A stretch of 64,000 nucleotides of DNA from Candidatus Thorarchaeota archaeon (GTDB taxonomy: Archaea; Asgardarchaeota; Thorarchaeia; Thorarchaeales; Thorarchaeaceae), in contig JBHLRZ010000003.1 in NCBI GenBank assembly GCA_048882045.1, forward strand, positions 136,192 to 200,191, in the 5' to 3' direction. This document shows, piece after piece, positions 1-64,000 of this stretch. The notes under the pieces were generated by a model. The model saw only the letters and a list, made by a program, of their open reading frames with translations, was not told the origin of the DNA and ran no database searches. Numbering within the stretch: position 1 is the stretch's first letter; every line of letters begins with the position of its first letter. The position numbers were made by a program, and so were the translations under genes.

Positions 1-214
1 GAAAGACGACATAAGTTGGCGGATAATCCAGATTTTAGACAACTCTCGTCCCCTCAATATCAGTCAGATTACTGCAGCTGTCAGAGCAGAGCGTGGTACT
101 GCATCCAGAAGGATTGTGAGAGAACGTGTAAACAATCTTGTGGAGAGAGGGATCCTCCAAATAATTGAGGATGAGGATGACCGGGCGAGGTATTTTGCAT
201 TGATAAAGGAGTAG
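1..214 (+). CDS. Winged-helix DNA-binding protein, C-terminal part (5' truncated by window edge)
   Basis: Frame 2 is open from the window start to TAG at 212-214: ...ISWRIIQILDNSRPLNISQITAAVRAERGTASRRIVRERVNNLVERGILQ..., a typical wHTH pattern. Confidence 0.75.
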   Translation, partial: KDDISWRIIQILDNSRPLNISQITAAVRAERGTASRRIVRERVNNLVERGILQIIEDEDDRARYFALIKE

Positions 215-223
215 TGTATAGAA

Positions 224-544
224 GTGCTCTACGAAAGGGTTACAGATTCTCCATCATTTGTACCAGAGGATTACGCATCTGCATATGGACAACATATAAT
301 CGAAAACACCAAGAATGACTGGACCTGGAGAGAGTACTACGGAACAGGTGTTTTGATTGAGAATCATCCTCTAAAGGACCATATCAACTTCAGGGGATGT
401 GGGGAATGCAAGAGTGACAATGTCAAGGTCATCTATGGCATGTGGTGTGTCAGTACAGCCAGTGGGGATGCTTACTGGGACTCTGAGATAGTCTGTGAAG
501 ATTGTGGAAAATTTACTGCTCGATCTTTCAATGAAAACGATTGA
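224..544 (+). CDS. Small zinc-ribbon protein
   Basis: Two CxxC pairs (CGEC ... CEDC). Confidence 0.6.
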   Translation: MLYERVTDSPSFVPEDYASAYGQHIIENTKNDWTWREYYGTGVLIENHPLKDHINFRGCGECKSDNVKVIYGMWCVSTASGDAYWDSEIVCEDCGKFTARSFNEND

Positions 545-602
545 GGTTGTACTGGTCACTTTTAACCAGTTTTCCTATATTCAGTGACCACTACTACTAT
601 GC

Positions 603-1007
603 ATGGTGAACAATCAATTGAGTAACGATTATTCAGATGAACCAAGGAAGAAGAGAAAATCTAGCTCTGACGATGCAGAAGAACTGAGGGCTGTAGCTGA
701 AGCACTGCCAGAGCTGTTCAAAGCAATCAACACATCAGTGCCAGAACTGATTACAAATCTGATTGGAAGCATATATAGTCCTGAGGCAGCTGGAAATTTG
801 GCAGCCGGGATAGGTAAGTTCTACAGTGGGCTAATTGCTGAGGGAATCCCGGAAGATGTTGCGCTAGATATGACAAAGAAATTCGTTGGAGCTCTCGACT
901 TTAGTAAGATCATGTCGATGGTAAGTGATGAAGCATCAGTTGGAAGAAAGAAACGGCGACACTCCGACTCCAAAGATGAGTACTTTGATGATGAGGGGTA
1001 TGAGTAG
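603..1007 (+). CDS. Conserved archaeal hypothetical helical protein
   Basis: 134 aa; contains FYSGLIAEGIPEDVA, a motif shared with the next ORF. Confidence 0.7.
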   Translation: MVNNQLSNDYSDEPRKKRKSSSDDAEELRAVAEALPELFKAINTSVPELITNLIGSIYSPEAAGNLAAGIGKFYSGLIAEGIPEDVALDMTKKFVGALDFSKIMSMVSDEASVGRKKRRHSDSKDEYFDDEGYE

Positions 1008-1009
1008 AA

Positions 1010-1300
1010 TTGGGAACAGCCAGATCTATTGCATCCATCACTGGAACAGCAATAGGCGGTGGGTCTAAACTCCTCTTCAAAGTGTGGTGGGCTCTCCGAA
1101 AAGGGCGGGCACAGGTCAAGAAAGGTGCTAAGACCTTCTATAACACACTAGTCAGGGCAGGAATTCCAAAAGAAGATGCGAAGCAAATAGCACTTGCCTA
1201 TGCTGCACCTGCGTGGGAGGTTCTGAGCATTCGAGGTGTCTTTCGAATGTTAAGAGATGTTGATGGAGTAGAAATCCCCAGCATGCCATTTGGATGGTGA
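1010..1300 (+). CDS. Hypothetical protein, distant paralog of the upstream gene
   Basis: FYNTLVRAGIPKEDA motif; starts 2 nt after the upstream stop. Confidence 0.65.
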   Translation: MGTARSIASITGTAIGGGSKLLFKVWWALRKGRAQVKKGAKTFYNTLVRAGIPKEDAKQIALAYAAPAWEVLSIRGVFRMLRDVDGVEIPSMPFGW

Positions 1301-1774
1301 TCACTTCACCACGAGGACAGGGACTTCTGATCCCACAACAACGCGTTCAGCAGAACTCCCTACTCCACCTCTTAGAGAACCAGCCATCCCATAAGACCCA
1401 ATCACAATCAGGTCAACCTCTTTTTCCTTAGATAGCTGCATAATCTTGTCAGGGGGTGAACCTTTCTCAAGAAGGAGTTCGACCTCAAGTTTGTAGTCGT
1501 CAGCTGCTCCTTTGTACCCATCCAGAAGTTTCTGTCCCTGGGTTTCATACTTGACCAGTACTTCCTCAGGATCAGTTTCTGACATCAGCGAGAACTGCTT
1601 CACAATTGAGTCGTTTATCACGTGAATGATAAACACCTTTGATTTGGTCATCTCTGCAATTTCGAATGCAACCGTGGCTGCACGAGCAGACCCCTCGCTC
1701 CCGTCCACTGCGAGCATCACCTTGTTCGCTCTACAGAAAATGTGGCCAGGGGCGCAATACCTGATTTCTTCCAT
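1301..1774 (-). CDS. uspA: Universal stress protein (UspA family)
   Basis: KVMLAVDGSEGS, DLIVIGSYG, GSSAERVV...PVLVVK. Confidence 0.92.
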   Translation of the reverse strand: MEEIRYCAPGHIFCRANKVMLAVDGSEGSARAATVAFEIAEMTKSKVFIIHVINDSIVKQFSLMSETDPEEVLVKYETQGQKLLDGYKGAADDYKLEVELLLEKGSPPDKIMQLSKEKEVDLIVIGSYGMAGSLRGGVGSSAERVVVGSEVPVLVVK

Positions 1775-1887
1775 GATTTAGATTGTGTATATTCACTATA
1801 ATTAACTTTGGGTCGGACCTTTGTGCTAACATTTAACTTGAGGCTCGGATATCATTGGATAAAAGACTACTTAGGAGGCGTGTTTGA

Positions 1888-3270
1888 ATGGCACGTTCTG
1901 ATCTATACGAATATCATGAAAAACAGGAATATCCCAGTCATAAAGGAGCGATTGCAGGACTCCTCGTAGTCTTCGGTGCCTTTATCGTCTTGGGAATTTA
2001 TTCACTTATGCAACTTTGGTCCGTCTATGAACCGGAGATTGTGAGTCTCATTACTATGGTATCCCCTCTCCTTGCAGATAATCTTTGGTTATTGGGAGCT
2101 GGACTAGGTGCATTGCTAGTGTTGAGCATAATTATGGCTCTTGGAGCTTCAGTTGCGGCAAAACGGTTGGGTGGAACCCTCATATACATTGGGGCATTTT
2201 TGATGAATCTACTCACCTGGGCGATCCCATTGTTCCTCATTGTTACAGGTGTTATACCAATATCGATGCTAGGTACAGCATGGCCAATACTGATACCAGG
2301 CTTTTTCACTCTCTTCATCACTCTATTACTATTTACAGTATTCAAAGAGAGAGTGAGGAGAGCAGGAGAGATCATCAAATTAACAGGTCAAGTCACTTTG
2401 GATGAGAAAGGAACATTCGTACCCCCATTCCTCACCATGATCTTCACACTTGTATCTGCACTGTTCTTTGCGGGAATCATGCTTGTGGTAATACCTGACG
2501 GAATGAACATTCTACTAGGCAATGTTGACCTGACTCTGGAGAATGGATGGCCTTTTGCAATAGGTGTTGTTGTCTACCTGTTCGTCACCATCTTCTTCTA
2601 CAATTTCTCATATGCCACAACTTCAGCTATTACCTATATCTACATGAGAGGAAGAGATCCTAGTCTTGGAGATGGTGTAAAGGCGTCACTTGGTGTCGTC
2701 GGAGGATTGATTGTTCTGAGCATCATGAGTGTGATTGTGACACTCATCAGAATGATCATTCAGGCGGTGGCGCGGAAATCGAATAATGCCTTAGCGAGGG
2801 GTGTTGGTTATGCTACTGAGGGCATAATAGGTTGGATCTGGGCGCTCATAAACTACTTCACCATACCAGCCATGGTTGCTGAAGAACTCAGTGCGACAGA
2901 GGGAATCAAGCGTAGCGCAGGTCTTGTCAGAAAGAACTTCGTTGATGTCATGATCAAAGAAACCGCCGTCAGATGGGGTTTTAGCGTTTTGGCATTCATG
3001 TTCTTCATCGGATTTGCCCTTGGTGGGGCGTTGTTTGGATGGATCTATACGAATGGCGACATCATGATGACGATAGTGATTACTGTGGTCTTTGTTGTCT
3101 TCGCTTCGATTCCAAGTGCGATTGTGCTGAGGACTTTCGATATCGTCTATGTCACACTTCTCTACGTTTTCATTAGACGAAAAGAGGGCGATTATGAAAG
3201 AACTGCGATCCCAAGCCCGATGGGTAGGGAATTGGAAGGCGCTTATAACAGAGCCCAGAATCAGAGATAA
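1888..3270 (+). CDS. Polytopic membrane protein, choline-transporter-like (SLC44/Pns1, DUF6159-related)
   Basis: About 10 TM segments; RVRRAGEIIKLTGQV, LINYFTIPAMV and IKRSAGLVRKN resemble CTL-family segments; GGAGG SD upstream. Confidence 0.6.
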   Translation: MARSDLYEYHEKQEYPSHKGAIAGLLVVFGAFIVLGIYSLMQLWSVYEPEIVSLITMVSPLLADNLWLLGAGLGALLVLSIIMALGASVAAKRLGGTLIYIGAFLMNLLTWAIPLFLIVTGVIPISMLGTAWPILIPGFFTLFITLLLFTVFKERVRRAGEIIKLTGQVTLDEKGTFVPPFLTMIFTLVSALFFAGIMLVVIPDGMNILLGNVDLTLENGWPFAIGVVVYLFVTIFFYNFSYATTSAITYIYMRGRDPSLGDGVKASLGVVGGLIVLSIMSVIVTLIRMIIQAVARKSNNALARGVGYATEGIIGWIWALINYFTIPAMVAEELSATEGIKRSAGLVRKNFVDVMIKETAVRWGFSVLAFMFFIGFALGGALFGWIYTNGDIMMTIVITVVFVVFASIPSAIVLRTFDIVYVTLLYVFIRRKEGDYERTAIPSPMGRELEGAYNRAQNQR

Positions 3271-3282
3271 TTCAATCAGTTA

Positions 3283-3322
3283 GTGTGTGGTGGTCAAGAA
3301 CCATCACACACCTACTCTTTTT
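3283..3322 (+). terminator. Hairpin plus U-tract between convergent genes
   Basis: GTGTGTGGTGGT-caaga-ACCATCACACAC (12-bp stem, one G-U) followed by CTACTCTTTTT. Confidence 0.6.
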
Positions 3323-3352
3323 CAAACCCAAGTACAGAGTCAAAGGTCAAAT

Positions 3353-3601
3353 CTAAGGATATCTTCCTCTTGGGAGGACATTCATTGCTTTTTCTGCAGC
3401 ATGCGGATTTATTGCATAAAGAACGATTATGATAAGAACCGTCACTGCGAAGTATGTGATGATTAGTCCGGAAGCTGGTGCTTCGAAGAAGGTTCTAAGA
3501 AGGTAGAGCAAAATTAACAGTCCAATCTGAGTGATGCAGAGGAATGTTTCAAACTGCTTCCTCATTCCAGTCCCAGGTTGTCGCTTTTTCGTTTTTGGCA
3601 C
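3353..3601 (-). CDS. Small 2-TM membrane protein
   Basis: 82 aa, two hydrophobic helices, 10 nt downstream of the peptidase gene. Confidence 0.6.
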   Translation of the reverse strand: MPKTKKRQPGTGMRKQFETFLCITQIGLLILLYLLRTFFEAPASGLIITYFAVTVLIIIVLYAINPHAAEKAMNVLPRGRYP

Positions 3602-3611
3602 GATCTGCCTG

Positions 3612-4931
3612 TCACAACCACTCGAATGCTTTATTCCATGTTACACTTGAACCTGAATAAGGATTCATGTAGACCGTTCTAAAGAATTCAGGGACAACAT
3701 CCTTCTCAATGGCCTTGAGAAATGAGGGATAGACATAGTTTGTGCGTCCGACATAGTATGTGAAGATGTAAGGTGCGAAGAAATTCGTCTTTCCATCCTT
3801 TGTTCGAGGACCTATGAAAGCGAGAGATGCTTCAGCAGTTTCACGTGTCCTAAATGTTCTCTCACAGATGTAATCAATCACTTCCTCTTCTGATTTTCCT
3901 TCATCATTAAGAAGGATCGCTGCATTGATTGAAGTCATCCTTCGGACAGGGTACAACGCTTCATATACCGCAACTCGAGATTCTTCTTCAGTAATTCCGA
4001 GGAAATCCTTAGCTGTGTCAGCAGTACCCTCAGATATGACACATCGGCCAGTATGTAGAGGTACTATTGAAAGTTCAAGATTTCCTGAATTCAAGTAGGC
4101 TTTCTCTCTCCACAAGTTAGACACATGGTGTTCATATTCATGATACAAGGTGGCTTGTAGTATGTCCTTGTTGAACTTTCTGTCGATATTGAACTGGTTC
4201 AGAGACTTGAATTCTCCTTTGTACCAGTTATACCCACCCCATGGTTCATCTCTCACAGCTTCATATTCAATCCCATTGTCAGGGACGGAAGCTCCCATTA
4301 CTGAATAGATCTTGGTCCTGAACTCCTGACCGATTTCAGAAGACCGTTGTTGAAGGTCGGTTTCAAGCAATCTTTTGAGAGCATCTCCAGTAACCTCGCC
4401 CTCCGTTGTGTAACGTTCTATCTTTTCGGACAAATCTGCACCTGGATAGTCAGCCATAACCTCAGCCAATTGCTCGTTGCCCTTGTCAATCTCACGCTCA
4501 GAAAACTTCTCCATTGGAATCTGAAAGAGACCCTCCACGAGTTCACCATAAGACATGTCTTTTCCATCCAACCAATCCACCACAACATTCAGCGAATGAA
4601 GCTCACCCATCATATACTCGAACCGGAGAGGATCATTAATCTCATCCCTCACCATATCAAAGGTCTGCTGGATTTCATAAACAATATCCGAAGATGCTTT
4701 GTCTGTGCTCTGTTTCTTGGGATGGAACTCAGGAGGTCCTGTATACGCATCAACAACACTCACTCCTGTAAGACGTTCTGTAAAATTCCCAACCTCTCCA
4801 CAGACCTTCACGAATCTCTCTGCAGCTTTCATTGTGACCAAGTGAGAAATGCAATGCTGACCTAAAGTGTTTGCCATTTGAGTCGTCACTCTTGGGAGTG
4901 TTTCCTTTTTGGACAGAGTATCGCTGTTCAC
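3612..4931 (-). CDS. Putative zinc metallopeptidase (gluzincin/DUF885-like); start may be ATG 4877
   Basis: LYHEYEHH (HExxH), downstream ISEGTA (third-ligand Glu) and YIFTYYVG. Confidence 0.65.
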   Translation of the reverse strand: MNSDTLSKKETLPRVTTQMANTLGQHCISHLVTMKAAERFVKVCGEVGNFTERLTGVSVVDAYTGPPEFHPKKQSTDKASSDIVYEIQQTFDMVRDEINDPLRFEYMMGELHSLNVVVDWLDGKDMSYGELVEGLFQIPMEKFSEREIDKGNEQLAEVMADYPGADLSEKIERYTTEGEVTGDALKRLLETDLQQRSSEIGQEFRTKIYSVMGASVPDNGIEYEAVRDEPWGGYNWYKGEFKSLNQFNIDRKFNKDILQATLYHEYEHHVSNLWREKAYLNSGNLELSIVPLHTGRCVISEGTADTAKDFLGITEEESRVAVYEALYPVRRMTSINAAILLNDEGKSEEEVIDYICERTFRTRETAEASLAFIGPRTKDGKTNFFAPYIFTYYVGRTNYVYPSFLKAIEKDVVPEFFRTVYMNPYSGSSVTWNKAFEWL

Positions 4932-4959
4932 AGACTATTGATTCCAAGAGAGAGAAGAT

Positions 4960-7089
4960 CTATCTGAACCCTCCTGACACACAGGCACTATGACATGCGC
5001 TGTGACACGCACTGTGACAGACACAGGCGCTATGGCAAGCACTATGGCATGCACTATGACAGGCATCATGTGAAACGCATGCACTGTGGCAGGCATCGTG
5101 AGATACACACCTGCTTGTACTCTCAATGAGGGGTCTAAGCGGCTCTGTGATTATGTTTCCTACACCTTCTAAAACACTACCAATAGTATTTGCTACATTA
5201 TTCATGATTTGCCCTGTTGTAGCAGCAACATCACCAACCACCTGACCGACTCCAGAGATAGTGTTTCCTGTTGCGTCAGCTAACTGAGAGAACCAGTCTG
5301 GTACTATTGGCGGAGATATTGCAGGTCCTGGTCTGGTGAACACATCACCTATGTGATCATGTCGTGGATGCATGTATAACCAGTACCAAGCCCATCCACC
5401 CCCATGATATCGACGGTTGAAGTAATAGTCCATCCGTCCATCCAGAGTGGGATAGCTCTCAAGCTCATCCCATGCACCTTCAATCATTTCATCGTGATTT
5501 GTCTTGGTAGCTTCAAAGTCAGCAGTCCAGGATTTTTCTTGAACCTTGTCAGCAAGTTCCTCGAGCATTGCATCTACCTTTTCAGGATCCAGTTCATTCT
5601 CAACAATTGCAGCTAAGAACAGTTCCTCGTAGTAAGTAAGGTCTTGAAATTGAAGGCCTGTGACTGAGAGTTTGAGTGGTTCTGTCGAGAGTACCCTGAC
5701 AGCTCCCTTTCTGACGCAAGACATCAGAATCATTGTCACCAAATCTTGTCGGGTTGTATTGACAAAGAACGCAGACTCAATTGGATCCAACTCTGCAACT
5801 GTGCCTGGTTCACCGAAAGTCTGGATGGAAATCTCCGGACTCTCGTACACATAGGTTGTATCATCCGCTTCCCATTTTGCACCATAGGTTCGAGTGACTC
5901 TTCTGTATCCGTAGTAAATGACGCCCAAACCAAAGAATATGACAAATCCACCTATTAGATAATTGGGATTGATCAATGGAGGGATGTACTCCTGAACATA
6001 GATGTCCACTGTGAATTGTAACCAATCTGTTGAGTTGAGGTTCGATGCACTGACTTGGAAGGATATTGTGAGCACCTGCGGAGTGTTAGCTGGTACGATT
6101 GAATATACTTGGTACCATGTTTCTCCGCCTGTGAGGTCACCAACATATGTTGTCACAGACCCTGATGTCAGTGTAAGATTCTCAGGAAGAGACATGGTTA
6201 TTATAACTTCCTCAAGGTCAGCATCTCCAAAGTTGTATATCGCCACTTGCAGATCAAATTCAGTTTCTGCATTTGCATTTACGTAGCTGACTGCACTATA
6301 TCCTAAAGCCCCGGCTTGCAAGAATGGTTCATAGAAACTCCAATTAGTGTAGTGCCAGACCCGAAAGTGAGTGTACGCATCCAAGTTGTTGTGTTCTAGA
6401 CTGACAGTGAAGTTTCTTGTAGCAGCACCTGCGTCATATGGATATGCAAGGAGATTGTTAACATCAAATGAATACTGAGTTCCGCCGTCCCAAAGACCTT
6501 GATTGTCATCAACTACATACCCTGCATATTCTGCTCCCTCAGGAGTTATTCCATGCGATGGTTCAATCCATGTGGAATTCATTACAATTGGATAGATCAC
6601 CTGAACAGCTTCATAATCAATGGGAATTTCCCACTGGACTGGAGCCCAATTGAAGACACCTAAATCGCCATAGGTTTCGGAGGTCGTCTTCTCAATGACT
6701 CTCTCTGTGCTAAAGTAACCAAAGACTACAGTGACTGTTTCCCCCTCTTGAGTTCTTGGCACCCAGTCCAGTCCATATCCATCCCAATATGTTGTAACAA
6801 GCAGATTATACTTCTCTTCTCCAACCTGCGCATATGCTCTATCAGGGTCCCAGATTCTGGTTTCCTGAATTCCTCTTAAGTCAAAACCGCCTAGTGAACC
6901 ACTCTCAACAGTAATTTCAATCCAGTAAGTAACATTGATTCTTCCATTTGGTAAAACGAAAACATCAACCAGTACGCTGTTTAAATTCACAACTGGACTC
7001 TGACTGGGAACACCTCCAGCAAAACATATGGGCACCACTGACAATATCAGTAGTCCAATGATCAGGTAATTGCCCAGTTTACGCTTCAC
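4960..7089 (-). CDS. Single-pass membrane protein (signal peptide, DUF2207-like and Ig/CARDB-like ectodomain) with C-terminal Cys/His repeat tail; putative radical SAM modification target
   Basis: N-terminal hydrophobic signal; VDVFVLPNGRINVTYWIEI start resembles DUF2207; TM LIGGFVIFFGLGVIYYGY; ends CVSHDACHSAC...CVSGGFR. Confidence 0.75.
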   Translation of the reverse strand: MKRKLGNYLIIGLLILSVVPICFAGGVPSQSPVVNLNSVLVDVFVLPNGRINVTYWIEITVESGSLGGFDLRGIQETRIWDPDRAYAQVGEEKYNLLVTTYWDGYGLDWVPRTQEGETVTVVFGYFSTERVIEKTTSETYGDLGVFNWAPVQWEIPIDYEAVQVIYPIVMNSTWIEPSHGITPEGAEYAGYVVDDNQGLWDGGTQYSFDVNNLLAYPYDAGAATRNFTVSLEHNNLDAYTHFRVWHYTNWSFYEPFLQAGALGYSAVSYVNANAETEFDLQVAIYNFGDADLEEVIITMSLPENLTLTSGSVTTYVGDLTGGETWYQVYSIVPANTPQVLTISFQVSASNLNSTDWLQFTVDIYVQEYIPPLINPNYLIGGFVIFFGLGVIYYGYRRVTRTYGAKWEADDTTYVYESPEISIQTFGEPGTVAELDPIESAFFVNTTRQDLVTMILMSCVRKGAVRVLSTEPLKLSVTGLQFQDLTYYEELFLAAIVENELDPEKVDAMLEELADKVQEKSWTADFEATKTNHDEMIEGAWDELESYPTLDGRMDYYFNRRYHGGGWAWYWLYMHPRHDHIGDVFTRPGPAISPPIVPDWFSQLADATGNTISGVGQVVGDVAATTGQIMNNVANTIGSVLEGVGNIITEPLRPLIESTSRCVSHDACHSACVSHDACHSACHSACHSACVCHSACHSACHSACVSGGFR
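4963..5109 (-). repeat. Coding tetrapeptide repeat (7x CHSA, 2x CVSHDA)
   Basis: 49 aa with 11 Cys and 9 His; all seven CHSA units use different codon combinations. Confidence 0.95.
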
Positions 7090-7113
7090 AGATTGACCCT
7101 CTGAACCAGTACT

Positions 7114-7506
7114 TCAATCTCCACGCTGAGCACGCAAGACATCAGCCTGAGCGATAGTGAGGTTAGATAAGTCAGCCTTAGCTGCAGCCCACTCCACAAT
7201 ATCTGGAAACTCCATAATCATCCCACCCCAGACAAGGTGGTAGACTCGCTTCAGTATCACACTTGCATCAGCTTCTTTCCCGACATACTCAAAGAAACAT
7301 TTCACTACTGCTGGTGTCTGTTCGCTCATGTCCTTAGGGACTTCAGTCCCAAATCCAGCGAACTCTACATCAAGCTCACGGAAAACGTCCATTCGTTCCC
7401 TGATTCCTGCCGCAATGACTGGGAGGTCCATGTCATAGGCACTGAAATGCATGATGAGTTTTTTCTTGCTAATTGTGCCATATGGTAGTTTGATTTCTGT
7501 GCTCAT
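7114..7506 (-). CDS. Hypothetical protein, first gene of the precursor operon
   Basis: 130 aa from ATG 7506; 24 nt upstream of the membrane protein gene. Confidence 0.65.
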   Translation of the reverse strand: MSTEIKLPYGTISKKKLIMHFSAYDMDLPVIAAGIRERMDVFRELDVEFAGFGTEVPKDMSEQTPAVVKCFFEYVGKEADASVILKRVYHLVWGGMIMEFPDIVEWAAAKADLSNLTIAQADVLRAQRGD

Positions 7507-7624
7507 TCGACCACACTCCACGATGATACTGTCAATGAATCAATACTGGGGACTCTTAAAACTTTCAGATTTCCAAACTCATCCATCCGAACCCTTAAGA
7601 CACCTAAGATTGGATTAGCGCTTA

Positions 7625-9055
7625 ATGACCTCAACTCGATCTGTTCCAGAATACAACTATTCATTGGAAGATCTGCACTGGATACCAGCATTCATTGAGG
7701 AGGTCAAGGACTTCTTCTTTGCAAGACCACAGGACAACCTCCTCATTCTAAGACCAAACAAGACGATGAGCCTGAATGAAACAGCCATGAGAATGTTGAA
7801 GAAACTTATGGACAAGGAGCCGATTGAGAAGATTGTTGCACACTTCGTGGATGCTGGAGGAGAAGAACAGAAGGTCATCAACGATTTGGCAGCATTTGTA
7901 GACGACCTTCGAAACATGACAATAGGAAACCAGAACATCTACAGCTACAGGACAGCAAAGATAGTCCCCTTCGGAGAGGGTGAGATCAAGTACCCTGTCT
8001 TGAGCGAGATTGCACTCACCTATCGTTGCAACAACAAGTGTAGATTCTGCTACGCATACTCTCCGTTCCGAGAGTCAGGAGAAATGACAACAGAAGAGGT
8101 CAAGCGAGTCATTGACATCATAGTTGATGATGCACACGTACCAAGTCTTTCCTTCACCGGAGGAGAGCCAACACTGAGAGAAGACCTCTTCGAGCTGATC
8201 ACTCATGCGAGAAACAGAGAATTACGAGTCAACCTGATCACCAATGGCATTCGGTGTCATGACAAGGCATTTGTCCAACGACTTGTCGATGCTGGATTGA
8301 ACAGTGCACAGGTTTCAATAGAGGGACCAGATGCAGAAACGCACGACTACATAGTCGGGATTCCTGGAGCCTTTGACAAGACTGTCCAAGGAATCAAGAA
8401 TCTACGAGAAACAGACATCTATACACATTGTAACACAACGATATGTCGTCCCAACTTGGACAAGCTCGAAGACCTTGTGGACTTTCATGCTGATGAATTG
8501 GGTTTGACATACTTCAGCATGAACATGGTCATCTACACAGGTACTGCAGCAAAGTTGAGAGATGAACTCCAGGTGAAGTACTCTGAGATCAGAGAGATCG
8601 TCAAACGAGTAAAGAAACGAGCGAACAAGAAAGGCATTCAGTTTGTCTGGTATGCACCTACTCCTGTCTGTCTATTCAATCCAATCGCTCATGGTCTCGG
8701 TGCGAAGAGTTGTGCTTGCTGTGATGGATTGCTCTCTGTTGATGCAGAAGGGGGCTTATTGCCTTGCTCGAGCTTCAGCGAACCTGTTGGTAACATATTG
8801 CACGAGGGTTTCGAGAAGGTATGGTACAATCGTGCCTCCCAGTTTTGGAGGGCGAAAGACTTTGCGCCAGAAGGGTGCAAAGCTTGTGACCACTTTGACT
8901 ATTGCTATGGTGCCTGTCCACTCTATTGGGATGTCCATGGATTTGATGAGATAAAGGAATACTGGCCTAAGAAGAGTAAAGTCAGAGAGAGAATTGATGA
9001 AGCCAGATTGAATCTGAGAAGACGCATCCGAGGAGATCAACACGGCATTACATAA
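7625..9055 (+). CDS. Radical SAM/SPASM peptide or protein maturase with N-terminal PqqD-like RiPP recognition element
   Basis: N-terminal LLILRPNKTMSLNETAMRMLKKLMDKEPIEKIV...DLAAFVDDL (PqqD/RRE pattern); CNNKCRFC; FTGGEP; SPASM CACCDG...PC and CKACDHFDYCYGAC. Confidence 0.92.
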   Translation: MTSTRSVPEYNYSLEDLHWIPAFIEEVKDFFFARPQDNLLILRPNKTMSLNETAMRMLKKLMDKEPIEKIVAHFVDAGGEEQKVINDLAAFVDDLRNMTIGNQNIYSYRTAKIVPFGEGEIKYPVLSEIALTYRCNNKCRFCYAYSPFRESGEMTTEEVKRVIDIIVDDAHVPSLSFTGGEPTLREDLFELITHARNRELRVNLITNGIRCHDKAFVQRLVDAGLNSAQVSIEGPDAETHDYIVGIPGAFDKTVQGIKNLRETDIYTHCNTTICRPNLDKLEDLVDFHADELGLTYFSMNMVIYTGTAAKLRDELQVKYSEIREIVKRVKKRANKKGIQFVWYAPTPVCLFNPIAHGLGAKSCACCDGLLSVDAEGGLLPCSSFSEPVGNILHEGFEKVWYNRASQFWRAKDFAPEGCKACDHFDYCYGACPLYWDVHGFDEIKEYWPKKSKVRERIDEARLNLRRRIRGDQHGIT

Positions 9056-9059
9056 GGGG

Positions 9060-10187
9060 TTGGCATCTATGAAAGTGACAGACCTGCTTAGTCCAGCTGC
9101 AATAATCGACATTGATAGATTAGATACCAACATCGAAGCAATGGCTTTGAAAGCTGAAGAGAACGGAGTGGGTCTCAGACCACACATCAAGACCCACAAA
9201 TGCATTGAAATTGGCAACCGTCAGAAGGAGGCTGGAGCCAAAGGCATCACGGTCTCTACACCTGCTGAGGCTCAAGCTTTTGCAGAAGCTGGTTTCACTG
9301 ACATAACATATGCAGTTCCACTTGCACCTGACAAGTTCGATACAATGCTTAGTATTTCAAAGAAGGTTCATCTGAATGTGCTTGTTGACAACATCACTAT
9401 AGTAGATCTGCTTGCAAAGTTCTCAACAGAAAATAATGCTGACTTCGGTGTCTTACTCAAGGTTAATTGTGGAAATTATCGGGTCGGAGTAGATCCGACA
9501 AGCCAGTCCGCTCTAAAATTGGCAGAAGAGATTTCACGCAAGCTGAACTTCGAGGGAATCCTCGCCCATGCAGGCCAATCGTATTCTGCAAGGTCAATTG
9601 GTGAGATCAAGAGAATTGCTGAGCACGAGCAAGATGTCATGATCAATTTCGCGAATTCACTGAGAGTGGAAGGTATTCAAACAAAAACCGTCAGTATCGG
9701 GTCTACTCCCACAGCAAGCTTGGCGGATTCCTTCAGAGAAGGAATTACGGAGATTAGACCTGGCAACTACGTTTTCTTCGATTACACTCAAGCTGCCTTA
9801 GGCGTCTGTGAGCTCAATGATATTGCTCTCACAGTTTTGGCGAGTGTAATCAGTACTTCACCTGGAAGGGTAATCATCGATGCTGGAGCAACAGCTCTCT
9901 CAAAGGACCTTGGTCCAACTCAGATCGATGAATCTGGCGGATATGGAAAGATCATCAAAGACTATCACACCTCCACCATTGAAGAAGAGTTCATTCTCAG
10001 CTCATTATCTCAAGAGCATGGTAAAATCAGTATAGCAACAGAACACAGTCTGAAACCGGGTGACGCTGTCAGGATATTTCCAAACCATTCTTGCCTCACA
10101 GTCAATCTCTATGATCAATACTATATTGTTCAAAATGATTCTGTGGTTGACAAGTGGAAGATTCAGCGTCAACGTCTTGCTTCATGA
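9060..10187 (+). CDS. PLP-dependent enzyme, D-threonine aldolase / D-serine dehydratase (DSD1) family
   Basis: RPHIKTHK (PLP lysine), SIGSTPT, EIRPGNYVFFD, SQEHG, PNHSC. Confidence 0.9.
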   Translation: MASMKVTDLLSPAAIIDIDRLDTNIEAMALKAEENGVGLRPHIKTHKCIEIGNRQKEAGAKGITVSTPAEAQAFAEAGFTDITYAVPLAPDKFDTMLSISKKVHLNVLVDNITIVDLLAKFSTENNADFGVLLKVNCGNYRVGVDPTSQSALKLAEEISRKLNFEGILAHAGQSYSARSIGEIKRIAEHEQDVMINFANSLRVEGIQTKTVSIGSTPTASLADSFREGITEIRPGNYVFFDYTQAALGVCELNDIALTVLASVISTSPGRVIIDAGATALSKDLGPTQIDESGGYGKIIKDYHTSTIEEEFILSSLSQEHGKISIATEHSLKPGDAVRIFPNHSCLTVNLYDQYYIVQNDSVVDKWKIQRQRLAS

Positions 10188-10203
10188 TTTCTAGAGTTCT
10201 GCG

Positions 10204-11094
10204 GTGTTTTTATACAACAACACGGAAGTGACCCATGAGGGTATACTGTTGAGTAGTGGGGATATACAACTAAATGTGCTGAAGCATATCGAGAGTCTAG
10301 AAGAGGGAATACCTCAGATCTATGGAAACATGGCTGTAACGGGTCTGAGTGACGTAAACGCAGAACTGTTCAACGGAATCATTTCGACTCAGATAGCTCT
10401 CGAAGTAGGGAACATGCAAGTTGAGGAGTCAGGTAATGTTCCGAGTCTCCGGTTCAACGCAGAACAACCAACTCTGATACGTTGCGGTGAGGGAGTTCTT
10501 GGAGGAGGTCTGCAGGACAGGATCATAGCTGAAAGCATGGTCATTGAAGGGAATCGATCTCTCAACGTGTTTTGCATTGAAGCAGGTCGATGGTCTGCAA
10601 AGACTGGAGAGTGGTTACATACAAACACACCTGTTTCAATGCGGCGGGCGATACTAGGGGGGCGAGATCAAAGGTATGTTTGGAGTGAGGTCCAGAGAAT
10701 TCTTGGATCTTGGGGTGTGCACTCAGGAACCAGTGCATTAGGAGAACTCTATGTGAATCATGGATTTGCATTCGAAAAGTTAGCTACGAGATTTGATTGG
10801 TCTGACGATGATGTGGGAATGATTGTCACAATTGATGGCAAGGTTCATGGAATAGAGATCTTTGGAGACAAGATGGGTCTGAGAAGAGACTATGCATCAA
10901 TCCTCAAAGAGAGTTATGCACCAATAGCACTACAAACTGCAAGTGGAAAATCGATGTCATATGAGGATGTCCACGACGCCATCAATGAATTCTTCTCCGA
11001 ACTCCATGCTGGTACTCGCTATGCACAGGTTGTGAACCACATGGAAATCTGGCTTATGCGTGTGCAGTATGAAAGTTTCACTTCAAACGATTGA
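10204..11094 (+). CDS. ARPP-1/DUF6569-like protein; C-terminus possibly frameshifted
   Basis: GEGVLGGGLQDRII, VFCIEAGRW, QRYVWSEV, GMIVTIDGKVHGIEIF. Confidence 0.65.
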   Translation: MFLYNNTEVTHEGILLSSGDIQLNVLKHIESLEEGIPQIYGNMAVTGLSDVNAELFNGIISTQIALEVGNMQVEESGNVPSLRFNAEQPTLIRCGEGVLGGGLQDRIIAESMVIEGNRSLNVFCIEAGRWSAKTGEWLHTNTPVSMRRAILGGRDQRYVWSEVQRILGSWGVHSGTSALGELYVNHGFAFEKLATRFDWSDDDVGMIVTIDGKVHGIEIFGDKMGLRRDYASILKESYAPIALQTASGKSMSYEDVHDAINEFFSELHAGTRYAQVVNHMEIWLMRVQYESFTSND

Positions 11095-11788
11095 CGATCT
11101 TGTGTCCACAGTAAGGACAAGTTTCCTCTTCACCAGGTAAAACAGGCGCGTCCAGCTTACCATCACAATTTGGACACTCAGTGATTGCCTTAGGAAGCTG
11201 TGATACGGCTTCTTGTGTATAGATTACACGTGAGTTCTCATCAATCACTCCCCTGAACTTTCCTGACTTTGATAGCTCTTTCATTGCGTCGACGATTTGT
11301 TCATCGGAAGCTTCTGTAACTTTCGAAATCTGGTCAAAGGTCATTCTTCTCTGAGCATAGAGAAGGTGCAGGAGACTCTCCTTTAATGACACAGCCTTGG
11401 GACTGACTATCTCATAAGCGGCTCGATCAAGATAGACCAGAGGTATACGACGAGTTGCAAGCTTCTCAGCAGCATCAGCGACTGTTTCAGAATCCACATC
11501 TAGCTCCTTAGCAGCAGCGTCGACACTGATTCTACCCTCCTTCTGGACAAGAGAAATCAAGTCTCCCGATACATCACCGATTCGAGCTTCACGAGTTCCT
11601 TTGGCAATCAACCAAAGACCAGCAATCAGCTCAGGAAGTGCAAGGATTGACCAGGCAATCATACCAGATGCAATCAGCGTCATGATTTCACCACCAACAG
11701 TCATCGTACTCTGATAGACAATCAGAGTCATTGCTCCGCACACAATCACGAGTATGATGCCTAGAAACTGCGCAAGTCTTGGATTCAC
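11078..11788 (-). CDS. 2-TM membrane protein with tandem winged-helix (PCI-like) domains and C-terminal zinc ribbon
   Basis: Two N-terminal TMs; GRISVDAAAKELDV; GKFRGVIDENSRVIY; CPNC...CPYC. Confidence 0.7.
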   Translation of the reverse strand: MNPRLAQFLGIILVIVCGAMTLIVYQSTMTVGGEIMTLIASGMIAWSILALPELIAGLWLIAKGTREARIGDVSGDLISLVQKEGRISVDAAAKELDVDSETVADAAEKLATRRIPLVYLDRAAYEIVSPKAVSLKESLLHLLYAQRRMTFDQISKVTEASDEQIVDAMKELSKSGKFRGVIDENSRVIYTQEAVSQLPKAITECPNCDGKLDAPVLPGEEETCPYCGHKIVNRLK

Positions 11789-11995
11789 GTCACTCTCTCT
11801 CCGACCTTTTCAGAAATGTGGAACCAATTATAGATTCCGACTCACGAAATCATGGAAAATTGGCCAATAAGGGGAATTTTCATCAAAAATGGAGCCCATT
11901 AAGTACAATCTCCATCTAACAGAATCCAAGCCTTCCCGACGGATAAGTTATATATACAGAGACAGAACACAAATGAAGTACAGACCCTGAAGGAC

Positions 11996-12424
11996 GTGTA
12001 TGAATCTTTGGTGATTGATAAAGAAGGGGCTACGAGTGCTATCATTCTACATCTGACACCCGGTGAACCGGTTGTCTTTCCAGCTGAATTTGTGGCAGAT
12101 ATAGGGGAAAAAGCAGGGCTAGTGGTCATGCACCACAAAGACCGCGTCGTCAAAATCTTCCCTGTTGCCAATGAGGACATCTATCTGCTCAGGATCGAGA
12201 TAAGTGATCTGTCTCGTAACTTCTTGAAGCAGCTGAACTTTGCGTTCAACGACGCCAAGCTGAGTGACATCATATTCACCACCGGCGTATGTCTTCGTGG
12301 CGAGAGATGCTACTATGAGTGCTACTTCATTCCAGACCAACTGGTTGTGACACTCAACGAGCTTGAAGACAGCCTGAAGAAGATTCCTGGAGTTTCCAGA
12401 GTCGTCTTGAGAAAGGTCGCATAA
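11996..12424 (+). CDS. Hypothetical protein with ACT-like C-terminal domain
   Basis: IIFTTGVC...ELEDSLKKIPGVSRVVL; TATA-like TTATATATA near 11948. Confidence 0.6.
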   Translation: MYESLVIDKEGATSAIILHLTPGEPVVFPAEFVADIGEKAGLVVMHHKDRVVKIFPVANEDIYLLRIEISDLSRNFLKQLNFAFNDAKLSDIIFTTGVCLRGERCYYECYFIPDQLVVTLNELEDSLKKIPGVSRVVLRKVA

Positions 12425-12536
12425 TCCGATGTCGATGGACCGTAAGGACGGTCTAGAGCGGTAGTTGTGCCCAAAGAATCGACCTTACTAGGTCCAGAGA
12501 GAGCCTCTGCCCTTGGTATGAGGCTCACTATGCCTT
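12419..12536 (-). ncRNA. Candidate structured RNA (multi-hairpin) between convergent genes
   Basis: Three perfect hairpins plus terminal pairing GCAUAGU/AUUAUGC on the minus strand. Confidence 0.35.
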
Positions 12537-12559
12537 TTTGTTTAACTATAAACAAGGGT

Positions 12560-12961
12560 TTACATGTCATCCTTATTAGTTGAAACGAAATCAGTGTTGT
12601 AGAGATAAGAGATTGTTGTAATCATAGGAACAATGAATAGCAGAGAGTAAAGAACTCTAAACGCGTTGATAGTGATAACATAATCAACAAGAAATGTCAT
12701 AGCAATCCCTAAACAGTTATAGAGAATATGGAACAAGAGCCAGTTTTTGGTCCGCTTTCTGTCAGGTTCTGTGTCTATTTCGAAAGCAGATATGAGAGCC
12801 AACATTCCAATCAGATGTTGAGCAGGAGCTATGCCTGAAAAAAGAACATTGACTTCAGGAATCAGTCTAAGAAACATACCAGATAGTAACAAAATTCCTT
12901 GAAACACGAAAATAGCTGTGTAATATCGTTTTGATCCCTGTTGGTCGTTGATTTCCTCCAT
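12560..12961 (-). CDS. 4-TM hypothetical membrane protein
   Basis: 133 aa with four hydrophobic stretches. Confidence 0.6.
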   Translation of the reverse strand: MEEINDQQGSKRYYTAIFVFQGILLLSGMFLRLIPEVNVLFSGIAPAQHLIGMLALISAFEIDTEPDRKRTKNWLLFHILYNCLGIAMTFLVDYVITINAFRVLYSLLFIVPMITTISYLYNTDFVSTNKDDM

Positions 12962-12998
12962 GTTCTAGGGTTGAACATTCATGAAGATATTTTCTTTT

Positions 12999-13835
12999 CT
13001 ACAAGAGTTCCAAACCTTCTTTCCTGAGCTCCCTATAATTCCGGAGGTTGTCTGGAATGTAGGCATCCAGGAACACGTTCAGTATGTTCTCTGAATCTCG
13101 CTCGATTCCATAGCTCTTGAAGTACTTGAGAACATTCTTGATGTCTCGACGAAGCATAAGCTCAACCTTGTTCATGTCTGACCACTTGTTGACAACCTCA
13201 CCTTGTGGCATGTCAATGATCCATGGACTATCCTGCCACCAGAGGATGTTGTAACCACTAAGGTCCCCATGAACGTAATGTGCTTCGCTGTACATGAGAA
13301 GATACTGGTCTAGAACCTCGTTCATCACAGCCTCTGGATCTTCAAGCTCTACTTCACGGAGTTGTGGTGCTGGATTTTCTCCATCACCAATGAACCTCAT
13401 AGTGAGATAGTTTGCAACCCGTGAGATAGGAGTAGGAACCCTGACTCCAGCCTTGTAGCAGGCCTGAAGAATGTCGAACTCCTGAACTGCTATGTCCTCC
13501 ACAAGACCAAGAATCCATCTTGTCTTCTTTCCACTGGACTCACGGATGTATCCTTTGCCCATTGATAGCTTGTGGGGAGTAGCCCAGAGTCGATAGGCCT
13601 TTAGGATGATAGGATGGTCATTCCATGTAGCAAGAAAGATTGAGGCCTCCTTTCCTGCACTCATAGGATAAAGCACATCGTGAGCCAGTCCAAACCGGAT
13701 TGCATCATCACGGATCTCCTTGAACTTCGGTTCTTCGATTGTGGCTTTCCCGCAAGTACCACCTCGAATAGCATCACGTTTCTGATCAATAGCACTCCCT
13801 TTTGAGAGAGGATTGAACTTGTCGACACGACTCAT
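12999..13835 (-). CDS. RIO1-family atypical Ser/Thr kinase/ATPase (copy 2)
   Basis: AGKEASIF, HGDLSGYNIL, IIDMPQ, RRDIKNV. Confidence 0.9.
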   Translation of the reverse strand: MSRVDKFNPLSKGSAIDQKRDAIRGGTCGKATIEEPKFKEIRDDAIRFGLAHDVLYPMSAGKEASIFLATWNDHPIILKAYRLWATPHKLSMGKGYIRESSGKKTRWILGLVEDIAVQEFDILQACYKAGVRVPTPISRVANYLTMRFIGDGENPAPQLREVELEDPEAVMNEVLDQYLLMYSEAHYVHGDLSGYNILWWQDSPWIIDMPQGEVVNKWSDMNKVELMLRRDIKNVLKYFKSYGIERDSENILNVFLDAYIPDNLRNYRELRKEGLELL

Positions 13836-14626
13836 ATTCGTGCGACCTCCTCAGCGAAGTGCCTCTGGTTATGTGGAACATACTCTGACAGAAAGACATC
13901 GAGTATCTCATCAGGGTTTCGTCTAATCCCATACTTCTTGAAGTACGATAGGACATTGACTATGTCTCGTCTGAGTAATGACACTATGTTCTTCATGTCA
14001 GACCATGGTCCGACCTTGCAAGCCTGTGGCATGTCAATGATCCAAGGACTATTCTGCCACCAGAGGATATTGTAACTACTCAAGTCCCCATGCACATAAT
14101 TGGCATCCCGATACATGAGGAGATAATCGTCAAGTATCTTGTCCAATACAAGATCGGGTTCCTCAAGCTGGACATTTCGCAATTGGGGTGCAGGTTCTAG
14201 ACCGTCACCAATGAAACGCATTGTGAGATAGTTGCCCACTCTACCGATTGGAGTTGGTACTTTCATACCTGCCTTGAAACAAGCACTGAGTAGGTCATAC
14301 TCCTTTGCAGCCAAGACCTGCATTCTCCCAGGAGCGAAGAATCCTTTCTTTTTCTTTGCCTGAGATGTGTTCCAGAACCTGAATGCTTTGAGGATGATGG
14401 GATGATCCTTCCACATTGCCAAGAATATCGAGGCTTCTTTCCCTGCGTTCATCTGGTACAATATCTCAGTAGCCAAGCCAAACTTGACAGCGTCTTCCTT
14501 CACTTCATCCAGAGTGATCTCACTGATCTGGACTGTCCATCCTCTCTGATTACCTCGCTGGGCATCTCTCTTAATGGAGAGGGCATCAGGCTTTCTCGGA
14601 TTGAGCTTCTCAACCACTCCGGCCAT
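13832..14626 (-). CDS. RIO1-family atypical Ser/Thr kinase/ATPase (copy 1)
   Basis: AGKEASIF, HGDLSSYNIL, IIDMPQ; ATGA overlap with copy 2. Confidence 0.9.
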   Translation of the reverse strand: MAGVVEKLNPRKPDALSIKRDAQRGNQRGWTVQISEITLDEVKEDAVKFGLATEILYQMNAGKEASIFLAMWKDHPIILKAFRFWNTSQAKKKKGFFAPGRMQVLAAKEYDLLSACFKAGMKVPTPIGRVGNYLTMRFIGDGLEPAPQLRNVQLEEPDLVLDKILDDYLLMYRDANYVHGDLSSYNILWWQNSPWIIDMPQACKVGPWSDMKNIVSLLRRDIVNVLSYFKKYGIRRNPDEILDVFLSEYVPHNQRHFAEEVARI

Positions 14627-14951
14627 TATGCCACCTCATACTGACTGAAACGACACCCATGGCTTAAGCCTGGTACGTGCTGCAAGAGAGGAGCTTTCCG
14701 CTTCTCTGGACTCTTTTTGTCCGAACGTCTGCTTTCACCGGCACCGTTGTTAGTTGTCGATGACCGGTTTACTTTGTGATTGTTAGTATACAACTTTTGT
14801 TTCACTCTCATCGGCTGAGCGTCACGCATCATAATTCGTAGCACAATAGAACCACAAGAAGTCGAAACCCACAACATACGTTGTGCCTCAATGGCATTCA
14901 AACACGATGCGTAGAATGAATGAATGAGCACACAGAAGCAGCGAAAGTCAG

Positions 14952-15008
14952 TCAGACTTTCTCAACGTCGGTGCGGATCACAACTACAGTTTCTTCTCTT
15001 ACAATCAT
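14952..15008 (-). CDS. Candidate 18-aa leader peptide MIVREETVVVIRTDVEKV
   Basis: TATA-like box at 15059-15064 and GGAGG at 15021-15025 upstream; TGA stop lies in the loop of the GAAAGTC/GACTTTC hairpin. Confidence 0.45.
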   Translation of the reverse strand: MIVREETVVVIRTDVEKV

Positions 15009-15204
15009 GTGTTCAAAGCACCTCCGTTAACCAATTGATTCGAGTTCGAGATTGGAAGTATATAGGGTTTCCGGTCACAGTAGGAATAGTCGATTGAAAC
15101 CACAGCCCATAGGGAAGGATTTATCTCCAATACACGCCGCCGTTTCACGCTTTCCGCGTGAGAGTTTAGCTATCCTTAACGCATCGATTGGATGATGAAG
15201 TAAA

Positions 15205-16911
15205 ATGGCAAACCCTACCAACCCATTGATAGTACAGTCAGACAAGTCAGTCCTTTTAGAGGTGGATAATCCTCTGTATGAAGATGCTAGGGACTCATTG
15301 GCTCGCTTTGCAGAACTTGTGAAGAGCCCAGAATATGTTCACACATACCGAGTGACTCCACTCAGTCTCTGGAACGCTGCAGCAATGGGAATGACTCCAG
15401 AAGAGGTCATTAGAGCCCTGGAGGAGTTTGCTAAATATCCAATTCCGAGTAATATCTCAAGAGAGATTGTAGACTATATGTCAAGATATGGTCAACTCTC
15501 ATTGTACAAGGAAGGACCAGACCTCCTTCTTTTGGCTGAAGAAGAAGATCTCGCTGAAGAGATATGGGCTAGCAAGAAACTCCAAGAATACTTCTTAGAA
15601 CGAATAGATGAGGTTACTATTCGTGTAGACCCTGCTCAACGAGGGTTCCTTAAACATGCATTACTTGAGCTAGGACATCCAGTCGAAGACATCGCAGGAT
15701 ATGTTGAGGGCGAGCATCTTCCATTTGAGATTCGTGAAATGACCCTCGAGGGCAAGAAGTGGGGACTTCGTGCCTATCAAGAGGATGCAGTTGCTATCTT
15801 CCACGCTGGCGGAGGAGTGAGGGGCGGTTCCGGTGTTGTTGTACTTCCATGTGGTGCTGGAAAGACAATGGTAGGCATTGGAGCAATGTACAAGCTCCAG
15901 ACATCGACAATCATCTTGTGTCCGAATGTAGTTGCAGTCAGACAATGGATCGCAGAACTTCTTGACAAGACCACTCTTCAGCCAGAGGACATTGGAGAAT
16001 ACACAGGCGACAACAAGGAAATCCGACCAGTTACAGTGGCAACTTACCAGATCCTCACGTGGAGAAAGTCCAGGGAGGACAAGTTCCCTCACTTCCAATT
16101 GTTTGATGCTCGAAACTGGGGACTCATCATCTATGATGAGGTGCACCTACTTCCTGCACCAGTATTTCGGGTAACTGCAACCATTCAAGCCACAAGACGA
16201 CTGGGTCTGACTGCAACGCTGGTTCGAGAGGATGAGAAAGAGGAGGATGTGTTCAGCCTCATCGGTCCGAAAAGATTTGACATGCCGTGGAAGCAGTTGG
16301 AGGATCAAGGATGGATTGCAACAGCAGTATGCTACGAGATTAGACTTGAGCTTCCTGATGATATGCGACGTACATATGCCTTGGCTGAAGACCGGAAAAA
16401 ATACAGAATTGCAGCTGAGAATCCGAAGAAGATAGACATCATCCATAAGCTCCTAGAATACCATGTCGGAGACAATGTTCTTGTCATTGGAATGTACTTG
16501 GACCAGTTGAAGGAGATTGCAGACGTTGTAGACGCGCCATTGATTACAGGCAAGACATCCAATGATGAAAGGCAACGCCTCTATGAGGCATTCCGAGAGG
16601 GAAAAGAGAAGATACTCATTGTTTCGAAGGTTGCAAACTTTGCACTAGACCTCCCTGACGCAAACGTTGCCATCCAAGTATCGGGAACTTTCGGGTCGCG
16701 TCAGGAAGAGGCCCAACGATTGGGAAGGATTCTGAGACCCAAGACAGATGGCTCGTTCGCTCGTTTCTACTCACTCATTACAAAAGACACACGTGACATG
16801 GACTTTGCAGCAAAGCGTCAGCTCTTCCTCACTGAGCAGGGATACCAGTATGTTATTGCTTCTGCTGACGAGAAGGTCTGGGAAACTCCTCCTGAGAGTT
16901 TCTTCAACTAG
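15205..16911 (+). CDS. xpb: DNA repair helicase XPB (Rad25/Ssl2) with N-terminal Helicase_C_3 domain
   Basis: PLIVQSDKSVLLEV, LPCGAGKT, YDEVH, GLTATLVRED, GSRQEEAQRLGRILR. Confidence 0.95.
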   Translation: MANPTNPLIVQSDKSVLLEVDNPLYEDARDSLARFAELVKSPEYVHTYRVTPLSLWNAAAMGMTPEEVIRALEEFAKYPIPSNISREIVDYMSRYGQLSLYKEGPDLLLLAEEEDLAEEIWASKKLQEYFLERIDEVTIRVDPAQRGFLKHALLELGHPVEDIAGYVEGEHLPFEIREMTLEGKKWGLRAYQEDAVAIFHAGGGVRGGSGVVVLPCGAGKTMVGIGAMYKLQTSTIILCPNVVAVRQWIAELLDKTTLQPEDIGEYTGDNKEIRPVTVATYQILTWRKSREDKFPHFQLFDARNWGLIIYDEVHLLPAPVFRVTATIQATRRLGLTATLVREDEKEEDVFSLIGPKRFDMPWKQLEDQGWIATAVCYEIRLELPDDMRRTYALAEDRKKYRIAAENPKKIDIIHKLLEYHVGDNVLVIGMYLDQLKEIADVVDAPLITGKTSNDERQRLYEAFREGKEKILIVSKVANFALDLPDANVAIQVSGTFGSRQEEAQRLGRILRPKTDGSFARFYSLITKDTRDMDFAAKRQLFLTEQGYQYVIASADEKVWETPPESFFN

Positions 16912-17867
16912 AGAAGTTTCTTCAATCGTTCAATCTTCGATCGTGTGTACTCAATTACAGCTACGCGAACTCGAGGAGTACTTAGATTTGGTTCGACGCA
17001 ACCAGCCTCCATTGAGAGAAGACGTTCTATTGACCAAATGATGATGTAGGAGAGAGCAATGGGTCTCAGTTGTGTAACCATCTCTGCATCATCCCTGTCA
17101 AGTAATCCTGGAATAGGCATAATTTCGGAAGTGGCAGGAGTTTCATGGAAGAATGCCAAGTCATAGAATCTGTTCCCAATGACACAATCTTCGAAATCAA
17201 GGAGCACAACCTTGTCCGATTGAATGACAATATTCGGAAACCAGAGATCGCCATGCATAACTGAGGAGGTCCAACGACCCAAAGAGTCTGCATGGGACTG
17301 AACCATTGGCAATAGTTCACTGAGGGACGTGTTTAGTTGAGATACTACCTTTGAACAGCTTCTGAGAAACTCGTGTGAACTGATTCGGGAGTGAGTAGCA
17401 CTGAGAAATGATGCAGGAGAATGATAATCTCTTAGGCCTGCAGGTTTCCCTCGATAAAGAATTTTGAGACTCTCCTTCAGAAGGCTGATGTCATAGTCTG
17501 AGAATTGCTCGACAGATTGATGAATATCTCCCTCAACATATTCGAAGATGATGAATGGTGTTTCATTCTTGTCCGGGAGTGTTCCTATGGATAATGGGGA
17601 AGCCGCGATGCCCAATCTGTTGTAGTAGTGTGAGATGTCAAAGAGTGATTTGTAATAGTTGGGATTTTGCTTAGAAACACGCCAAGGCAGTTTCAGTACA
17701 AAGTTGCCATCAGCATATTGACCACGTATATTGATGTTCGACCATCCTCCAAGTGTGGATATGTCTAATGACATAGTAGAATCGAAGATAGCACATGATT
17801 CTGATAGTAGACTCTGTATTTCATAGATGGTATGTCCATGAACTTTGAACAAATGGCGCTCCTTCAT
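16908..17867 (-). CDS. Aminoglycoside/choline phosphotransferase (APH) family; start uncertain
   Basis: GGWSNIN, FVLKLP, HGDLWFPNI, LLDFE, YDLA. Confidence 0.8.
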   Translation of the reverse strand: MKERHLFKVHGHTIYEIQSLLSESCAIFDSTMSLDISTLGGWSNINIRGQYADGNFVLKLPWRVSKQNPNYYKSLFDISHYYNRLGIAASPLSIGTLPDKNETPFIIFEYVEGDIHQSVEQFSDYDISLLKESLKILYRGKPAGLRDYHSPASFLSATHSRISSHEFLRSCSKVVSQLNTSLSELLPMVQSHADSLGRWTSSVMHGDLWFPNIVIQSDKVVLLDFEDCVIGNRFYDLAFFHETPATSEIMPIPGLLDRDDAEMVTQLRPIALSYIIIWSIERLLSMEAGCVEPNLSTPRVRVAVIEYTRSKIERLKKLL

Positions 17868-17923
17868 TTCTGGAGTGGATGAATCATGACAACTTCTAAA
17901 AGGCTGTCGGAAATCGCCTGTCC

Positions 17924-18211
17924 ATGAACGGGAGAGACCTACTTCTAATTCTAACACACCTATTCAGAAAGAAAGGCAACCCTGTTCGTATAGAGGATGC
18001 AGTTGAGTTCATATCATTCCGTTGTAGGTATGGTACACCGAGTATGGTACGAAGGATCCTCACCATCGGAACTGAGAATGAGATGATTGTTAGAGAGAAT
18101 GACTGCATCAAAGCAGAATTTCTATACGACAAACAAATTCTGTCACCCAATCTCGTTGAGATGTTAAGAGATAATTTGACTGTTGGGAAGGAAATCGAAC
18201 CGATGTCCTAG
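17924..18211 (+). CDS. DUF2240-like small archaeal protein
   Basis: LILTHLFRKKG...ISFRCRYGTPSMVRRIL...IKAEFLY pattern. Confidence 0.55.
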   Translation: MNGRDLLLILTHLFRKKGNPVRIEDAVEFISFRCRYGTPSMVRRILTIGTENEMIVRENDCIKAEFLYDKQILSPNLVEMLRDNLTVGKEIEPMS

Positions 18212-19320
18212 GACTCCTCTGTTACAAACACTCGTAAGGAAGCCAAAAGAGAAGTTAGATGAATGAATGCGTTCTTGCCCTGGAGAAGACGATAGTCAAT
18301 CTCCGCAACCCTATCAATCACAGCAGTCATTATTTCTGGTTCAAATGGACGCTTCACCAAATCGCGCTCGATTTCTAGACAGACCTCTTGGGGGGAGTAT
18401 CCTTCAATTGCTAGAAGATTCCGTAAGGTCTTTCGAGCTGGCCCATATTGACCATCCAGCGATAAGGTCACAATTTTCCTGACCCGATTTACAAGCTGAG
18501 TTTCAGAGTACTTATAGACAACATCCTCGGTTACTGATGGACTTGCAGTGTGAGCAATCTGTAGAAGGCTGATTGCACGACGTAGGTCACCATTTGACTC
18601 ACGAGCAATGGCAGTGATTGCTGCATCATCAACCTCCACCTTCTCCTTTGATGCAATCTCTCTGATAAGATCTTGAGTAGTTTCTAGAGAGGATGCAGGG
18701 AATCTCAGAACCAGTGACCTTGAGAGAATTGCTGGACTCCATCCAGTCAATGTTGGAGTGATTAGGATGAACCTGCATGCATCACTGTACATTTCCATTG
18801 TACGTCGAAGTCCCTGTTGCATACTGTATGTAAGAGCATCAGCCTCATCCAGTACTAGGATTTTGATCTTGTCATCAAGGACAGTACCTGTTGAGGCGAA
18901 GAACCTGATGGATTCCTGAAGAAGCTGACTGCGCGTTGGTTCCCCAGAACGACCTCTCAGTTTTCGTGCAGCCTTTGCTTCTCTATACACTACTGACATG
19001 TATTCATCGAGTTCTGAGCGTTCTTCTCGACCAAGCTTTGCCAAATCTTGGACAGACCTTTTGGCTTTAGTTGCAGGAACATCCCAGACATCGCGAATAT
19101 TGAGCATCTTGTAGTTGGCGCTAAAACTGTCAGTGAGAATCTTTCGTGAGAAGATCTCTGCAGCTGCTGTCTTGCCTGTGCCGGATGGGCCATAAAAGAT
19201 CATATTGGTGTACACACTGGACTCTGCCAAGGACTTTAGCTGATTGATGGTACTCTCTTTCCCAACGAAGTCATCCCATTCCTTGGGTCGATACTTGACA
19301 CACCAGAGGGCCGGTTCCAA
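18208..19320 (-). CDS. rfcS: Replication factor C small subunit paralog with internal insertion
   Basis: WCVKYRPKEWDD, GPSGTGKT, LVLDEAD, QQGLRRTME, ILSRS, GDLRRAI. Confidence 0.88.
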   Translation of the reverse strand: MEPALWCVKYRPKEWDDFVGKESTINQLKSLAESSVYTNMIFYGPSGTGKTAAAEIFSRKILTDSFSANYKMLNIRDVWDVPATKAKRSVQDLAKLGREERSELDEYMSVVYREAKAARKLRGRSGEPTRSQLLQESIRFFASTGTVLDDKIKILVLDEADALTYSMQQGLRRTMEMYSDACRFILITPTLTGWSPAILSRSLVLRFPASSLETTQDLIREIASKEKVEVDDAAITAIARESNGDLRRAISLLQIAHTASPSVTEDVVYKYSETQLVNRVRKIVTLSLDGQYGPARKTLRNLLAIEGYSPQEVCLEIERDLVKRPFEPEIMTAVIDRVAEIDYRLLQGKNAFIHLTSLLASLRVFVTEES

Positions 19321-19502
19321 TCTGTCACACCTACCCTCGACTCATCTCAAGTATACATAAGCTTGTTTCTTTTCCAGAAAACCTATGTAGATGTAATTCA
19401 CAACGTACCCGATTTGAGATGATGACAGAACCAAAAGTTACTTAATTACTCAAAAGCTGGGCGCTTGTTTGCAAATCTCAAATCTACGGTCTGGGAAACA
19501 GA

Positions 19503-21230
19503 ATGGCGAAAGAAACACTGGAGAAAGAACTTGAACACATCCTACGAGAGGATCTACTCATTGCCTGTCAGAAATGGGGAATCGACATTACTGGCAAAGA
19601 CAGTGGTGCGTCTCTTATCAAGATGCTCGCAGAGAGGATGAAGGACCCTGAGGTACGTGAGGAAATCTTTGCCACATTTACCCCCCTAGAAAGAGACCTC
19701 CTCGGTGTTCTTACACTTAGTGGAGGTGCGATGAGCTACGACAGACTCAAGCCATTCAGGAAAATCTATAGCTATGGTCAATTGAATCAGACTGAAAGAG
19801 ACCTACGAAAGAAAGGAATCATCATTCGAAGGATGATGTCGAGACTCACTGAGTTTGGGAGGGAGGTAGCGGAGTTCAAAATTTTGGAGTACTTCATTCC
19901 GCATCTCAGGAGTCTTTTTTCATCTAAGCCTGAACCCAAACCAGAAAAACCACAAAAGGTCAAGAACATTGTAGATGAGAGAGATAGTTTACTCATTGAC
20001 ATGCTACAACTGGTATCCTACATTGCCAAGAACGAAGTTCACATGACTAGTTCTTGGGAGTTCCCGAAAAGAGAGATAGACCACATAAAGCAGGCAATGT
20101 CAAAGACTACAGATGACCGATTTGAACTTGTTCAGAAACTAGCTCGCAAAGTCGGAGCCTACACAATTGGCGAGAACGATAGAGTGATGCCAGCCAATGT
20201 GAACGCACTTTTTGCAGGGCACCACTTCCATGTAGCAAGACGACTGTTGAAATCACAGCTAGGACGAACACGAGCAATCTGGGCTACCCCAGACCAACCA
20301 ACTGAATACACACTAAACCTCGCGATATGTAGACTAAGAGAGTCCACAACTGAAGAGTGGATCAGTATTGAGGAGTTACGAGATTGGATACGGAGCGAGT
20401 TATTCATTGACAATCAGCAGTTGAAATGGATCCAGGTGGATGATGAGAGGGTACAGCTATCCTTGGAAACCCCAATCCTCTTGGGCATCGTCGAGGCTGC
20501 GTATAGGGGGAAGAAACTACTAGGTGTCCGACTCACTGATGTTGGAGCTGATGTGTTGAAAGGCAAATCAGACTCTGGAACAAAGGGAAATGGAGAGAGT
20601 TTCTTTGTACTACCCAATTTTGAATTGACAGTCTTTACAAGCGAGATGGAGTTTCAGAACCTCTATCGTTTGATGCTCATCACAGAACCTGTACGCACTG
20701 ATGTAGTTAGCACTTTCAAGCTCTCTGATACCTCTGTGTTTCAAGCGATCGAGATTGGCCTTCGTGAGGACGACATCCTTGGGTTCCTTGAGAAGGAGAG
20801 TAGTAAACCAATTCCAAGGAATGTTGTCAGATCAATTACTGACTGGACCTCACAGACTACGTTTACTACTATTGAAGATGTTACACTCTTTGAAACAGAG
20901 AACGAGAAGGATATGGAAAAGCTGATGCTCATACCTGAATTTACTAAGTCAATTGTAAGAAAGATAGGGCCTACAGCAGTAGTTGTGTCTGGGGACATGG
21001 AGAAGTTCAGTGACAGTCTTCGAAAACACAAGTGTATGGTCAAACGGAAGGAACAAAGTGTAGAATCCGAACGCATACCTGGTAGTTCTGTAGCTGAACA
21101 TTTCCTTCTCTATAGCGAAGAACAGACTGTGGAAGATGTCCCTGAACCTTGTGAAGACTGTCCTGCAGTACAGTCTTGTAATAAGATGATCCGAAGGAAA
21201 GGTCGAGTTCAGAGAAGTGTAACAAGCTGA
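19503..21230 (+). CDS. Helicase-associated (Helicase_C_3; Tfb2/p52-like) protein, probable XPB partner
   Basis: FFVLPNFELTVF...FKLSDTSVFQAIEIGLREDDILGFLEKESSKPIPRNVVRSITDW; C-terminal CEDCPAVQSC. Confidence 0.75.
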   Translation: MAKETLEKELEHILREDLLIACQKWGIDITGKDSGASLIKMLAERMKDPEVREEIFATFTPLERDLLGVLTLSGGAMSYDRLKPFRKIYSYGQLNQTERDLRKKGIIIRRMMSRLTEFGREVAEFKILEYFIPHLRSLFSSKPEPKPEKPQKVKNIVDERDSLLIDMLQLVSYIAKNEVHMTSSWEFPKREIDHIKQAMSKTTDDRFELVQKLARKVGAYTIGENDRVMPANVNALFAGHHFHVARRLLKSQLGRTRAIWATPDQPTEYTLNLAICRLRESTTEEWISIEELRDWIRSELFIDNQQLKWIQVDDERVQLSLETPILLGIVEAAYRGKKLLGVRLTDVGADVLKGKSDSGTKGNGESFFVLPNFELTVFTSEMEFQNLYRLMLITEPVRTDVVSTFKLSDTSVFQAIEIGLREDDILGFLEKESSKPIPRNVVRSITDWTSQTTFTTIEDVTLFETENEKDMEKLMLIPEFTKSIVRKIGPTAVVVSGDMEKFSDSLRKHKCMVKRKEQSVESERIPGSSVAEHFLLYSEEQTVEDVPEPCEDCPAVQSCNKMIRRKGRVQRSVTS

Positions 21231-21328
21231 GAGGATTTAGGCCTGGATAAGTTGCAGGAAATTTCATTGAGTGGGTGGTCTCGATGAGCCTGAGATGGCT
21301 CTTCATTACACCTGTTCATTTTTCACCG

Positions 21329-22183
21329 TTATCCAACCAGCAATGGGAACAGACGCGGTGGAATATGTGGTGGAATGAATCCTGGAAAGAAGATATTCAT
21401 CAATGGGAAGAAAGGCGAGAAAAGCACGGTCACAAGTAGTAAAATCGCAAATGACAACGTGTGGGTTGCAGTGACATACGTATAGTAAGGTCGTATGTAA
21501 GAGTAGAAGGCAAAGGCTGGAATCGACAAGGCCACCATAGCCATAATCTCTACTGGATTAAAGAAGAATGGCATGGAGATCGGCCATAGGAAGTAGAACA
21601 GCCCTGTGATCTTCTCACTTGAGGTTTCATGGTGGGCAATCTTGTGTATACCATCTACTCCCTGAGATAGGAAGAAGACTGGAATCAACAGCCACCACTG
21701 GAGACCAACGAAGAACATTGGTCCAGCATAGAATAGAAGATCGCCAATGCTCTCGACTCTCTCCCAGAATGGATTCCTGCTAACGAACTCAGTCATCTCT
21801 GTCATATAGTAGCCTAGCATCTGGAAGGCTACCAGAACCGGAAGTAGAAAGAACGAGATGATGATCATAATCGTAGCAGCTCGTGGTAACCTGAGGATTT
21901 TACCTTCATGGTAATTGTCCAAAGGATAGATTCCATGTAGTGTGAAGGCTGTCAGTAACACAAGTAATCCACTTGGAAGAAAGTATAGAGGTTGAAAAAG
22001 ATACATCCAGACTCCAAATACTTCGTAGACGTTGCCATTGAGCATACTGAAAGAGGGATTGAGAATAGGTATGAAGTACCAGACACCGAACACTACGAGT
22101 AGTTCAGGAATCAGCATTTTCATGCGATAGTCTTGAATGAACTTCATGAACAAACCAGGTTCTTTGGACTGTTCTTCCATCAT
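21329..22183 (-). CDS. Polytopic membrane protein (possibly degenerate CPBP/CAAX-protease fold)
   Basis: About 7-8 TMs; late ATHTL His motif, no EExxxR. Confidence 0.55.
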   Translation of the reverse strand: MMEEQSKEPGLFMKFIQDYRMKMLIPELLVVFGVWYFIPILNPSFSMLNGNVYEVFGVWMYLFQPLYFLPSGLLVLLTAFTLHGIYPLDNYHEGKILRLPRAATIMIIISFFLLPVLVAFQMLGYYMTEMTEFVSRNPFWERVESIGDLLFYAGPMFFVGLQWWLLIPVFFLSQGVDGIHKIAHHETSSEKITGLFYFLWPISMPFFFNPVEIMAMVALSIPAFAFYSYIRPYYTYVTATHTLSFAILLLVTVLFSPFFPLMNIFFPGFIPPHIPPRLFPLLVG

Positions 22184-22195
22184 TTCACCTCAAAG

Positions 22196-22495
22196 TCAGT
22201 CGAAGGTAGGTTTCCGTGTGGCAACATCTTCATCTTCCTCACGCAGTTTATGCTGGAAAGGTCGTCCCTGACCATAGATTTGTGGGTCCATTCCCTTTGT
22301 CCTGTTCATGATTGTATAGAAACCACCAATCTGAATTGCGAGTGAAATAAGGGAAATCACAAAAACATCAGGAAAGTACTCGTGAACTGAGAAGAATGGG
22401 AGTTGTAGAACCCAAACCAGTGGATATAGAATCACTTGTACAATGATTCCAAAGAGAAGCATCAACACCCATTTGTCTGTCCAGTTCGATGTCAT
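22196..22495 (-). CDS. 2-TM membrane protein
   Basis: 99 aa, two hydrophobic helices and a charged tail. Confidence 0.6.
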   Translation of the reverse strand: MTSNWTDKWVLMLLFGIIVQVILYPLVWVLQLPFFSVHEYFPDVFVISLISLAIQIGGFYTIMNRTKGMDPQIYGQGRPFQHKLREEDEDVATRKPTFD

Positions 22496-22566
22496 TGTCC
22501 TATAATCCCGTCGCGTGCGTATGATTGGTTCGCGATTGAGGGACTAATTAAAGGTGTCTGTTGGGT

Positions 22567-23526
22567 CTATAGAGGATTATAGGTGTCAGCTAGTTCTCCA
22601 GCCAAAACTGCAGCCAGCTCTCTGAAGTCTCTGGTCGAAATGCTTGGAACACTGCTCGTTCGCTTTGGAATATCAAAACGAGCAACTATAACAATAACAT
22701 CATCATCCATTGAATACTCGAAGAGTGCTGGATATCTCGTGTGAATTCTATACCTCTCTTCCCTCGGGGCGATGGTTCCTCCCTTATAGATTGTACCAAC
22801 CAAGTAGGGATAAGCAAATCCAGAGTGTGACACTTGCACCTTCATCTGGACAGTTTCAGGAAGCCCTTGTACGTACGCCTTAATCTCAGCATCGAGAATG
22901 GTCTGAACACCTTCACGAATCCCTAGCTCGACATTCATACCTGCGCGAATGCCAGTAACTCCAGACATTGCCCTAGCGAACTCATATGTATCACCCATCA
23001 CAGGAGCCTTGAAGAATTCCTGTGCATCTATCTTGGGAATTCGAAATCCAAATACGAATCCAGTGACAGCAACAATTGCATAGAGGACAGTTATCAGAAT
23101 GACTGAATCGACGAACGGATTGAAAAGAAGGATATTGAATTCAGGTAGAAGCAGCATTGCAAACCCGAGACTCACAACGATGAGCATTGAACAGCAAGAG
23201 CTGCACCAATCACCTGGATGAGCGTATAAGTCCCCATATGATTCTTCATACTTCTCAATCATATCTTCATACTCTGCAAAGGTGACCCAGGTTTTCTTCT
23301 TCTCCCATTTTCCAGGAATATAGTCAATCGCTCTCTTTGATCCAGCTCCCATCCCGAATGATATAATGAAGAGTATGAGTGGCAATCCAATGTAGATCAA
23401 AATCTGATAGGATGGATAAAGGTAGTTGAATACAATAGCAGCAATTGCGGTTACGAATGCAATGACTGCAAATGCTTTGTTAACATTTCCTTGGCGACTA
23501 TAATCAATAATCTTCGGTTCGGTCAA
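22567..23526 (-). CDS. 4-TM membrane protein with soluble C-domain (paralog C)
   Basis: AIDYIPGKW...EYEDMIEKYEESY shared with the two upstream genes. Confidence 0.7.
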   Translation of the reverse strand: MTEPKIIDYSRQGNVNKAFAVIAFVTAIAAIVFNYLYPSYQILIYIGLPLILFIISFGMGAGSKRAIDYIPGKWEKKKTWVTFAEYEDMIEKYEESYGDLYAHPGDWCSSCCSMLIVVSLGFAMLLLPEFNILLFNPFVDSVILITVLYAIVAVTGFVFGFRIPKIDAQEFFKAPVMGDTYEFARAMSGVTGIRAGMNVELGIREGVQTILDAEIKAYVQGLPETVQMKVQVSHSGFAYPYLVGTIYKGGTIAPREERYRIHTRYPALFEYSMDDDVIVIVARFDIPKRTSSVPSISTRDFRELAAVLAGELADTYNPL

Positions 23527-23572
23527 GCCAATCCATCCTCCGACTCTTGGAAGACACGGGATGAAATAAGGT

Positions 23573-24514
23573 CTACGCTGGAGTTCTGAAACGGTTCAGA
23601 TAACTCTCAACTTCTTCCAGGACGTCCGCGAGGAGCTCTTGTTCTCCCTTTGCATTGATGTATGCAAGTAGAATCTTCTTGACAATCCCCGCTATAAAGT
23701 AGGATGTTAGCTGTTGCAGAGACCCCTCAGCCACGATCGATTCCTCACCATCACCCAATTGTAGGTATGCTACAAATTTGCACAAATCTCCTGTTTCTCC
23801 TAGCTCAAACTCGATCCAAGAAACGCCCTCGATGTCCTCAATCCTAGCAGTGGGTGTTGGATCGCGAATGGTATAGTATCCCTCAACCTCACCGAGAGTG
23901 ACTCGTATTCCAGCCCATGATATTCCAGGAGATTTACTCATTGTGTCAATGATTCTCCGGAGTTGTTTTTGATTGGGGTATGTGAAGTAGAAAGTGGCTT
24001 CATTCGGAATGAACCTGAACAAGACATTGGCAAAGAGAATACCAAAGGGGACAAATAGAACACCGAATACGACTGGTGTTGCAGCAATTATGCTTGTTGT
24101 GGTCTGCATAGTCACAAACGGGAAGAGCACAGCTCCAATATACACAATGATTAGAATGAATATCGAAGGATAGTCGATTATTGAGAGAACATGCCGATAT
24201 GCTTTTTGATACTCCTTGGTCATTTCTTCATACTCTGTGAACATGACTTCGCGTTCTCGCAGATTCCAAGTTGGTTCGGTGTAGGAGATTCCTGTTTTAA
24301 TTCTCCAAGTAATCGCAGCAAGAGCTGGCATCAGACTGAGGAAAAGCAGAGTCGCCCAAAAGAACCAGACGTAAGGATATACGTACAAGTTTAGTAGGCG
24401 ATATTGTGCCACCTCGAATCCCATATAGCTCCAGACTAGAATGACTATGAACATGAGAACTTGGAGGTAGATTGTTGATTTTTGATTGAAAGGCGCATCA
24501 GTCATGTTATTCAC
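23573..24514 (-). CDS. 4-TM membrane protein with soluble C-domain (paralog B)
   Basis: GISYTEPTW...EYEEMTKEYQKAY. Confidence 0.7.
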   Translation of the reverse strand: MNNMTDAPFNQKSTIYLQVLMFIVILVWSYMGFEVAQYRLLNLYVYPYVWFFWATLLFLSLMPALAAITWRIKTGISYTEPTWNLREREVMFTEYEEMTKEYQKAYRHVLSIIDYPSIFILIIVYIGAVLFPFVTMQTTTSIIAATPVVFGVLFVPFGILFANVLFRFIPNEATFYFTYPNQKQLRRIIDTMSKSPGISWAGIRVTLGEVEGYYTIRDPTPTARIEDIEGVSWIEFELGETGDLCKFVAYLQLGDGEESIVAEGSLQQLTSYFIAGIVKKILLAYINAKGEQELLADVLEEVESYLNRFRTPA

Positions 24515-25522
24515 TCACGACGTTTCCACTCCAAGCTTGTCCAAGAATGCAGTAAGCTCATCACTCTTACCTCTTGTGTGGAGCCATTCTAAAATTATGA
24601 TTGCCGCAGCGTTCTCTATCAATTTTCTAGGATCTTTCACTCCTGGATTGCCACTCTTGTATGTAATAGGATACTTGACATAGTATCCATTCTTGTCTTG
24701 GTCCACATACTTTCTGAAATACTGATCCTCAGAGAACCACCACCAAATCACCTCTGGATGCTTGTCAGATTCGTAGAGACGGCAAAGGATTCGATTTACA
24801 GATCCAAGCTCCTCAGTCCAAGACTCAATATATCCCTCTCTCTCAATTCCAGAGATTCGACTGACAACTCTCGGAGCATCATAGACACTGTACCCATCCT
24901 TTTCAGCCTTATCGAAGACAATCCTGATGTTTGTGAGTCCAGATATGTCCTCCTGAGATTCAGCAAGTTTGATAGTTTCTCGAACAAGGAGGATTGTAAA
25001 ATCCTCAGACGCTTCGTTCGATGTAGCCCGGAGAGCCCCGATTGAAGAAACTGTAAATGATAGTCCTAATGATAGGGAAAACATCCACCGGTCCAATGGA
25101 GCAAGAGAGGGGTTTTCAATAAGGAGATAGACAGGAAAAGCAGCCATAATAAGAAGGAGTGCAATGGGAATGAAGAAGATCCAGTAGTTGCTGTTCGCAA
25201 CCATCCTCCAGTATTTTCGTTTGTACTCTTTATTCATGATCTTGGTGTCTTCTATGGACAACTGTGTTGGTTCGTAGTGCCAACTAGGCTCAGTATAAAC
25301 AATAGCATTCTTCTTGCCATACCAGCCAATTCCAAAACCAGTGATGGTAAGAGTCAGTGGAAGCATAACAAATGCTGCAAAGTTGATGAGAATATCACCT
25401 GTGGCCAGTCTGAAAATGTAATCTGAGATAACATAGCCGACGATAATACTCCCAGAAATTCCCAAGAGAATTGCAGCAATGGTCTTGGCAATCGATCGAT
25501 AGGCAATGATGCGCTCAGTCAT
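24515..25522 (-). CDS. 4-TM membrane protein with soluble C-domain (paralog A)
   Basis: AIVYTEPSW...DTKIMNKEYKRKY. Confidence 0.7.
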   Translation of the reverse strand: MTERIIAYRSIAKTIAAILLGISGSIIVGYVISDYIFRLATGDILINFAAFVMLPLTLTITGFGIGWYGKKNAIVYTEPSWHYEPTQLSIEDTKIMNKEYKRKYWRMVANSNYWIFFIPIALLLIMAAFPVYLLIENPSLAPLDRWMFSLSLGLSFTVSSIGALRATSNEASEDFTILLVRETIKLAESQEDISGLTNIRIVFDKAEKDGYSVYDAPRVVSRISGIEREGYIESWTEELGSVNRILCRLYESDKHPEVIWWWFSEDQYFRKYVDQDKNGYYVKYPITYKSGNPGVKDPRKLIENAAAIIILEWLHTRGKSDELTAFLDKLGVETS

Positions 25523-25643
25523 CCTGACTCCACCTGAAACAGTCTGACCAGCCTTCAGAAACTCTTTAAGGATTGCTAAACGTAAACGCTTATTACTGCG
25601 AATGTCAATTCATTATTGTTAATTCTTATTCAAGGAGATTACA

Positions 25644-26126
25644 ATGTTAAAGATAGGTGACAAAGCACCAGATTTCACAACGACCACAGAAAGTGGGGAA
25701 AAAGTGAAGCTTAGTGGTTTGAAAGGAAAGAAGATCTTTCTCTATTTCTACCCAAAAGACAACACACCAGGATGTCAGGCTGAAGCTTGTTCTATTAGAG
25801 ACAACTTCGAAGTCTTTGAGAAATCAGACATTCCAGTGTTTGGAGTTTCAGGTGGAACAGCGAAGTCGCATAAAAGTTTCAAAGAGAAGAACGACCTACC
25901 ATTTCCACTGTTGATGGATGAAGAGTTCGAGATAGCCAAGCTCTATGGTGTCTACATAAAGAAAAGCATGTATGGCAAAGAGTACATGGGCATCGACCGC
26001 ACGACTTTCCTGATCGATGAGAAAGGACTTGTGGAGGGAATCTTTGGTGGCCCAGAGGGAATCGAGAAGGTCAAGACCAAGGAACATGCAGACCAAGTCA
26101 TCAAATTCTGGGACCTCAAGCTGTAG
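25644..26126 (+). CDS. bcp: Peroxiredoxin, Bcp/PrxQ family (copy 1)
   Basis: YFYPKDNTPGCQAEAC, RTTFLID. Confidence 0.93.
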   Translation: MLKIGDKAPDFTTTTESGEKVKLSGLKGKKIFLYFYPKDNTPGCQAEACSIRDNFEVFEKSDIPVFGVSGGTAKSHKSFKEKNDLPFPLLMDEEFEIAKLYGVYIKKSMYGKEYMGIDRTTFLIDEKGLVEGIFGGPEGIEKVKTKEHADQVIKFWDLKL

Positions 26127-26137
26127 AGGAACTTGTA

Positions 26138-26611
26138 ATGCTAAAAGTAGGCGATATCGCTCCAGATTTCGAAACCGTCGACGACGAAGGTAATCCATTC
26201 AAACTCAGTGACTTCAGAGGAAAAAAAATAGTGCTCTATTTCTATCCCAAGGACCTCACCCCAGGTTGTACTGCGGAAGCCTGCTCCATTAGAGACAGCT
26301 ACACACTCTTCGAGGGTTCAGATATTCCGATCTTCGGTATCTCTGGTGGCACTGCAGAAGTCCATCAAAAGTTTAGAGGGAAGTACAAACTCCCCTTCAA
26401 CATTTTAATGGATGAGGACCTTGAGATAGCCAAACTCTACGGAGCATATAGCAGACTGAATATCCTAGGGATGGGAGTCAAGAGGATCACTTTCCTCTTA
26501 GACGAGGAAAGTAAGGTCGAAGGTATTTTCGGAGGGTCAGAAGGTGAAGATCGGGTCCGTTCAAAAGAGCATGCAGACCAAATTGCGAGCTTCTGGGGTC
26601 TGAAACTTTAG
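26138..26611 (+). CDS. bcp: Peroxiredoxin, Bcp/PrxQ family (copy 2)
   Basis: YFYPKDLTPGCTAEAC, RITFLLD. Confidence 0.93.
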   Translation: MLKVGDIAPDFETVDDEGNPFKLSDFRGKKIVLYFYPKDLTPGCTAEACSIRDSYTLFEGSDIPIFGISGGTAEVHQKFRGKYKLPFNILMDEDLEIAKLYGAYSRLNILGMGVKRITFLLDEESKVEGIFGGSEGEDRVRSKEHADQIASFWGLKL

Positions 26612-26666
26612 AATACTGGATTATTTATCTAAAAGCCCTCTGATTGGTCGCTGAGGGAATTTTCTC

Positions 26667-27041
26667 TTGAGTGAAAGGAATAAAGAAATTCTGAAGGAAT
26701 ACATCGAGAGAGTATGGAACAACGGAGATGTATCTGTAATTGAGCAATATGCACATCCGGACTGGTTCTCAAAAGGACTGAGACTGGATGGCACACTGGA
26801 AGGTTATGATGGGATCAGACAGAATGTTCTCACTACAAGAGAAGCTTTGAAAAATCTCAAGATAGCTTTCAAGGACATCATCGGAGAGGGGAACAAAGTT
26901 GCCAGTCGGATTGTAATTACTGGAATCAATTCTGAAACTGGTAAGAAAGTCTATGTTGATGAATTGATGATTCACGAGTTTGTTGATGGCAAGGTCAAGA
27001 GAGTCTGGTCGATGGGATCTGAACAGAAGGAGTTGGACTAG
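26667..27041 (+). CDS. SnoaL-like (NTF2-fold) ester cyclase family protein
   Basis: NKEILKEYIERVWNNGD, DIIGEGNKVA, FVDGKV. Confidence 0.8.
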   Translation: MSERNKEILKEYIERVWNNGDVSVIEQYAHPDWFSKGLRLDGTLEGYDGIRQNVLTTREALKNLKIAFKDIIGEGNKVASRIVITGINSETGKKVYVDELMIHEFVDGKVKRVWSMGSEQKELD

Positions 27042-27772
27042 CGTTCTCTACGAGGTTTTCCGACACTACTCATGTAGATGACACTCTCTTCATCTGGCTC
27101 GAGTCCAAGGAGTCTATTGAGGTCATCATCGTAAAGAGCCCCTATCTGACAACTGCCTAGTCCAAGACCCTGAGCTGCCAGTGCTAGGTTCTGCGCGATG
27201 TGAGCTGCATCCAGAAACATGTATCGATATGCCCTCTGGAGATACTTCCACTTTGACCTCTGAAGTACTGCACTCCAAATGAAGACAACTGATGCACGCT
27301 CAGCAACCTGCTGATCCAACGCTCCGTCTTTGACCTCCTTTGCAAAGTTCCCTTCTTTCAAGAGTTCCAGTGCATGTCCTTCGACATTGTAATGATAGAG
27401 ACCAGTTTCTAATGAGTCAACTCTGTTCGCACAGAGATAGGTCTCAATCGGATACAGTGCACCTGCAGAAGGCGCTGTTCGTAGTCCATACTCCCCGATT
27501 CGTGCTGTGAGCCCTTGCGTCGCCCACAAGATCTGAGACAGATCTTCAAGACAAATTGGGTCCAATGTATAAGCACGTATACTCCGTCGGGTCCTCATCG
27601 TTTCCCAGAGACCAGGACCGTCTGTTACATCAGGAGCAGGAAGCTCAATCCGTCTTGCAGAAGGATAGGTCTTGTAGGTAGGGGGTTTTGTCGAGTAGTC
27701 GAGGTAGTGCCCAGGTAGCTTGCCTCGCTCGTATTTTGTTGATTTGAGAAAGTCATCTCCAACTCCAGACAT
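27038..27772 (-). CDS. SagB/ThcOx-type nitroreductase-family FMN dehydrogenase
   Basis: RRSIRAY, RTAPSAGALYPIETY, RAYRYMFLDAAHIAQN. Confidence 0.9.
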   Translation of the reverse strand: MSGVGDDFLKSTKYERGKLPGHYLDYSTKPPTYKTYPSARRIELPAPDVTDGPGLWETMRTRRSIRAYTLDPICLEDLSQILWATQGLTARIGEYGLRTAPSAGALYPIETYLCANRVDSLETGLYHYNVEGHALELLKEGNFAKEVKDGALDQQVAERASVVFIWSAVLQRSKWKYLQRAYRYMFLDAAHIAQNLALAAQGLGLGSCQIGALYDDDLNRLLGLEPDEESVIYMSSVGKPRRER

Positions 27773-27916
27773 GGTTACACATTGTGTCTATCAGTTATCA
27801 ATGAGTTGATTGGGATGTAACCAGAAAGCATAGACTTTAATGATGGCTTTGAGCAGCCCGAACCTGCTTGACAGGCCTGTATAGCCTGGTCTACGAATTC
27901 CTAGGAGCCCAATATA

Positions 27917-29278
27917 ATGTCTGAAGAAAAGCTCTCTGTAGAAGAGTTGAAGAAAAAGGCAGAGAAACCCGGAAAAGACGCTATGGTCCTTCATCCGTTC
28001 TACCAAGGAAAGATTCAGTCCATTGGTAAAGCCCCGGTTCGTGATTTCTCTGACTTTGCGATATGGTATACTCCTGGTGTGGCAAAACCATGCCTGGACA
28101 TCAAAGACAATCCCGATATGGCCTATGAGCATCTTAACAAGGGAAACATGGTTGCAGTCGTGAGCGACGGTACTCGTGTTCTCGGTCTTGGTGACATAGG
28201 TCCACTGGCAGCTGGACCTGTCATGGAAGGGAAATCAATTCTGTTCAAATACCTCGGTGGTGTGGATGCATGGCCTGTCTGTGTCGACACAAAGGACGCA
28301 GACAAGATCATCGAGTTTGTCAAACTTCTCCAGCCATCATTTGGAGGGATTAACCTTGAGGACATCTCCAAGCCTAAGTGCTACAAGGTCCTAGAAGAAC
28401 TAAGGAGCAACCCAGAAGTAAAGATACCAGTTTGGCATGATGACGCCCAGGGTACTGCTACAGTAGTACTTGCAGGTGTGATTGGGGGCTTGAATGTTGT
28501 AAAGAAGGATATCGAGAATGTGACAGTAGCTATGTTGGGAGTTGGCGCAGCCAACACAAGAACTGCGTATCTTCTCATAGCAGCTGGTGTTGATCCAAAG
28601 AATATCATCATGGTAGACAGTAAAGGTGCAATCTATGCAGATCGTGAAGACATTGTGAAGGATAAGGACTACGACACTTTCAAGTATGACTTAGCCCAGA
28701 AGACCAACCCAGACAGGATGACAGGAGACCTAGGGGAGGTTATTGAAGGGATGGATGTGCTCATCACAGCATCTAGACCCATTCCAGGTTCAGTGAAGAA
28801 AGAATGGGTATCAAAGATGGCTAATGACTCTATAGTCTACGCATGTGCAAATCCACTACCTGAAATTTGGCCATGGGATGCTATAGAGGCTGGTGCACGC
28901 ATCGTTGGAACTGGTCGTTCAGACTTTGACAACCAGATCAACAACTCACTCGGATTCCCAGGCATCTTCCGTGGTACACTTGACGTGAGGGCAAGTACAA
29001 TCACTGATGAGATGTGTATCGCAGCTGCTCAGGCTCTTGCTGATCTTGGTGCGAAGGAAGCCAACGTGCGAAAGGTCATCCCAACAATGGACCAGTGGGA
29101 ACTGTATCCTGCTGAAGCAACGGCAGTTGGTATGAAAGCTATAGAGCAGGGGATTGCCAAGAAACAATGGGAGGAGAAGGAACTCTACAAGCATGCAGAG
29201 GAAATCATCAGACGTGCCCGTGGTGGTTCAGAGCTCCTCTATGAGAAGGGCTTCATTCCCAAGGCACCAGAAACATAG
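27917..29278 (+). CDS. mae: NAD(P)-dependent malic enzyme
   Basis: YTPGVA, SDGTRVLGLGDIG, VMEGK, INLEDI, HDDAQGT, TGRSDFDNQINN. Confidence 0.95.
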   Translation: MSEEKLSVEELKKKAEKPGKDAMVLHPFYQGKIQSIGKAPVRDFSDFAIWYTPGVAKPCLDIKDNPDMAYEHLNKGNMVAVVSDGTRVLGLGDIGPLAAGPVMEGKSILFKYLGGVDAWPVCVDTKDADKIIEFVKLLQPSFGGINLEDISKPKCYKVLEELRSNPEVKIPVWHDDAQGTATVVLAGVIGGLNVVKKDIENVTVAMLGVGAANTRTAYLLIAAGVDPKNIIMVDSKGAIYADREDIVKDKDYDTFKYDLAQKTNPDRMTGDLGEVIEGMDVLITASRPIPGSVKKEWVSKMANDSIVYACANPLPEIWPWDAIEAGARIVGTGRSDFDNQINNSLGFPGIFRGTLDVRASTITDEMCIAAAQALADLGAKEANVRKVIPTMDQWELYPAEATAVGMKAIEQGIAKKQWEEKELYKHAEEIIRRARGGSELLYEKGFIPKAPET

Positions 29279-29293
29279 ACAGTAATAGATGAA

Positions 29294-29328
29294 AAGCGGC
29301 GTTGCCGCCGCTTCCTCAATTTCTTTTT
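29294..29328 (+). terminator. Hairpin plus pyrimidine tract after the malic enzyme gene
   Basis: AAGCGGCG-ttgc-CGCCGCTT followed by CCTCAATTTCTTTTT. Confidence 0.6.
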
Positions 29329-29433
29329 GCCTCAATCATGGGGCGTATTATATCTCAAGGTAACAATCAATTGCGCTAGATTATTAAGACGCAAAATAAG
29401 ACTCCGGAAACTCAATGAATTGGTGACCCAAAC

Positions 29434-30537
29434 ATGTCCTATGACAAGTGTGTACGCTGTGGAGCATGTCTACAGTTCTGTCCAATGTTCGATGCTACCG
29501 GTGAAGAGCAGTACTCTCCCCGTGGGAAAGCATACCTTCTCCAGGTAATGGACCAAATCGAAGACGACGAGGAGCTAGCCAAAGAGTTTAGACGACTCCT
29601 CTTCGAGTGTACGATGTGTGGAAGGTGTGAGGAGCAGTGTGCTTCTGGAGTCGACCTGCTCAAGGTATGGCATGAACAGCGTGCAAAGGCCATCGAAACT
29701 GCACCAGAAGAATTTGAGTATCTGGAACCACTAAAAGATGCACTAGCAAACGTGAAGAACATCTATGGTCTCGCTGAGGAGGACAGAGCCATTTATTGGC
29801 TCGATGAGCTCGAGGATGAGATTCCGGGACTTGAGGACAGAGTCTACGAGAAAGGGAAAACAGCAGAAAATATGATCTTCCTCGGTTGTCTCATGTCGTT
29901 CAGAGCTAACCAGATTGATGTCCTCAGATCACTGTTTCAGACACTCGAAAAGCTTGATGTCGACTATCTTGTAATGGGAGCTGAAGAGAACTGCTGTGGA
30001 CATCCACTATATCTCATGGGAGATGACGAAGGAGCTGAGAAACTCAGAGAGCACAACAAGAGTGTCATTGAATCAGCACAGGCAAAGAATGTCATCACCT
30101 GCTGTCCGGGATGTCTTATTCAGCTCAGGGAACACCATAATTTGAAGAAGACAGAGGCCCTGCATCACACTCAGTTCTTCGACAGACTGATTGATGGATC
30201 ACATAGGTACAATCAGACAGAGAAGTTCTCATATCACGATCCATGCGAACTCCACAGAATTCTAGGGATCAAGACAGAACCTAGGTCACTCATCAACAAG
30301 ATGGGAATCGAGTTCAAAGAGATGGACCTTTCCTGTTGTGGGGGTGGGGGTCTCTTGAGGATGACCGATCCAAACCTGAGTGACAAGATCATGCAGTTGA
30401 GAGCAGCAAGGGAAGGAGTCAAACATACGACTGTGATAACAGCATGTCCTTCTTGCAGAGAACAACTCCTTGGCCAAGAATTGAAGACAAAAGACATCGT
30501 GGAACTTCTGTCTGACACAATGGGAGGTGCTGAGTAG
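29434..30537 (+). CDS. Fe-S oxidoreductase, HdrD/GlcF type (2x[4Fe-4S] plus two CCG domains)
   Basis: CVRCGACLQFCP, CTMCGRCEEQC, NCCG, YHDPC, SCCGGGG. Confidence 0.9.
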   Translation: MSYDKCVRCGACLQFCPMFDATGEEQYSPRGKAYLLQVMDQIEDDEELAKEFRRLLFECTMCGRCEEQCASGVDLLKVWHEQRAKAIETAPEEFEYLEPLKDALANVKNIYGLAEEDRAIYWLDELEDEIPGLEDRVYEKGKTAENMIFLGCLMSFRANQIDVLRSLFQTLEKLDVDYLVMGAEENCCGHPLYLMGDDEGAEKLREHNKSVIESAQAKNVITCCPGCLIQLREHHNLKKTEALHHTQFFDRLIDGSHRYNQTEKFSYHDPCELHRILGIKTEPRSLINKMGIEFKEMDLSCCGGGGLLRMTDPNLSDKIMQLRAAREGVKHTTVITACPSCREQLLGQELKTKDIVELLSDTMGGAE

Positions 30538-31876
30538 AATGAAAATCAGAGATGTGGTCATTGGTGCCAACGCCAGTATGTACTACAAGCTCAACTTCCG
30601 TAAGATAAAGGGAGTCTATTATCCGCGAAATACGCAAGAGGTCGTCGCAGCAATAAGACATGCGCAGAGTAACGGATTCACTGTGACACCAAAGGGTGGA
30701 GGTTCTGGACTGAGTGGTGCTTGTACTGGAGGAAATGATGAACGTGTCATGATCAGCTCGCTTCAGATGAAAGACGTACTGACCGTATCCAAAGATCAAG
30801 GCTACATGGATGTCCAACCCGGGATTATCATTGACAAGATCAACGAGTTCCTCGATCCAATGGGAATGCGTTTCTACGTTGCACCCAGCAGCAGAGACAC
30901 TGCAACCGCAGCAGGAGTCCTCAGTACCGATGGTGGAGGAAATGATACTTGGGTGAATGGGACCATGAGAGATAACACAATTCGTGTCCAGTTGGTTCTC
31001 TATGATGGCCGCCTTATTATGGTTGATTCAGAAGGGGTCAAGAGTAGCGACAAAACTCTCGAAGCTCGACTCAATGACATTGGTGTCACACTGCACGATG
31101 TAGCAAGTTCTCATGGTACCCTTGGCTTCATAACAGAGTTGCGGCTCCGAATTAGACCTAAGTTCACAGAAACCCTCGTAGGAGGGCTCGTTGAGTTCTC
31201 AGAGTGCAATGCTCTTGGAAAGACACTTACTGACATGATTGAGAGAAATAGCCCTATCAGATATGGTGAAGCAATCACTATTGCCCACGACGATGTACGT
31301 GAAGGATTCGATCCACCATTACTCATCCTAGAGTTCCCAAAGGACAATATCGATGACATAAAAGACATCACTGATTACAAACCTCTTGATGCCAAAGAAC
31401 TGGCAAGAATGAAAGACATCAGAATCAAACTACCAAAGCGGAATCCCACTGAAGGAGTTCAGTTCGCTCTCTTTGAAGGATATGGTTTCCATGGTGATAG
31501 TCTGTTGAATCTTCAAGACAGCCTCAACGAGATCGAAGCCCTTCTCAATAGTCATGATATGGCACCCTTTGCAAAGTACGGTCATGGTCCAAGCAAGTGG
31601 TACCTTGGCGATAATACACCAACCTATGGGCTCATTCTACACTCGAGAGAGATCAGACCTGAGGGCAGAACTGGTGAGGAAATGCTCAATGTTGTGCTGG
31701 AGATTGTGGACAAGTGCGACGAGTTAGGAGTCACGCCAAAGCCAGAGCATAAATGGCCCTTCTCAGACGTTGACAAGAAGAAGAGACTTGAGGAGATCAG
31801 GCGGGTCATCGGTGAAGGATTCAATCCGTTCTTGCTCTCTCCAGAATGTAATGATGTGCTAGGCTCAATGGTTTGA
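30527..31876 (+). CDS. FAD-binding oxidoreductase (GlcD/D-lactate dehydrogenase-like)
   Basis: PKGGGSGLSG, APSS, SSHGTLGFITE, C-terminal PEH; overlaps the Fe-S partner gene. Confidence 0.8.
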   Translation: MLSRMKIRDVVIGANASMYYKLNFRKIKGVYYPRNTQEVVAAIRHAQSNGFTVTPKGGGSGLSGACTGGNDERVMISSLQMKDVLTVSKDQGYMDVQPGIIIDKINEFLDPMGMRFYVAPSSRDTATAAGVLSTDGGGNDTWVNGTMRDNTIRVQLVLYDGRLIMVDSEGVKSSDKTLEARLNDIGVTLHDVASSHGTLGFITELRLRIRPKFTETLVGGLVEFSECNALGKTLTDMIERNSPIRYGEAITIAHDDVREGFDPPLLILEFPKDNIDDIKDITDYKPLDAKELARMKDIRIKLPKRNPTEGVQFALFEGYGFHGDSLLNLQDSLNEIEALLNSHDMAPFAKYGHGPSKWYLGDNTPTYGLILHSREIRPEGRTGEEMLNVVLEIVDKCDELGVTPKPEHKWPFSDVDKKKRLEEIRRVIGEGFNPFLLSPECNDVLGSMV

Positions 31877-32368
31877 GAGTTGTTCTGCCAAGAAAGTAGC
31901 AACTGCTACACGATCAAAGGGCCAGGCATATCTGATTGACACACTTGGATAGCGTTCCTGTGCATTTTTGATAGACTTGGGTATGTCAACAGATGAATGT
32001 TCTCCACCAGGAGTCATCATTGGTGTAATGACAATGATGTCCTTGTTCCCAGATTGTACTGCTATTTCAAGAGCTTTGTCAATACTTGGATTGCAGAACT
32101 CATTGAATCCAACAAGTACTTCATTACCAGTGATACGACTCACCTCCTCAGCAAGTCTCAGCGACGCATCCCAGAACGGATCATTCTCTACAGTCCGTGG
32201 CCACTCACGCATCTTGTTATGGAGGTATTCATGTTTCTCCTGCATTATCTGAGGCATTTCATCTGGTCCCAAGTCGTGCATCATATGAAGTTTGAAAAAA
32301 TCAACGAGGTCTGAACGAGGATAATCTTTCGGAGGTGCACCATGCATTGCGAGGATGATTGTTGGCAT
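31865..32368 (-). CDS. cbiX: CbiX/SirB-family class II chelatase (small form)
   Basis: LAMHG, GFNEFCNPSI, PMMTPGGEHSSVDIP. Confidence 0.8.
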   Translation of the reverse strand: MPTIILAMHGAPPKDYPRSDLVDFFKLHMMHDLGPDEMPQIMQEKHEYLHNKMREWPRTVENDPFWDASLRLAEEVSRITGNEVLVGFNEFCNPSIDKALEIAVQSGNKDIIVITPMMTPGGEHSSVDIPKSIKNAQERYPSVSIRYAWPFDRVAVATFLAEQLSNH

Positions 32369-32532
32369 ATGAATCCACTAAAATTATGCAAAATCTGACT
32401 CAGGTATATGATTTGTGATGTATGACTTTCAAAACAGTCTGAAAGTATCTTCTGTAGCACTCTTACTGGAAGAATACTTTCGGCCATGTCTCTTCGGGGG
32501 TTTATATAGTATCATTCTGTGACGAATTACTG

Positions 32533-33675
32533 ATGAGAATGGTTCGTGCACATCGTAGCCCCAAGGGTCTCTTCGACCCAATGTACGTCCCGGACAAACT
32601 TCTACATAGAGACCGTGAGCTCGATAACATCAATGGGATGTATCGCGACTCCTATGAAGAGGAGTACGGAGTCAATTGCCTCGTGCATGGGATAACAGGT
32701 GTGGGAATGACTGTCTTCTCACGTTACTTTCTCACAAAGCTGGTCCCACAGCAGTTCGATGCTTATACGGTCTATGTGGATGCAAAACACAAGGACCCAC
32801 TAGAGATAGTTTCCGAGTTGAATGACAAGATACACAGAGAAGCCAACAAACCCATCACTGTTGCTTTCGATTTAGATGTGCTTTGGTTGCAGTTCAAGAG
32901 GACAGCCGCAGCCACTGAAAAGAAGACTGTGTTTGTCATTGACAACATCGATGAAACAAATGAAGAGGTTTACACAAAGGTCGCAAGGCTATCCAAGGAG
33001 ATAAGGGCGAGTACGATCGGTGTTCTCAACAGTCATGACTATCGACTGCTCACTAAACTACCGGCTACTCAGATGGCGTACGATTTTGAGATTCCTCTTG
33101 ACACCTATACCCAGTCTCAGCTTTATGACATAGTTAGAATGCGCGTGGAGGATACATTTCCGTTAGGCCTCACCGAAGAGGTGGTACGTTATATCACAGA
33201 CCTGGTTGTGGAGTTTGATGCATCCAAACCAAAGACCACAGTCGAGGCATTGAAGGCTCTATGGCCATTGGCTTCGGGTGGACAAGAGATTGACTCCGAT
33301 GCTGTCAGGAGTGCTACCATGTCAATCACTTCATTCGCACATGACAACGACTACATGGAGCTTATCGAAACAATCTCGATGAACGACTTCATGACACTAC
33401 TTGTGTTGGAGGCCATATGTGAGCACTTGATGAGGTACAAGACAGAAACCTACATCGACCGACAGACGCTGGAGGAAGTGGTCGAGGTGAAGTGTGAGGA
33501 GCTTAGTGTCAGGTATGCGCCGAATGACATTGACAAAAGTCTACAGACTCTCATATTCCAGAGTATCGTCTTTGAGAGTGGATACTCTAGGAACCTGCTC
33601 TATGTTCTTGCACCGCCTGAAATCATCTATGACGCAACAGTCGGTCTAAGACGTGAACTTGCTCGTAGAAAGTAA
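32533..33675 (+). CDS. cdc6: Orc1/Cdc6-family AAA+ paralog with degenerate ATPase motifs
   Basis: FDPMYVPDKLLHRDREL; Walker A GITGVGMT; Walker B IDNID; YTQSQLYDIVRMRV. Confidence 0.8.
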   Translation: MRMVRAHRSPKGLFDPMYVPDKLLHRDRELDNINGMYRDSYEEEYGVNCLVHGITGVGMTVFSRYFLTKLVPQQFDAYTVYVDAKHKDPLEIVSELNDKIHREANKPITVAFDLDVLWLQFKRTAAATEKKTVFVIDNIDETNEEVYTKVARLSKEIRASTIGVLNSHDYRLLTKLPATQMAYDFEIPLDTYTQSQLYDIVRMRVEDTFPLGLTEEVVRYITDLVVEFDASKPKTTVEALKALWPLASGGQEIDSDAVRSATMSITSFAHDNDYMELIETISMNDFMTLLVLEAICEHLMRYKTETYIDRQTLEEVVEVKCEELSVRYAPNDIDKSLQTLIFQSIVFESGYSRNLLYVLAPPEIIYDATVGLRRELARRK

Positions 33676-33687
33676 AAAGGATGGAAA

Positions 33688-33707
33688 GCGGCCGGAGATC
33701 CGGCCGT
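33688..33707. terminator. GC-rich hairpin between convergent cdc6-like and gcvH genes
   Basis: GCGGCCGG-agat-CCGGCCGT. Confidence 0.5.
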
Positions 33708-33720
33708 TCATTTGGATTGA

Positions 33721-34146
33721 TTATGCAGATTTCTTCTCTGCGAACTCTTTCTTGATCCAGTCATCAAGACCAGATGCACCCTGAAGGTTGGCTAGGTCTC
33801 CATCCAGATTGTCAGGATTCAGGACAGCAATCCAACCTGCTCCATATGGGTCTTCATTGAGAAGTCCAGGATTGTCCTTGAGCGAGTCATTGACCTCTTC
33901 AATCACTCCGCCAACCGGAGCCTTGACAGGGCCAGTCCATTTTCCAGATTCAAGAGTGCCGATACTTCGTCCTGCAGCAATGGCTTTACCAGCAGGTCGG
34001 AGTCTGACAAACTTGATTTTACCTGCAAGATCCATTCCAAAGGTTGTGAAACCGATGCGAACCTTGCCGCCTTCGTTTTTCACCCAGATTTGGTCTTCAG
34101 TATAGTATAGATCGTCGGGGAAGTCAAAACCCTCGTAGTTTACCAT
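33721..34146 (-). CDS. gcvH: Glycine cleavage H-protein-like lipoyl carrier
   Basis: PDDLYY, LESGKW (lipoyl Lys), LLNEDPYGAGWI. Confidence 0.9.
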   Translation of the reverse strand: MVNYEGFDFPDDLYYTEDQIWVKNEGGKVRIGFTTFGMDLAGKIKFVRLRPAGKAIAAGRSIGTLESGKWTGPVKAPVGGVIEEVNDSLKDNPGLLNEDPYGAGWIAVLNPDNLDGDLANLQGASGLDDWIKKEFAEKKSA

Positions 34147-34216
34147 GGTGTAGTCACCTTGACTTTTGTCTGGATGACGCCTACTTAAGGCATTTGCTCT
34201 GGGTCAAAACTGTGTG

Positions 34217-34453
34217 TCAATCGGTTTTCGAGTCCCCATTCATAACTCGTCGCAGGTTCTCCGCCTCTTCTACATCGACTTCAACATATGTGGGACCCGA
34301 GTATCCACACTCTTTGTCCTCACAATAGTATGTTGTTGGAACGAGCCAGCCACTCACAGAAGTCTTGGCCTCGGCAATCCTTGAAGAGCCACACTTTGGA
34401 CATACCCTGATCTTTCGTGTCAACACAGAACCTTCTCCCGGCTTTGACAGCAT
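34217..34453 (-). CDS. Small zinc-ribbon protein (start may be TTG 34423)
   Basis: CPKCGS ... CEDKECGYSG. Confidence 0.7.
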   Translation of the reverse strand: MLSKPGEGSVLTRKIRVCPKCGSSRIAEAKTSVSGWLVPTTYYCEDKECGYSGPTYVEVDVEEAENLRRVMNGDSKTD

Positions 34454-34554
34454 ACCCCAGCTGATGTGACTTAAAACACTTACCGACCTAGGAAACCCTA
34501 CTTTCGTCCTTCTGGGGGTGGTTATATGATGTCATACTGAAACAAAGGCGTGAG

Positions 34555-35322
34555 ATGACACCTTCGAAGACACCCCTGAGACACGGATTTCATACAGCAG
34601 ATGAATTCAGGAGTATGAGAGCTGAATCAGGTGTGATGGCAATCGACACTCTTCTTGAAGGGGGAATCGAGTCGGGTCTAGTCCATCTCTTCTATGGTGA
34701 CAGGTGTCTTCACAACGACTTTCTACATTTTGCAGTGAAAGCTCTGACATTCAAGGTAAAGGGGGGACTTGAGAGTCCCACTATCATCATCGACAGTGCT
34801 AACATGGTTAAGGTTGAGCGTCTCTCTGAGCTAGCTTACCAGTTCAATCTCGAGCCTGAAGAGGTTCTCGATAACATCTACATCTCTAGAGCATTCAACT
34901 CCTCCCAAACCTACGACCTTGTGATGAATCAGATGGAGAACTTTCTGGACAAGATTCCTGCACGTGTTCTCATGATAACAGGCCTGCCCAACTTGTATCT
35001 AGAGGAGGGTCTAAAGGGAGAGGGCATCCAGGAGATATCGCATATGGCTTCGAGGATAGCTGCTGTGACTCTCCAGAGGTCTCTTTTCACCCTCATATCT
35101 GCTCCTGCATCAGTAAAGAATCCAAACTTTCCGGAGGGTGGACGGACCCTTTCAACATCAGCCCAAGTGCACGTTCAGGTAACCGACTCACCTTCTCGTA
35201 TAACGTACACACTTGCTAAGCATCCACAGTTTCCAGTTAAGCGTACAAACAAGGCAAAGACAGATCCTTCTGGCGATACTCTACCACTTTCATACTTTCT
35301 CAGAGGGGAGTCTGAGAGGTAG
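34555..35322 (+). CDS. RadA/RecA-fold paralog with degenerate Walker motifs
   Basis: IDTLLEGGIESG, IIIDSAN, PEEVLDNIYISRAFNSSQ, GGRTL; P-loop reads GDRCLHND. Confidence 0.8.
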   Translation: MTPSKTPLRHGFHTADEFRSMRAESGVMAIDTLLEGGIESGLVHLFYGDRCLHNDFLHFAVKALTFKVKGGLESPTIIIDSANMVKVERLSELAYQFNLEPEEVLDNIYISRAFNSSQTYDLVMNQMENFLDKIPARVLMITGLPNLYLEEGLKGEGIQEISHMASRIAAVTLQRSLFTLISAPASVKNPNFPEGGRTLSTSAQVHVQVTDSPSRITYTLAKHPQFPVKRTNKAKTDPSGDTLPLSYFLRGESER

Positions 35323-35324
35323 GT

Positions 35325-38300
35325 CTACTCCCTCAACCTCTCAGCATCCAAGCTCTTGATGAGCTCCTCGACCAGCTCTCGCGGAAGTTCCTTGGCTTGT
35401 TTCACGATGATGTCAATCTCGGAATAAGGTACACCCTTGTCCCGTAACTCTTTCTCCAATTCCTCTATCTCGAATGGACTAAGCATGTCGCTAGTGAAGC
35501 TGAAATCTTCTACAGGTACTCCAGGTTCCTCCGGTTCAACAGCTGGTTCGGTAGGTGTGAGCTCATCCTCCTCAGGTAGGAAGACTCGTTCGACCTCCTC
35601 CTCTGGTTCAGCGATGACCTCACCTTCCTCATCAACGAGAGGCTTGCTCACAACCTCTTTTTCGCCGGCAAGACGCCTGTCGGCTTCAGAGGCAACCTCT
35701 TCGAGGATATCCTCAACTGTCTTGCCTTCACGTCGAGCTGCACGGATGGCTTCCTGCATGATGACCTCTTTCACGAAGGCTGCCTGCTCACTCATCTTCA
35801 TCTTGGCAATATCAGCCTTGAACTCGTCAAGCTCCTGCTGGTTGAGATTGGTGAGTATGGACAACTGAATAAGCAGTTCACCTACTTCAGGTACTTGTAC
35901 TGGGATTGAATCCTCTGGTATCTCTTCAAGGGTCCGGGTAATCTCTAACTCAGAGAATGTGTCGTTGAACAAATCAGTAATGAGCACCCGTCGGCTTTTA
36001 ACATCCTTAACAGGCTTGGGGATCTTACCCTTCTTAATCACCTTGATTTGAGCGTTGATTTGACGCAATCGTTTTGGTACACTCCAGACTCTCATATAGA
36101 GGCCAATCAATAGTATCAGAAGGAAACCAACTGGAGTTCCAAAGGTGAACAGAGTCGTCATTGTTCGAGCAATCTCTGTTGGTTGAACATCAATACGTAA
36201 GGTTATGAATAATTCCTGAATGTCGGCTTTACCAAGCTTAAGTATTATTTGAGAGCTTCCTTCATCTGTTCCGATAAATGGTGAAGCTGCAGTGAACTCT
36301 ATGATGTAATAGCCGGGGCGTCCCGGATCTTCATAGGGTGTTCCGAATGATACTAGTTCAATGAAGGACAGTTCTTCATCCAATGAAAGGTTTGCATTTG
36401 TAATCACCGTTCCTGGTGCATGTCCAGGCCATTCGTCATTGTACCGCAATACTATACTACCAGATTCACCATAAAGGAGATCAAATGTAGTGAAGTCGGG
36501 ATTTGAGTATGTATTAGGACCAATGTTGATCTCGGCGAGGTCGATTGAAGTGGGCAAATCGATTATACGAATTAGTATCTTCACTTCAGCAATCGAATGA
36601 TTACCAAGCCAGAATCTGAATGTTATCTCATATGGGAATAACCTCGGATCAGATGTAGTATTCAACAACCATGGGTCGTTTGTGTCAAAGAAGAAGCTGT
36701 AAGAGCCATTCCCTAACTCTGTAACTGAGAAATAGGTCGGTGGACGAGTTGGTCCAAAAATATCACTCAGATCGAGCTGAGCATTAGCTAAGCCACCAAT
36801 AAAACCATCAGAATCATCTGTGTCGTTGTAGAAGAGCATTATGTTCATGGATTCTCCAATTGGAATTCTATAGTTTCCTGGATCATACGACGGATCTTCA
36901 TATTCTTCTTCAATATTGACTTCGATATTTGTCGGAACTGGTAGGACTTTGATTTGTATGATACTTGTAGCTTCTTGATAGTTGAGTTTCGAGAAAGTAA
37001 CGGAGATGGGAATATTGGTTTCACCAGACTGCAAAATAGTTGTGTCAAATGGTATCAGATAGTAACCTGTCAGAGGAATGTTAACTGCTTCTACTGACTC
37101 AAATCCAGGCACACTAAGCGTGACTGTTGCACCGGGAACTCCCTGGCCAAATGACACATCCCAATATGTGAAATTGAGATCACCTGACCATCCCCAGTAC
37201 AATTCACCTGTTCCCAAAGCTGGAGGAAGGACAACAGTCAAAATCCGTTTGATTGTAAGGGTGAGACGAGTTATAGAATCAGCGTATAAGGATGCATTAT
37301 CCCAAACCACTGCCCTAATTGTGATTGGCCATATACCATAACCAATTGCTGTAGTATCGAGGATGGCTGTGAAAATACCTGTTCGATTATTCGTGAAGGC
37401 TCCTTCAAGATTCGCCTCTGATATGAACCATCTAAGGTCTGCATAATAGAAAGAGCTGTTTCCTATAGCTGACATGTTTACACTCAGTTGAACCGGTTCT
37501 GAATAGACTCTGGTCATATCTTCTGTCGTTTCACCTGCGAGTTCTAGAGTTGTCGATGTCTGTTGAATTCTCAATTTGAATGAATTGGCTGCAGGTTCAT
37601 AATTGTCAAATATCGCAGTTAGTCGGACTGTATAGATATCAGGATCTAGAATCGTAGGACCGTTTGACGATATCAAATAGCTCCAATAACCAAGTGTACC
37701 ATTCGGAGCTAATGCAAAATTGAAGGTTTCAAGAGTTCCAGTAACTTCAACAACTCTAGATTCTGGAATTGGAACTCCAAATGCATCTTGTAGATACATT
37801 GTTACTAGAAGTTCGTCGCCTCTATTCAAGAGGGTGACTTCATCTATGGGTCGATCTTGAACCATTTCGCTTGCAAGACTCCTGACAACAAGGGTGACAT
37901 ATGCATACGAAGTCTTGTAGAAGCCATCATTATCTACAGCCCTGAATGAGATGACATAGGTACCGACATCAGCAATGATAGGAGTGATAGAGGTATCTAT
38001 CGAGGCGATATATTCTCCGCTGCCTATATGAGTTGTAAGCCCTCCATCAACTCCACCCTCATCCCAATACCACGTGACGTTGATTCCGGGTGTAAAGATG
38101 GGACCTCCGAAGAGTAATTCAGTGAAATTAACAGTGATGGTTTGACTCCCTTGCCAATCTACTTCATAGTAGTCTAGTTGAGGTGTAAGCTGAGTGTTAA
38201 TCTTCTGTACGACACCCGTCACATCAATGGTGGACATATTGGCGTAGTATGGTTCTATAGAGGGATTCCACATGACACTTAGACTAAACACGAAGGTTCC

Positions 38301-41300
38301 TGGGTTTAGTAAAGCATTCGTATCAATTTGAATTGTATAAGTCCCTGATGGTGCTTCAGTAATCCAGTAATTCAATCCAAGGGTCAGAGGTATTGTTGCG
38401 TGAGTGAATCCAATCACTGCGCCTGAAACTGGCCAGCCTCCATCAATATCTGATAGTTCGAATGTGATGTTCAGGAGTTCTCCGTAGGACGCGCTTTCAG
38501 CAGGGAGCTGAGCATATGACATCGTTCGTTTAATGGTAGTAACTCTGACAAAAGTCGAGTCATCAAAATAGTAGGGTGCCGAACCATCATCCCAATCGAC
38601 GAAGACAGTGACGTTGAAGTTAGTAACTAACACTCCACCAAACTCTGTCGAGTTGATCAATACATCGAATCCCTGCCCAACTGGAACGATGGAGTATTGC
38701 CCAGACGTAAGTAATATTCCTCCGGCCCAGATGTCAATATTGGTTGCAGTAATTGATGTTATTGCTTGTTCTCGACTCAGATCAAGATAAATGAAGGAAA
38801 ATTGTACAATGTCAAGATACTGTGTTTGGTGAGGAGAGGTTGTAATCTCTACATTGGTCTCTCTTCTAACAGTGTAAGTGTTCAACAATAATTCTGCATT
38901 ATCATGATATGGACTCTGTACAGGATTCCAGGTTGCTTGGACACGAATCTGAGTCAAACCAATTCCATCTAATGCAGTTGTATTAACATGAACAAGATAG
39001 TAACCATTACCCTCATTCACTATCGAATATTGTGTTCCGAAGGTAAGTGGAGTCGCTCCCTTAAAGACAAGGATTGACTCCGCTGAAATCCCATAAGAAC
39101 TGTCAGTATCAAGATATTGAATCCTGAAGGTCACGTTGTCAAGGTATTGAGATGGATCTGGAGAATCATCAAGTACTAAATCAGATGCTCTCGATCTCAA
39201 CTCAAAGAAGATGAAAGTATCGTCAGTACCATAAAATGGAGCCTGATTGGTATAGCTTGCTCGAATCTGAAGAGAATACCTGACTCCTACTGTAAACTCG
39301 GGGTGGTTGTATGTGTCAATTGTGAGTGTATAATATTGGAATGCAGGTTCCCATTGAACTGTGAAATACCAAACGCCAGCAGTAAGTATCTCGAGTGTAA
39401 CATCTCCAGTCCCATTGCCAATAACTCCAAGAGTATCAAGATCTTGGAAGTTTATCGTATAAACAAGAGTGTTGTTGTAGGGCACCTTTCCAATGGGTTC
39501 ACCAGACAGCAGTGTGACACGATATCTGACAGTGAAGGAGCGAGTAGCACTTGCATCAGGAATATAGAACTCGGCTTTAGTTAGCACAACACGAAGACTG
39601 TAGGTTCCTGGATTGGCGAAATAGGTAGTATCCAGGGTAACATTGTATTCCCCACCCGTGATTGGGGCCACAGAATAAAATCCACCAGGAATTTCGACCA
39701 AACCATTGTACAGGGTGACTACAGCACCAGAGATTCCAGTAACTGATGTACCTGTGACATCAGTCCAATTAAGGATGAACCATAAACTGTCACCATATGA
39801 AGTGGGAGCTGGAGATTGGTAGTCGAGTACTGTCTGCCTTGCGATAGTAGTGATAAAGATGATACGTCCTGTCCTATTAGCATAGAATGGAGCACTTGCC
39901 CAAACAACATCCAATGTAAAGGATTTCTGTCCTAGTGGTGCAGAAAACTGGCTTGTGTTGAATGAGAAGACAAATTGATGTGAAGAAAAGTTATAGTAGA
40001 ACGAATACTCACTCAGACTTGAACCTAATGTGAGATAGGTTGGATTATAGTCAATTGCCACACTTCCTCCACCTGTCACATCCTCATATGAAAAAATGAG
40101 TGTTGCATTCTCATTGTATGGTGTAGGAGTGGGTGGAACAATTGAAACGAGTGTGTCTCGTGGAAGAACTCGTACTGAGATCACATCAAAACGGTTCGTG
40201 TAGAACGGTGCAACACCATCAGTCCAGTTGATGTATACATTCATGTAGATAAGTCCGGTTTGTCCGAAAATTGTCGTACTGAATGAGATGGAATAATTGC
40301 CTGGTTGTGTAGCATCGTCAATTTCGAGAATCGTTACTTGACCAAGATCAACACTGACACCCTGGAAACTGACATAGATGTGGACATTGCCTCCTCCATA
40401 GCTACTATTTGTGATACCCAAGCCACTTGTTTCTCCATAGAAGAAGATGTATTCCACAGAACCAAGATATGGCGTTGGTTCAGATGCTTGTAGTAATGTG
40501 AGTTGAGAATCGATTCCGATGATGTTCACGGAAGTTGTTGCAGTCCGATTCTCATATTGCTGAGCTAGACCAGTCCAGTTGAAATAAATCAGAAAATTCT
40601 GGATGCCTTTGGGGAACTGAGATGCATCAATCTGGAGGGTATAGATACCTCCAGTATTGCTGACAAGAGCCGATGAAATCCAGTGAGTACCATTCCAAAC
40701 ATATTGCTGAATATTCGCTAAATCATTGATTCCAGATTTACTATCAAAATCATAGTACCTAAGTGAAATGTTTACAATTCCATTGAATGGCGTCGGTTCA
40801 GGAGCACTGACTACATTGAATATTGTAACGTGGGTTCTAATATTCACTTCAACATCACACGCAACCTGGAAGTAATTGGGATCATTCGTGAAAGTGAAGG
40901 TTATGACATAGAGCCCGAGGGGATCAGAACCAGTAGTTGTGAAGGTGACCTCATAGCGAGACCCGTCCCAAACAACATTTACTGCAGTTGAGCCTGGCCA
41001 TCCAGTTACTGTCGGAATCACACTTGGAATTGGTACTCCGTTGTCAAGATCCGTATAATCAATATACATCACATGTACATTACCAACCGGGATGTCAACT
41101 GAAATCGCAGATGGCTGGGCATCCGTATGAATTCTAGTGACTATAACAGTAATGATGACACTCTTCTCAGTATATCCATCCGCATTAGCAGTGAGTGTTA
41201 TTTGATGGCTACCTACAGATAGTCCAACAACACCAATCTCAACATCGTAATTACCATTGGAAACATGGACAAAGCTAATCCAACCCGTTGATGCAGTGAT

Positions 41301-44300
41301 TGTTGCTGTGGTTATCCCAACTCCTCGATCACGATCTTCATAGAATAAGGTTACAGTCACGTTGAAGTTTAGTGGAGTAGATACTGTATAGAGGTTTGAA
41401 GTGAGATCACTATCTGCTGGTGAATAATCAAAGTTGATGACAAACTGTGTTGATTGATAGAGAGAACTGGTCGGGTCAATCTGAACAGTTATCGAATATG
41501 CACCTTCTGAGAAAAGGGAGGCGTCGATAAGAATGTTATAGATACCATTTCCCAACGGTGTGATTGTTGCGGTTGGATATCCTACAATAGATATGTCAGA
41601 GGACAGTCCATCAATAGTATCACCATAGAAGCCTCCGGGTTCGGAAACCTCAACCGTGATGTTCACTGTGAAATCATCACCATTCGGGAAGTGTAGACTG
41701 CTTGGATTGTTATATGCGCGGATAGAAATGCTCCTTATTGTGATTGCGAAGATATAGTTTGATGGCGTTTGGTAGATGGTACTGGACATTGTGAAGATAA
41801 CTGTAACAGATGTCCCACCGACAGACCAACTGCTTGTATCTAACAAAATGTCATAACTTCCAAAGTCTGCGAAACTCGTTGTCCAATCAAGACGGATGTT
41901 CGACACAGCCCCAATTGGCACTGCTCCACCTGTATCCAAGTCAGTAAGAACAACAGTAAGAGGAGTAGAGTTCCCATAGGGTGTTGTCATATCTCCGACG
42001 ACATTTATCGATGTGTAGTGAGCTCGAATTGTGATTGTGAATGTATACTGTATTGGTGGATAATAATCCGAATTAGCCATGACCAAAGTAAGATTGACTT
42101 CGTGATCTCCTACTGACCATGTATCAGTCGTCAAAGTCATAGCATACGAAAACAGAGAGCTTCTTTCCTGTGATCCTCCAGCATATGTAAAGATGAAGCG
42201 GTCGACATTGGATATGTCAGGAATCGTACCAAAATCAAGGTCTGCGAGTAAGACCGTCATTGGAGTGTTTTCTCCATATGGCACAATAAAGTCTCCAGAT
42301 GCTGACACTGCGGTGTAATGAGGTCTTAGAGTGAAGGTGATGTCCACACTGTCCATCAAGATGAATGAACCTGGTTTTGACGCATTGATTGTGTATGTAT
42401 GAAGTCCAATTGACAGTGCGGTTGTTGATATTGAGATATTGTACCAACCTACTCCCTGTGCTGTAACTGTGACTGGACTTCCATCATCAAAGGTGATTGT
42501 AGCTCCTGAGATTGGAGCACCAGAGAATGAATCATAGTAGAAGAGAGTGGCAGTGAATGGAGAATCCACTGGAGTTGTTTCAATATAGGCATAGGAGAGA
42601 TCTGTTGGATGATAGAGGTCAAGTTCAAAGTAATTTGATGCATCATTGTAGAAGGGATGTTCAGAACTAATCTGTATCCTCCAACGTTTATTATCTTGCA
42701 AATCAGTTGTATTGACCGTAATTCCATATTCTCCTGCACCGAAATCATTGAATTGAAGGGTTGTAGGTGTTCCTAAAATAGTCCAGTTCATGGTCACTTC
42801 GGAGCCGGTTATTCCAGAATGTAAAATATCGTCTGTGAGCTCGACCCTTATGAATATGACATCATTAACAGTAGAGTCAGCAATTCCTCCACCAACAGCA
42901 TCTAATGGAGATAAAACAGAAAGGGAGGCATCATGCTGGACTATGAATTTCCGCTCATACATTCCAGTCATGGCACCTACAGAAATGCCTGAGTCATTAT
43001 AATAAGCAGAAACGGTCCATTCTCCAGCCATGGCTGTTACATCTGCAACCTTCTTGACAGAGGATTCAGGTGATTCTTGCGCAACTTCTGAACTCACAGA
43101 ATAGAAGAGATTTGTATTGTAGATATTCTGATATTCCGCAGCAATCCAGGCACCACTCCGAATTCCATTTGAAACTCGCACCTCGTCCATCCGGCCATTA
43201 AGGTACGCCCGGGCTCCAGCTATCTGGTCAATCCAAGAACCTCCAATTCCCCAAGAGCCATCATAATAGAGTTGTGCAGTAGCGAGAGCTCCATATGACC
43301 CAAATGTATCATCAACTGCTCGGACATAGATCTTGTTGTTTTCAGGTGTTGTGGCATCCATTGTACAAGCATAATAATACCAAGTGTTCGCCTGCCATGA
43401 GGTTTGAGAAGTGTACTTGTATTTCTGGCCTGATGCATCATTTTCCACTTTGAAAACCAAACTTCCTGTTGGTGCAGACGAAGTGTAGTCTGATCCAACC
43501 AAAGCGACGTGCATATCATTATCTCCATTGAGATACTTCTCAAAGAGCAGTCTTGTGGTAGATGAGAAACTATTGTGAGATATGTCAAGTCTGAACCATC
43601 CAGAAATAGTGACGCTTCCAGTAGGTTCAAGATCTTCAGTGTTTAAAATCTCAATCCAATCGTCTGTACCATCAAAGTCTTGCCCATACCCTACAATTCC
43701 ATTTGTTATCACATTTCCACGCTGTGAACCATCGTAATCACTAGATGTTGCATCTTGATGTACACCCGTGGTCTGCTCATCAGTAGTACTGTCATCAAGG
43801 TGCCAGACTGCTGCAAAGCTGTTGGTCCACACATCTTCGGAGTTCTCTTGAGATCCAAGCATTGAATTACCATAGTACATAGTTATGACAGTGTTCACAG
43901 AGCCTGTAAGGTTGGTCTTGACCCAAGCAACGAGATGAGCCTGCGTAGGGCTATAGTTTTGATCGAAGAGTTCTATCTCATGGGAGAGAACATTTCCTCC
44001 AGATACGAAGACAATGTCATCTCCATCGCTTTGCACCTTTGTCTTCAAATCTGTGTCTATGATATCGATTAGAACAGGGAAATTCTGTAGGCTCTGTCCG
44101 AGGTGTCTTGAACGGTCAACAGTGAAGTCCTTTCTGTAAGCAAAGGATTGAAGTAAATGAGAGGTTGCACCTGCGGTTGTATTTGTTGTTGAATACCATG
44201 TCGCTCCAGTGGGATCTGTAAGGGTAAAGGTGGTTGTTGCTCCAGTTATCCATGTACTTGTTGTTCTAAACATCATTTCATCCGTAAGGTCGAATATTGC

Positions 44301-44879
44301 TGAGGAGGAGAGTGCACCACCTGAAATTCCCTGATTGAGATCGCTGATAGCATTAATACTGCTAAATTCTATTTTCCAGAGACCATGAGTGTCGACTGCA
44401 GAACTGTAGACCGTAAGAGTACCTGCAACATATGACCAATCAGTCAGATATATCTGTCCAACACCAATTGGATTAGTCACCGAAATCGGAGTCCAATCAT
44501 TGAACGGATATTCCACACTGAAACTCAAGCTCTCAACTTCGCTTGGTGGAGAAACAAGAACATATGCAGTCCATAGAACAGTACTGGCATTGGAAACAAC
44601 GAAAGATGTCCCAGATATGAAGTCTGACGAGAGTGTCGTGGCTGTGTCAGTCCAAGATGTTGCATTTGTAAAAGTGCCAGAGAATGAAACAGCTAGCGGA
44701 GACCCAGTGCCAATATAGTTTCCACCCGCATCGGAAACCTGAATTCCACCCGTAGGTGATCCGAGCAGACCTGTGTCTATAGTATGCACTACTGTACCTG
44801 AAAGGTCTACCAGACTGAACACGAACAACGTGACTAGAACTAGGGTAAGAATTCTACCGCTCCTCATAATCGGCACCAT
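35325..44879 (-). CDS. Giant (3184 aa) type-I membrane surface protein: DUF2341, LamG-like, many Ig-like repeats, TM, acidic cytoplasmic tail
   Basis: Signal peptide; NFPVLIDI...QSDGDDIVF...LSHEIE...AWVK...MYYGN (DUF2341); GRMDEVRVS (LamG); repeated Thr/Tyr-rich beta units; TM near 36090-36160. Confidence 0.85.
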   Translation of the reverse strand: MVPIMRSGRILTLVLVTLFVFSLVDLSGTVVHTIDTGLLGSPTGGIQVSDAGGNYIGTGSPLAVSFSGTFTNATSWTDTATTLSSDFISGTSFVVSNASTVLWTAYVLVSPPSEVESLSFSVEYPFNDWTPISVTNPIGVGQIYLTDWSYVAGTLTVYSSAVDTHGLWKIEFSSINAISDLNQGISGGALSSSAIFDLTDEMMFRTTSTWITGATTTFTLTDPTGATWYSTTNTTAGATSHLLQSFAYRKDFTVDRSRHLGQSLQNFPVLIDIIDTDLKTKVQSDGDDIVFVSGGNVLSHEIELFDQNYSPTQAHLVAWVKTNLTGSVNTVITMYYGNSMLGSQENSEDVWTNSFAAVWHLDDSTTDEQTTGVHQDATSSDYDGSQRGNVITNGIVGYGQDFDGTDDWIEILNTEDLEPTGSVTISGWFRLDISHNSFSSTTRLLFEKYLNGDNDMHVALVGSDYTSSAPTGSLVFKVENDASGQKYKYTSQTSWQANTWYYYACTMDATTPENNKIYVRAVDDTFGSYGALATAQLYYDGSWGIGGSWIDQIAGARAYLNGRMDEVRVSNGIRSGAWIAAEYQNIYNTNLFYSVSSEVAQESPESSVKKVADVTAMAGEWTVSAYYNDSGISVGAMTGMYERKFIVQHDASLSVLSPLDAVGGGIADSTVNDVIFIRVELTDDILHSGITGSEVTMNWTILGTPTTLQFNDFGAGEYGITVNTTDLQDNKRWRIQISSEHPFYNDASNYFELDLYHPTDLSYAYIETTPVDSPFTATLFYYDSFSGAPISGATITFDDGSPVTVTAQGVGWYNISISTTALSIGLHTYTINASKPGSFILMDSVDITFTLRPHYTAVSASGDFIVPYGENTPMTVLLADLDFGTIPDISNVDRFIFTYAGGSQERSSLFSYAMTLTTDTWSVGDHEVNLTLVMANSDYYPPIQYTFTITIRAHYTSINVVGDMTTPYGNSTPLTVVLTDLDTGGAVPIGAVSNIRLDWTTSFADFGSYDILLDTSSWSVGGTSVTVIFTMSSTIYQTPSNYIFAITIRSISIRAYNNPSSLHFPNGDDFTVNITVEVSEPGGFYGDTIDGLSSDISIVGYPTATITPLGNGIYNILIDASLFSEGAYSITVQIDPTSSLYQSTQFVINFDYSPADSDLTSNLYTVSTPLNFNVTVTLFYEDRDRGVGITTATITASTGWISFVHVSNGNYDVEIGVVGLSVGSHQITLTANADGYTEKSVIITVIVTRIHTDAQPSAISVDIPVGNVHVMYIDYTDLDNGVPIPSVIPTVTGWPGSTAVNVVWDGSRYEVTFTTTGSDPLGLYVITFTFTNDPNYFQVACDVEVNIRTHVTIFNVVSAPEPTPFNGIVNISLRYYDFDSKSGINDLANIQQYVWNGTHWISSALVSNTGGIYTLQIDASQFPKGIQNFLIYFNWTGLAQQYENRTATTSVNIIGIDSQLTLLQASEPTPYLGSVEYIFFYGETSGLGITNSSYGGGNVHIYVSFQGVSVDLGQVTILEIDDATQPGNYSISFSTTIFGQTGLIYMNVYINWTDGVAPFYTNRFDVISVRVLPRDTLVSIVPPTPTPYNENATLIFSYEDVTGGGSVAIDYNPTYLTLGSSLSEYSFYYNFSSHQFVFSFNTSQFSAPLGQKSFTLDVVWASAPFYANRTGRIIFITTIARQTVLDYQSPAPTSYGDSLWFILNWTDVTGTSVTGISGAVVTLYNGLVEIPGGFYSVAPITGGEYNVTLDTTYFANPGTYSLRVVLTKAEFYIPDASATRSFTVRYRVTLLSGEPIGKVPYNNTLVYTINFQDLDTLGVIGNGTGDVTLEILTAGVWYFTVQWEPAFQYYTLTIDTYNHPEFTVGVRYSLQIRASYTNQAPFYGTDDTFIFFELRSRASDLVLDDSPDPSQYLDNVTFRIQYLDTDSSYGISAESILVFKGATPLTFGTQYSIVNEGNGYYLVHVNTTALDGIGLTQIRVQATWNPVQSPYHDNAELLLNTYTVRRETNVEITTSPHQTQYLDIVQFSFIYLDLSREQAITSITATNIDIWAGGILLTSGQYSIVPVGQGFDVLINSTEFGGVLVTNFNVTVFVDWDDGSAPYYFDDSTFVRVTTIKRTMSYAQLPAESASYGELLNITFELSDIDGGWPVSGAVIGFTHATIPLTLGLNYWITEAPSGTYTIQIDTNALLNPGTFVFSLSVMWNPSIEPYYANMSTIDVTGVVQKINTQLTPQLDYYEVDWQGSQTITVNFTELLFGGPIFTPGINVTWYWDEGGVDGGLTTHIGSGEYIASIDTSITPIIADVGTYVISFRAVDNDGFYKTSYAYVTLVVRSLASEMVQDRPIDEVTLLNRGDELLVTMYLQDAFGVPIPESRVVEVTGTLETFNFALAPNGTLGYWSYLISSNGPTILDPDIYTVRLTAIFDNYEPAANSFKLRIQQTSTTLELAGETTEDMTRVYSEPVQLSVNMSAIGNSSFYYADLRWFISEANLEGAFTNNRTGIFTAILDTTAIGYGIWPITIRAVVWDNASLYADSITRLTLTIKRILTVVLPPALGTGELYWGWSGDLNFTYWDVSFGQGVPGATVTLSVPGFESVEAVNIPLTGYYLIPFDTTILQSGETNIPISVTFSKLNYQEATSIIQIKVLPVPTNIEVNIEEEYEDPSYDPGNYRIPIGESMNIMLFYNDTDDSDGFIGGLANAQLDLSDIFGPTRPPTYFSVTELGNGSYSFFFDTNDPWLLNTTSDPRLFPYEITFRFWLGNHSIAEVKILIRIIDLPTSIDLAEINIGPNTYSNPDFTTFDLLYGESGSIVLRYNDEWPGHAPGTVITNANLSLDEELSFIELVSFGTPYEDPGRPGYYIIEFTAASPFIGTDEGSSQIILKLGKADIQELFITLRIDVQPTEIARTMTTLFTFGTPVGFLLILLIGLYMRVWSVPKRLRQINAQIKVIKKGKIPKPVKDVKSRRVLITDLFNDTFSELEITRTLEEIPEDSIPVQVPEVGELLIQLSILTNLNQQELDEFKADIAKMKMSEQAAFVKEVIMQEAIRAARREGKTVEDILEEVASEADRRLAGEKEVVSKPLVDEEGEVIAEPEEEVERVFLPEEDELTPTEPAVEPEEPGVPVEDFSFTSDMLSPFEIEELEKELRDKGVPYSEIDIIVKQAKELPRELVEELIKSLDAERLRE

Positions 44880-45023
44880 TTTGATATTTTACTGCTCACC
44901 ATCTGTGGCGTGGCATCTAACGTATCAGTACATCAGAATTGATTGTACTATATTTCAATGAATTTCGTGGATAATGACGAGTATTTTTCGAAAAAAGAAG
45001 AGAAAAGGAAGGAAGGGCTTGAC

Positions 45024-48000
45024 CTACCCCTTCCTATCCTCCAGACTTTTGACGAGCTCTTCTACAAGGTCACGAGGCAGCTCCTTGGCTTGCTCGATGA
45101 TTGTGTCGATTTCGTAGGGAGGCACTCCTCTACGTTCAAGGTCCTTTCGGAGCTCCTCAATCTCATGCAGACTCATCCTTTCAGAAGTGATATCCGTCAC
45201 TTCCTCAAAGGTGTCCTCCTCAACCTCCTCCTCGACCTTAGGGGTCACAACCTTTTCCTCTTCCTCGAGGAACACTGTTTCAACTGCACCAGTATCGACG
45301 ACATCAAGAGGTTCGACCGCTTCCTCTGCACCAAGACGACGACGGGCTTCGGCTTCGACCTTTTCGATGATTTCCTCGACTGTGCTGCCCTCACGTCGGG
45401 CTGCACGGATTGCTTCCTGCATTATGACCTCTTTCACGAAGGCCGCCTGCTCACTCATCTTCATCTTGACAATGTCAGCCTTGAACTCCTCCAATTCTCC
45501 AGCACTCAGGTTGGTCAGGATTGCTAGTTGCATGAGAAGTTCACCCATCTCTGGGACCTCAATGGGTATGGATTCCTCAGGCATTTGCTGCGCAGTGCGA
45601 GTGATTTTCATCTTCTCATATGTGTCATTGAACAGATCTGCAATGAGTGCCTGACGACTCTTGACATCGCTCACAGGCTTTGGAACTTTGCCCTTACGTA
45701 GTGTCTTGATTTGACCGTTGATCTGACGTATTCGCTTTGGTACACTCCAGACTCGTACATAAAGGCCAAGCAGTGTGATGACTAATAGGCTGATTGGCAG
45801 ACCAATTTGAGTCACTTGACCTATCAGGATATCAGTCTCATTGGGATTGGCTGTTATGGTAATCTGGAGTTCAATGGAATCAACAAATTCTGATCCCAAC
45901 TGAAGCCGAATGATGTTATCTCCTGCGGTACCTATCACTTCGAATTTGACTTCATAGACTCCGCCTCCTAGAGATCTGTTTGTTCCAAGAATAACCCTGG
46001 CAGTGTTTCCTCCAGAATATTGGAATGGAACTCCTTCAACACCCTGATTATGCCAGGTGTCATATAGGGTGAACTGAATTGTGAGCTGATCACCATTCAA
46101 GAGACTGAACTGAGTTTCTCCAGTGTATTGAATGACAGTTGGTATCTTGATAATGCTGATTCTGACCGTTTCCTCTTGTGATATCCTATTTGGATACTCC
46201 ATCCTGACAGTCAGGAAGAACTGACCAGATTCAATGATCTTCTCAAAATTGTTGAACTCATAGAAACTGAGATCGTTTGTGTCAAATACAAAGCTGTACA
46301 ATCCCACACCAAAACGTATCACAACTCCAGTCACATTTCTTGAGCCGGGGAAGTAGTCCGTTGCTACTAATGTTGCTTGGATTGTAGCGAAATCAAGACC
46401 ACCAAACAAGCCACCAACATCACTTGTGTCATTGAAGAAGAATGAGATAGTAATGGAATCACCCATAGGTACTTGGAGATTTGTCACATCACCACTGTTC
46501 TGGTGTGTTCTTTCATCGTCAACAGAAACAAGAAGCTCCGTGGATCGGAATTTGATAAACATGTTTGCTCCGCTAGTTCGCTCCTGGTAGTTTTGCTTCT
46601 GCAGGTCTAGGATTATCCTGTGTTGAGCATTTGAAGTCAAGTACGTTGTGTTGATAAAGACCATATAGGTTCCATTTCCAAGGTCATATGCAATGAGTCC
46701 AGTAAATGGCCCATAGTCATAAGTAACTGACGCATTATCTATACCACGACCGAATGAAGTGTCGTAATACGTGAAACTTATGTTATCAGCCCATCCCCAG
46801 TCAACTTCAATCGTAAGTGTAGGAGCCCAGACCTCAGTTTCAATCTTCTTGATTGTCAACGTGACCGTTGCTGTCGATGATGCAAGTATCGGATCATCTG
46901 GAAATGCTCGGAAGGTCAAGCCCCAAGTCCCGTACAATCCGAGAGATGTGTTGAACTCGGCAACCCATAGTTTAAGTGTGTCATTGTAGGTGAAAGTCAA
47001 ATTCAGTCCATCGAAGGATTGTTCATACATGAAGACTTGACCAAATATCACAGTTGTTTTGTTTGCTTTTTCTGTCAAATTAAGTCCAAGGTAAATAACT
47101 TCAGAATATACAGCATCAATCTCTGTAATTATGAACCCAGTTAACGGATCTCTGACCTCGAGAAGTGTTTCTGTTTGACCGATATTGATTCTAAACAGAT
47201 CTCCAGCAACTTGGTAATCAAAGAATCCAGCTGTGATTTGTACGTCATAGGATCCAGGGTCAAGAATAGTTGCAACTCCTGGAATTGAACCGACCCATAA
47301 TGATGAAAAGCTATCCCAGGTCAGAGGATACTGTATTCCTCGGAAAGTGGCATAGATTGTTTGTACTTGAAGATTATCTATTGGGGTCAGATGAGTTGTA
47401 TCATTGAGGCTTACACCAATCGTGAAGGAATTTCCTCTGCTGACATCTAAGATACCTGTTGGAGGGTCTATAATAACAATATCACTTGGTAATGCGAGAA
47501 CATTCAGTGTAACTTGAGTCGTTGCAAGTGTATACTTATCCAGAGATGCTGATATTTGCACTATTCGAGTTCCTGAGAATCCCAGTGAACTTGTATCGAT
47601 AATAGCACGATATTGACCTGGGACACCCGGTTCATCTAAGTAATCCCCAAACACGCCTCCTATTGACCAACTGACAGTGGCTCCGCTAATTAGGATATCA
47701 TCGAGTAGGTTCTTGTAGTCAACGTAGATATATGCAGTGTCAGTCCAGTTGTATAATTGCGATGTTGACAGAGGGATTAGATCAGTACGAATCTCAATAA
47801 CTGAGAATTGAGGTGTGACCGTTGACGAGGAATATACTGATGCTGCGACAGTGATGTCAAGAGTGTATGCTCCAAGAGATAGCAAGTCAGAAGTGTTGAA
47901 TGACACATTGTAAACTCCAGGTGTTGGAGTTTCAAAGACAACTAGACCTGCAGGAGGTAAGCCACTGACTAGATATTTCACTCGAGCTTCAATAACTGCG

Positions 48001-51000
48001 GCATATCCAGTCAAAGGCAGATTGTGGTCCAAGTCTCGCCAAGTGAGTAGTAATGAAACATCTCCTGTGAATTGTACTGAAGAGGGTACCAGTGCATCTA
48101 CAGTCAATGACGTACGCACAAGGTCGACCAACCCTGTAATTGTAGTAGTAGAGCGATTGGAATAGAATGGAACCATACTCGGATTCCATTGGACTGCGAT
48201 ATCGAAGAAGAAAGTCCCTGTTCCAGACAGAGAAAGGGAGTCCACATGGAATGTATATACACCAGCTCCTTCCGTTCTTGTGTAGTCAATCCCCTCGAGC
48301 AGACTGTGACCTTGACAGCTGAACTGAATGATCGCTCCAACGATTGGATTGCCGTTGTCAAGATCGGTCAGCGATAGTGAGATGTTTACGATGTCACCCT
48401 TGGGTGTTCTATCAACTTGATCGGTTTCTACTAATATGGATCTACCAGTGATTGTCACTTTCACGATTGTGGAATCATCACGATAGTAAGGAGCTGTGGC
48501 AGAGTTCCAATCAACTTGAAGTGAGAGGGAGAGGCCACTGATTGGAACTGTAGAGAGTACATCGGATGCTATAGTAATTTCATATGAAGTCCCAGTCGGA
48601 GTGACTGTGTATAGGATTGAGTTGATCTCGGACATGTTTGCCCAATAGAGGTGAATGTTAGTTCCAGCAATCGAAGTGATTGGAATAGAAGATGCATCAA
48701 GGTCAAGGTACTGGAATGTGAATGTCACATCATCAAGATACAGAGTCTGTGCTGGTGGGATTGTAACGTCTATGTTTGTTTCCCGTTCACGGACAATGAC
48801 AGTTACTTCTCTCGTCTTGTTTGTGTGATAAGGTGCACCAAACCAATCCGCATGGACACTCAGAGGATAGCTTGAGGGACTACCAAGTGCTGATGAATCA
48901 ACAGTAATAACATAGATTCCAGCAAGACCCGGTGTAACATCGTAATCTGCTGGTGCTAGCGAAGGGATTGTAATCGTAGCACCTACAATTCCAGATCCAC
49001 CTGCATCAACATCGCTGAAGAAGACCGAGAAGACTGCATTATCCCCATAGGGTGTTACGTCAGGTTCTTGGTCAAGACTCAGAGAGGAAACTCGGTTTCT
49101 AACTTGGAATTGGACAATCAGCTCATCAGTTGAGTAGAATGGTACTTGATAGGCATAACTCATCCTCAGAGTCAGTGTATAGGGCACTCCTGTCTGAAGA
49201 CCAAGATTATAGGTTTCAACACTGAGTTGATAGTCACTAAAGGCAGCACGCCATGTCACGGTGAAGAACCATGGACCCGAACCCGGACCATTTATGATCT
49301 CCAAAGTAACATCTGCTGAATCGTTGCCGATAATTCCAGTTGTGAACAAGTCTTGGTAGTACAGAATCACATTGATTGACGAATTATATGGCACAGTTGA
49401 GATCGGTTCAGCAGCCAGTAAAGCAAGCCGTTCCCGAACATTGAAATCACGCGGGGTGAACACATTCTGAATTCCAGTAGTACCGATTGAAACGCTCACA
49501 CCTAAAACATAGGTTCCAGGAGTACTAACAAATGTTGTGTTTAGAGTGATTCGGTATATTCCAAGGGCAGCATATTCGAACACACTGTAGTACATCGAAT
49601 TGATTGCTACTCCTCCATCATAGAGTAATACTGTAGCACCAGTGATTGGATCAGATGCTCCACCCGTGATGTCAGTCCAAGTTACATTGAATATCACCTC
49701 ATCGAGATACTGTGTTGGAGCTGGGGCGAGATATTCCAAGAACGTGACACGATTGATTATGGAGATGTACACGATGCGTCCTGTTCGGTTCGTGTAGAAT
49801 GGTATGCCGTTCCAATTCACATTCAGTCGAATCGCAAAAGTACCAACAGCACCAAATTGAGTTGTATCGAAGTTGAAAGTGAATGTACCTCCAGATTCTA
49901 TGTATCCGAAGGTGATGTTGGAAGTGATGCTTAAACTAGGGTCATCCAGTATGAATGAACTTGATCCTCCAGTGATGTCTTCATAGGTGAATGTGAACGA
50001 TGTTGATTCACCAAAACTGACTGGGGAGGGCGGATTTATCGAAAGTAGTGTATCTCTTGGCAAGACTCGTACTGAGATGACATCAGTCCTGTTTGAGTAG
50101 AATGGAGAAACACCTTTTGACCAGTTGACAAAGACATTCATGTAGATGAGTCCTGTCCGACTGAAGATGTTGGTGTCAAAGAAGATGGAGTAGTTGCCTG
50201 GTTGTGTTGCTGAAAGATCAGTCAGCGTTATATCAGCCTGAGTTGCAGATTCACCTTGGAATGAAACATAGACGAATACATATCCAGTGAGATTATCGAT
50301 ACCTATTCCACTGAATAAGTCACTATAGAAGAAGATGTACTCCATATTCTCATCATAAGGAGTGGGCTCAGAGCTGACGAGAAGTGTAAGAGCAGAATCC
50401 CTTCCAACCACATTTGCAGTGGTGACAAAGGACTTGTCTTGATATTTTGCGACTGCTCCTGTCCAATCAGCGTAAACTGTGAATGTCTGCAGACCTAGTC
50501 CGAACTGAGATGCAGGCACCTGAATGATATAGAAACCATCTCCCAAGATCAAATCATACCCATAGCTGGAACTTACGGGTCCAGATGCGTTATTTACATA
50601 GAAATCAACAAGGAGTGATTTGATTCCTACGAGATTGTCAAGATCACCATAGTAGACAGATAGGTTGAAGACGCCGATGGTGCTGGTAGGAACGATGGAA
50701 CTAACTATTCGGAAGTCAGTGTTATGAGTACGTATTGAAACTGTGATATTGAAACTCGCAGCTTTGTAATTAACACCTTTTGAGAATGTGAAACTGTATA
50801 CAATGTTCTGGGAAATTGTATCGGAATCAGAAGTGTAGAATGTGATTTTGTATCGTCCCGATTCCCAGATGACCGAATAATTCCCCCATGTCGAAACAAC
50901 TTGAGTGTATGGAACTGTGGTGTTATCAATTGGTACTAAGCGATCAATATCCGTATAGTCAACATAGAACACTCGTGAGCTACCAATTGGGATGTCCAAG

Positions 51001-54000
51001 GAACCGACAGAAGGAACTGACGATGTGTAAGCCTCTCTTATGACAATTCGGAATCTAAGAGTTCTAGCTTCATAAGGTGCCAGTTCAGCAGTCAGATTCA
51101 AGTAATGAGTTCCTTGACTGAGTAGGGAAACATCAATCCAGACGCTGTAGATACCTCCTAACAGATCAGTCTGATTTGCAATCCAATCTGGACTTCCTGT
51201 TATTGTTGCACCTTCTATTCCAGAACCAAAATCTGCATCTGTATAGTTCAAAAGTATCTGGACATCCATCTGGTATGGAGTTACAACCTGAGGATAATTC
51301 GGTGATGAGAGATAGCTGAAGATGTCTCTATATTGGACTCTGATGACGATGAATGCGTTCTTGTATCGATTGTCAAGAGAATTGAAATTGACTCTTATGT
51401 CATAGGTGCCAGAAGTGAACTCCAAGGCATTAATGGTCAGCTTATATCTCCCATATACTTGATCAGTAACATCAATCGATTCTGTATATCCTGATACAGA
51501 GAATTCTCCTGCTATTCTACCTTGAATTGGATCACTGTAAAATGGTCCTGCCTCACTTACATTAAGACGCAAGTATACAACGAAGTCTTGACCTTGTGGG
51601 AGAAGCAGGTTGTATGGTTCATGATACATTAGAGTAGTCATGCTTCTGATTGTGATGTCAAAATTATATGGAGTTGGAGCTTGGTAGATACTTGACAGAG
51701 TTACTGTGACTGTCACAGTTTGCACACCGACTGACCAAGTACTAGTACCCAGAGTGATGGCATAGATACCGAAATCATCAGATCCTCCGGTCCAAGCTAA
51801 ATGGATGTTTGTGACCTGACCTATAGGCACTATTCCACCAGTGTCCAAGTCAGTCAGAATGATTGTTAGTGGCGTTTGGTTGCCATACGGTTGAGTTGTG
51901 ACACCTGTTACAGTCAAGGATGTCCTATGAGGCCTGATTATTACGTTAAATGTGTATACAGCAGGGGCTCCTATATCCGAATTGGACATAGTAACTGTAA
52001 GTGTGACAGAAACCGTACCGACAGACCATGTGTCAGTTACAAGGGTCATATCGTAGCTAAACAATGAACTCAAAATTTGTTGACCATAGCTTGATGTGAA
52101 GTTGAAGCTCGCGACATCTCCAATATCGACTTGTAATCTTGTGTCCAAGTCCATCAACAAAACTGTCAGAGGAGTATCATCTCCGTACGGAGTGGTCAAA
52201 TCGCCTGACACTGTAACAGCCGTGATGTGTTCTCTTAGAGTAAAAGTTACTTGCACACTACCCATGTGCAGATATGCACCAGCCTTGGTAGCATTGAAGA
52301 TGTACATGTGGTTCCCAAGACTCAATGCTCCGGTTGGAATCGAAATGTCGTAGGTTCCATCATTGTTATCAATGAACGAAACACCAGAACCATCCAGAGT
52401 GATTGTGGCTCCTGTGATTGGAGATCCTGTATAATCATCCGTGAATGCAAGTGTGGCAGTAAAGTCATAGCCAGCTGGAGTTGCTGTTACACCGGATGCG
52501 TCGAGTAGTGTGTCGTGATACAGGTCTATAGTGAAAGAGTCAGAATCATCATTATAGTACGGATGAGAAGAGCTAATGTCAATGCGCCACTGTTTTGCAT
52601 CTCCCAAGTCGGTTGTCTCCAAGACCTTTCCGTATCGGCCATTTCCATAATCATCGAGGGTTATGGTAGAAGGACTTGTCCAGTTCATCGTCACTGTAGC
52701 TCCGGCTACACCTGAAGCTTCTATGGTATCAGTCAGCTGGTACTCAACAATCAATGCATCCCCGACAGTCTTCGTTGTCACTGATGGTTTCTGCAATGAG
52801 AGTGCTGTTGGATGTCGAACAGTGAAGGTGGCTTCAAAGAGTCCAGTCTTATCAGTGACTGTAGTGCCTGTGTCGTTGTAGTATACTTCTACAGTCCAGA
52901 GCCCCGCAGGTGCAGTAGAATCCATGGTCTTCGAAATAGTGTGTTCAGGAGATGTTCGCACTTGTTCTGAACCTCGAACAGCGAAAGTGCTGGGACTGAC
53001 TTGATTCCTATACTCCGTCTGTAGCCAACCAGTAGATCTTGCTGATGTAACTGATGCTACTCTAAATTCATCAAGTTGGCCATCGAACCAACCTGTAAAT
53101 GTGCCACTGGTTTCCCAATCGCCACCTCCCAGACGCCATTCTTCGGTATAGGACATGTTCGCCATAGTTGGAGTGCCGACCTGACCAGCATCGGTATCCC
53201 AGGCTTGGTTTACCCAAATCACGTTATTTGAGGGATTATCCTCGTCGGCATAGCAACCAATATAGTACCAGCCAGGATTCCATGATATTCTCTGTGTCCA
53301 TTTGTAAATTGGACTATTTGCAGAGCTCTCAACCTTGAAGACGAGTGATCCATTTGGCACTGTTCCTTGTCCATAGTCCTGTCCAACGAGAGCTATCACC
53401 ATATCATGATCAATATCAATAAATTTCTCCATGATGACCTGTGTATTTGGTGATAGATCGTTATGAGCTGTGGCTATTCTAAACCACCCTGAAATGAAGA
53501 CATCACCTTGTGGTGTCAATTGATCAGATATTGAAATGTAGTCATCTATACCATCAAAATCTTGAGCATAACCTCCTCGACCTGATATATATTCAACATT
53601 TCCGTTCTGAACACCATCATAACCATTACCTGAAGAATCTGAGTGGATTGCTCCAGATGCTTCGTTCACAACATCTTCTCCAAGATGCCAAACTGCATCA
53701 AAGCCCGAGGACCAGACGCCTTCTGGATTCTCTAGGTTATCAACGACTGGACTTCCATAGTACATAGAAATCGTTTTGTCTGCGCCTAAAGTGAGATTCA
53801 TCTTGACCCAAGCAACAATCTTAGCTTCGGAAAATGTATAGTCCTGATTGAAGTATTCTATCTCATGATCTAGGACAATGTCACCATCCGCAAAAAGAAT
53901 GTCAGATCCATCTGACCGTACTTTCGTTGTATCGTGGAGGTCAGTATCATCAGAATACTGAATCAGGACAGGAAACTCAGTGACCGTACCATAGATAACC

Positions 54001-57000
54001 GAGCTCGGAATTGTAATGTCTTTACGATATCTAAATGATGGAAATCTGTGTGAAGGATCTGTGATTGTCTGATTATAGGACGAAAACCATGTGTTACCAG
54101 CTGGATCAATGAGATTCAATCCAGCTCGTGCTCCAAGGACAGTTGGGGTAGTGATTGTGAATTTTGCTAGGTCATTAATATCATACATAGAAGAGGACAA
54201 CTGGACATCTTGAACGAAATTCCAGCTGATGAATTTGATTGTCCATACTCCCCAGAAATCAATTGATGTCGCATTTAACGTAAGTGTTCCTCCATGATAC
54301 CACCAGTCAGAATCAACAGTCTTGCGCTGATTTATCGGATTTAGAACAGTAGTTGGTTTCCATTCAGCGCGCGGATATTCTAGAGTAAACCCGAACGCAG
54401 TTGCACCAGCAGGAGGAGATACCATGACCTTTGCGGTCCAGTTCACAATACTTGCTCCACTCTCGATGAAATAACTGACTCCTTCATTGAAGTCAGTGTT
54501 CATTGTCTGTGCCTCACCACCAACATCCATAGTGATTGTGACATCCATCGATACAGGATTACTTGAGGTAGTCGTGAAGACTATCTGTGTTTCACCAGCA
54601 TCGGTCCATGTATCAGATATTTGCGTTTGTGAACCGACTGTATAGAATCCCGCGGGATTGTTCTGATTGTTGAATTCAGTTTCAATCCACTCGGCAGACC
54701 GAACTGTTGGAAGCATCCTAATCTCATCTATAGCTCCATCATAATGACGTGTGTCTGATGTACCAGTTTCCCAGTTTCCTATAATGAACATAATGTCGGA
54801 GTCAGCAACAGTATTGCCTGGCCAAGAAACAGAATTCTCAAGACTGCCATTAACATAAAGATACATCATGTCAGAAACTGCATCCCATGTCCACGACAGG
54901 TAGTACCAACTTCCATGATTCATGGGATAGATACCGTCCCTGGACTGAGCGACCATTTGATCAGTCGAGAGCCTGACCCGCATTAGATCACTGGGATTAA
55001 CTGCAAGATGAATCACAGCAGTTGATACAGTCGTTGAAGGAGCTTTCGAGAAAATTCTATCATCGCCAGCAACGTCGTGGTTTATCCATGCACTAACAGT
55101 GAATGCACTCCACTCATCTGTGTAAATCTGCCCAACTGATATTACATCATCAAATCCATCGAATTGAACAGCATCGCCAATTTTGCCGCTCACCTGTGCG
55201 ATCGTTGAGTCGCCATCATACGATGTCCCATCATGGTTGTTTGTTGTGCTATCATAATTAATGCCAGTCGGGTCGTTTCCCAGATGCTGAACAATCTCAT
55301 AATCATTCCATACTCTTGAACCCAAGTTTGGTGGTGCATTCAGACATCCGTAGTGCATTGTTATGACAGTATCAGTAGAACTTGACAAATATGGGACTTT
55401 AACCCATGCAACTAATTTTCCTGAGGCTTGATCGAAGAACTCAATCTCGTGAGGTACTGCAGCACCATCTATGGTGAACGCGATATCACTGCCATTTGAG
55501 AGAACGTGACTCGAAAGATCTGAATCAGTTGGCAAGTCTATCAAGACAGGAAAATCAACGAGGTCTGAAACAACGTTAGTATGATCAATTGTGATGGTCT
55601 TTTGATAGTCGAAGAACACGATAGTATCATCTGGTTCAGGGATGATGTACTCAACAAAGAGTCGGGATCTATCATTTCCATCATATCCTGCTGTGCCAGT
55701 TATCGAGTTCCAGCGTTGATAATAATCTGCGTTCATCAGACTAGTCATTATCAGAATATAGTTACCTTCAGACCAGCCAGGCCTACTGATGACGTTTTGC
55801 ACAAGTGGACCAATCTCAGGAGAGCGATAGCGTGTAGTAGGCGTTATAACCCAAGAATTCAAGTCCCACGGCATTGTAGCTTCAACCCAGCTGTATCTAT
55901 CCTCAAGGTGAGCCCCACCTGTTGTAAAGGCTGAAACATTGTCCTCAGCTGCAACATGGACACGCATACCGTTTAATGGAGTGGCTGAGCCACCTGAGGT
56001 TTGGACTTCAAGGTAGGCTGAAGTGATGATGGCTCCTTGTGGAATGTCAAGTGGAAACTGCATGCCAGTTTCGAAAAGTCCTGATGGATTGAATTGGGAG
56101 GCATGCCAAATTCCTGTATCAAGAACTCCACCAAAAGCACCCCAGGGATATCCATCAAGATCTAGTCCGTACGTATTGTCATCATAGCAGTCACGATTGT
56201 CATCATCAGGAACGTAAGGATAGACACTGTGAGTTGTGGAACCCCAGACGAGAGTACCATTGGCTTTGAGATCAATCTGCTCAGGAAATGGTCGGACAGT
56301 GAAGTCAACTTGAATTTCATCAATCCATGCTTGTGCGTTATATGCTAGGGTTTGACCAGATAGATCAGATGCAATACCGATATCAAACGCGGCAACATGT
56401 GTAGAGAGATTAGCCATGGATGCTGCATTAATTGTTGCGGATGCAGTTAACCATGTGTCTGTAGTGTCTCCACTTTCAAAGACATGAAACTTAACAGTGC
56501 TTCCAGCAAGTCTTGCAAAGAGATGAACTTGGTCAGCCAAATTTGAATTTATACCATCTACATTGTAACGGAATGATATGTCTGCAGAATAGACTTCTCT
56601 CCAAGGAAGCGATACCATTTGGCGGATGTAAATCTCATCATTTGGATTGTGGAAAAAGCTAGTTCCCCAATTAGCTTGCAATCTAATACCCCAGGTTGAC
56701 CCATAACCAGCAGAATGACTCACAAGTTCATATGCTCCATGATTGGGGTGAGATGTGTAATCATTATCAAGATCATCTTCTGCATTCTTGACAAGACTCC
56801 ATCCATCAGGAATACGAACAATCTCTGAATTATAACTAATGTAAGATGGATTTGTGACGATTATGAACTGTTCATCATGACGATCATTCAGGTCTCCATT
56901 GGTAAGAAGATCTTGAGCAGTCCATTGCAGTGAGTCGATTTGAGCTTGCAAGTCGGTTCCGGTCCAACCATCGGTTATGGTCACAGACCCGACTCCAGAG

Positions 57001-57242
57001 GAGGAAGAGTCGAATGTTAATCCCTGACCACCATTTGAAACTTGACCACTTATGGAAACTGGAAGCGCAGGTGCAGTTCCAGAACTCGGGTCATTGCTCG
57101 CCCAGACACTAGATCCTCCCTCATTGAGTGGTTGGAAAGTGTTTGCAGGTGCCGCTACTGGGCTATAGTCAGATGTTGTATTTAATAATGGGAATAGGAA
57201 TAGTACTACAACTAGAATGCCTATGAGATTGCTCTTCCTCAT
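45024..57242 (-). CDS. Giant (4072 aa) type-I membrane surface protein: 2x (DUF2341 + LamG-like), Ig-like repeats, TM, acidic cytoplasmic tail
   Basis: Signal peptide; two FPVLI...HEIE...AWVK modules; GAIDEIR and GQLDEFR; collinear with the 3184-aa paralog. Confidence 0.85.
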   Translation of the reverse strand: MRKSNLIGILVVVLFLFPLLNTTSDYSPVAAPANTFQPLNEGGSSVWASNDPSSGTAPALPVSISGQVSNGGQGLTFDSSSSGVGSVTITDGWTGTDLQAQIDSLQWTAQDLLTNGDLNDRHDEQFIIVTNPSYISYNSEIVRIPDGWSLVKNAEDDLDNDYTSHPNHGAYELVSHSAGYGSTWGIRLQANWGTSFFHNPNDEIYIRQMVSLPWREVYSADISFRYNVDGINSNLADQVHLFARLAGSTVKFHVFESGDTTDTWLTASATINAASMANLSTHVAAFDIGIASDLSGQTLAYNAQAWIDEIQVDFTVRPFPEQIDLKANGTLVWGSTTHSVYPYVPDDDNRDCYDDNTYGLDLDGYPWGAFGGVLDTGIWHASQFNPSGLFETGMQFPLDIPQGAIITSAYLEVQTSGGSATPLNGMRVHVAAEDNVSAFTTGGAHLEDRYSWVEATMPWDLNSWVITPTTRYRSPEIGPLVQNVISRPGWSEGNYILIMTSLMNADYYQRWNSITGTAGYDGNDRSRLFVEYIIPEPDDTIVFFDYQKTITIDHTNVVSDLVDFPVLIDLPTDSDLSSHVLSNGSDIAFTIDGAAVPHEIEFFDQASGKLVAWVKVPYLSSSTDTVITMHYGCLNAPPNLGSRVWNDYEIVQHLGNDPTGINYDSTTNNHDGTSYDGDSTIAQVSGKIGDAVQFDGFDDVISVGQIYTDEWSAFTVSAWINHDVAGDDRIFSKAPSTTVSTAVIHLAVNPSDLMRVRLSTDQMVAQSRDGIYPMNHGSWYYLSWTWDAVSDMMYLYVNGSLENSVSWPGNTVADSDIMFIIGNWETGTSDTRHYDGAIDEIRMLPTVRSAEWIETEFNNQNNPAGFYTVGSQTQISDTWTDAGETQIVFTTTSSNPVSMDVTITMDVGGEAQTMNTDFNEGVSYFIESGASIVNWTAKVMVSPPAGATAFGFTLEYPRAEWKPTTVLNPINQRKTVDSDWWYHGGTLTLNATSIDFWGVWTIKFISWNFVQDVQLSSSMYDINDLAKFTITTPTVLGARAGLNLIDPAGNTWFSSYNQTITDPSHRFPSFRYRKDITIPSSVIYGTVTEFPVLIQYSDDTDLHDTTKVRSDGSDILFADGDIVLDHEIEYFNQDYTFSEAKIVAWVKMNLTLGADKTISMYYGSPVVDNLENPEGVWSSGFDAVWHLGEDVVNEASGAIHSDSSGNGYDGVQNGNVEYISGRGGYAQDFDGIDDYISISDQLTPQGDVFISGWFRIATAHNDLSPNTQVIMEKFIDIDHDMVIALVGQDYGQGTVPNGSLVFKVESSANSPIYKWTQRISWNPGWYYIGCYADEDNPSNNVIWVNQAWDTDAGQVGTPTMANMSYTEEWRLGGGDWETSGTFTGWFDGQLDEFRVASVTSARSTGWLQTEYRNQVSPSTFAVRGSEQVRTSPEHTISKTMDSTAPAGLWTVEVYYNDTGTTVTDKTGLFEATFTVRHPTALSLQKPSVTTKTVGDALIVEYQLTDTIEASGVAGATVTMNWTSPSTITLDDYGNGRYGKVLETTDLGDAKQWRIDISSSHPYYNDDSDSFTIDLYHDTLLDASGVTATPAGYDFTATLAFTDDYTGSPITGATITLDGSGVSFIDNNDGTYDISIPTGALSLGNHMYIFNATKAGAYLHMGSVQVTFTLREHITAVTVSGDLTTPYGDDTPLTVLLMDLDTRLQVDIGDVASFNFTSSYGQQILSSLFSYDMTLVTDTWSVGTVSVTLTVTMSNSDIGAPAVYTFNVIIRPHRTSLTVTGVTTQPYGNQTPLTIILTDLDTGGIVPIGQVTNIHLAWTGGSDDFGIYAITLGTSTWSVGVQTVTVTVTLSSIYQAPTPYNFDITIRSMTTLMYHEPYNLLLPQGQDFVVYLRLNVSEAGPFYSDPIQGRIAGEFSVSGYTESIDVTDQVYGRYKLTINALEFTSGTYDIRVNFNSLDNRYKNAFIVIRVQYRDIFSYLSSPNYPQVVTPYQMDVQILLNYTDADFGSGIEGATITGSPDWIANQTDLLGGIYSVWIDVSLLSQGTHYLNLTAELAPYEARTLRFRIVIREAYTSSVPSVGSLDIPIGSSRVFYVDYTDIDRLVPIDNTTVPYTQVVSTWGNYSVIWESGRYKITFYTSDSDTISQNIVYSFTFSKGVNYKAASFNITVSIRTHNTDFRIVSSIVPTSTIGVFNLSVYYGDLDNLVGIKSLLVDFYVNNASGPVSSSYGYDLILGDGFYIIQVPASQFGLGLQTFTVYADWTGAVAKYQDKSFVTTANVVGRDSALTLLVSSEPTPYDENMEYIFFYSDLFSGIGIDNLTGYVFVYVSFQGESATQADITLTDLSATQPGNYSIFFDTNIFSRTGLIYMNVFVNWSKGVSPFYSNRTDVISVRVLPRDTLLSINPPSPVSFGESTSFTFTYEDITGGSSSFILDDPSLSITSNITFGYIESGGTFTFNFDTTQFGAVGTFAIRLNVNWNGIPFYTNRTGRIVYISIINRVTFLEYLAPAPTQYLDEVIFNVTWTDITGGASDPITGATVLLYDGGVAINSMYYSVFEYAALGIYRITLNTTFVSTPGTYVLGVSVSIGTTGIQNVFTPRDFNVRERLALLAAEPISTVPYNSSINVILYYQDLFTTGIIGNDSADVTLEIINGPGSGPWFFTVTWRAAFSDYQLSVETYNLGLQTGVPYTLTLRMSYAYQVPFYSTDELIVQFQVRNRVSSLSLDQEPDVTPYGDNAVFSVFFSDVDAGGSGIVGATITIPSLAPADYDVTPGLAGIYVITVDSSALGSPSSYPLSVHADWFGAPYHTNKTREVTVIVRERETNIDVTIPPAQTLYLDDVTFTFQYLDLDASSIPITSIAGTNIHLYWANMSEINSILYTVTPTGTSYEITIASDVLSTVPISGLSLSLQVDWNSATAPYYRDDSTIVKVTITGRSILVETDQVDRTPKGDIVNISLSLTDLDNGNPIVGAIIQFSCQGHSLLEGIDYTRTEGAGVYTFHVDSLSLSGTGTFFFDIAVQWNPSMVPFYSNRSTTTITGLVDLVRTSLTVDALVPSSVQFTGDVSLLLTWRDLDHNLPLTGYAAVIEARVKYLVSGLPPAGLVVFETPTPGVYNVSFNTSDLLSLGAYTLDITVAASVYSSSTVTPQFSVIEIRTDLIPLSTSQLYNWTDTAYIYVDYKNLLDDILISGATVSWSIGGVFGDYLDEPGVPGQYRAIIDTSSLGFSGTRIVQISASLDKYTLATTQVTLNVLALPSDIVIIDPPTGILDVSRGNSFTIGVSLNDTTHLTPIDNLQVQTIYATFRGIQYPLTWDSFSSLWVGSIPGVATILDPGSYDVQITAGFFDYQVAGDLFRINIGQTETLLEVRDPLTGFIITEIDAVYSEVIYLGLNLTEKANKTTVIFGQVFMYEQSFDGLNLTFTYNDTLKLWVAEFNTSLGLYGTWGLTFRAFPDDPILASSTATVTLTIKKIETEVWAPTLTIEVDWGWADNISFTYYDTSFGRGIDNASVTYDYGPFTGLIAYDLGNGTYMVFINTTYLTSNAQHRIILDLQKQNYQERTSGANMFIKFRSTELLVSVDDERTHQNSGDVTNLQVPMGDSITISFFFNDTSDVGGLFGGLDFATIQATLVATDYFPGSRNVTGVVIRFGVGLYSFVFDTNDLSFYEFNNFEKIIESGQFFLTVRMEYPNRISQEETVRISIIKIPTVIQYTGETQFSLLNGDQLTIQFTLYDTWHNQGVEGVPFQYSGGNTARVILGTNRSLGGGVYEVKFEVIGTAGDNIIRLQLGSEFVDSIELQITITANPNETDILIGQVTQIGLPISLLVITLLGLYVRVWSVPKRIRQINGQIKTLRKGKVPKPVSDVKSRQALIADLFNDTYEKMKITRTAQQMPEESIPIEVPEMGELLMQLAILTNLSAGELEEFKADIVKMKMSEQAAFVKEVIMQEAIRAARREGSTVEEIIEKVEAEARRRLGAEEAVEPLDVVDTGAVETVFLEEEEKVVTPKVEEEVEEDTFEEVTDITSERMSLHEIEELRKDLERRGVPPYEIDTIIEQAKELPRDLVEELVKSLEDRKG

Positions 57243-57389
57243 GAGCGTGCCTCCTCTTTTACTGTCAGACCGGTAGTTCAGTTGCTATAAGATGTCTATT
57301 TGCATCTAAAGTACTGCGACTGTGTAGGTGCTGCAAAGAATTCATATCTTAAGAATCTGTTCTGCGGGTCTTGGTTCGTTTTTTCGAAA

Positions 57390-58085
57390 TCAGGTTGACG
57401 ATAGATAGTCTTTGAAGCCGATAAATCGATACCCCTTTTCGTCCTTCAGTTCTGTCAATAGGTCGAAAAGATCATTCATCCTGTGGTCTGATGGGTGAAT
57501 GCCTATCTGTAGTGCGCCTCCAAGCTCAATCTCAAACAGTGCAGACTCGATTGAGAGAGACCTCTGTCCTTGACTTATTATCCGGTCAGCTGATTGGACT
57601 ATTTTATGCTTCAAATTGTCATGGATCATATTTCCATTGACGCAATAGTCCAGACCAATCTGCTTCACAGCTTGCACAATTTTCGGGGCAGACGTCCATG
57701 TTGGAGGAACGAATCCTGTGGGTCTTCGTTCGAATCCTTGTTTGAGAATCGAGGCACCATCCTTTAGACGAGATATTGACTTGTCCCTGGTCAACTTGTC
57801 AAACTCGTTTTGAGACCCTGACTTTGAAAAGTGTGAATAGCCATGCATAGCGATCTCAAGGTCCAGGGACCTGAGGAATTTGGTGAAGATGGCACGGTTG
57901 GAAAACTTGTTAGATTTCTTTAGGCCATAGAAAGGTGTCACTAACAGGGTCAGGCTTGTGACTCCTAGGTCAGTTAGAAGGTCGTAAGACTTGATAATAT
58001 CGTCCTCATAGACCGGGGCGATATCATGCATAGAGAGGATGATAGTATTATCCTCTACAGTGTCAACAACCTTGCCCAATATCAC
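57390..58085 (-). CDS. Polysaccharide deacetylase-like (DUF2334/CE4) protein
   Basis: LSMHDIAP, EIAMHGYSH, GFVPPTW, IGIHPSD. Confidence 0.82.
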   Translation of the reverse strand: MILGKVVDTVEDNTIILSMHDIAPVYEDDIIKSYDLLTDLGVTSLTLLVTPFYGLKKSNKFSNRAIFTKFLRSLDLEIAMHGYSHFSKSGSQNEFDKLTRDKSISRLKDGASILKQGFERRPTGFVPPTWTSAPKIVQAVKQIGLDYCVNGNMIHDNLKHKIVQSADRIISQGQRSLSIESALFEIELGGALQIGIHPSDHRMNDLFDLLTELKDEKGYRFIGFKDYLSST

Positions 58086-58150
58086 TCACCAAACGCCGCG
58101 TTGTGTCACAGTGTTGTATGAATAATCCCTTGAAAACCTATACGTTTGAC

Positions 58151-58381
58151 TCAGGGTTTCCACTGTTCATAAGCCAACTTGATGTCTTTATCAGTAATGG
58201 TTTTCCTTCCAGCATGCTCTGTTAGTGCGAACGCTCTCTTTGCAATCAACTTTCCAGTTTCTTCCAGTATTCTTGCTAGTTCCTCGGCGCCTTTGTCACT
58301 CACTCTTCCAGCACCTGATTCTCTTATGAGTCGATCAATTGGGGCGACTGGGATGATTCGGTCTTTTCTTGCTCGCGGCAA
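58151..58381 (-). CDS. Archaeal histone (HMf family)
   Basis: PVAPIDRLIRESGAGRVS...HAGRKTITDKDIKLA; GGAGG SD before the TTG start. Confidence 0.93.
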   Translation of the reverse strand: MPRARKDRIIPVAPIDRLIRESGAGRVSDKGAEELARILEETGKLIAKRAFALTEHAGRKTITDKDIKLAYEQWKP

Positions 58382-58535
58382 ACGTCTAACACTCCTCCGA
58401 CTGCCATTTGCAGCCTTGATATGTCTTTTTCAGGGTTAAATTTCTTTAAGAACTTTGTATTACCGGAAAGAATAGATTGAATCCTTTTAATCAATAGAAT
58501 TAAGATTCTAAACTGTTTTTGAGCGAATCTAACGA

Positions 58536-59726
58536 CTACTTGCCTTCTCGTAGTACAATGACACGGGCATTCTTTAATTCCTCAGAGAGGATGTCAAAAT
58601 CCATTGGTTCTTCGCATTCAGCTACTCGTCCAGGATCAGCTCTAACTGATGGATACTTGGGATTCAGAGTGCAGCACGATGCACCTTCTTTGGCAAACTC
58701 ATAGGTACCTATCTCCTGAGCCAGATGTTCGATGTCGACCTTGTCGTCACCAGCATTGGGTCTTAGGATTGGATAGTCAGTTACTGCATTCTCAATGACC
58801 CGAAGATTTGCAATGGTCTGTGAAGCCTGTTCTCCGATGATCTCTCCTGTCACAATGGCATCTGCTCCTTCTTGAATCGCAATCTCACGTGCGATTCTTA
58901 GCATGTTTCGTTTGCAAAACAGACAGGTCATCTTCTCGGGAGCGTGTTTCTGTGCTTCCTCAATGTCAGGAGCGTGAGGCACAATGTAGAGCTTCACCTC
59001 AAAGCCATGGATGTAGTTCGCTAGGAGCTGGGCTTGCTTTACTGCGATATCTAAGCAGTTCTCATCAGCATAAGGAGTGTTGTCAAGATGAACGAAGACA
59101 GGGATGCATCCTCGCTTCATCACCTTGTATGCTGCAATCGGCGAGTCCAGTCCTGTTGAAATCGTGCACACAACCTTCCCTTGGGAGCCAGTGGGCATTC
59201 CACCCACACCATTGATTGTCCGTGTGAATAGGTGAGCCTTCTCACCCCTTACTTCTACATAGAGTTCCTGCTCCGGATTGGATAAATCGACAGTCAAGTC
59301 GAGTTCAGGGAGTCCCTCAAAGAGTCTCTCACCAAGCTTCTCCCTAACATCTTGGCTGGAGAATGAATGTTCACCAATACGTCTAGCTCCGACCTTGAAG
59401 GTGAGTCCCTTCTTGAACTCAACAATTGCGAGTTGAAACCCTGTTTCCAATATTGCATCCATCTCTGCAGCTGTTTGGACGGTTGGAGAAGTAGAAACGA
59501 TACCAAAGACTTTGGCTGCAACCTCAGCAGCTCTGACAGCCTCCGAGGTATCGATGTAGATCCTTCCATAGACAGAATGAACCTTGTCGAACTTGACATT
59601 GTTCTCGCGCAGTGCAAACTCCACTTGCTCCATGAGCATGTTCTTCATTCGGCGGCGGGTCTGGTCTGACTTGATTGCCATCTCTCCAAACCGGAGAATC
59701 ACAGTAGAATAGTCTAGTTTGACCAT
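58536..59726 (-). CDS. thiI: tRNA 4-thiouridine sulfurtransferase ThiI (THUMP plus PP-loop, no rhodanese domain)
   Basis: RFGEMAIKS, VDLSNPE, GGMPTGSQGK, STGLDSP, CLFCKR, TGEIIGEQASQT; ATG 59726 has an SD-like AGGTG. Confidence 0.93.
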   Translation of the reverse strand: MVKLDYSTVILRFGEMAIKSDQTRRRMKNMLMEQVEFALRENNVKFDKVHSVYGRIYIDTSEAVRAAEVAAKVFGIVSTSPTVQTAAEMDAILETGFQLAIVEFKKGLTFKVGARRIGEHSFSSQDVREKLGERLFEGLPELDLTVDLSNPEQELYVEVRGEKAHLFTRTINGVGGMPTGSQGKVVCTISTGLDSPIAAYKVMKRGCIPVFVHLDNTPYADENCLDIAVKQAQLLANYIHGFEVKLYIVPHAPDIEEAQKHAPEKMTCLFCKRNMLRIAREIAIQEGADAIVTGEIIGEQASQTIANLRVIENAVTDYPILRPNAGDDKVDIEHLAQEIGTYEFAKEGASCCTLNPKYPSVRADPGRVAECEEPMDFDILSEELKNARVIVLREGK

Positions 59727-59879
59727 CTCAGCCACCTGACAGATACGCGCTATTGACATTGCTTAAGAATGTAGTCAAGTGTTACCTCCGCTACTAATTA
59801 TAGAGTTATTTGGATTTTCAACTCAGTGCTTGTCTGTGGCTGTTGTAATAAGTACATCATCAGAGCTCTGTGTGTTTTG

Positions 59880-60299
59880 CTAACTTGACTGTATTTTGCT
59901 GTAGATAGTGTATTGAATTAAGGAGGCTATGGGGAGCGGCATAATAAGACTGTAGCCTTCCATATAGTAGAAGTTAAACACAACAGCAAATGCAATGGGA
60001 ATAATTGCTCCAAGTGCAATTGCGGGGTATGTAATCGATGGTCTTCCTATACCACGTATATTTGGATGTATGAGAATTGCTGCCACAATTATTGGTGCTA
60101 TGGACATCAACCACCCGACAATAAGAAACATATTGTCCCATGGAATCGGAAAAATCCATACAGGAGCAAACAAGACTAGTTCATACAAAGAAAAATACCA
60201 TCCGATTAATGCTGAAAAAGGAAGTAGTAATGTTATAGCCCAGAGTACACTTCTTGGTCTAGAAATTATGGCAGGTTCTGATTTTATCATCTCGTCCAT
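59880..60299 (-). CDS. Hypothetical 4-TM membrane protein
   Basis: Hydrophobic 139 aa; SD-like GAGGG upstream. Confidence 0.6.
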   Translation of the reverse strand: MDEMIKSEPAIISRPRSVLWAITLLLPFSALIGWYFSLYELVLFAPVWIFPIPWDNMFLIVGWLMSIAPIIVAAILIHPNIRGIGRPSITYPAIALGAIIPIAFAVVFNFYYMEGYSLIMPLPIASLIQYTIYSKIQSS

Positions 60300-60779
60300 T
60301 TTAAGCAGTCCCTCTTATTCCTTGTGAGCTGGATTTCCGTCTTCTTGTCGCAAGCAATACGCTTCGAGTCTTTTCTAGAAGAGTCCACCTCAGTTGCGAA
60401 TACCAGCCATGTTAGAGCAAAGGTGGTATTAAATTGTTTCATTTTTAAATTAAGATAATAGTTCAAGTTACACTTCTATACTAAGAAGAGTTTGGCTAAC
60501 AATAATCAATTTCAAATTGTTATTATTGATAAAAAATGACTTACTTCTTGAAACTTATGACGCTTTTAGCGAGCGTATAAACTTCTGATTTATATCGCGT
60601 ATCGATGCCTGACTAGACATTCCTATCGAATGGAACCTCAATCTCTCGTAGCGCAGATTCAATATGACACATACGCGACTTTGGTAATGCTTATGAATGT
60701 AGCCAGATGTGACCTCCACCATATGGCGGAAATCATTCGTAGAAAGTGGATAGATCTGGATATTCGACAATTAGCAGTA

Positions 60780-61685
60780 ATGACAAGTGAAGTTCGTCGG
60801 AGTGAAGGTCTGGGAAATTACACTGTAGACCAAGTTGAAGAATATCTCATAAACATGAATGAACGATTTCCAATCGAGGTTGCTGTGCTTGCCTCCAAGG
60901 ATGATCAAATCCTAGGTTGGATGGGACTAGAACGATTGACTGATGAAATAGCAGAGATTGGAAGATGGCATCCATTCGTGAGTCTAGGACAAAAGAGAGG
61001 AGAAGTAGCCCAGCAGATCATCTCTGAAGTGAATAGATACGCTCTCAAGAACGGGATAAAAAGAATGGAAATTGGATTTGGAGAGATTTCAGAAGATAAC
61101 CAAATTGCGTTCTCTAATCGCCAATCATGGTTTGAAGGAGCTGGTTGGACCCATCTTGAGGAAAATCTCTTCATGACTGTAAATCCTATGGAACTACAAA
61201 TCATAGAACCAACTGAACTTCAGAAGGAATTCACTCTGACACCTCTGAAAGATTCTGATTTCGAAAAATTGTTTCAATGCTACTATCAGGCGTTCATGAC
61301 TGGACAAGCTATGTGGATATATGAAATGACTGAAGAACAGAGGAAACAGGAATTTGACAAGAATTTCAATAGGTCCAGGCCAATCAATGAAGATGCATCA
61401 TTCGTGTTAGAAAAGGACGGGGATGTCGTGGGATTCATTCTTGTTCTTTCAAGAACTGAAGTGGAAGAACACATTGAATCGATAGGAGTACACCCTTCCA
61501 ATCGTCGAAAAGGATTGGCGAAATTCCTTTTGTTAAGAGTCATTGAAGTCTTGCAAGAGAAGGGAGCTGAGAATTTAACACTTGGTGTGGATTCTGTGAA
61601 CGCACCTGCCATCGAACTGTATGAGAAGTTGGGATTTCAAACCATATCGAGAACTGTTCGATACTCATGGATAGCCAGTACATGA
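60780..61685 (+). CDS. Tandem-domain GNAT N-acetyltransferase (ORF is open from 60630)
   Basis: IGVHPSNRRKGLA, LGVDSVNAPAIELYEKLGF. Confidence 0.85.
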   Translation: MTSEVRRSEGLGNYTVDQVEEYLINMNERFPIEVAVLASKDDQILGWMGLERLTDEIAEIGRWHPFVSLGQKRGEVAQQIISEVNRYALKNGIKRMEIGFGEISEDNQIAFSNRQSWFEGAGWTHLEENLFMTVNPMELQIIEPTELQKEFTLTPLKDSDFEKLFQCYYQAFMTGQAMWIYEMTEEQRKQEFDKNFNRSRPINEDASFVLEKDGDVVGFILVLSRTEVEEHIESIGVHPSNRRKGLAKFLLLRVIEVLQEKGAENLTLGVDSVNAPAIELYEKLGFQTISRTVRYSWIAST

Positions 61686-61719
61686 TGATCCTGTGGGAAA
61701 CACCCCAATATGAGCTAGT

Positions 61720-63072
61720 TCATCGTTTTTTCATCAAAATTGCTACAACCACCACAAGTGCAACCGCTGTCACTGAAGCAATCACTATTAATGATGAATC
61801 GCCCGGTAAAGGTGTAGGTGTTGGGGAAGTAGTTGGTGTCGCAGTAGTTGTTGTAGTTGTTGAAATAGGTGTAACGCTGAGAGGCAGACCATCTAAATGG
61901 TCCTTCATTAGGTCGAAAATCTCTGTGTTGTGAATTGTCACATCTTCAGCCAGATTTAGGAATGGCTCGCCAAATGCAAAGAGTGGTACATTCGAACTTG
62001 TGTGAGACCCAGTAGTCCAGCTCACTGTGATATTACTGACTCGATCAGCTCTGAGATTTCTTTTTTCGCCTTCTGATAGAAGGTCAGCAGGAAGCTCTGA
62101 GTTTAGATTGTTACTGACAATACCTAATCCTCCAGTTTCGTGATCTGCAGTTACAATTAGAATTGTATTGACATGAGCTTCAACATAATCTATTGCAACA
62201 TCTATTGCTTTGTCAAAGGCAATGGTATCAAGTGCTGTCCGAGTCTTGTCCCAGGCATGTGCTGCATGATCGATCTTACTCCCCTCAACCATTAGAAAAA
62301 ATCCATCTGTGTCTTGTGAAAGAATCTCTAGCGATTTATTCGTCATTTCTGCAATTGAAGGCTGTTCTGAATAATCTCGGTCATACTCGTAATCCATATG
62401 ATCTTGTGAAAAGAGTCCGAAGATACGCCCTGTTGTCATTGCCGCTAGTTCTGTTCTATTGTAAACAATGGAATATCCTTTTGATTCCATTGTCGTAAGT
62501 TGTGCACCTGAAAAATAACTCATTCCGCCCCCAAGTATCACATCTACGTTGGCAACCTCGACAATCTGACGAGCAATCTCCACTTCATTGTTACGATCAT
62601 CAACATGGGTCATAAAACATGCTGGTGTGGCATGTGTCAATCTACTAGTTGCTATAATCCCGGTCGACTTGTTCAGCGTTTGTGCATACTCTAGAATTGT
62701 TTCAAGTATCACGTGGGAAGAATCTATAGAAATGAACCCGTTGTTTGTCTTTAATCCAGTCGCCATTGCAGTAGCAGCAGCCGCTGAATCAGTCACAGCA
62801 GAATTCGCTGAAGAAGTGATGATTGAGGCATTCCAATCCGAATCTTGCATTATCAGTGATCCTGAATCCCCAACTTCAACTAGTCGAGCTAATTCTACAT
62901 GTTGATACCCCATTCCGTCACCAATCATCAAAATGACGCTGAGTGGGTCATCAGCAGCCACTGCGAATGAGTCTAATTGAGTTGGAGTGGAATATATTGA
63001 GATTGGCATAAGAATCAAAGTGAGAATGGAAAACGCCAAGAGATGTCGGGGAATTGATGTGGTGATTGTCAT
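61720..63072 (-). CDS. phoA: Membrane-anchored alkaline phosphatase
   Basis: ILMIGDGMG, TDSAAAAT (catalytic Ser), THATPA, EGSKIDHAAH, TADHETGG; Thr/Pro linker, C-terminal TM and KKR. Confidence 0.92.
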   Translation of the reverse strand: MTITTSIPRHLLAFSILTLILMPISIYSTPTQLDSFAVAADDPLSVILMIGDGMGYQHVELARLVEVGDSGSLIMQDSDWNASIITSSANSAVTDSAAAATAMATGLKTNNGFISIDSSHVILETILEYAQTLNKSTGIIATSRLTHATPACFMTHVDDRNNEVEIARQIVEVANVDVILGGGMSYFSGAQLTTMESKGYSIVYNRTELAAMTTGRIFGLFSQDHMDYEYDRDYSEQPSIAEMTNKSLEILSQDTDGFFLMVEGSKIDHAAHAWDKTRTALDTIAFDKAIDVAIDYVEAHVNTILIVTADHETGGLGIVSNNLNSELPADLLSEGEKRNLRADRVSNITVSWTTGSHTSSNVPLFAFGEPFLNLAEDVTIHNTEIFDLMKDHLDGLPLSVTPISTTTTTTATPTTSPTPTPLPGDSSLIVIASVTAVALVVVVAILMKKR

Positions 63073-63179
63073 GGGATGAATCAGGAAGTGTTCACTTTTT
63101 GCTCGATATAAGGATTCAGGAGCAAGCACACACTTCCCAAGTGTTCATATCTCGGAAATTCGTAATCCATTTGTTTGAG

Positions 63180-64000
63180 ATGAAGATAATCGGAGTAGAT
63201 GTCGGTGGGACATTCACTGATATCATTCTCACCTGCACGACCACTGGTGAGCAGTATGTACACAAAGTGCAGTCTACTCCGCAGAGTCAGGATCTTGCTG
63301 TTCTTCGAGGTGTGGAGGAGATCCTAGAACAACATTCCATCAAACCCGATGACATCAGACTGGTTGTGCATGGAACAACTGTAGCTACGAATGCCATGCT
63401 CGAAAGAACTGGTGCAAGAGTGGTTCTTCTTACGACCTCAGGTCTCGAGGATGTTCTTGAGATTGGCCGACAAAACAGGGATGAAATCTACTCTCTCGAA
63501 GCCACTCGCGCGAAACCTCTTGTTGAAAGAGAGGACAGAATTGGTGTGAATGAGCGGGTATCAGCTCATGGAGAAATAGTAACAAAGTTAACAAATGAGG
63601 ATGTCCGTGATGTTGAAAAAGCGGTGGATATGAGGAGACCAGATTCGGTCGCAATCTCTCTTCTGTTTTCATTCAAGAATCAGATCCACGAGAAACGACT
63701 TCTTGAATCTCTCAGAGTCAGTTCCGAGTCCTATATTGTTGCTTCATCAGAAGTACTTCCTGAATTTAGAGAATTTGAGAGAACTTCAACCACGGTCCTT
63801 GAAGCATATCTGGGTCCATTAGTTGTTAACTACATGAAACGTCTAGACAACGCAATCACCAAATTATGTCCAAATGGTAGACTTACTGTAATGCAGTCTA
63901 ACGGAGGAACTATGCTGGCTTCCCAAGCTCAAGGACGAACCATAGGATTGGCAATCTCAGGACTTGCAGGTGGTGCAATAGGGGGTTGGGAAATTGCTAA
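63180..64000 (+). CDS. hyuA: Hydantoinase A / 5-oxoprolinase ATPase subunit (3' truncated; absent from the ORF track)
   Basis: MKIIGVDVGGTFTD, HGTTVATNAMLE, EFREFERTSTT, MQSNGG; open to the window end. Confidence 0.9.
   Translation, partial: MKIIGVDVGGTFTDIILTCTTTGEQYVHKVQSTPQSQDLAVLRGVEEILEQHSIKPDDIRLVVHGTTVATNAMLERTGARVVLLTTSGLEDVLEIGRQNRDEIYSLEATRAKPLVEREDRIGVNERVSAHGEIVTKLTNEDVRDVEKAVDMRRPDSVAISLLFSFKNQIHEKRLLESLRVSSESYIVASSEVLPEFREFERTSTTVLEAYLGPLVVNYMKRLDNAITKLCPNGRLTVMQSNGGTMLASQAQGRTIGLAISGLAGGAIGGWEIA

Follow-up and report, generated by a model that had tools for sequence, protein, structure and literature searches.

A radical SAM enzyme and its putative substrate, the near-invariant Cys/His tail of a DUF2207-type membrane protein, in Thorarchaeota and bacteria

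In the window (64,000 nucleotides of Candidatus Thorarchaeota contig JBHLRZ010000003.1, in whose numbering all positions are given), a gene for a radical SAM enzyme was found to stand divergently to the operon of a 709-residue membrane protein ending in a Cys/His repeat tail. The enzyme, which combines an RRE, a radical SAM core and a SPASM region, is best explained as a dedicated maturase of that predicted cytoplasmic tail. A probability of about 0.6 is given to modification of the tail in place, most likely as Cys thioethers, the chemistry being putative.

The Cys/His tail and its conservation

The tail (residues 661-709; 4963..5109, minus strand), the proposed substrate, was found to contain (CHSA)n repeats and two CVSHDA units followed by a terminal SGGFR. 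The 49 residues hold 11 Cys and 9 His, and 11 of the 13 Cys of the whole protein are located there. The repeat had been noticed at the C-terminus of ORF 4960-7089 (minus strand) in a preliminary description made from the sequence alone, and its presence was borne out. Seven C-H-x-x-C units were counted in the tail against at most two in 20,000 shuffles, and the motif CH[SD]AC occurred more than once in no other frame of the genome.

The tail peptide was found to be the same in 25 of 30 relatives, with a single residue changed in the remaining 5 of 30. It is under purifying selection, as its codon pairs in the 30 relatives contained 53.5% synonymous against 0.7% non-synonymous differences. Outside this near-invariant tail the protein was only 56-81% identical among relatives. 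The spacer residues of the CHSA units were also kept (Ser in 565 of 586, Ala in 582 of 586). Counted by Cys, a preceding Ala was present at 775 of 865 positions near C-termini of this CHSA type and at 395 of 573 near those of a sister CACA type, in which the tail is (Cys-Ala)n. Upstream of the tail, no leader-like motif conserved between archaea and bacteria stood out.

A DNA tandem repeat or an assembly artefact was ruled out by the mixed codons of the tail and the occurrence of the same peptide in 30 genomes. The ORF at 4935-5126 on the opposite strand is a shadow of the tail. Cys-Asp chemistry of the PapB-like CX3D kind was also ruled out, as CX3D was found twice in the window and CX2D in Chloroflexota, so that the spacing is not conserved.

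Cys/His repeats are also classic unmodified metal ligands, which counts against maturation, and a pattern of invariant Cys and His between small spacers is one suited to metal binding. The main rival explanation, unlikely on the whole, is that the tail stays unmodified and offers its Cys and His as ligands to Zn, Cu, Ni or Fe-S clusters. The radical SAM protein would then dock on the tail, load or receive clusters, or act within that membrane complex on a different substrate. Metal binding alone would not usually seem to require the spacer Ser and Ala to be kept so strictly.

A second alternative, a subset of modification in place that competes with thioether chemistry, is a triceptide-type link in which His-C2 would be joined to the beta carbon two residues on (H-x-A or H-x-N) and the Cys left free for metal. 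The aromatic-x-x motif of triceptide substrates was present as nine H-x-A motifs in the window tail; the middle residue varied (S or D) and the third position was occupied by Ala, occasionally by Asn. A precedent is HaaB, which joins His1-C2 to Ala3-C-beta in HAA (PMC11499958). This alternative is improbable, since the homologous CACA tails contain few or no His and yet go with enzymes of the same architecture and Cys pattern, and since the only cyclophane-synthase-type models among the best 25 of 93 NCBIfam matches of the window enzyme were of the WgkB and HxsC type, far under their cut-offs.

Architecture of the membrane protein

The 709-residue protein (4960..7089, minus strand) was assigned as a distant DUF2207-type protein by its atlas neighbours and by its bacterial orthologues; the window protein had no match to PF09972, and two scanned bacterial orthologues scored 27.7 and 32.9 against a cut-off of 24.4. 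It was found to contain a hydrophobic N-terminal helix (residues 2-23) followed by two beta domains, predicted to be extracellular, and a TM helix, after which a folded domain, a low-confidence helical linker and the Cys/His tail were present. The TM helix was placed at about residues 375-397 (5899..5967, minus strand) by hydropathy, with a model helix at 375-401, and is followed by basic residues. By the positive-inside rule, residues 400-709 would lie in the cytoplasm, and the tail is expected there whether or not the N-terminal helix is cleaved. The earlier label of a single-pass protein presumes that the helix at 2-23 is a cleaved signal peptide.

The first extracellular domain (residues 30-250; 6340..7002, minus strand) was DUF2207-N-like by fold comparison and resembled 6c26_1 in fold only (Z 15.3, rmsd 3.1, 185 aligned residues, 10% identity); the fold is of the type of the ribophorin I/Ost1 luminal domain and the M1 aminopeptidase N-domain, again as a likeness only. 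The second (residues 260-368; 5986..6312, minus strand) was found to have a CARDB/DUF11-like Ig fold, with Pfam matches under cut-off and Z scores of about 12 to many Ig-like domains. The folded cytoplasmic domain (about residues 430-585; 5335..5802, minus strand) was common to CHSA-tail and CACA-tail proteins in a profile search, and its relatives matched TIGR04222 and DUF2207_C weakly, under cut-off. The fold-search lists for the protein were filled by matches to the ectodomain and barely covered the cytoplasmic domain. Other DUF2207 proteins (PF09972, PF20990) share the N-terminal domain and are weakly similar in the cytoplasmic domain, whereas the Cys tail and the radical SAM partner are confined to the present subgroup.

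Domains of the radical SAM enzyme

The enzyme of 476 residues (7625..9055, plus strand) was found by Pfam, alignment and model to contain an RRE, a CxxxCxxC core and a SPASM region. The core Cys C135, C139 and C142 were invariant, and PF04055 matched with 98 bits, over the Pfam cut-off. The PqqD/RRE domain (about residues 30-99; 7712..7921, plus strand) matched PF05402 marginally (26.1 against 23.4 bits) and TIGR03859 under cut-off (E 2.5e-5). Its predicted model contained three strands followed by three helices (pLDDT about 80-96), so that the PqqD-like N-terminus of the preliminary description was upheld both by the HMM and by the predicted order of strands and helices. The presence in the enzyme of an RRE, a domain that binds peptides, together with an intact motif for SAM cleavage speaks against a tail that stays unmodified.

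The SPASM region (8669..8917, plus strand) matched PF13186 with 23.7 bits against a cut-off of 21.5 and was found to contain the invariant C349, C363, C381, C418, C421, C427 and C431, one of them upstream of the usual motif. No Cys was present after Cx2Cx5Cx3C. The domain had been called full; it has the Pfam match and seven conserved Cys, with one Cys upstream and the distal Cys missing, a pattern that departs from the usual one. The distal AuxII Cys was missing in 67 of 72 CHSA-type enzymes, and its absence would leave a site for a tail Cys, a point in favour of the metal-ligand explanation. With the extra upstream Cys, AuxI could be closed, whereas enzymes that form thioethers presumably keep this site open.

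The closest solved relatives were the peptide maturases SkfB, PqqE, SuiB and CteB, with SkfB as the best. None of the curated radical SAM family cut-offs tested was reached, and none of the best 25 of 93 NCBIfam matches was over cut-off (StsB 108 against 625 bits, PapB 91 against 340). The nearest enzymes outside Thorarchaeota were found in bacteria, in Chloroflexota, at about 50% identity.

Linkage of enzyme and tail protein

In the window, a divergent intergenic region of 118 nt (7507..7624) separates the enzyme gene from a small gene upstream of the membrane protein. The length given earlier for this gap is exact provided that the small gene starts at ATG 7506, and all ORF coordinates were confirmed. 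In the Thorarchaeota family, the enzyme and the membrane gene were adjacent on every contig showing both.

When loci were collected by the enzyme, a CHSA-tail protein was present at 61 of 80 bacterial loci and at 47 of the 55 with enough flank, and the bacterial tail gene often overlapped the enzyme gene. At the eight judgeable loci without a local tail protein, the tail was found elsewhere in the same genome, on a long ORF. When loci were collected by the tail, a radical SAM/SPASM gene was located at most two genes away on 10 of 10 judgeable contigs. The CACA tails were linked to their enzymes at 68 of the 80 loci of that form, and at 23 of the 25 that had flank. The proposed neighbourhood link of enzyme and Cys-tail protein is present across phyla. 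This linkage and the RRE at the N-terminus of the enzyme were the two refuting conditions checked, and neither outcome went against the preliminary description. That description had framed the system as archaeal, which was too narrow in view of the bacterial (Chloroflexota) enzymes mentioned above.

The enzymes were found to divide by tail type in a quick tree, with an SH-aLRT of 99 on the separating branch and Asgard genomes on both sides. Linked genes travel together, so the enzyme tree is no proof of substrate recognition. The gene order, divergent in the Thorarchaeota family and separated in some bacteria, counts against the enzyme as maturase of the tail.

Neighbouring genes

A gene of 130 residues, absent from the preliminary description, was located between the membrane gene and the enzyme gene (7114..7506, minus strand). 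It was present in 28 of 36 Thorarchaeota-family genomes at 67-91% identity and in 0 of 24 other Asgard genomes, being found only in this family among the genomes searched. As a Cys-poor product of that distribution, it was ruled out as a precursor or universal component. No conserved small precursor ORF was found near the enzyme (the largest small-ORF cluster covered three loci), in agreement with the earlier remark that no free-standing precursor was visible. The tail was found on long ORFs, unlike the short leader-core precursors of sacti- and ranthipeptide systems.

A search of the cassette loci for a further conserved gene encoding a substrate found none, which weakens the metal-ligand explanation; a zinc-ribbon membrane protein and a 400-residue coiled-coil protein in the bacterial cassettes suggest a complex and favour it. 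The coiled-coil protein was not found by HMM in one genome (G000). In the window, a protein of 236 residues with two TM helices, a winged helix and a zinc ribbon (11078..11788, minus strand) is a possible accessory member of the system. It was mostly 0.03-4.4 kb from the enzyme, and this proximity mostly stayed while the genes between them changed. Its profile matched the 167-residue protein of 36 bacterial cassette loci (95%, E 2.6e-8), the alignments being small and the domains generic. A sigma-70 promoter and terminator scan gave counts near shuffle levels, sigma-70 promoters not being the type that archaea use.

The gene downstream of the membrane protein encodes a DUF885-like protein of the HExxH metallopeptidase type (3612..4931, minus strand) with HEYEH at residues 264-268; it had no Pfam match in a test for PF05960, and its atlas neighbours were named DUF885-like at 0.96 and 0.83. 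The gap of 28 nt reported for it holds from the first GTG, but relatives align only from about residue 25-37, and translation probably begins at M19 or M34 (4877 or 4832), with a gap of 82 or 127 nt.

According to the preliminary description, this peptidase might cut off the modified tail, which would be released as a RiPP or signal. In 28 of 31 family genomes the peptidase gene follows downstream at no more than 2.3 kb and in the same orientation, which, like its HEYEH motif, is consistent with such a role. The peptidase was immediately adjacent in only 10 of 31, on another contig in three genomes (G030, G036, G037) and not found in a 94% complete genome (G028). It matched at 0 of 175 loci outside Thorarchaeota, many of which were short, and occurs in Asgard genomes in which the pair was not found. 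The unrelated neighbours Usp and DUF6159 were found to have the same synteny in the family, and no protease or exporter was conserved in the cassette clusters. DUF885-like proteins are not known to act as RiPP leader peptidases. Release by the peptidase is thus unsupported and very improbable, and the peptidase is probably a syntenic bystander outside the system.

Comparison with described systems

The closest precedents were CrpC/CrpA, QhpD/QhpC and the MNIO-TIGR04222 pairs. In Methanococcus voltae, CrpC (TIGR04463) installs ranthionine thioethers on the protein CrpA and devotes three of its Cys to AuxI and four to AuxII (PMC13692751, 2026). As in the window, an archaeal RRE-radical SAM-SPASM enzyme stands beside a protein with C-terminal Cys repeats. 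However, CrpA is a 28.8-kDa protein with ten copies of an unrelated 17-residue motif and with C-X-X-Q/D motifs, and no membrane is mentioned for it in PMC13692751, whereas the tail protein is a membrane protein. The window enzyme scored 45 bits with TIGR04463 (cut-off 525), and its SPASM Cys pattern, unlike that of CrpC, counts against a thioether maturase.

QhpD, in the part of PMC13692751 that deals with it, is an RRE-bearing radical SAM enzyme that makes thioethers within the protein QhpC. QhpC is a small subunit (quinohemoprotein amine dehydrogenase gamma) that carries a leader at its N-terminus and links between Cys and Asp/Glu, in contrast to a membrane-protein tail; no dehydrogenase genes of this type were seen here. 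For TIGR04222 membrane proteins, C-terminal Cys-rich tails have been proposed as substrates of MNIO (DUF692) enzymes (PMC12452194, 2025). Those tails are Gly/Ser-rich and predicted to be periplasmic, the MNIO enzymes belong to another superfamily than the linked radical SAM enzyme, and the large DUF2207-like ectodomain sets the window-type proteins apart. Relatives scored 12-19 bits with TIGR04222 (cut-off 43), and the window protein had no match.

The CXXX-repeat system (TIGR04115; targets TIGR04117/PF27846) also contains a Cys at every fourth residue beside a radical SAM enzyme, but its targets are free small peptides (model of about 98 residues) and not the end of a long protein. The window enzyme scored 35.6 bits with TIGR04115 (cut-off 350); for TIGR04117, the window tail had no match and relatives scored 19-22 against 50 bits (E 1e-4), while some relatives' tails matched PF27846. 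SkfB, CteB, PapB, StsB and HaaB share the RRE, radical SAM and auxiliary-cluster architecture at 16-20% identity, and unlike the present tail their substrates are short leader-bearing precursors. In the case of StsB, alternating Cys are linked to Gly (PMC10288494).

Proposed mechanism and significance

In the proposed maturation, the enzyme would bind the membrane protein through its RRE, make 5'-deoxyadenosyl radicals and then modify the repeat while it is still attached to the protein. Cys-to-carbon thioether crosslinks would be the most likely outcome. A candidate acceptor is the Ala found three positions further on from each Cys, since C-x-x-A fits the (CHSA)n and (CA)n tails alike. Thioether chemistry overall is a tentative assignment, and other radical chemistry would be a doubtful one. 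Under the membrane, the surface protein would then end in a rigid structure lined with His, probably one that binds metal or docks proteins. The receptor-like or signalling role suggested in the preliminary description is, like the modification itself, hypothetical.

The odds are about even for a widespread system, shared by Asgard archaea and anaerobic bacteria, in which a surface membrane protein stays intact while the enzyme builds a ladder of Cys-Ala thioether or His-Ala crosslinks along its cytoplasmic tail. Its CHSA and CACA versions would co-vary, and a tethered macrocyclic metal-binding or signalling element would be formed with no released peptide.

No description of the enzyme/tail pair was found in the literature on the motifs, Thorarchaeota RiPP radical SAM enzymes or DUF2207, of which few subscription papers were covered. 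Radical SAM thioethers on whole proteins were represented in the surveyed literature by two cases, QhpC and CrpA, neither described as a membrane-protein tail. In this pair, the candidate substrate is 49 residues long and strictly conserved, and the enzyme is soluble, so that the two are directly co-expressible. If the proposal is true, the tails of membrane proteins in both Asgard archaea and bacteria would join the targets of RiPP-type chemistry, and the crosslink (Cys-Ala or His-Ala) could be a new one. It would also give a first clue to what DUF2207-type proteins do.

Organization of the locus and conservation of the Cys/His tail

The closest protein matches of the window were found to be Thorarchaeota proteins. 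The locus was found to contain a DUF885-like peptidase gene (3612-4931, minus strand), the gene of the 709-aa membrane protein ending in the Cys/His tail (4960-7089, minus strand), a 130-aa gene (7114-7506, minus strand), a divergent gap of 118 nt and the rSAM gene (7625-9055, plus strand). The preliminary description had placed these features correctly, except for the 130-aa gene, which was absent from it. The 130-aa gene was found in the Thorarchaeota family only, always at the same position, and its protein gave no family match and was 67-91% conserved, more than the membrane protein (56-81% identical within the family). The rSAM gene was followed after 4 nt by a PLP-dependent aldolase/D-serine dehydratase-like gene and then an ARPP-1 domain gene (9060-11094, plus strand), both of which vary among relatives and are therefore probably unrelated to the rSAM system. 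Two tandem paralogous genes (12999-14626, minus strand), RIO-type kinase-like by motif, were kept in several relatives, and two giant ORFs in tandem, encoding 3184 and 4072 aa, were present at 35325-44879 and 45024-57242 (minus strand).

The tail (residues 661-709) contained 11 of the 13 Cys of the membrane protein and seven C-H-x-x-C units, against at most two across 20,000 shuffles, and its repeat was found nowhere else in the genome. Among 30 family genomes, the 49 residues were identical in 25 and changed at one residue in five. Codon pairs of the tail contained 53.5% synonymous and 0.7% non-synonymous differences, compared with 45.9% and 25.9% in the preceding 49 codons. This excess of synonymous differences in a near-identical peptide indicates that the tail is a coded, constrained peptide under strong selection, and an origin as a DNA slippage repeat was ruled out.

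The predicted model of the membrane protein (pLDDT 81) contained a hydrophobic helix (residues 2-23), two beta domains (30-250 and 260-368), a TM helix near residues 375-397 with basic residues after it, then a folded domain up to about residue 585 and a low-confidence stretch at 608-702. Because of the TM helix and the basic residues after it, the tail is predicted to be cytoplasmic, on the same side as the soluble rSAM.

The rSAM enzyme

The rSAM passed the Pfam cut-offs for PqqD, Radical_SAM and SPASM, and RRE topology was found at residues 30-99 of its predicted model, both bearing out the PqqD-like N-terminus noticed earlier. Seven invariant Cys were found in the SPASM region (C349, 363, 381, 418, 421, 427 and 431). 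The SPASM domain had been described as full; it passes the Pfam cut-off, but one Cys is located upstream, as part of a WYxPxxxC motif, and 67 of 72 CHSA-type enzymes lacked the distal Cys. The nearest solved relatives were SkfB, PqqE, SuiB and CteB. No curated family cut-off was reached among the best 25 of 93 matches and the families tested, including TIGR04115 (35.6 bits, cut-off 350) and TIGR04463 (45 bits, cut-off 525).

Linkage of the enzyme and the tail protein

The rSAM gene was divergent from the membrane gene in every family contig showing both, which could be synteny; loci outside the family served as the independent tests of linkage. Among 80 bacterial loci selected solely on the enzyme, most of them from Chloroflexota and some from Armatimonadota, 61 contained a CHSA-tail protein, its gene usually directly upstream of the enzyme gene and often overlapping it. 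With 2.5 kb on both sides the count was 47 of 55, and all eight exceptions contained the tail elsewhere in the same genome on a long ORF. Conversely, a profile search gave 11 distant tail proteins, and an rSAM/SPASM gene lay within two genes of the tail protein in all 10 judgeable cases, so that homologous rSAMs were linked to Cys-tail proteins from either direction. The same protein body was also found with a (Cys-Ala)n tail, at 68 of 80 loci picked by that enzyme type. In a quick tree the enzymes were split by tail type (SH-aLRT 99), with Asgard genomes on both sides. Linkage and tree show a stable cassette rather than substrate recognition, since neighbouring genes are passed on jointly and relatives do not count as independent cases. 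No conserved small ORF was found near the enzyme, in agreement with the earlier failure to see a free-standing precursor.

One hybrid tail (P0133, L135:6001-7764), with CHSA/CHSN repeats followed by a CACA run, bridged the two types, its enzyme grouping with those of the CHSA type as a long branch. In two CACA-type loci (L032 of genome G037; L143:5387-6505), a degenerate rSAM-like gene was present near the tail protein in addition to the enzyme gene itself; no such extra gene was seen in the CHSA locus of the window. A CACA-clade enzyme of genome G047 (L034:6758-8086) had no tail protein in the 16 kb examined around it. Broken genes, either decay or assembly error, were found in genomes G018 (L009; membrane gene interrupted by one in-frame TAG, peptidase gene by three) and G034 (L030; a split membrane gene, TAA in the rSAM match).

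Other genes of the cassette, and the peptidase

A 167-aa two-TM/winged-helix/zinc-ribbon protein was found at 36 loci outside Thorarchaeota and was matched by profile (95%, E 2.6e-8) by the window gene 11078-11788, which in most cases lies no more than about 4 kb from the rSAM gene while the intervening genes change. Outside Thorarchaeota, the gene immediately after the rSAM in most CHSA cassettes encodes an unannotated 400-aa coiled-coil protein (68 loci, among them L039:7624-8799); no counterpart was found in the source genome.

The peptidase, which contained HEYEH and whose true start is probably M19 or M34, directly adjoined the membrane gene in 10 of 31 family genomes, lay 0.4-2.2 kb away in 18 and on another contig in two, and was not found in one. 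In the three loci of a non-adjacent peptidase that were inspected, a phosphoesterase-like gene took its place after the membrane protein. Outside the family, none of 175 loci gave a match to the peptidase, and it also occurred in Asgard genomes that yielded no rSAM-membrane protein pair. Cleavage and release of the modified tail by this adjacent enzyme, proposed earlier, is thus most unlikely; the peptidase is treated, from its distribution, as a syntenic bystander, and gene 11078-11788 is a better candidate third member, although its domains are generic.

Proposed modification of the tail

The most likely reading, at a probability of about 0.6, is in-place modification of the tail by the enzyme: the rSAM would bind the membrane protein and would act on the tail while the tail is still part of it. 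The main rival, in which the tail stays unmodified as a ligand for metal or Fe-S and the rSAM is its partner, is considered rather unlikely. For modification in place, a Cys-Ala thioether ladder is tentatively the leading chemistry, because Cys flanked by Ala is common to CHSA and CACA tails: most Cys are preceded by Ala, and both repeats accommodate C-x-x-A. The triceptide synthase HaaB makes His-to-Ala cyclophanes (PMC11499958); such links would find nine H-x-A motifs in the tail but fit the His-poor CACA form badly, and are improbable.

An rSAM crosslinks a protein in CrpC/CrpA and QhpD/QhpC (PMC13692751), and the present pair resembles both in its proposed action on a protein; its auxiliary Cys pattern is unlike that of CrpC. 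There is also a parallel with TIGR04222 membrane proteins, whose Cys tails have been suggested, in an as yet untested proposal, to be substrates of MNIO enzymes (PMC12452194). By the membership tests run, the pair belonged neither to these families nor to the CXXX-repeat system, and no published description of such a pair was found in the literature searched.

Ectodomain of the membrane protein

The Pfam DUF2207 cut-off was passed by two bacterial orthologues, atlas neighbours included DUF2207 clusters, and relatives of the cytoplasmic domain matched TIGR04222 and DUF2207_C below cut-off. Domain 1 (6340-7002, minus strand) contained the ribophorin I/M1-aminopeptidase N-domain fold (Z 15.3, rmsd 3.1, 10% identity), a likeness that indicates no function. 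In structure, the DUF2207-like ectodomain best matched ribophorin I/Ost1 in its luminal domain; over the full length, ribophorin I was the top Foldseek match. This likeness, which may be a shared fold only, is of interest given the link between Asgard archaea and eukaryotes.
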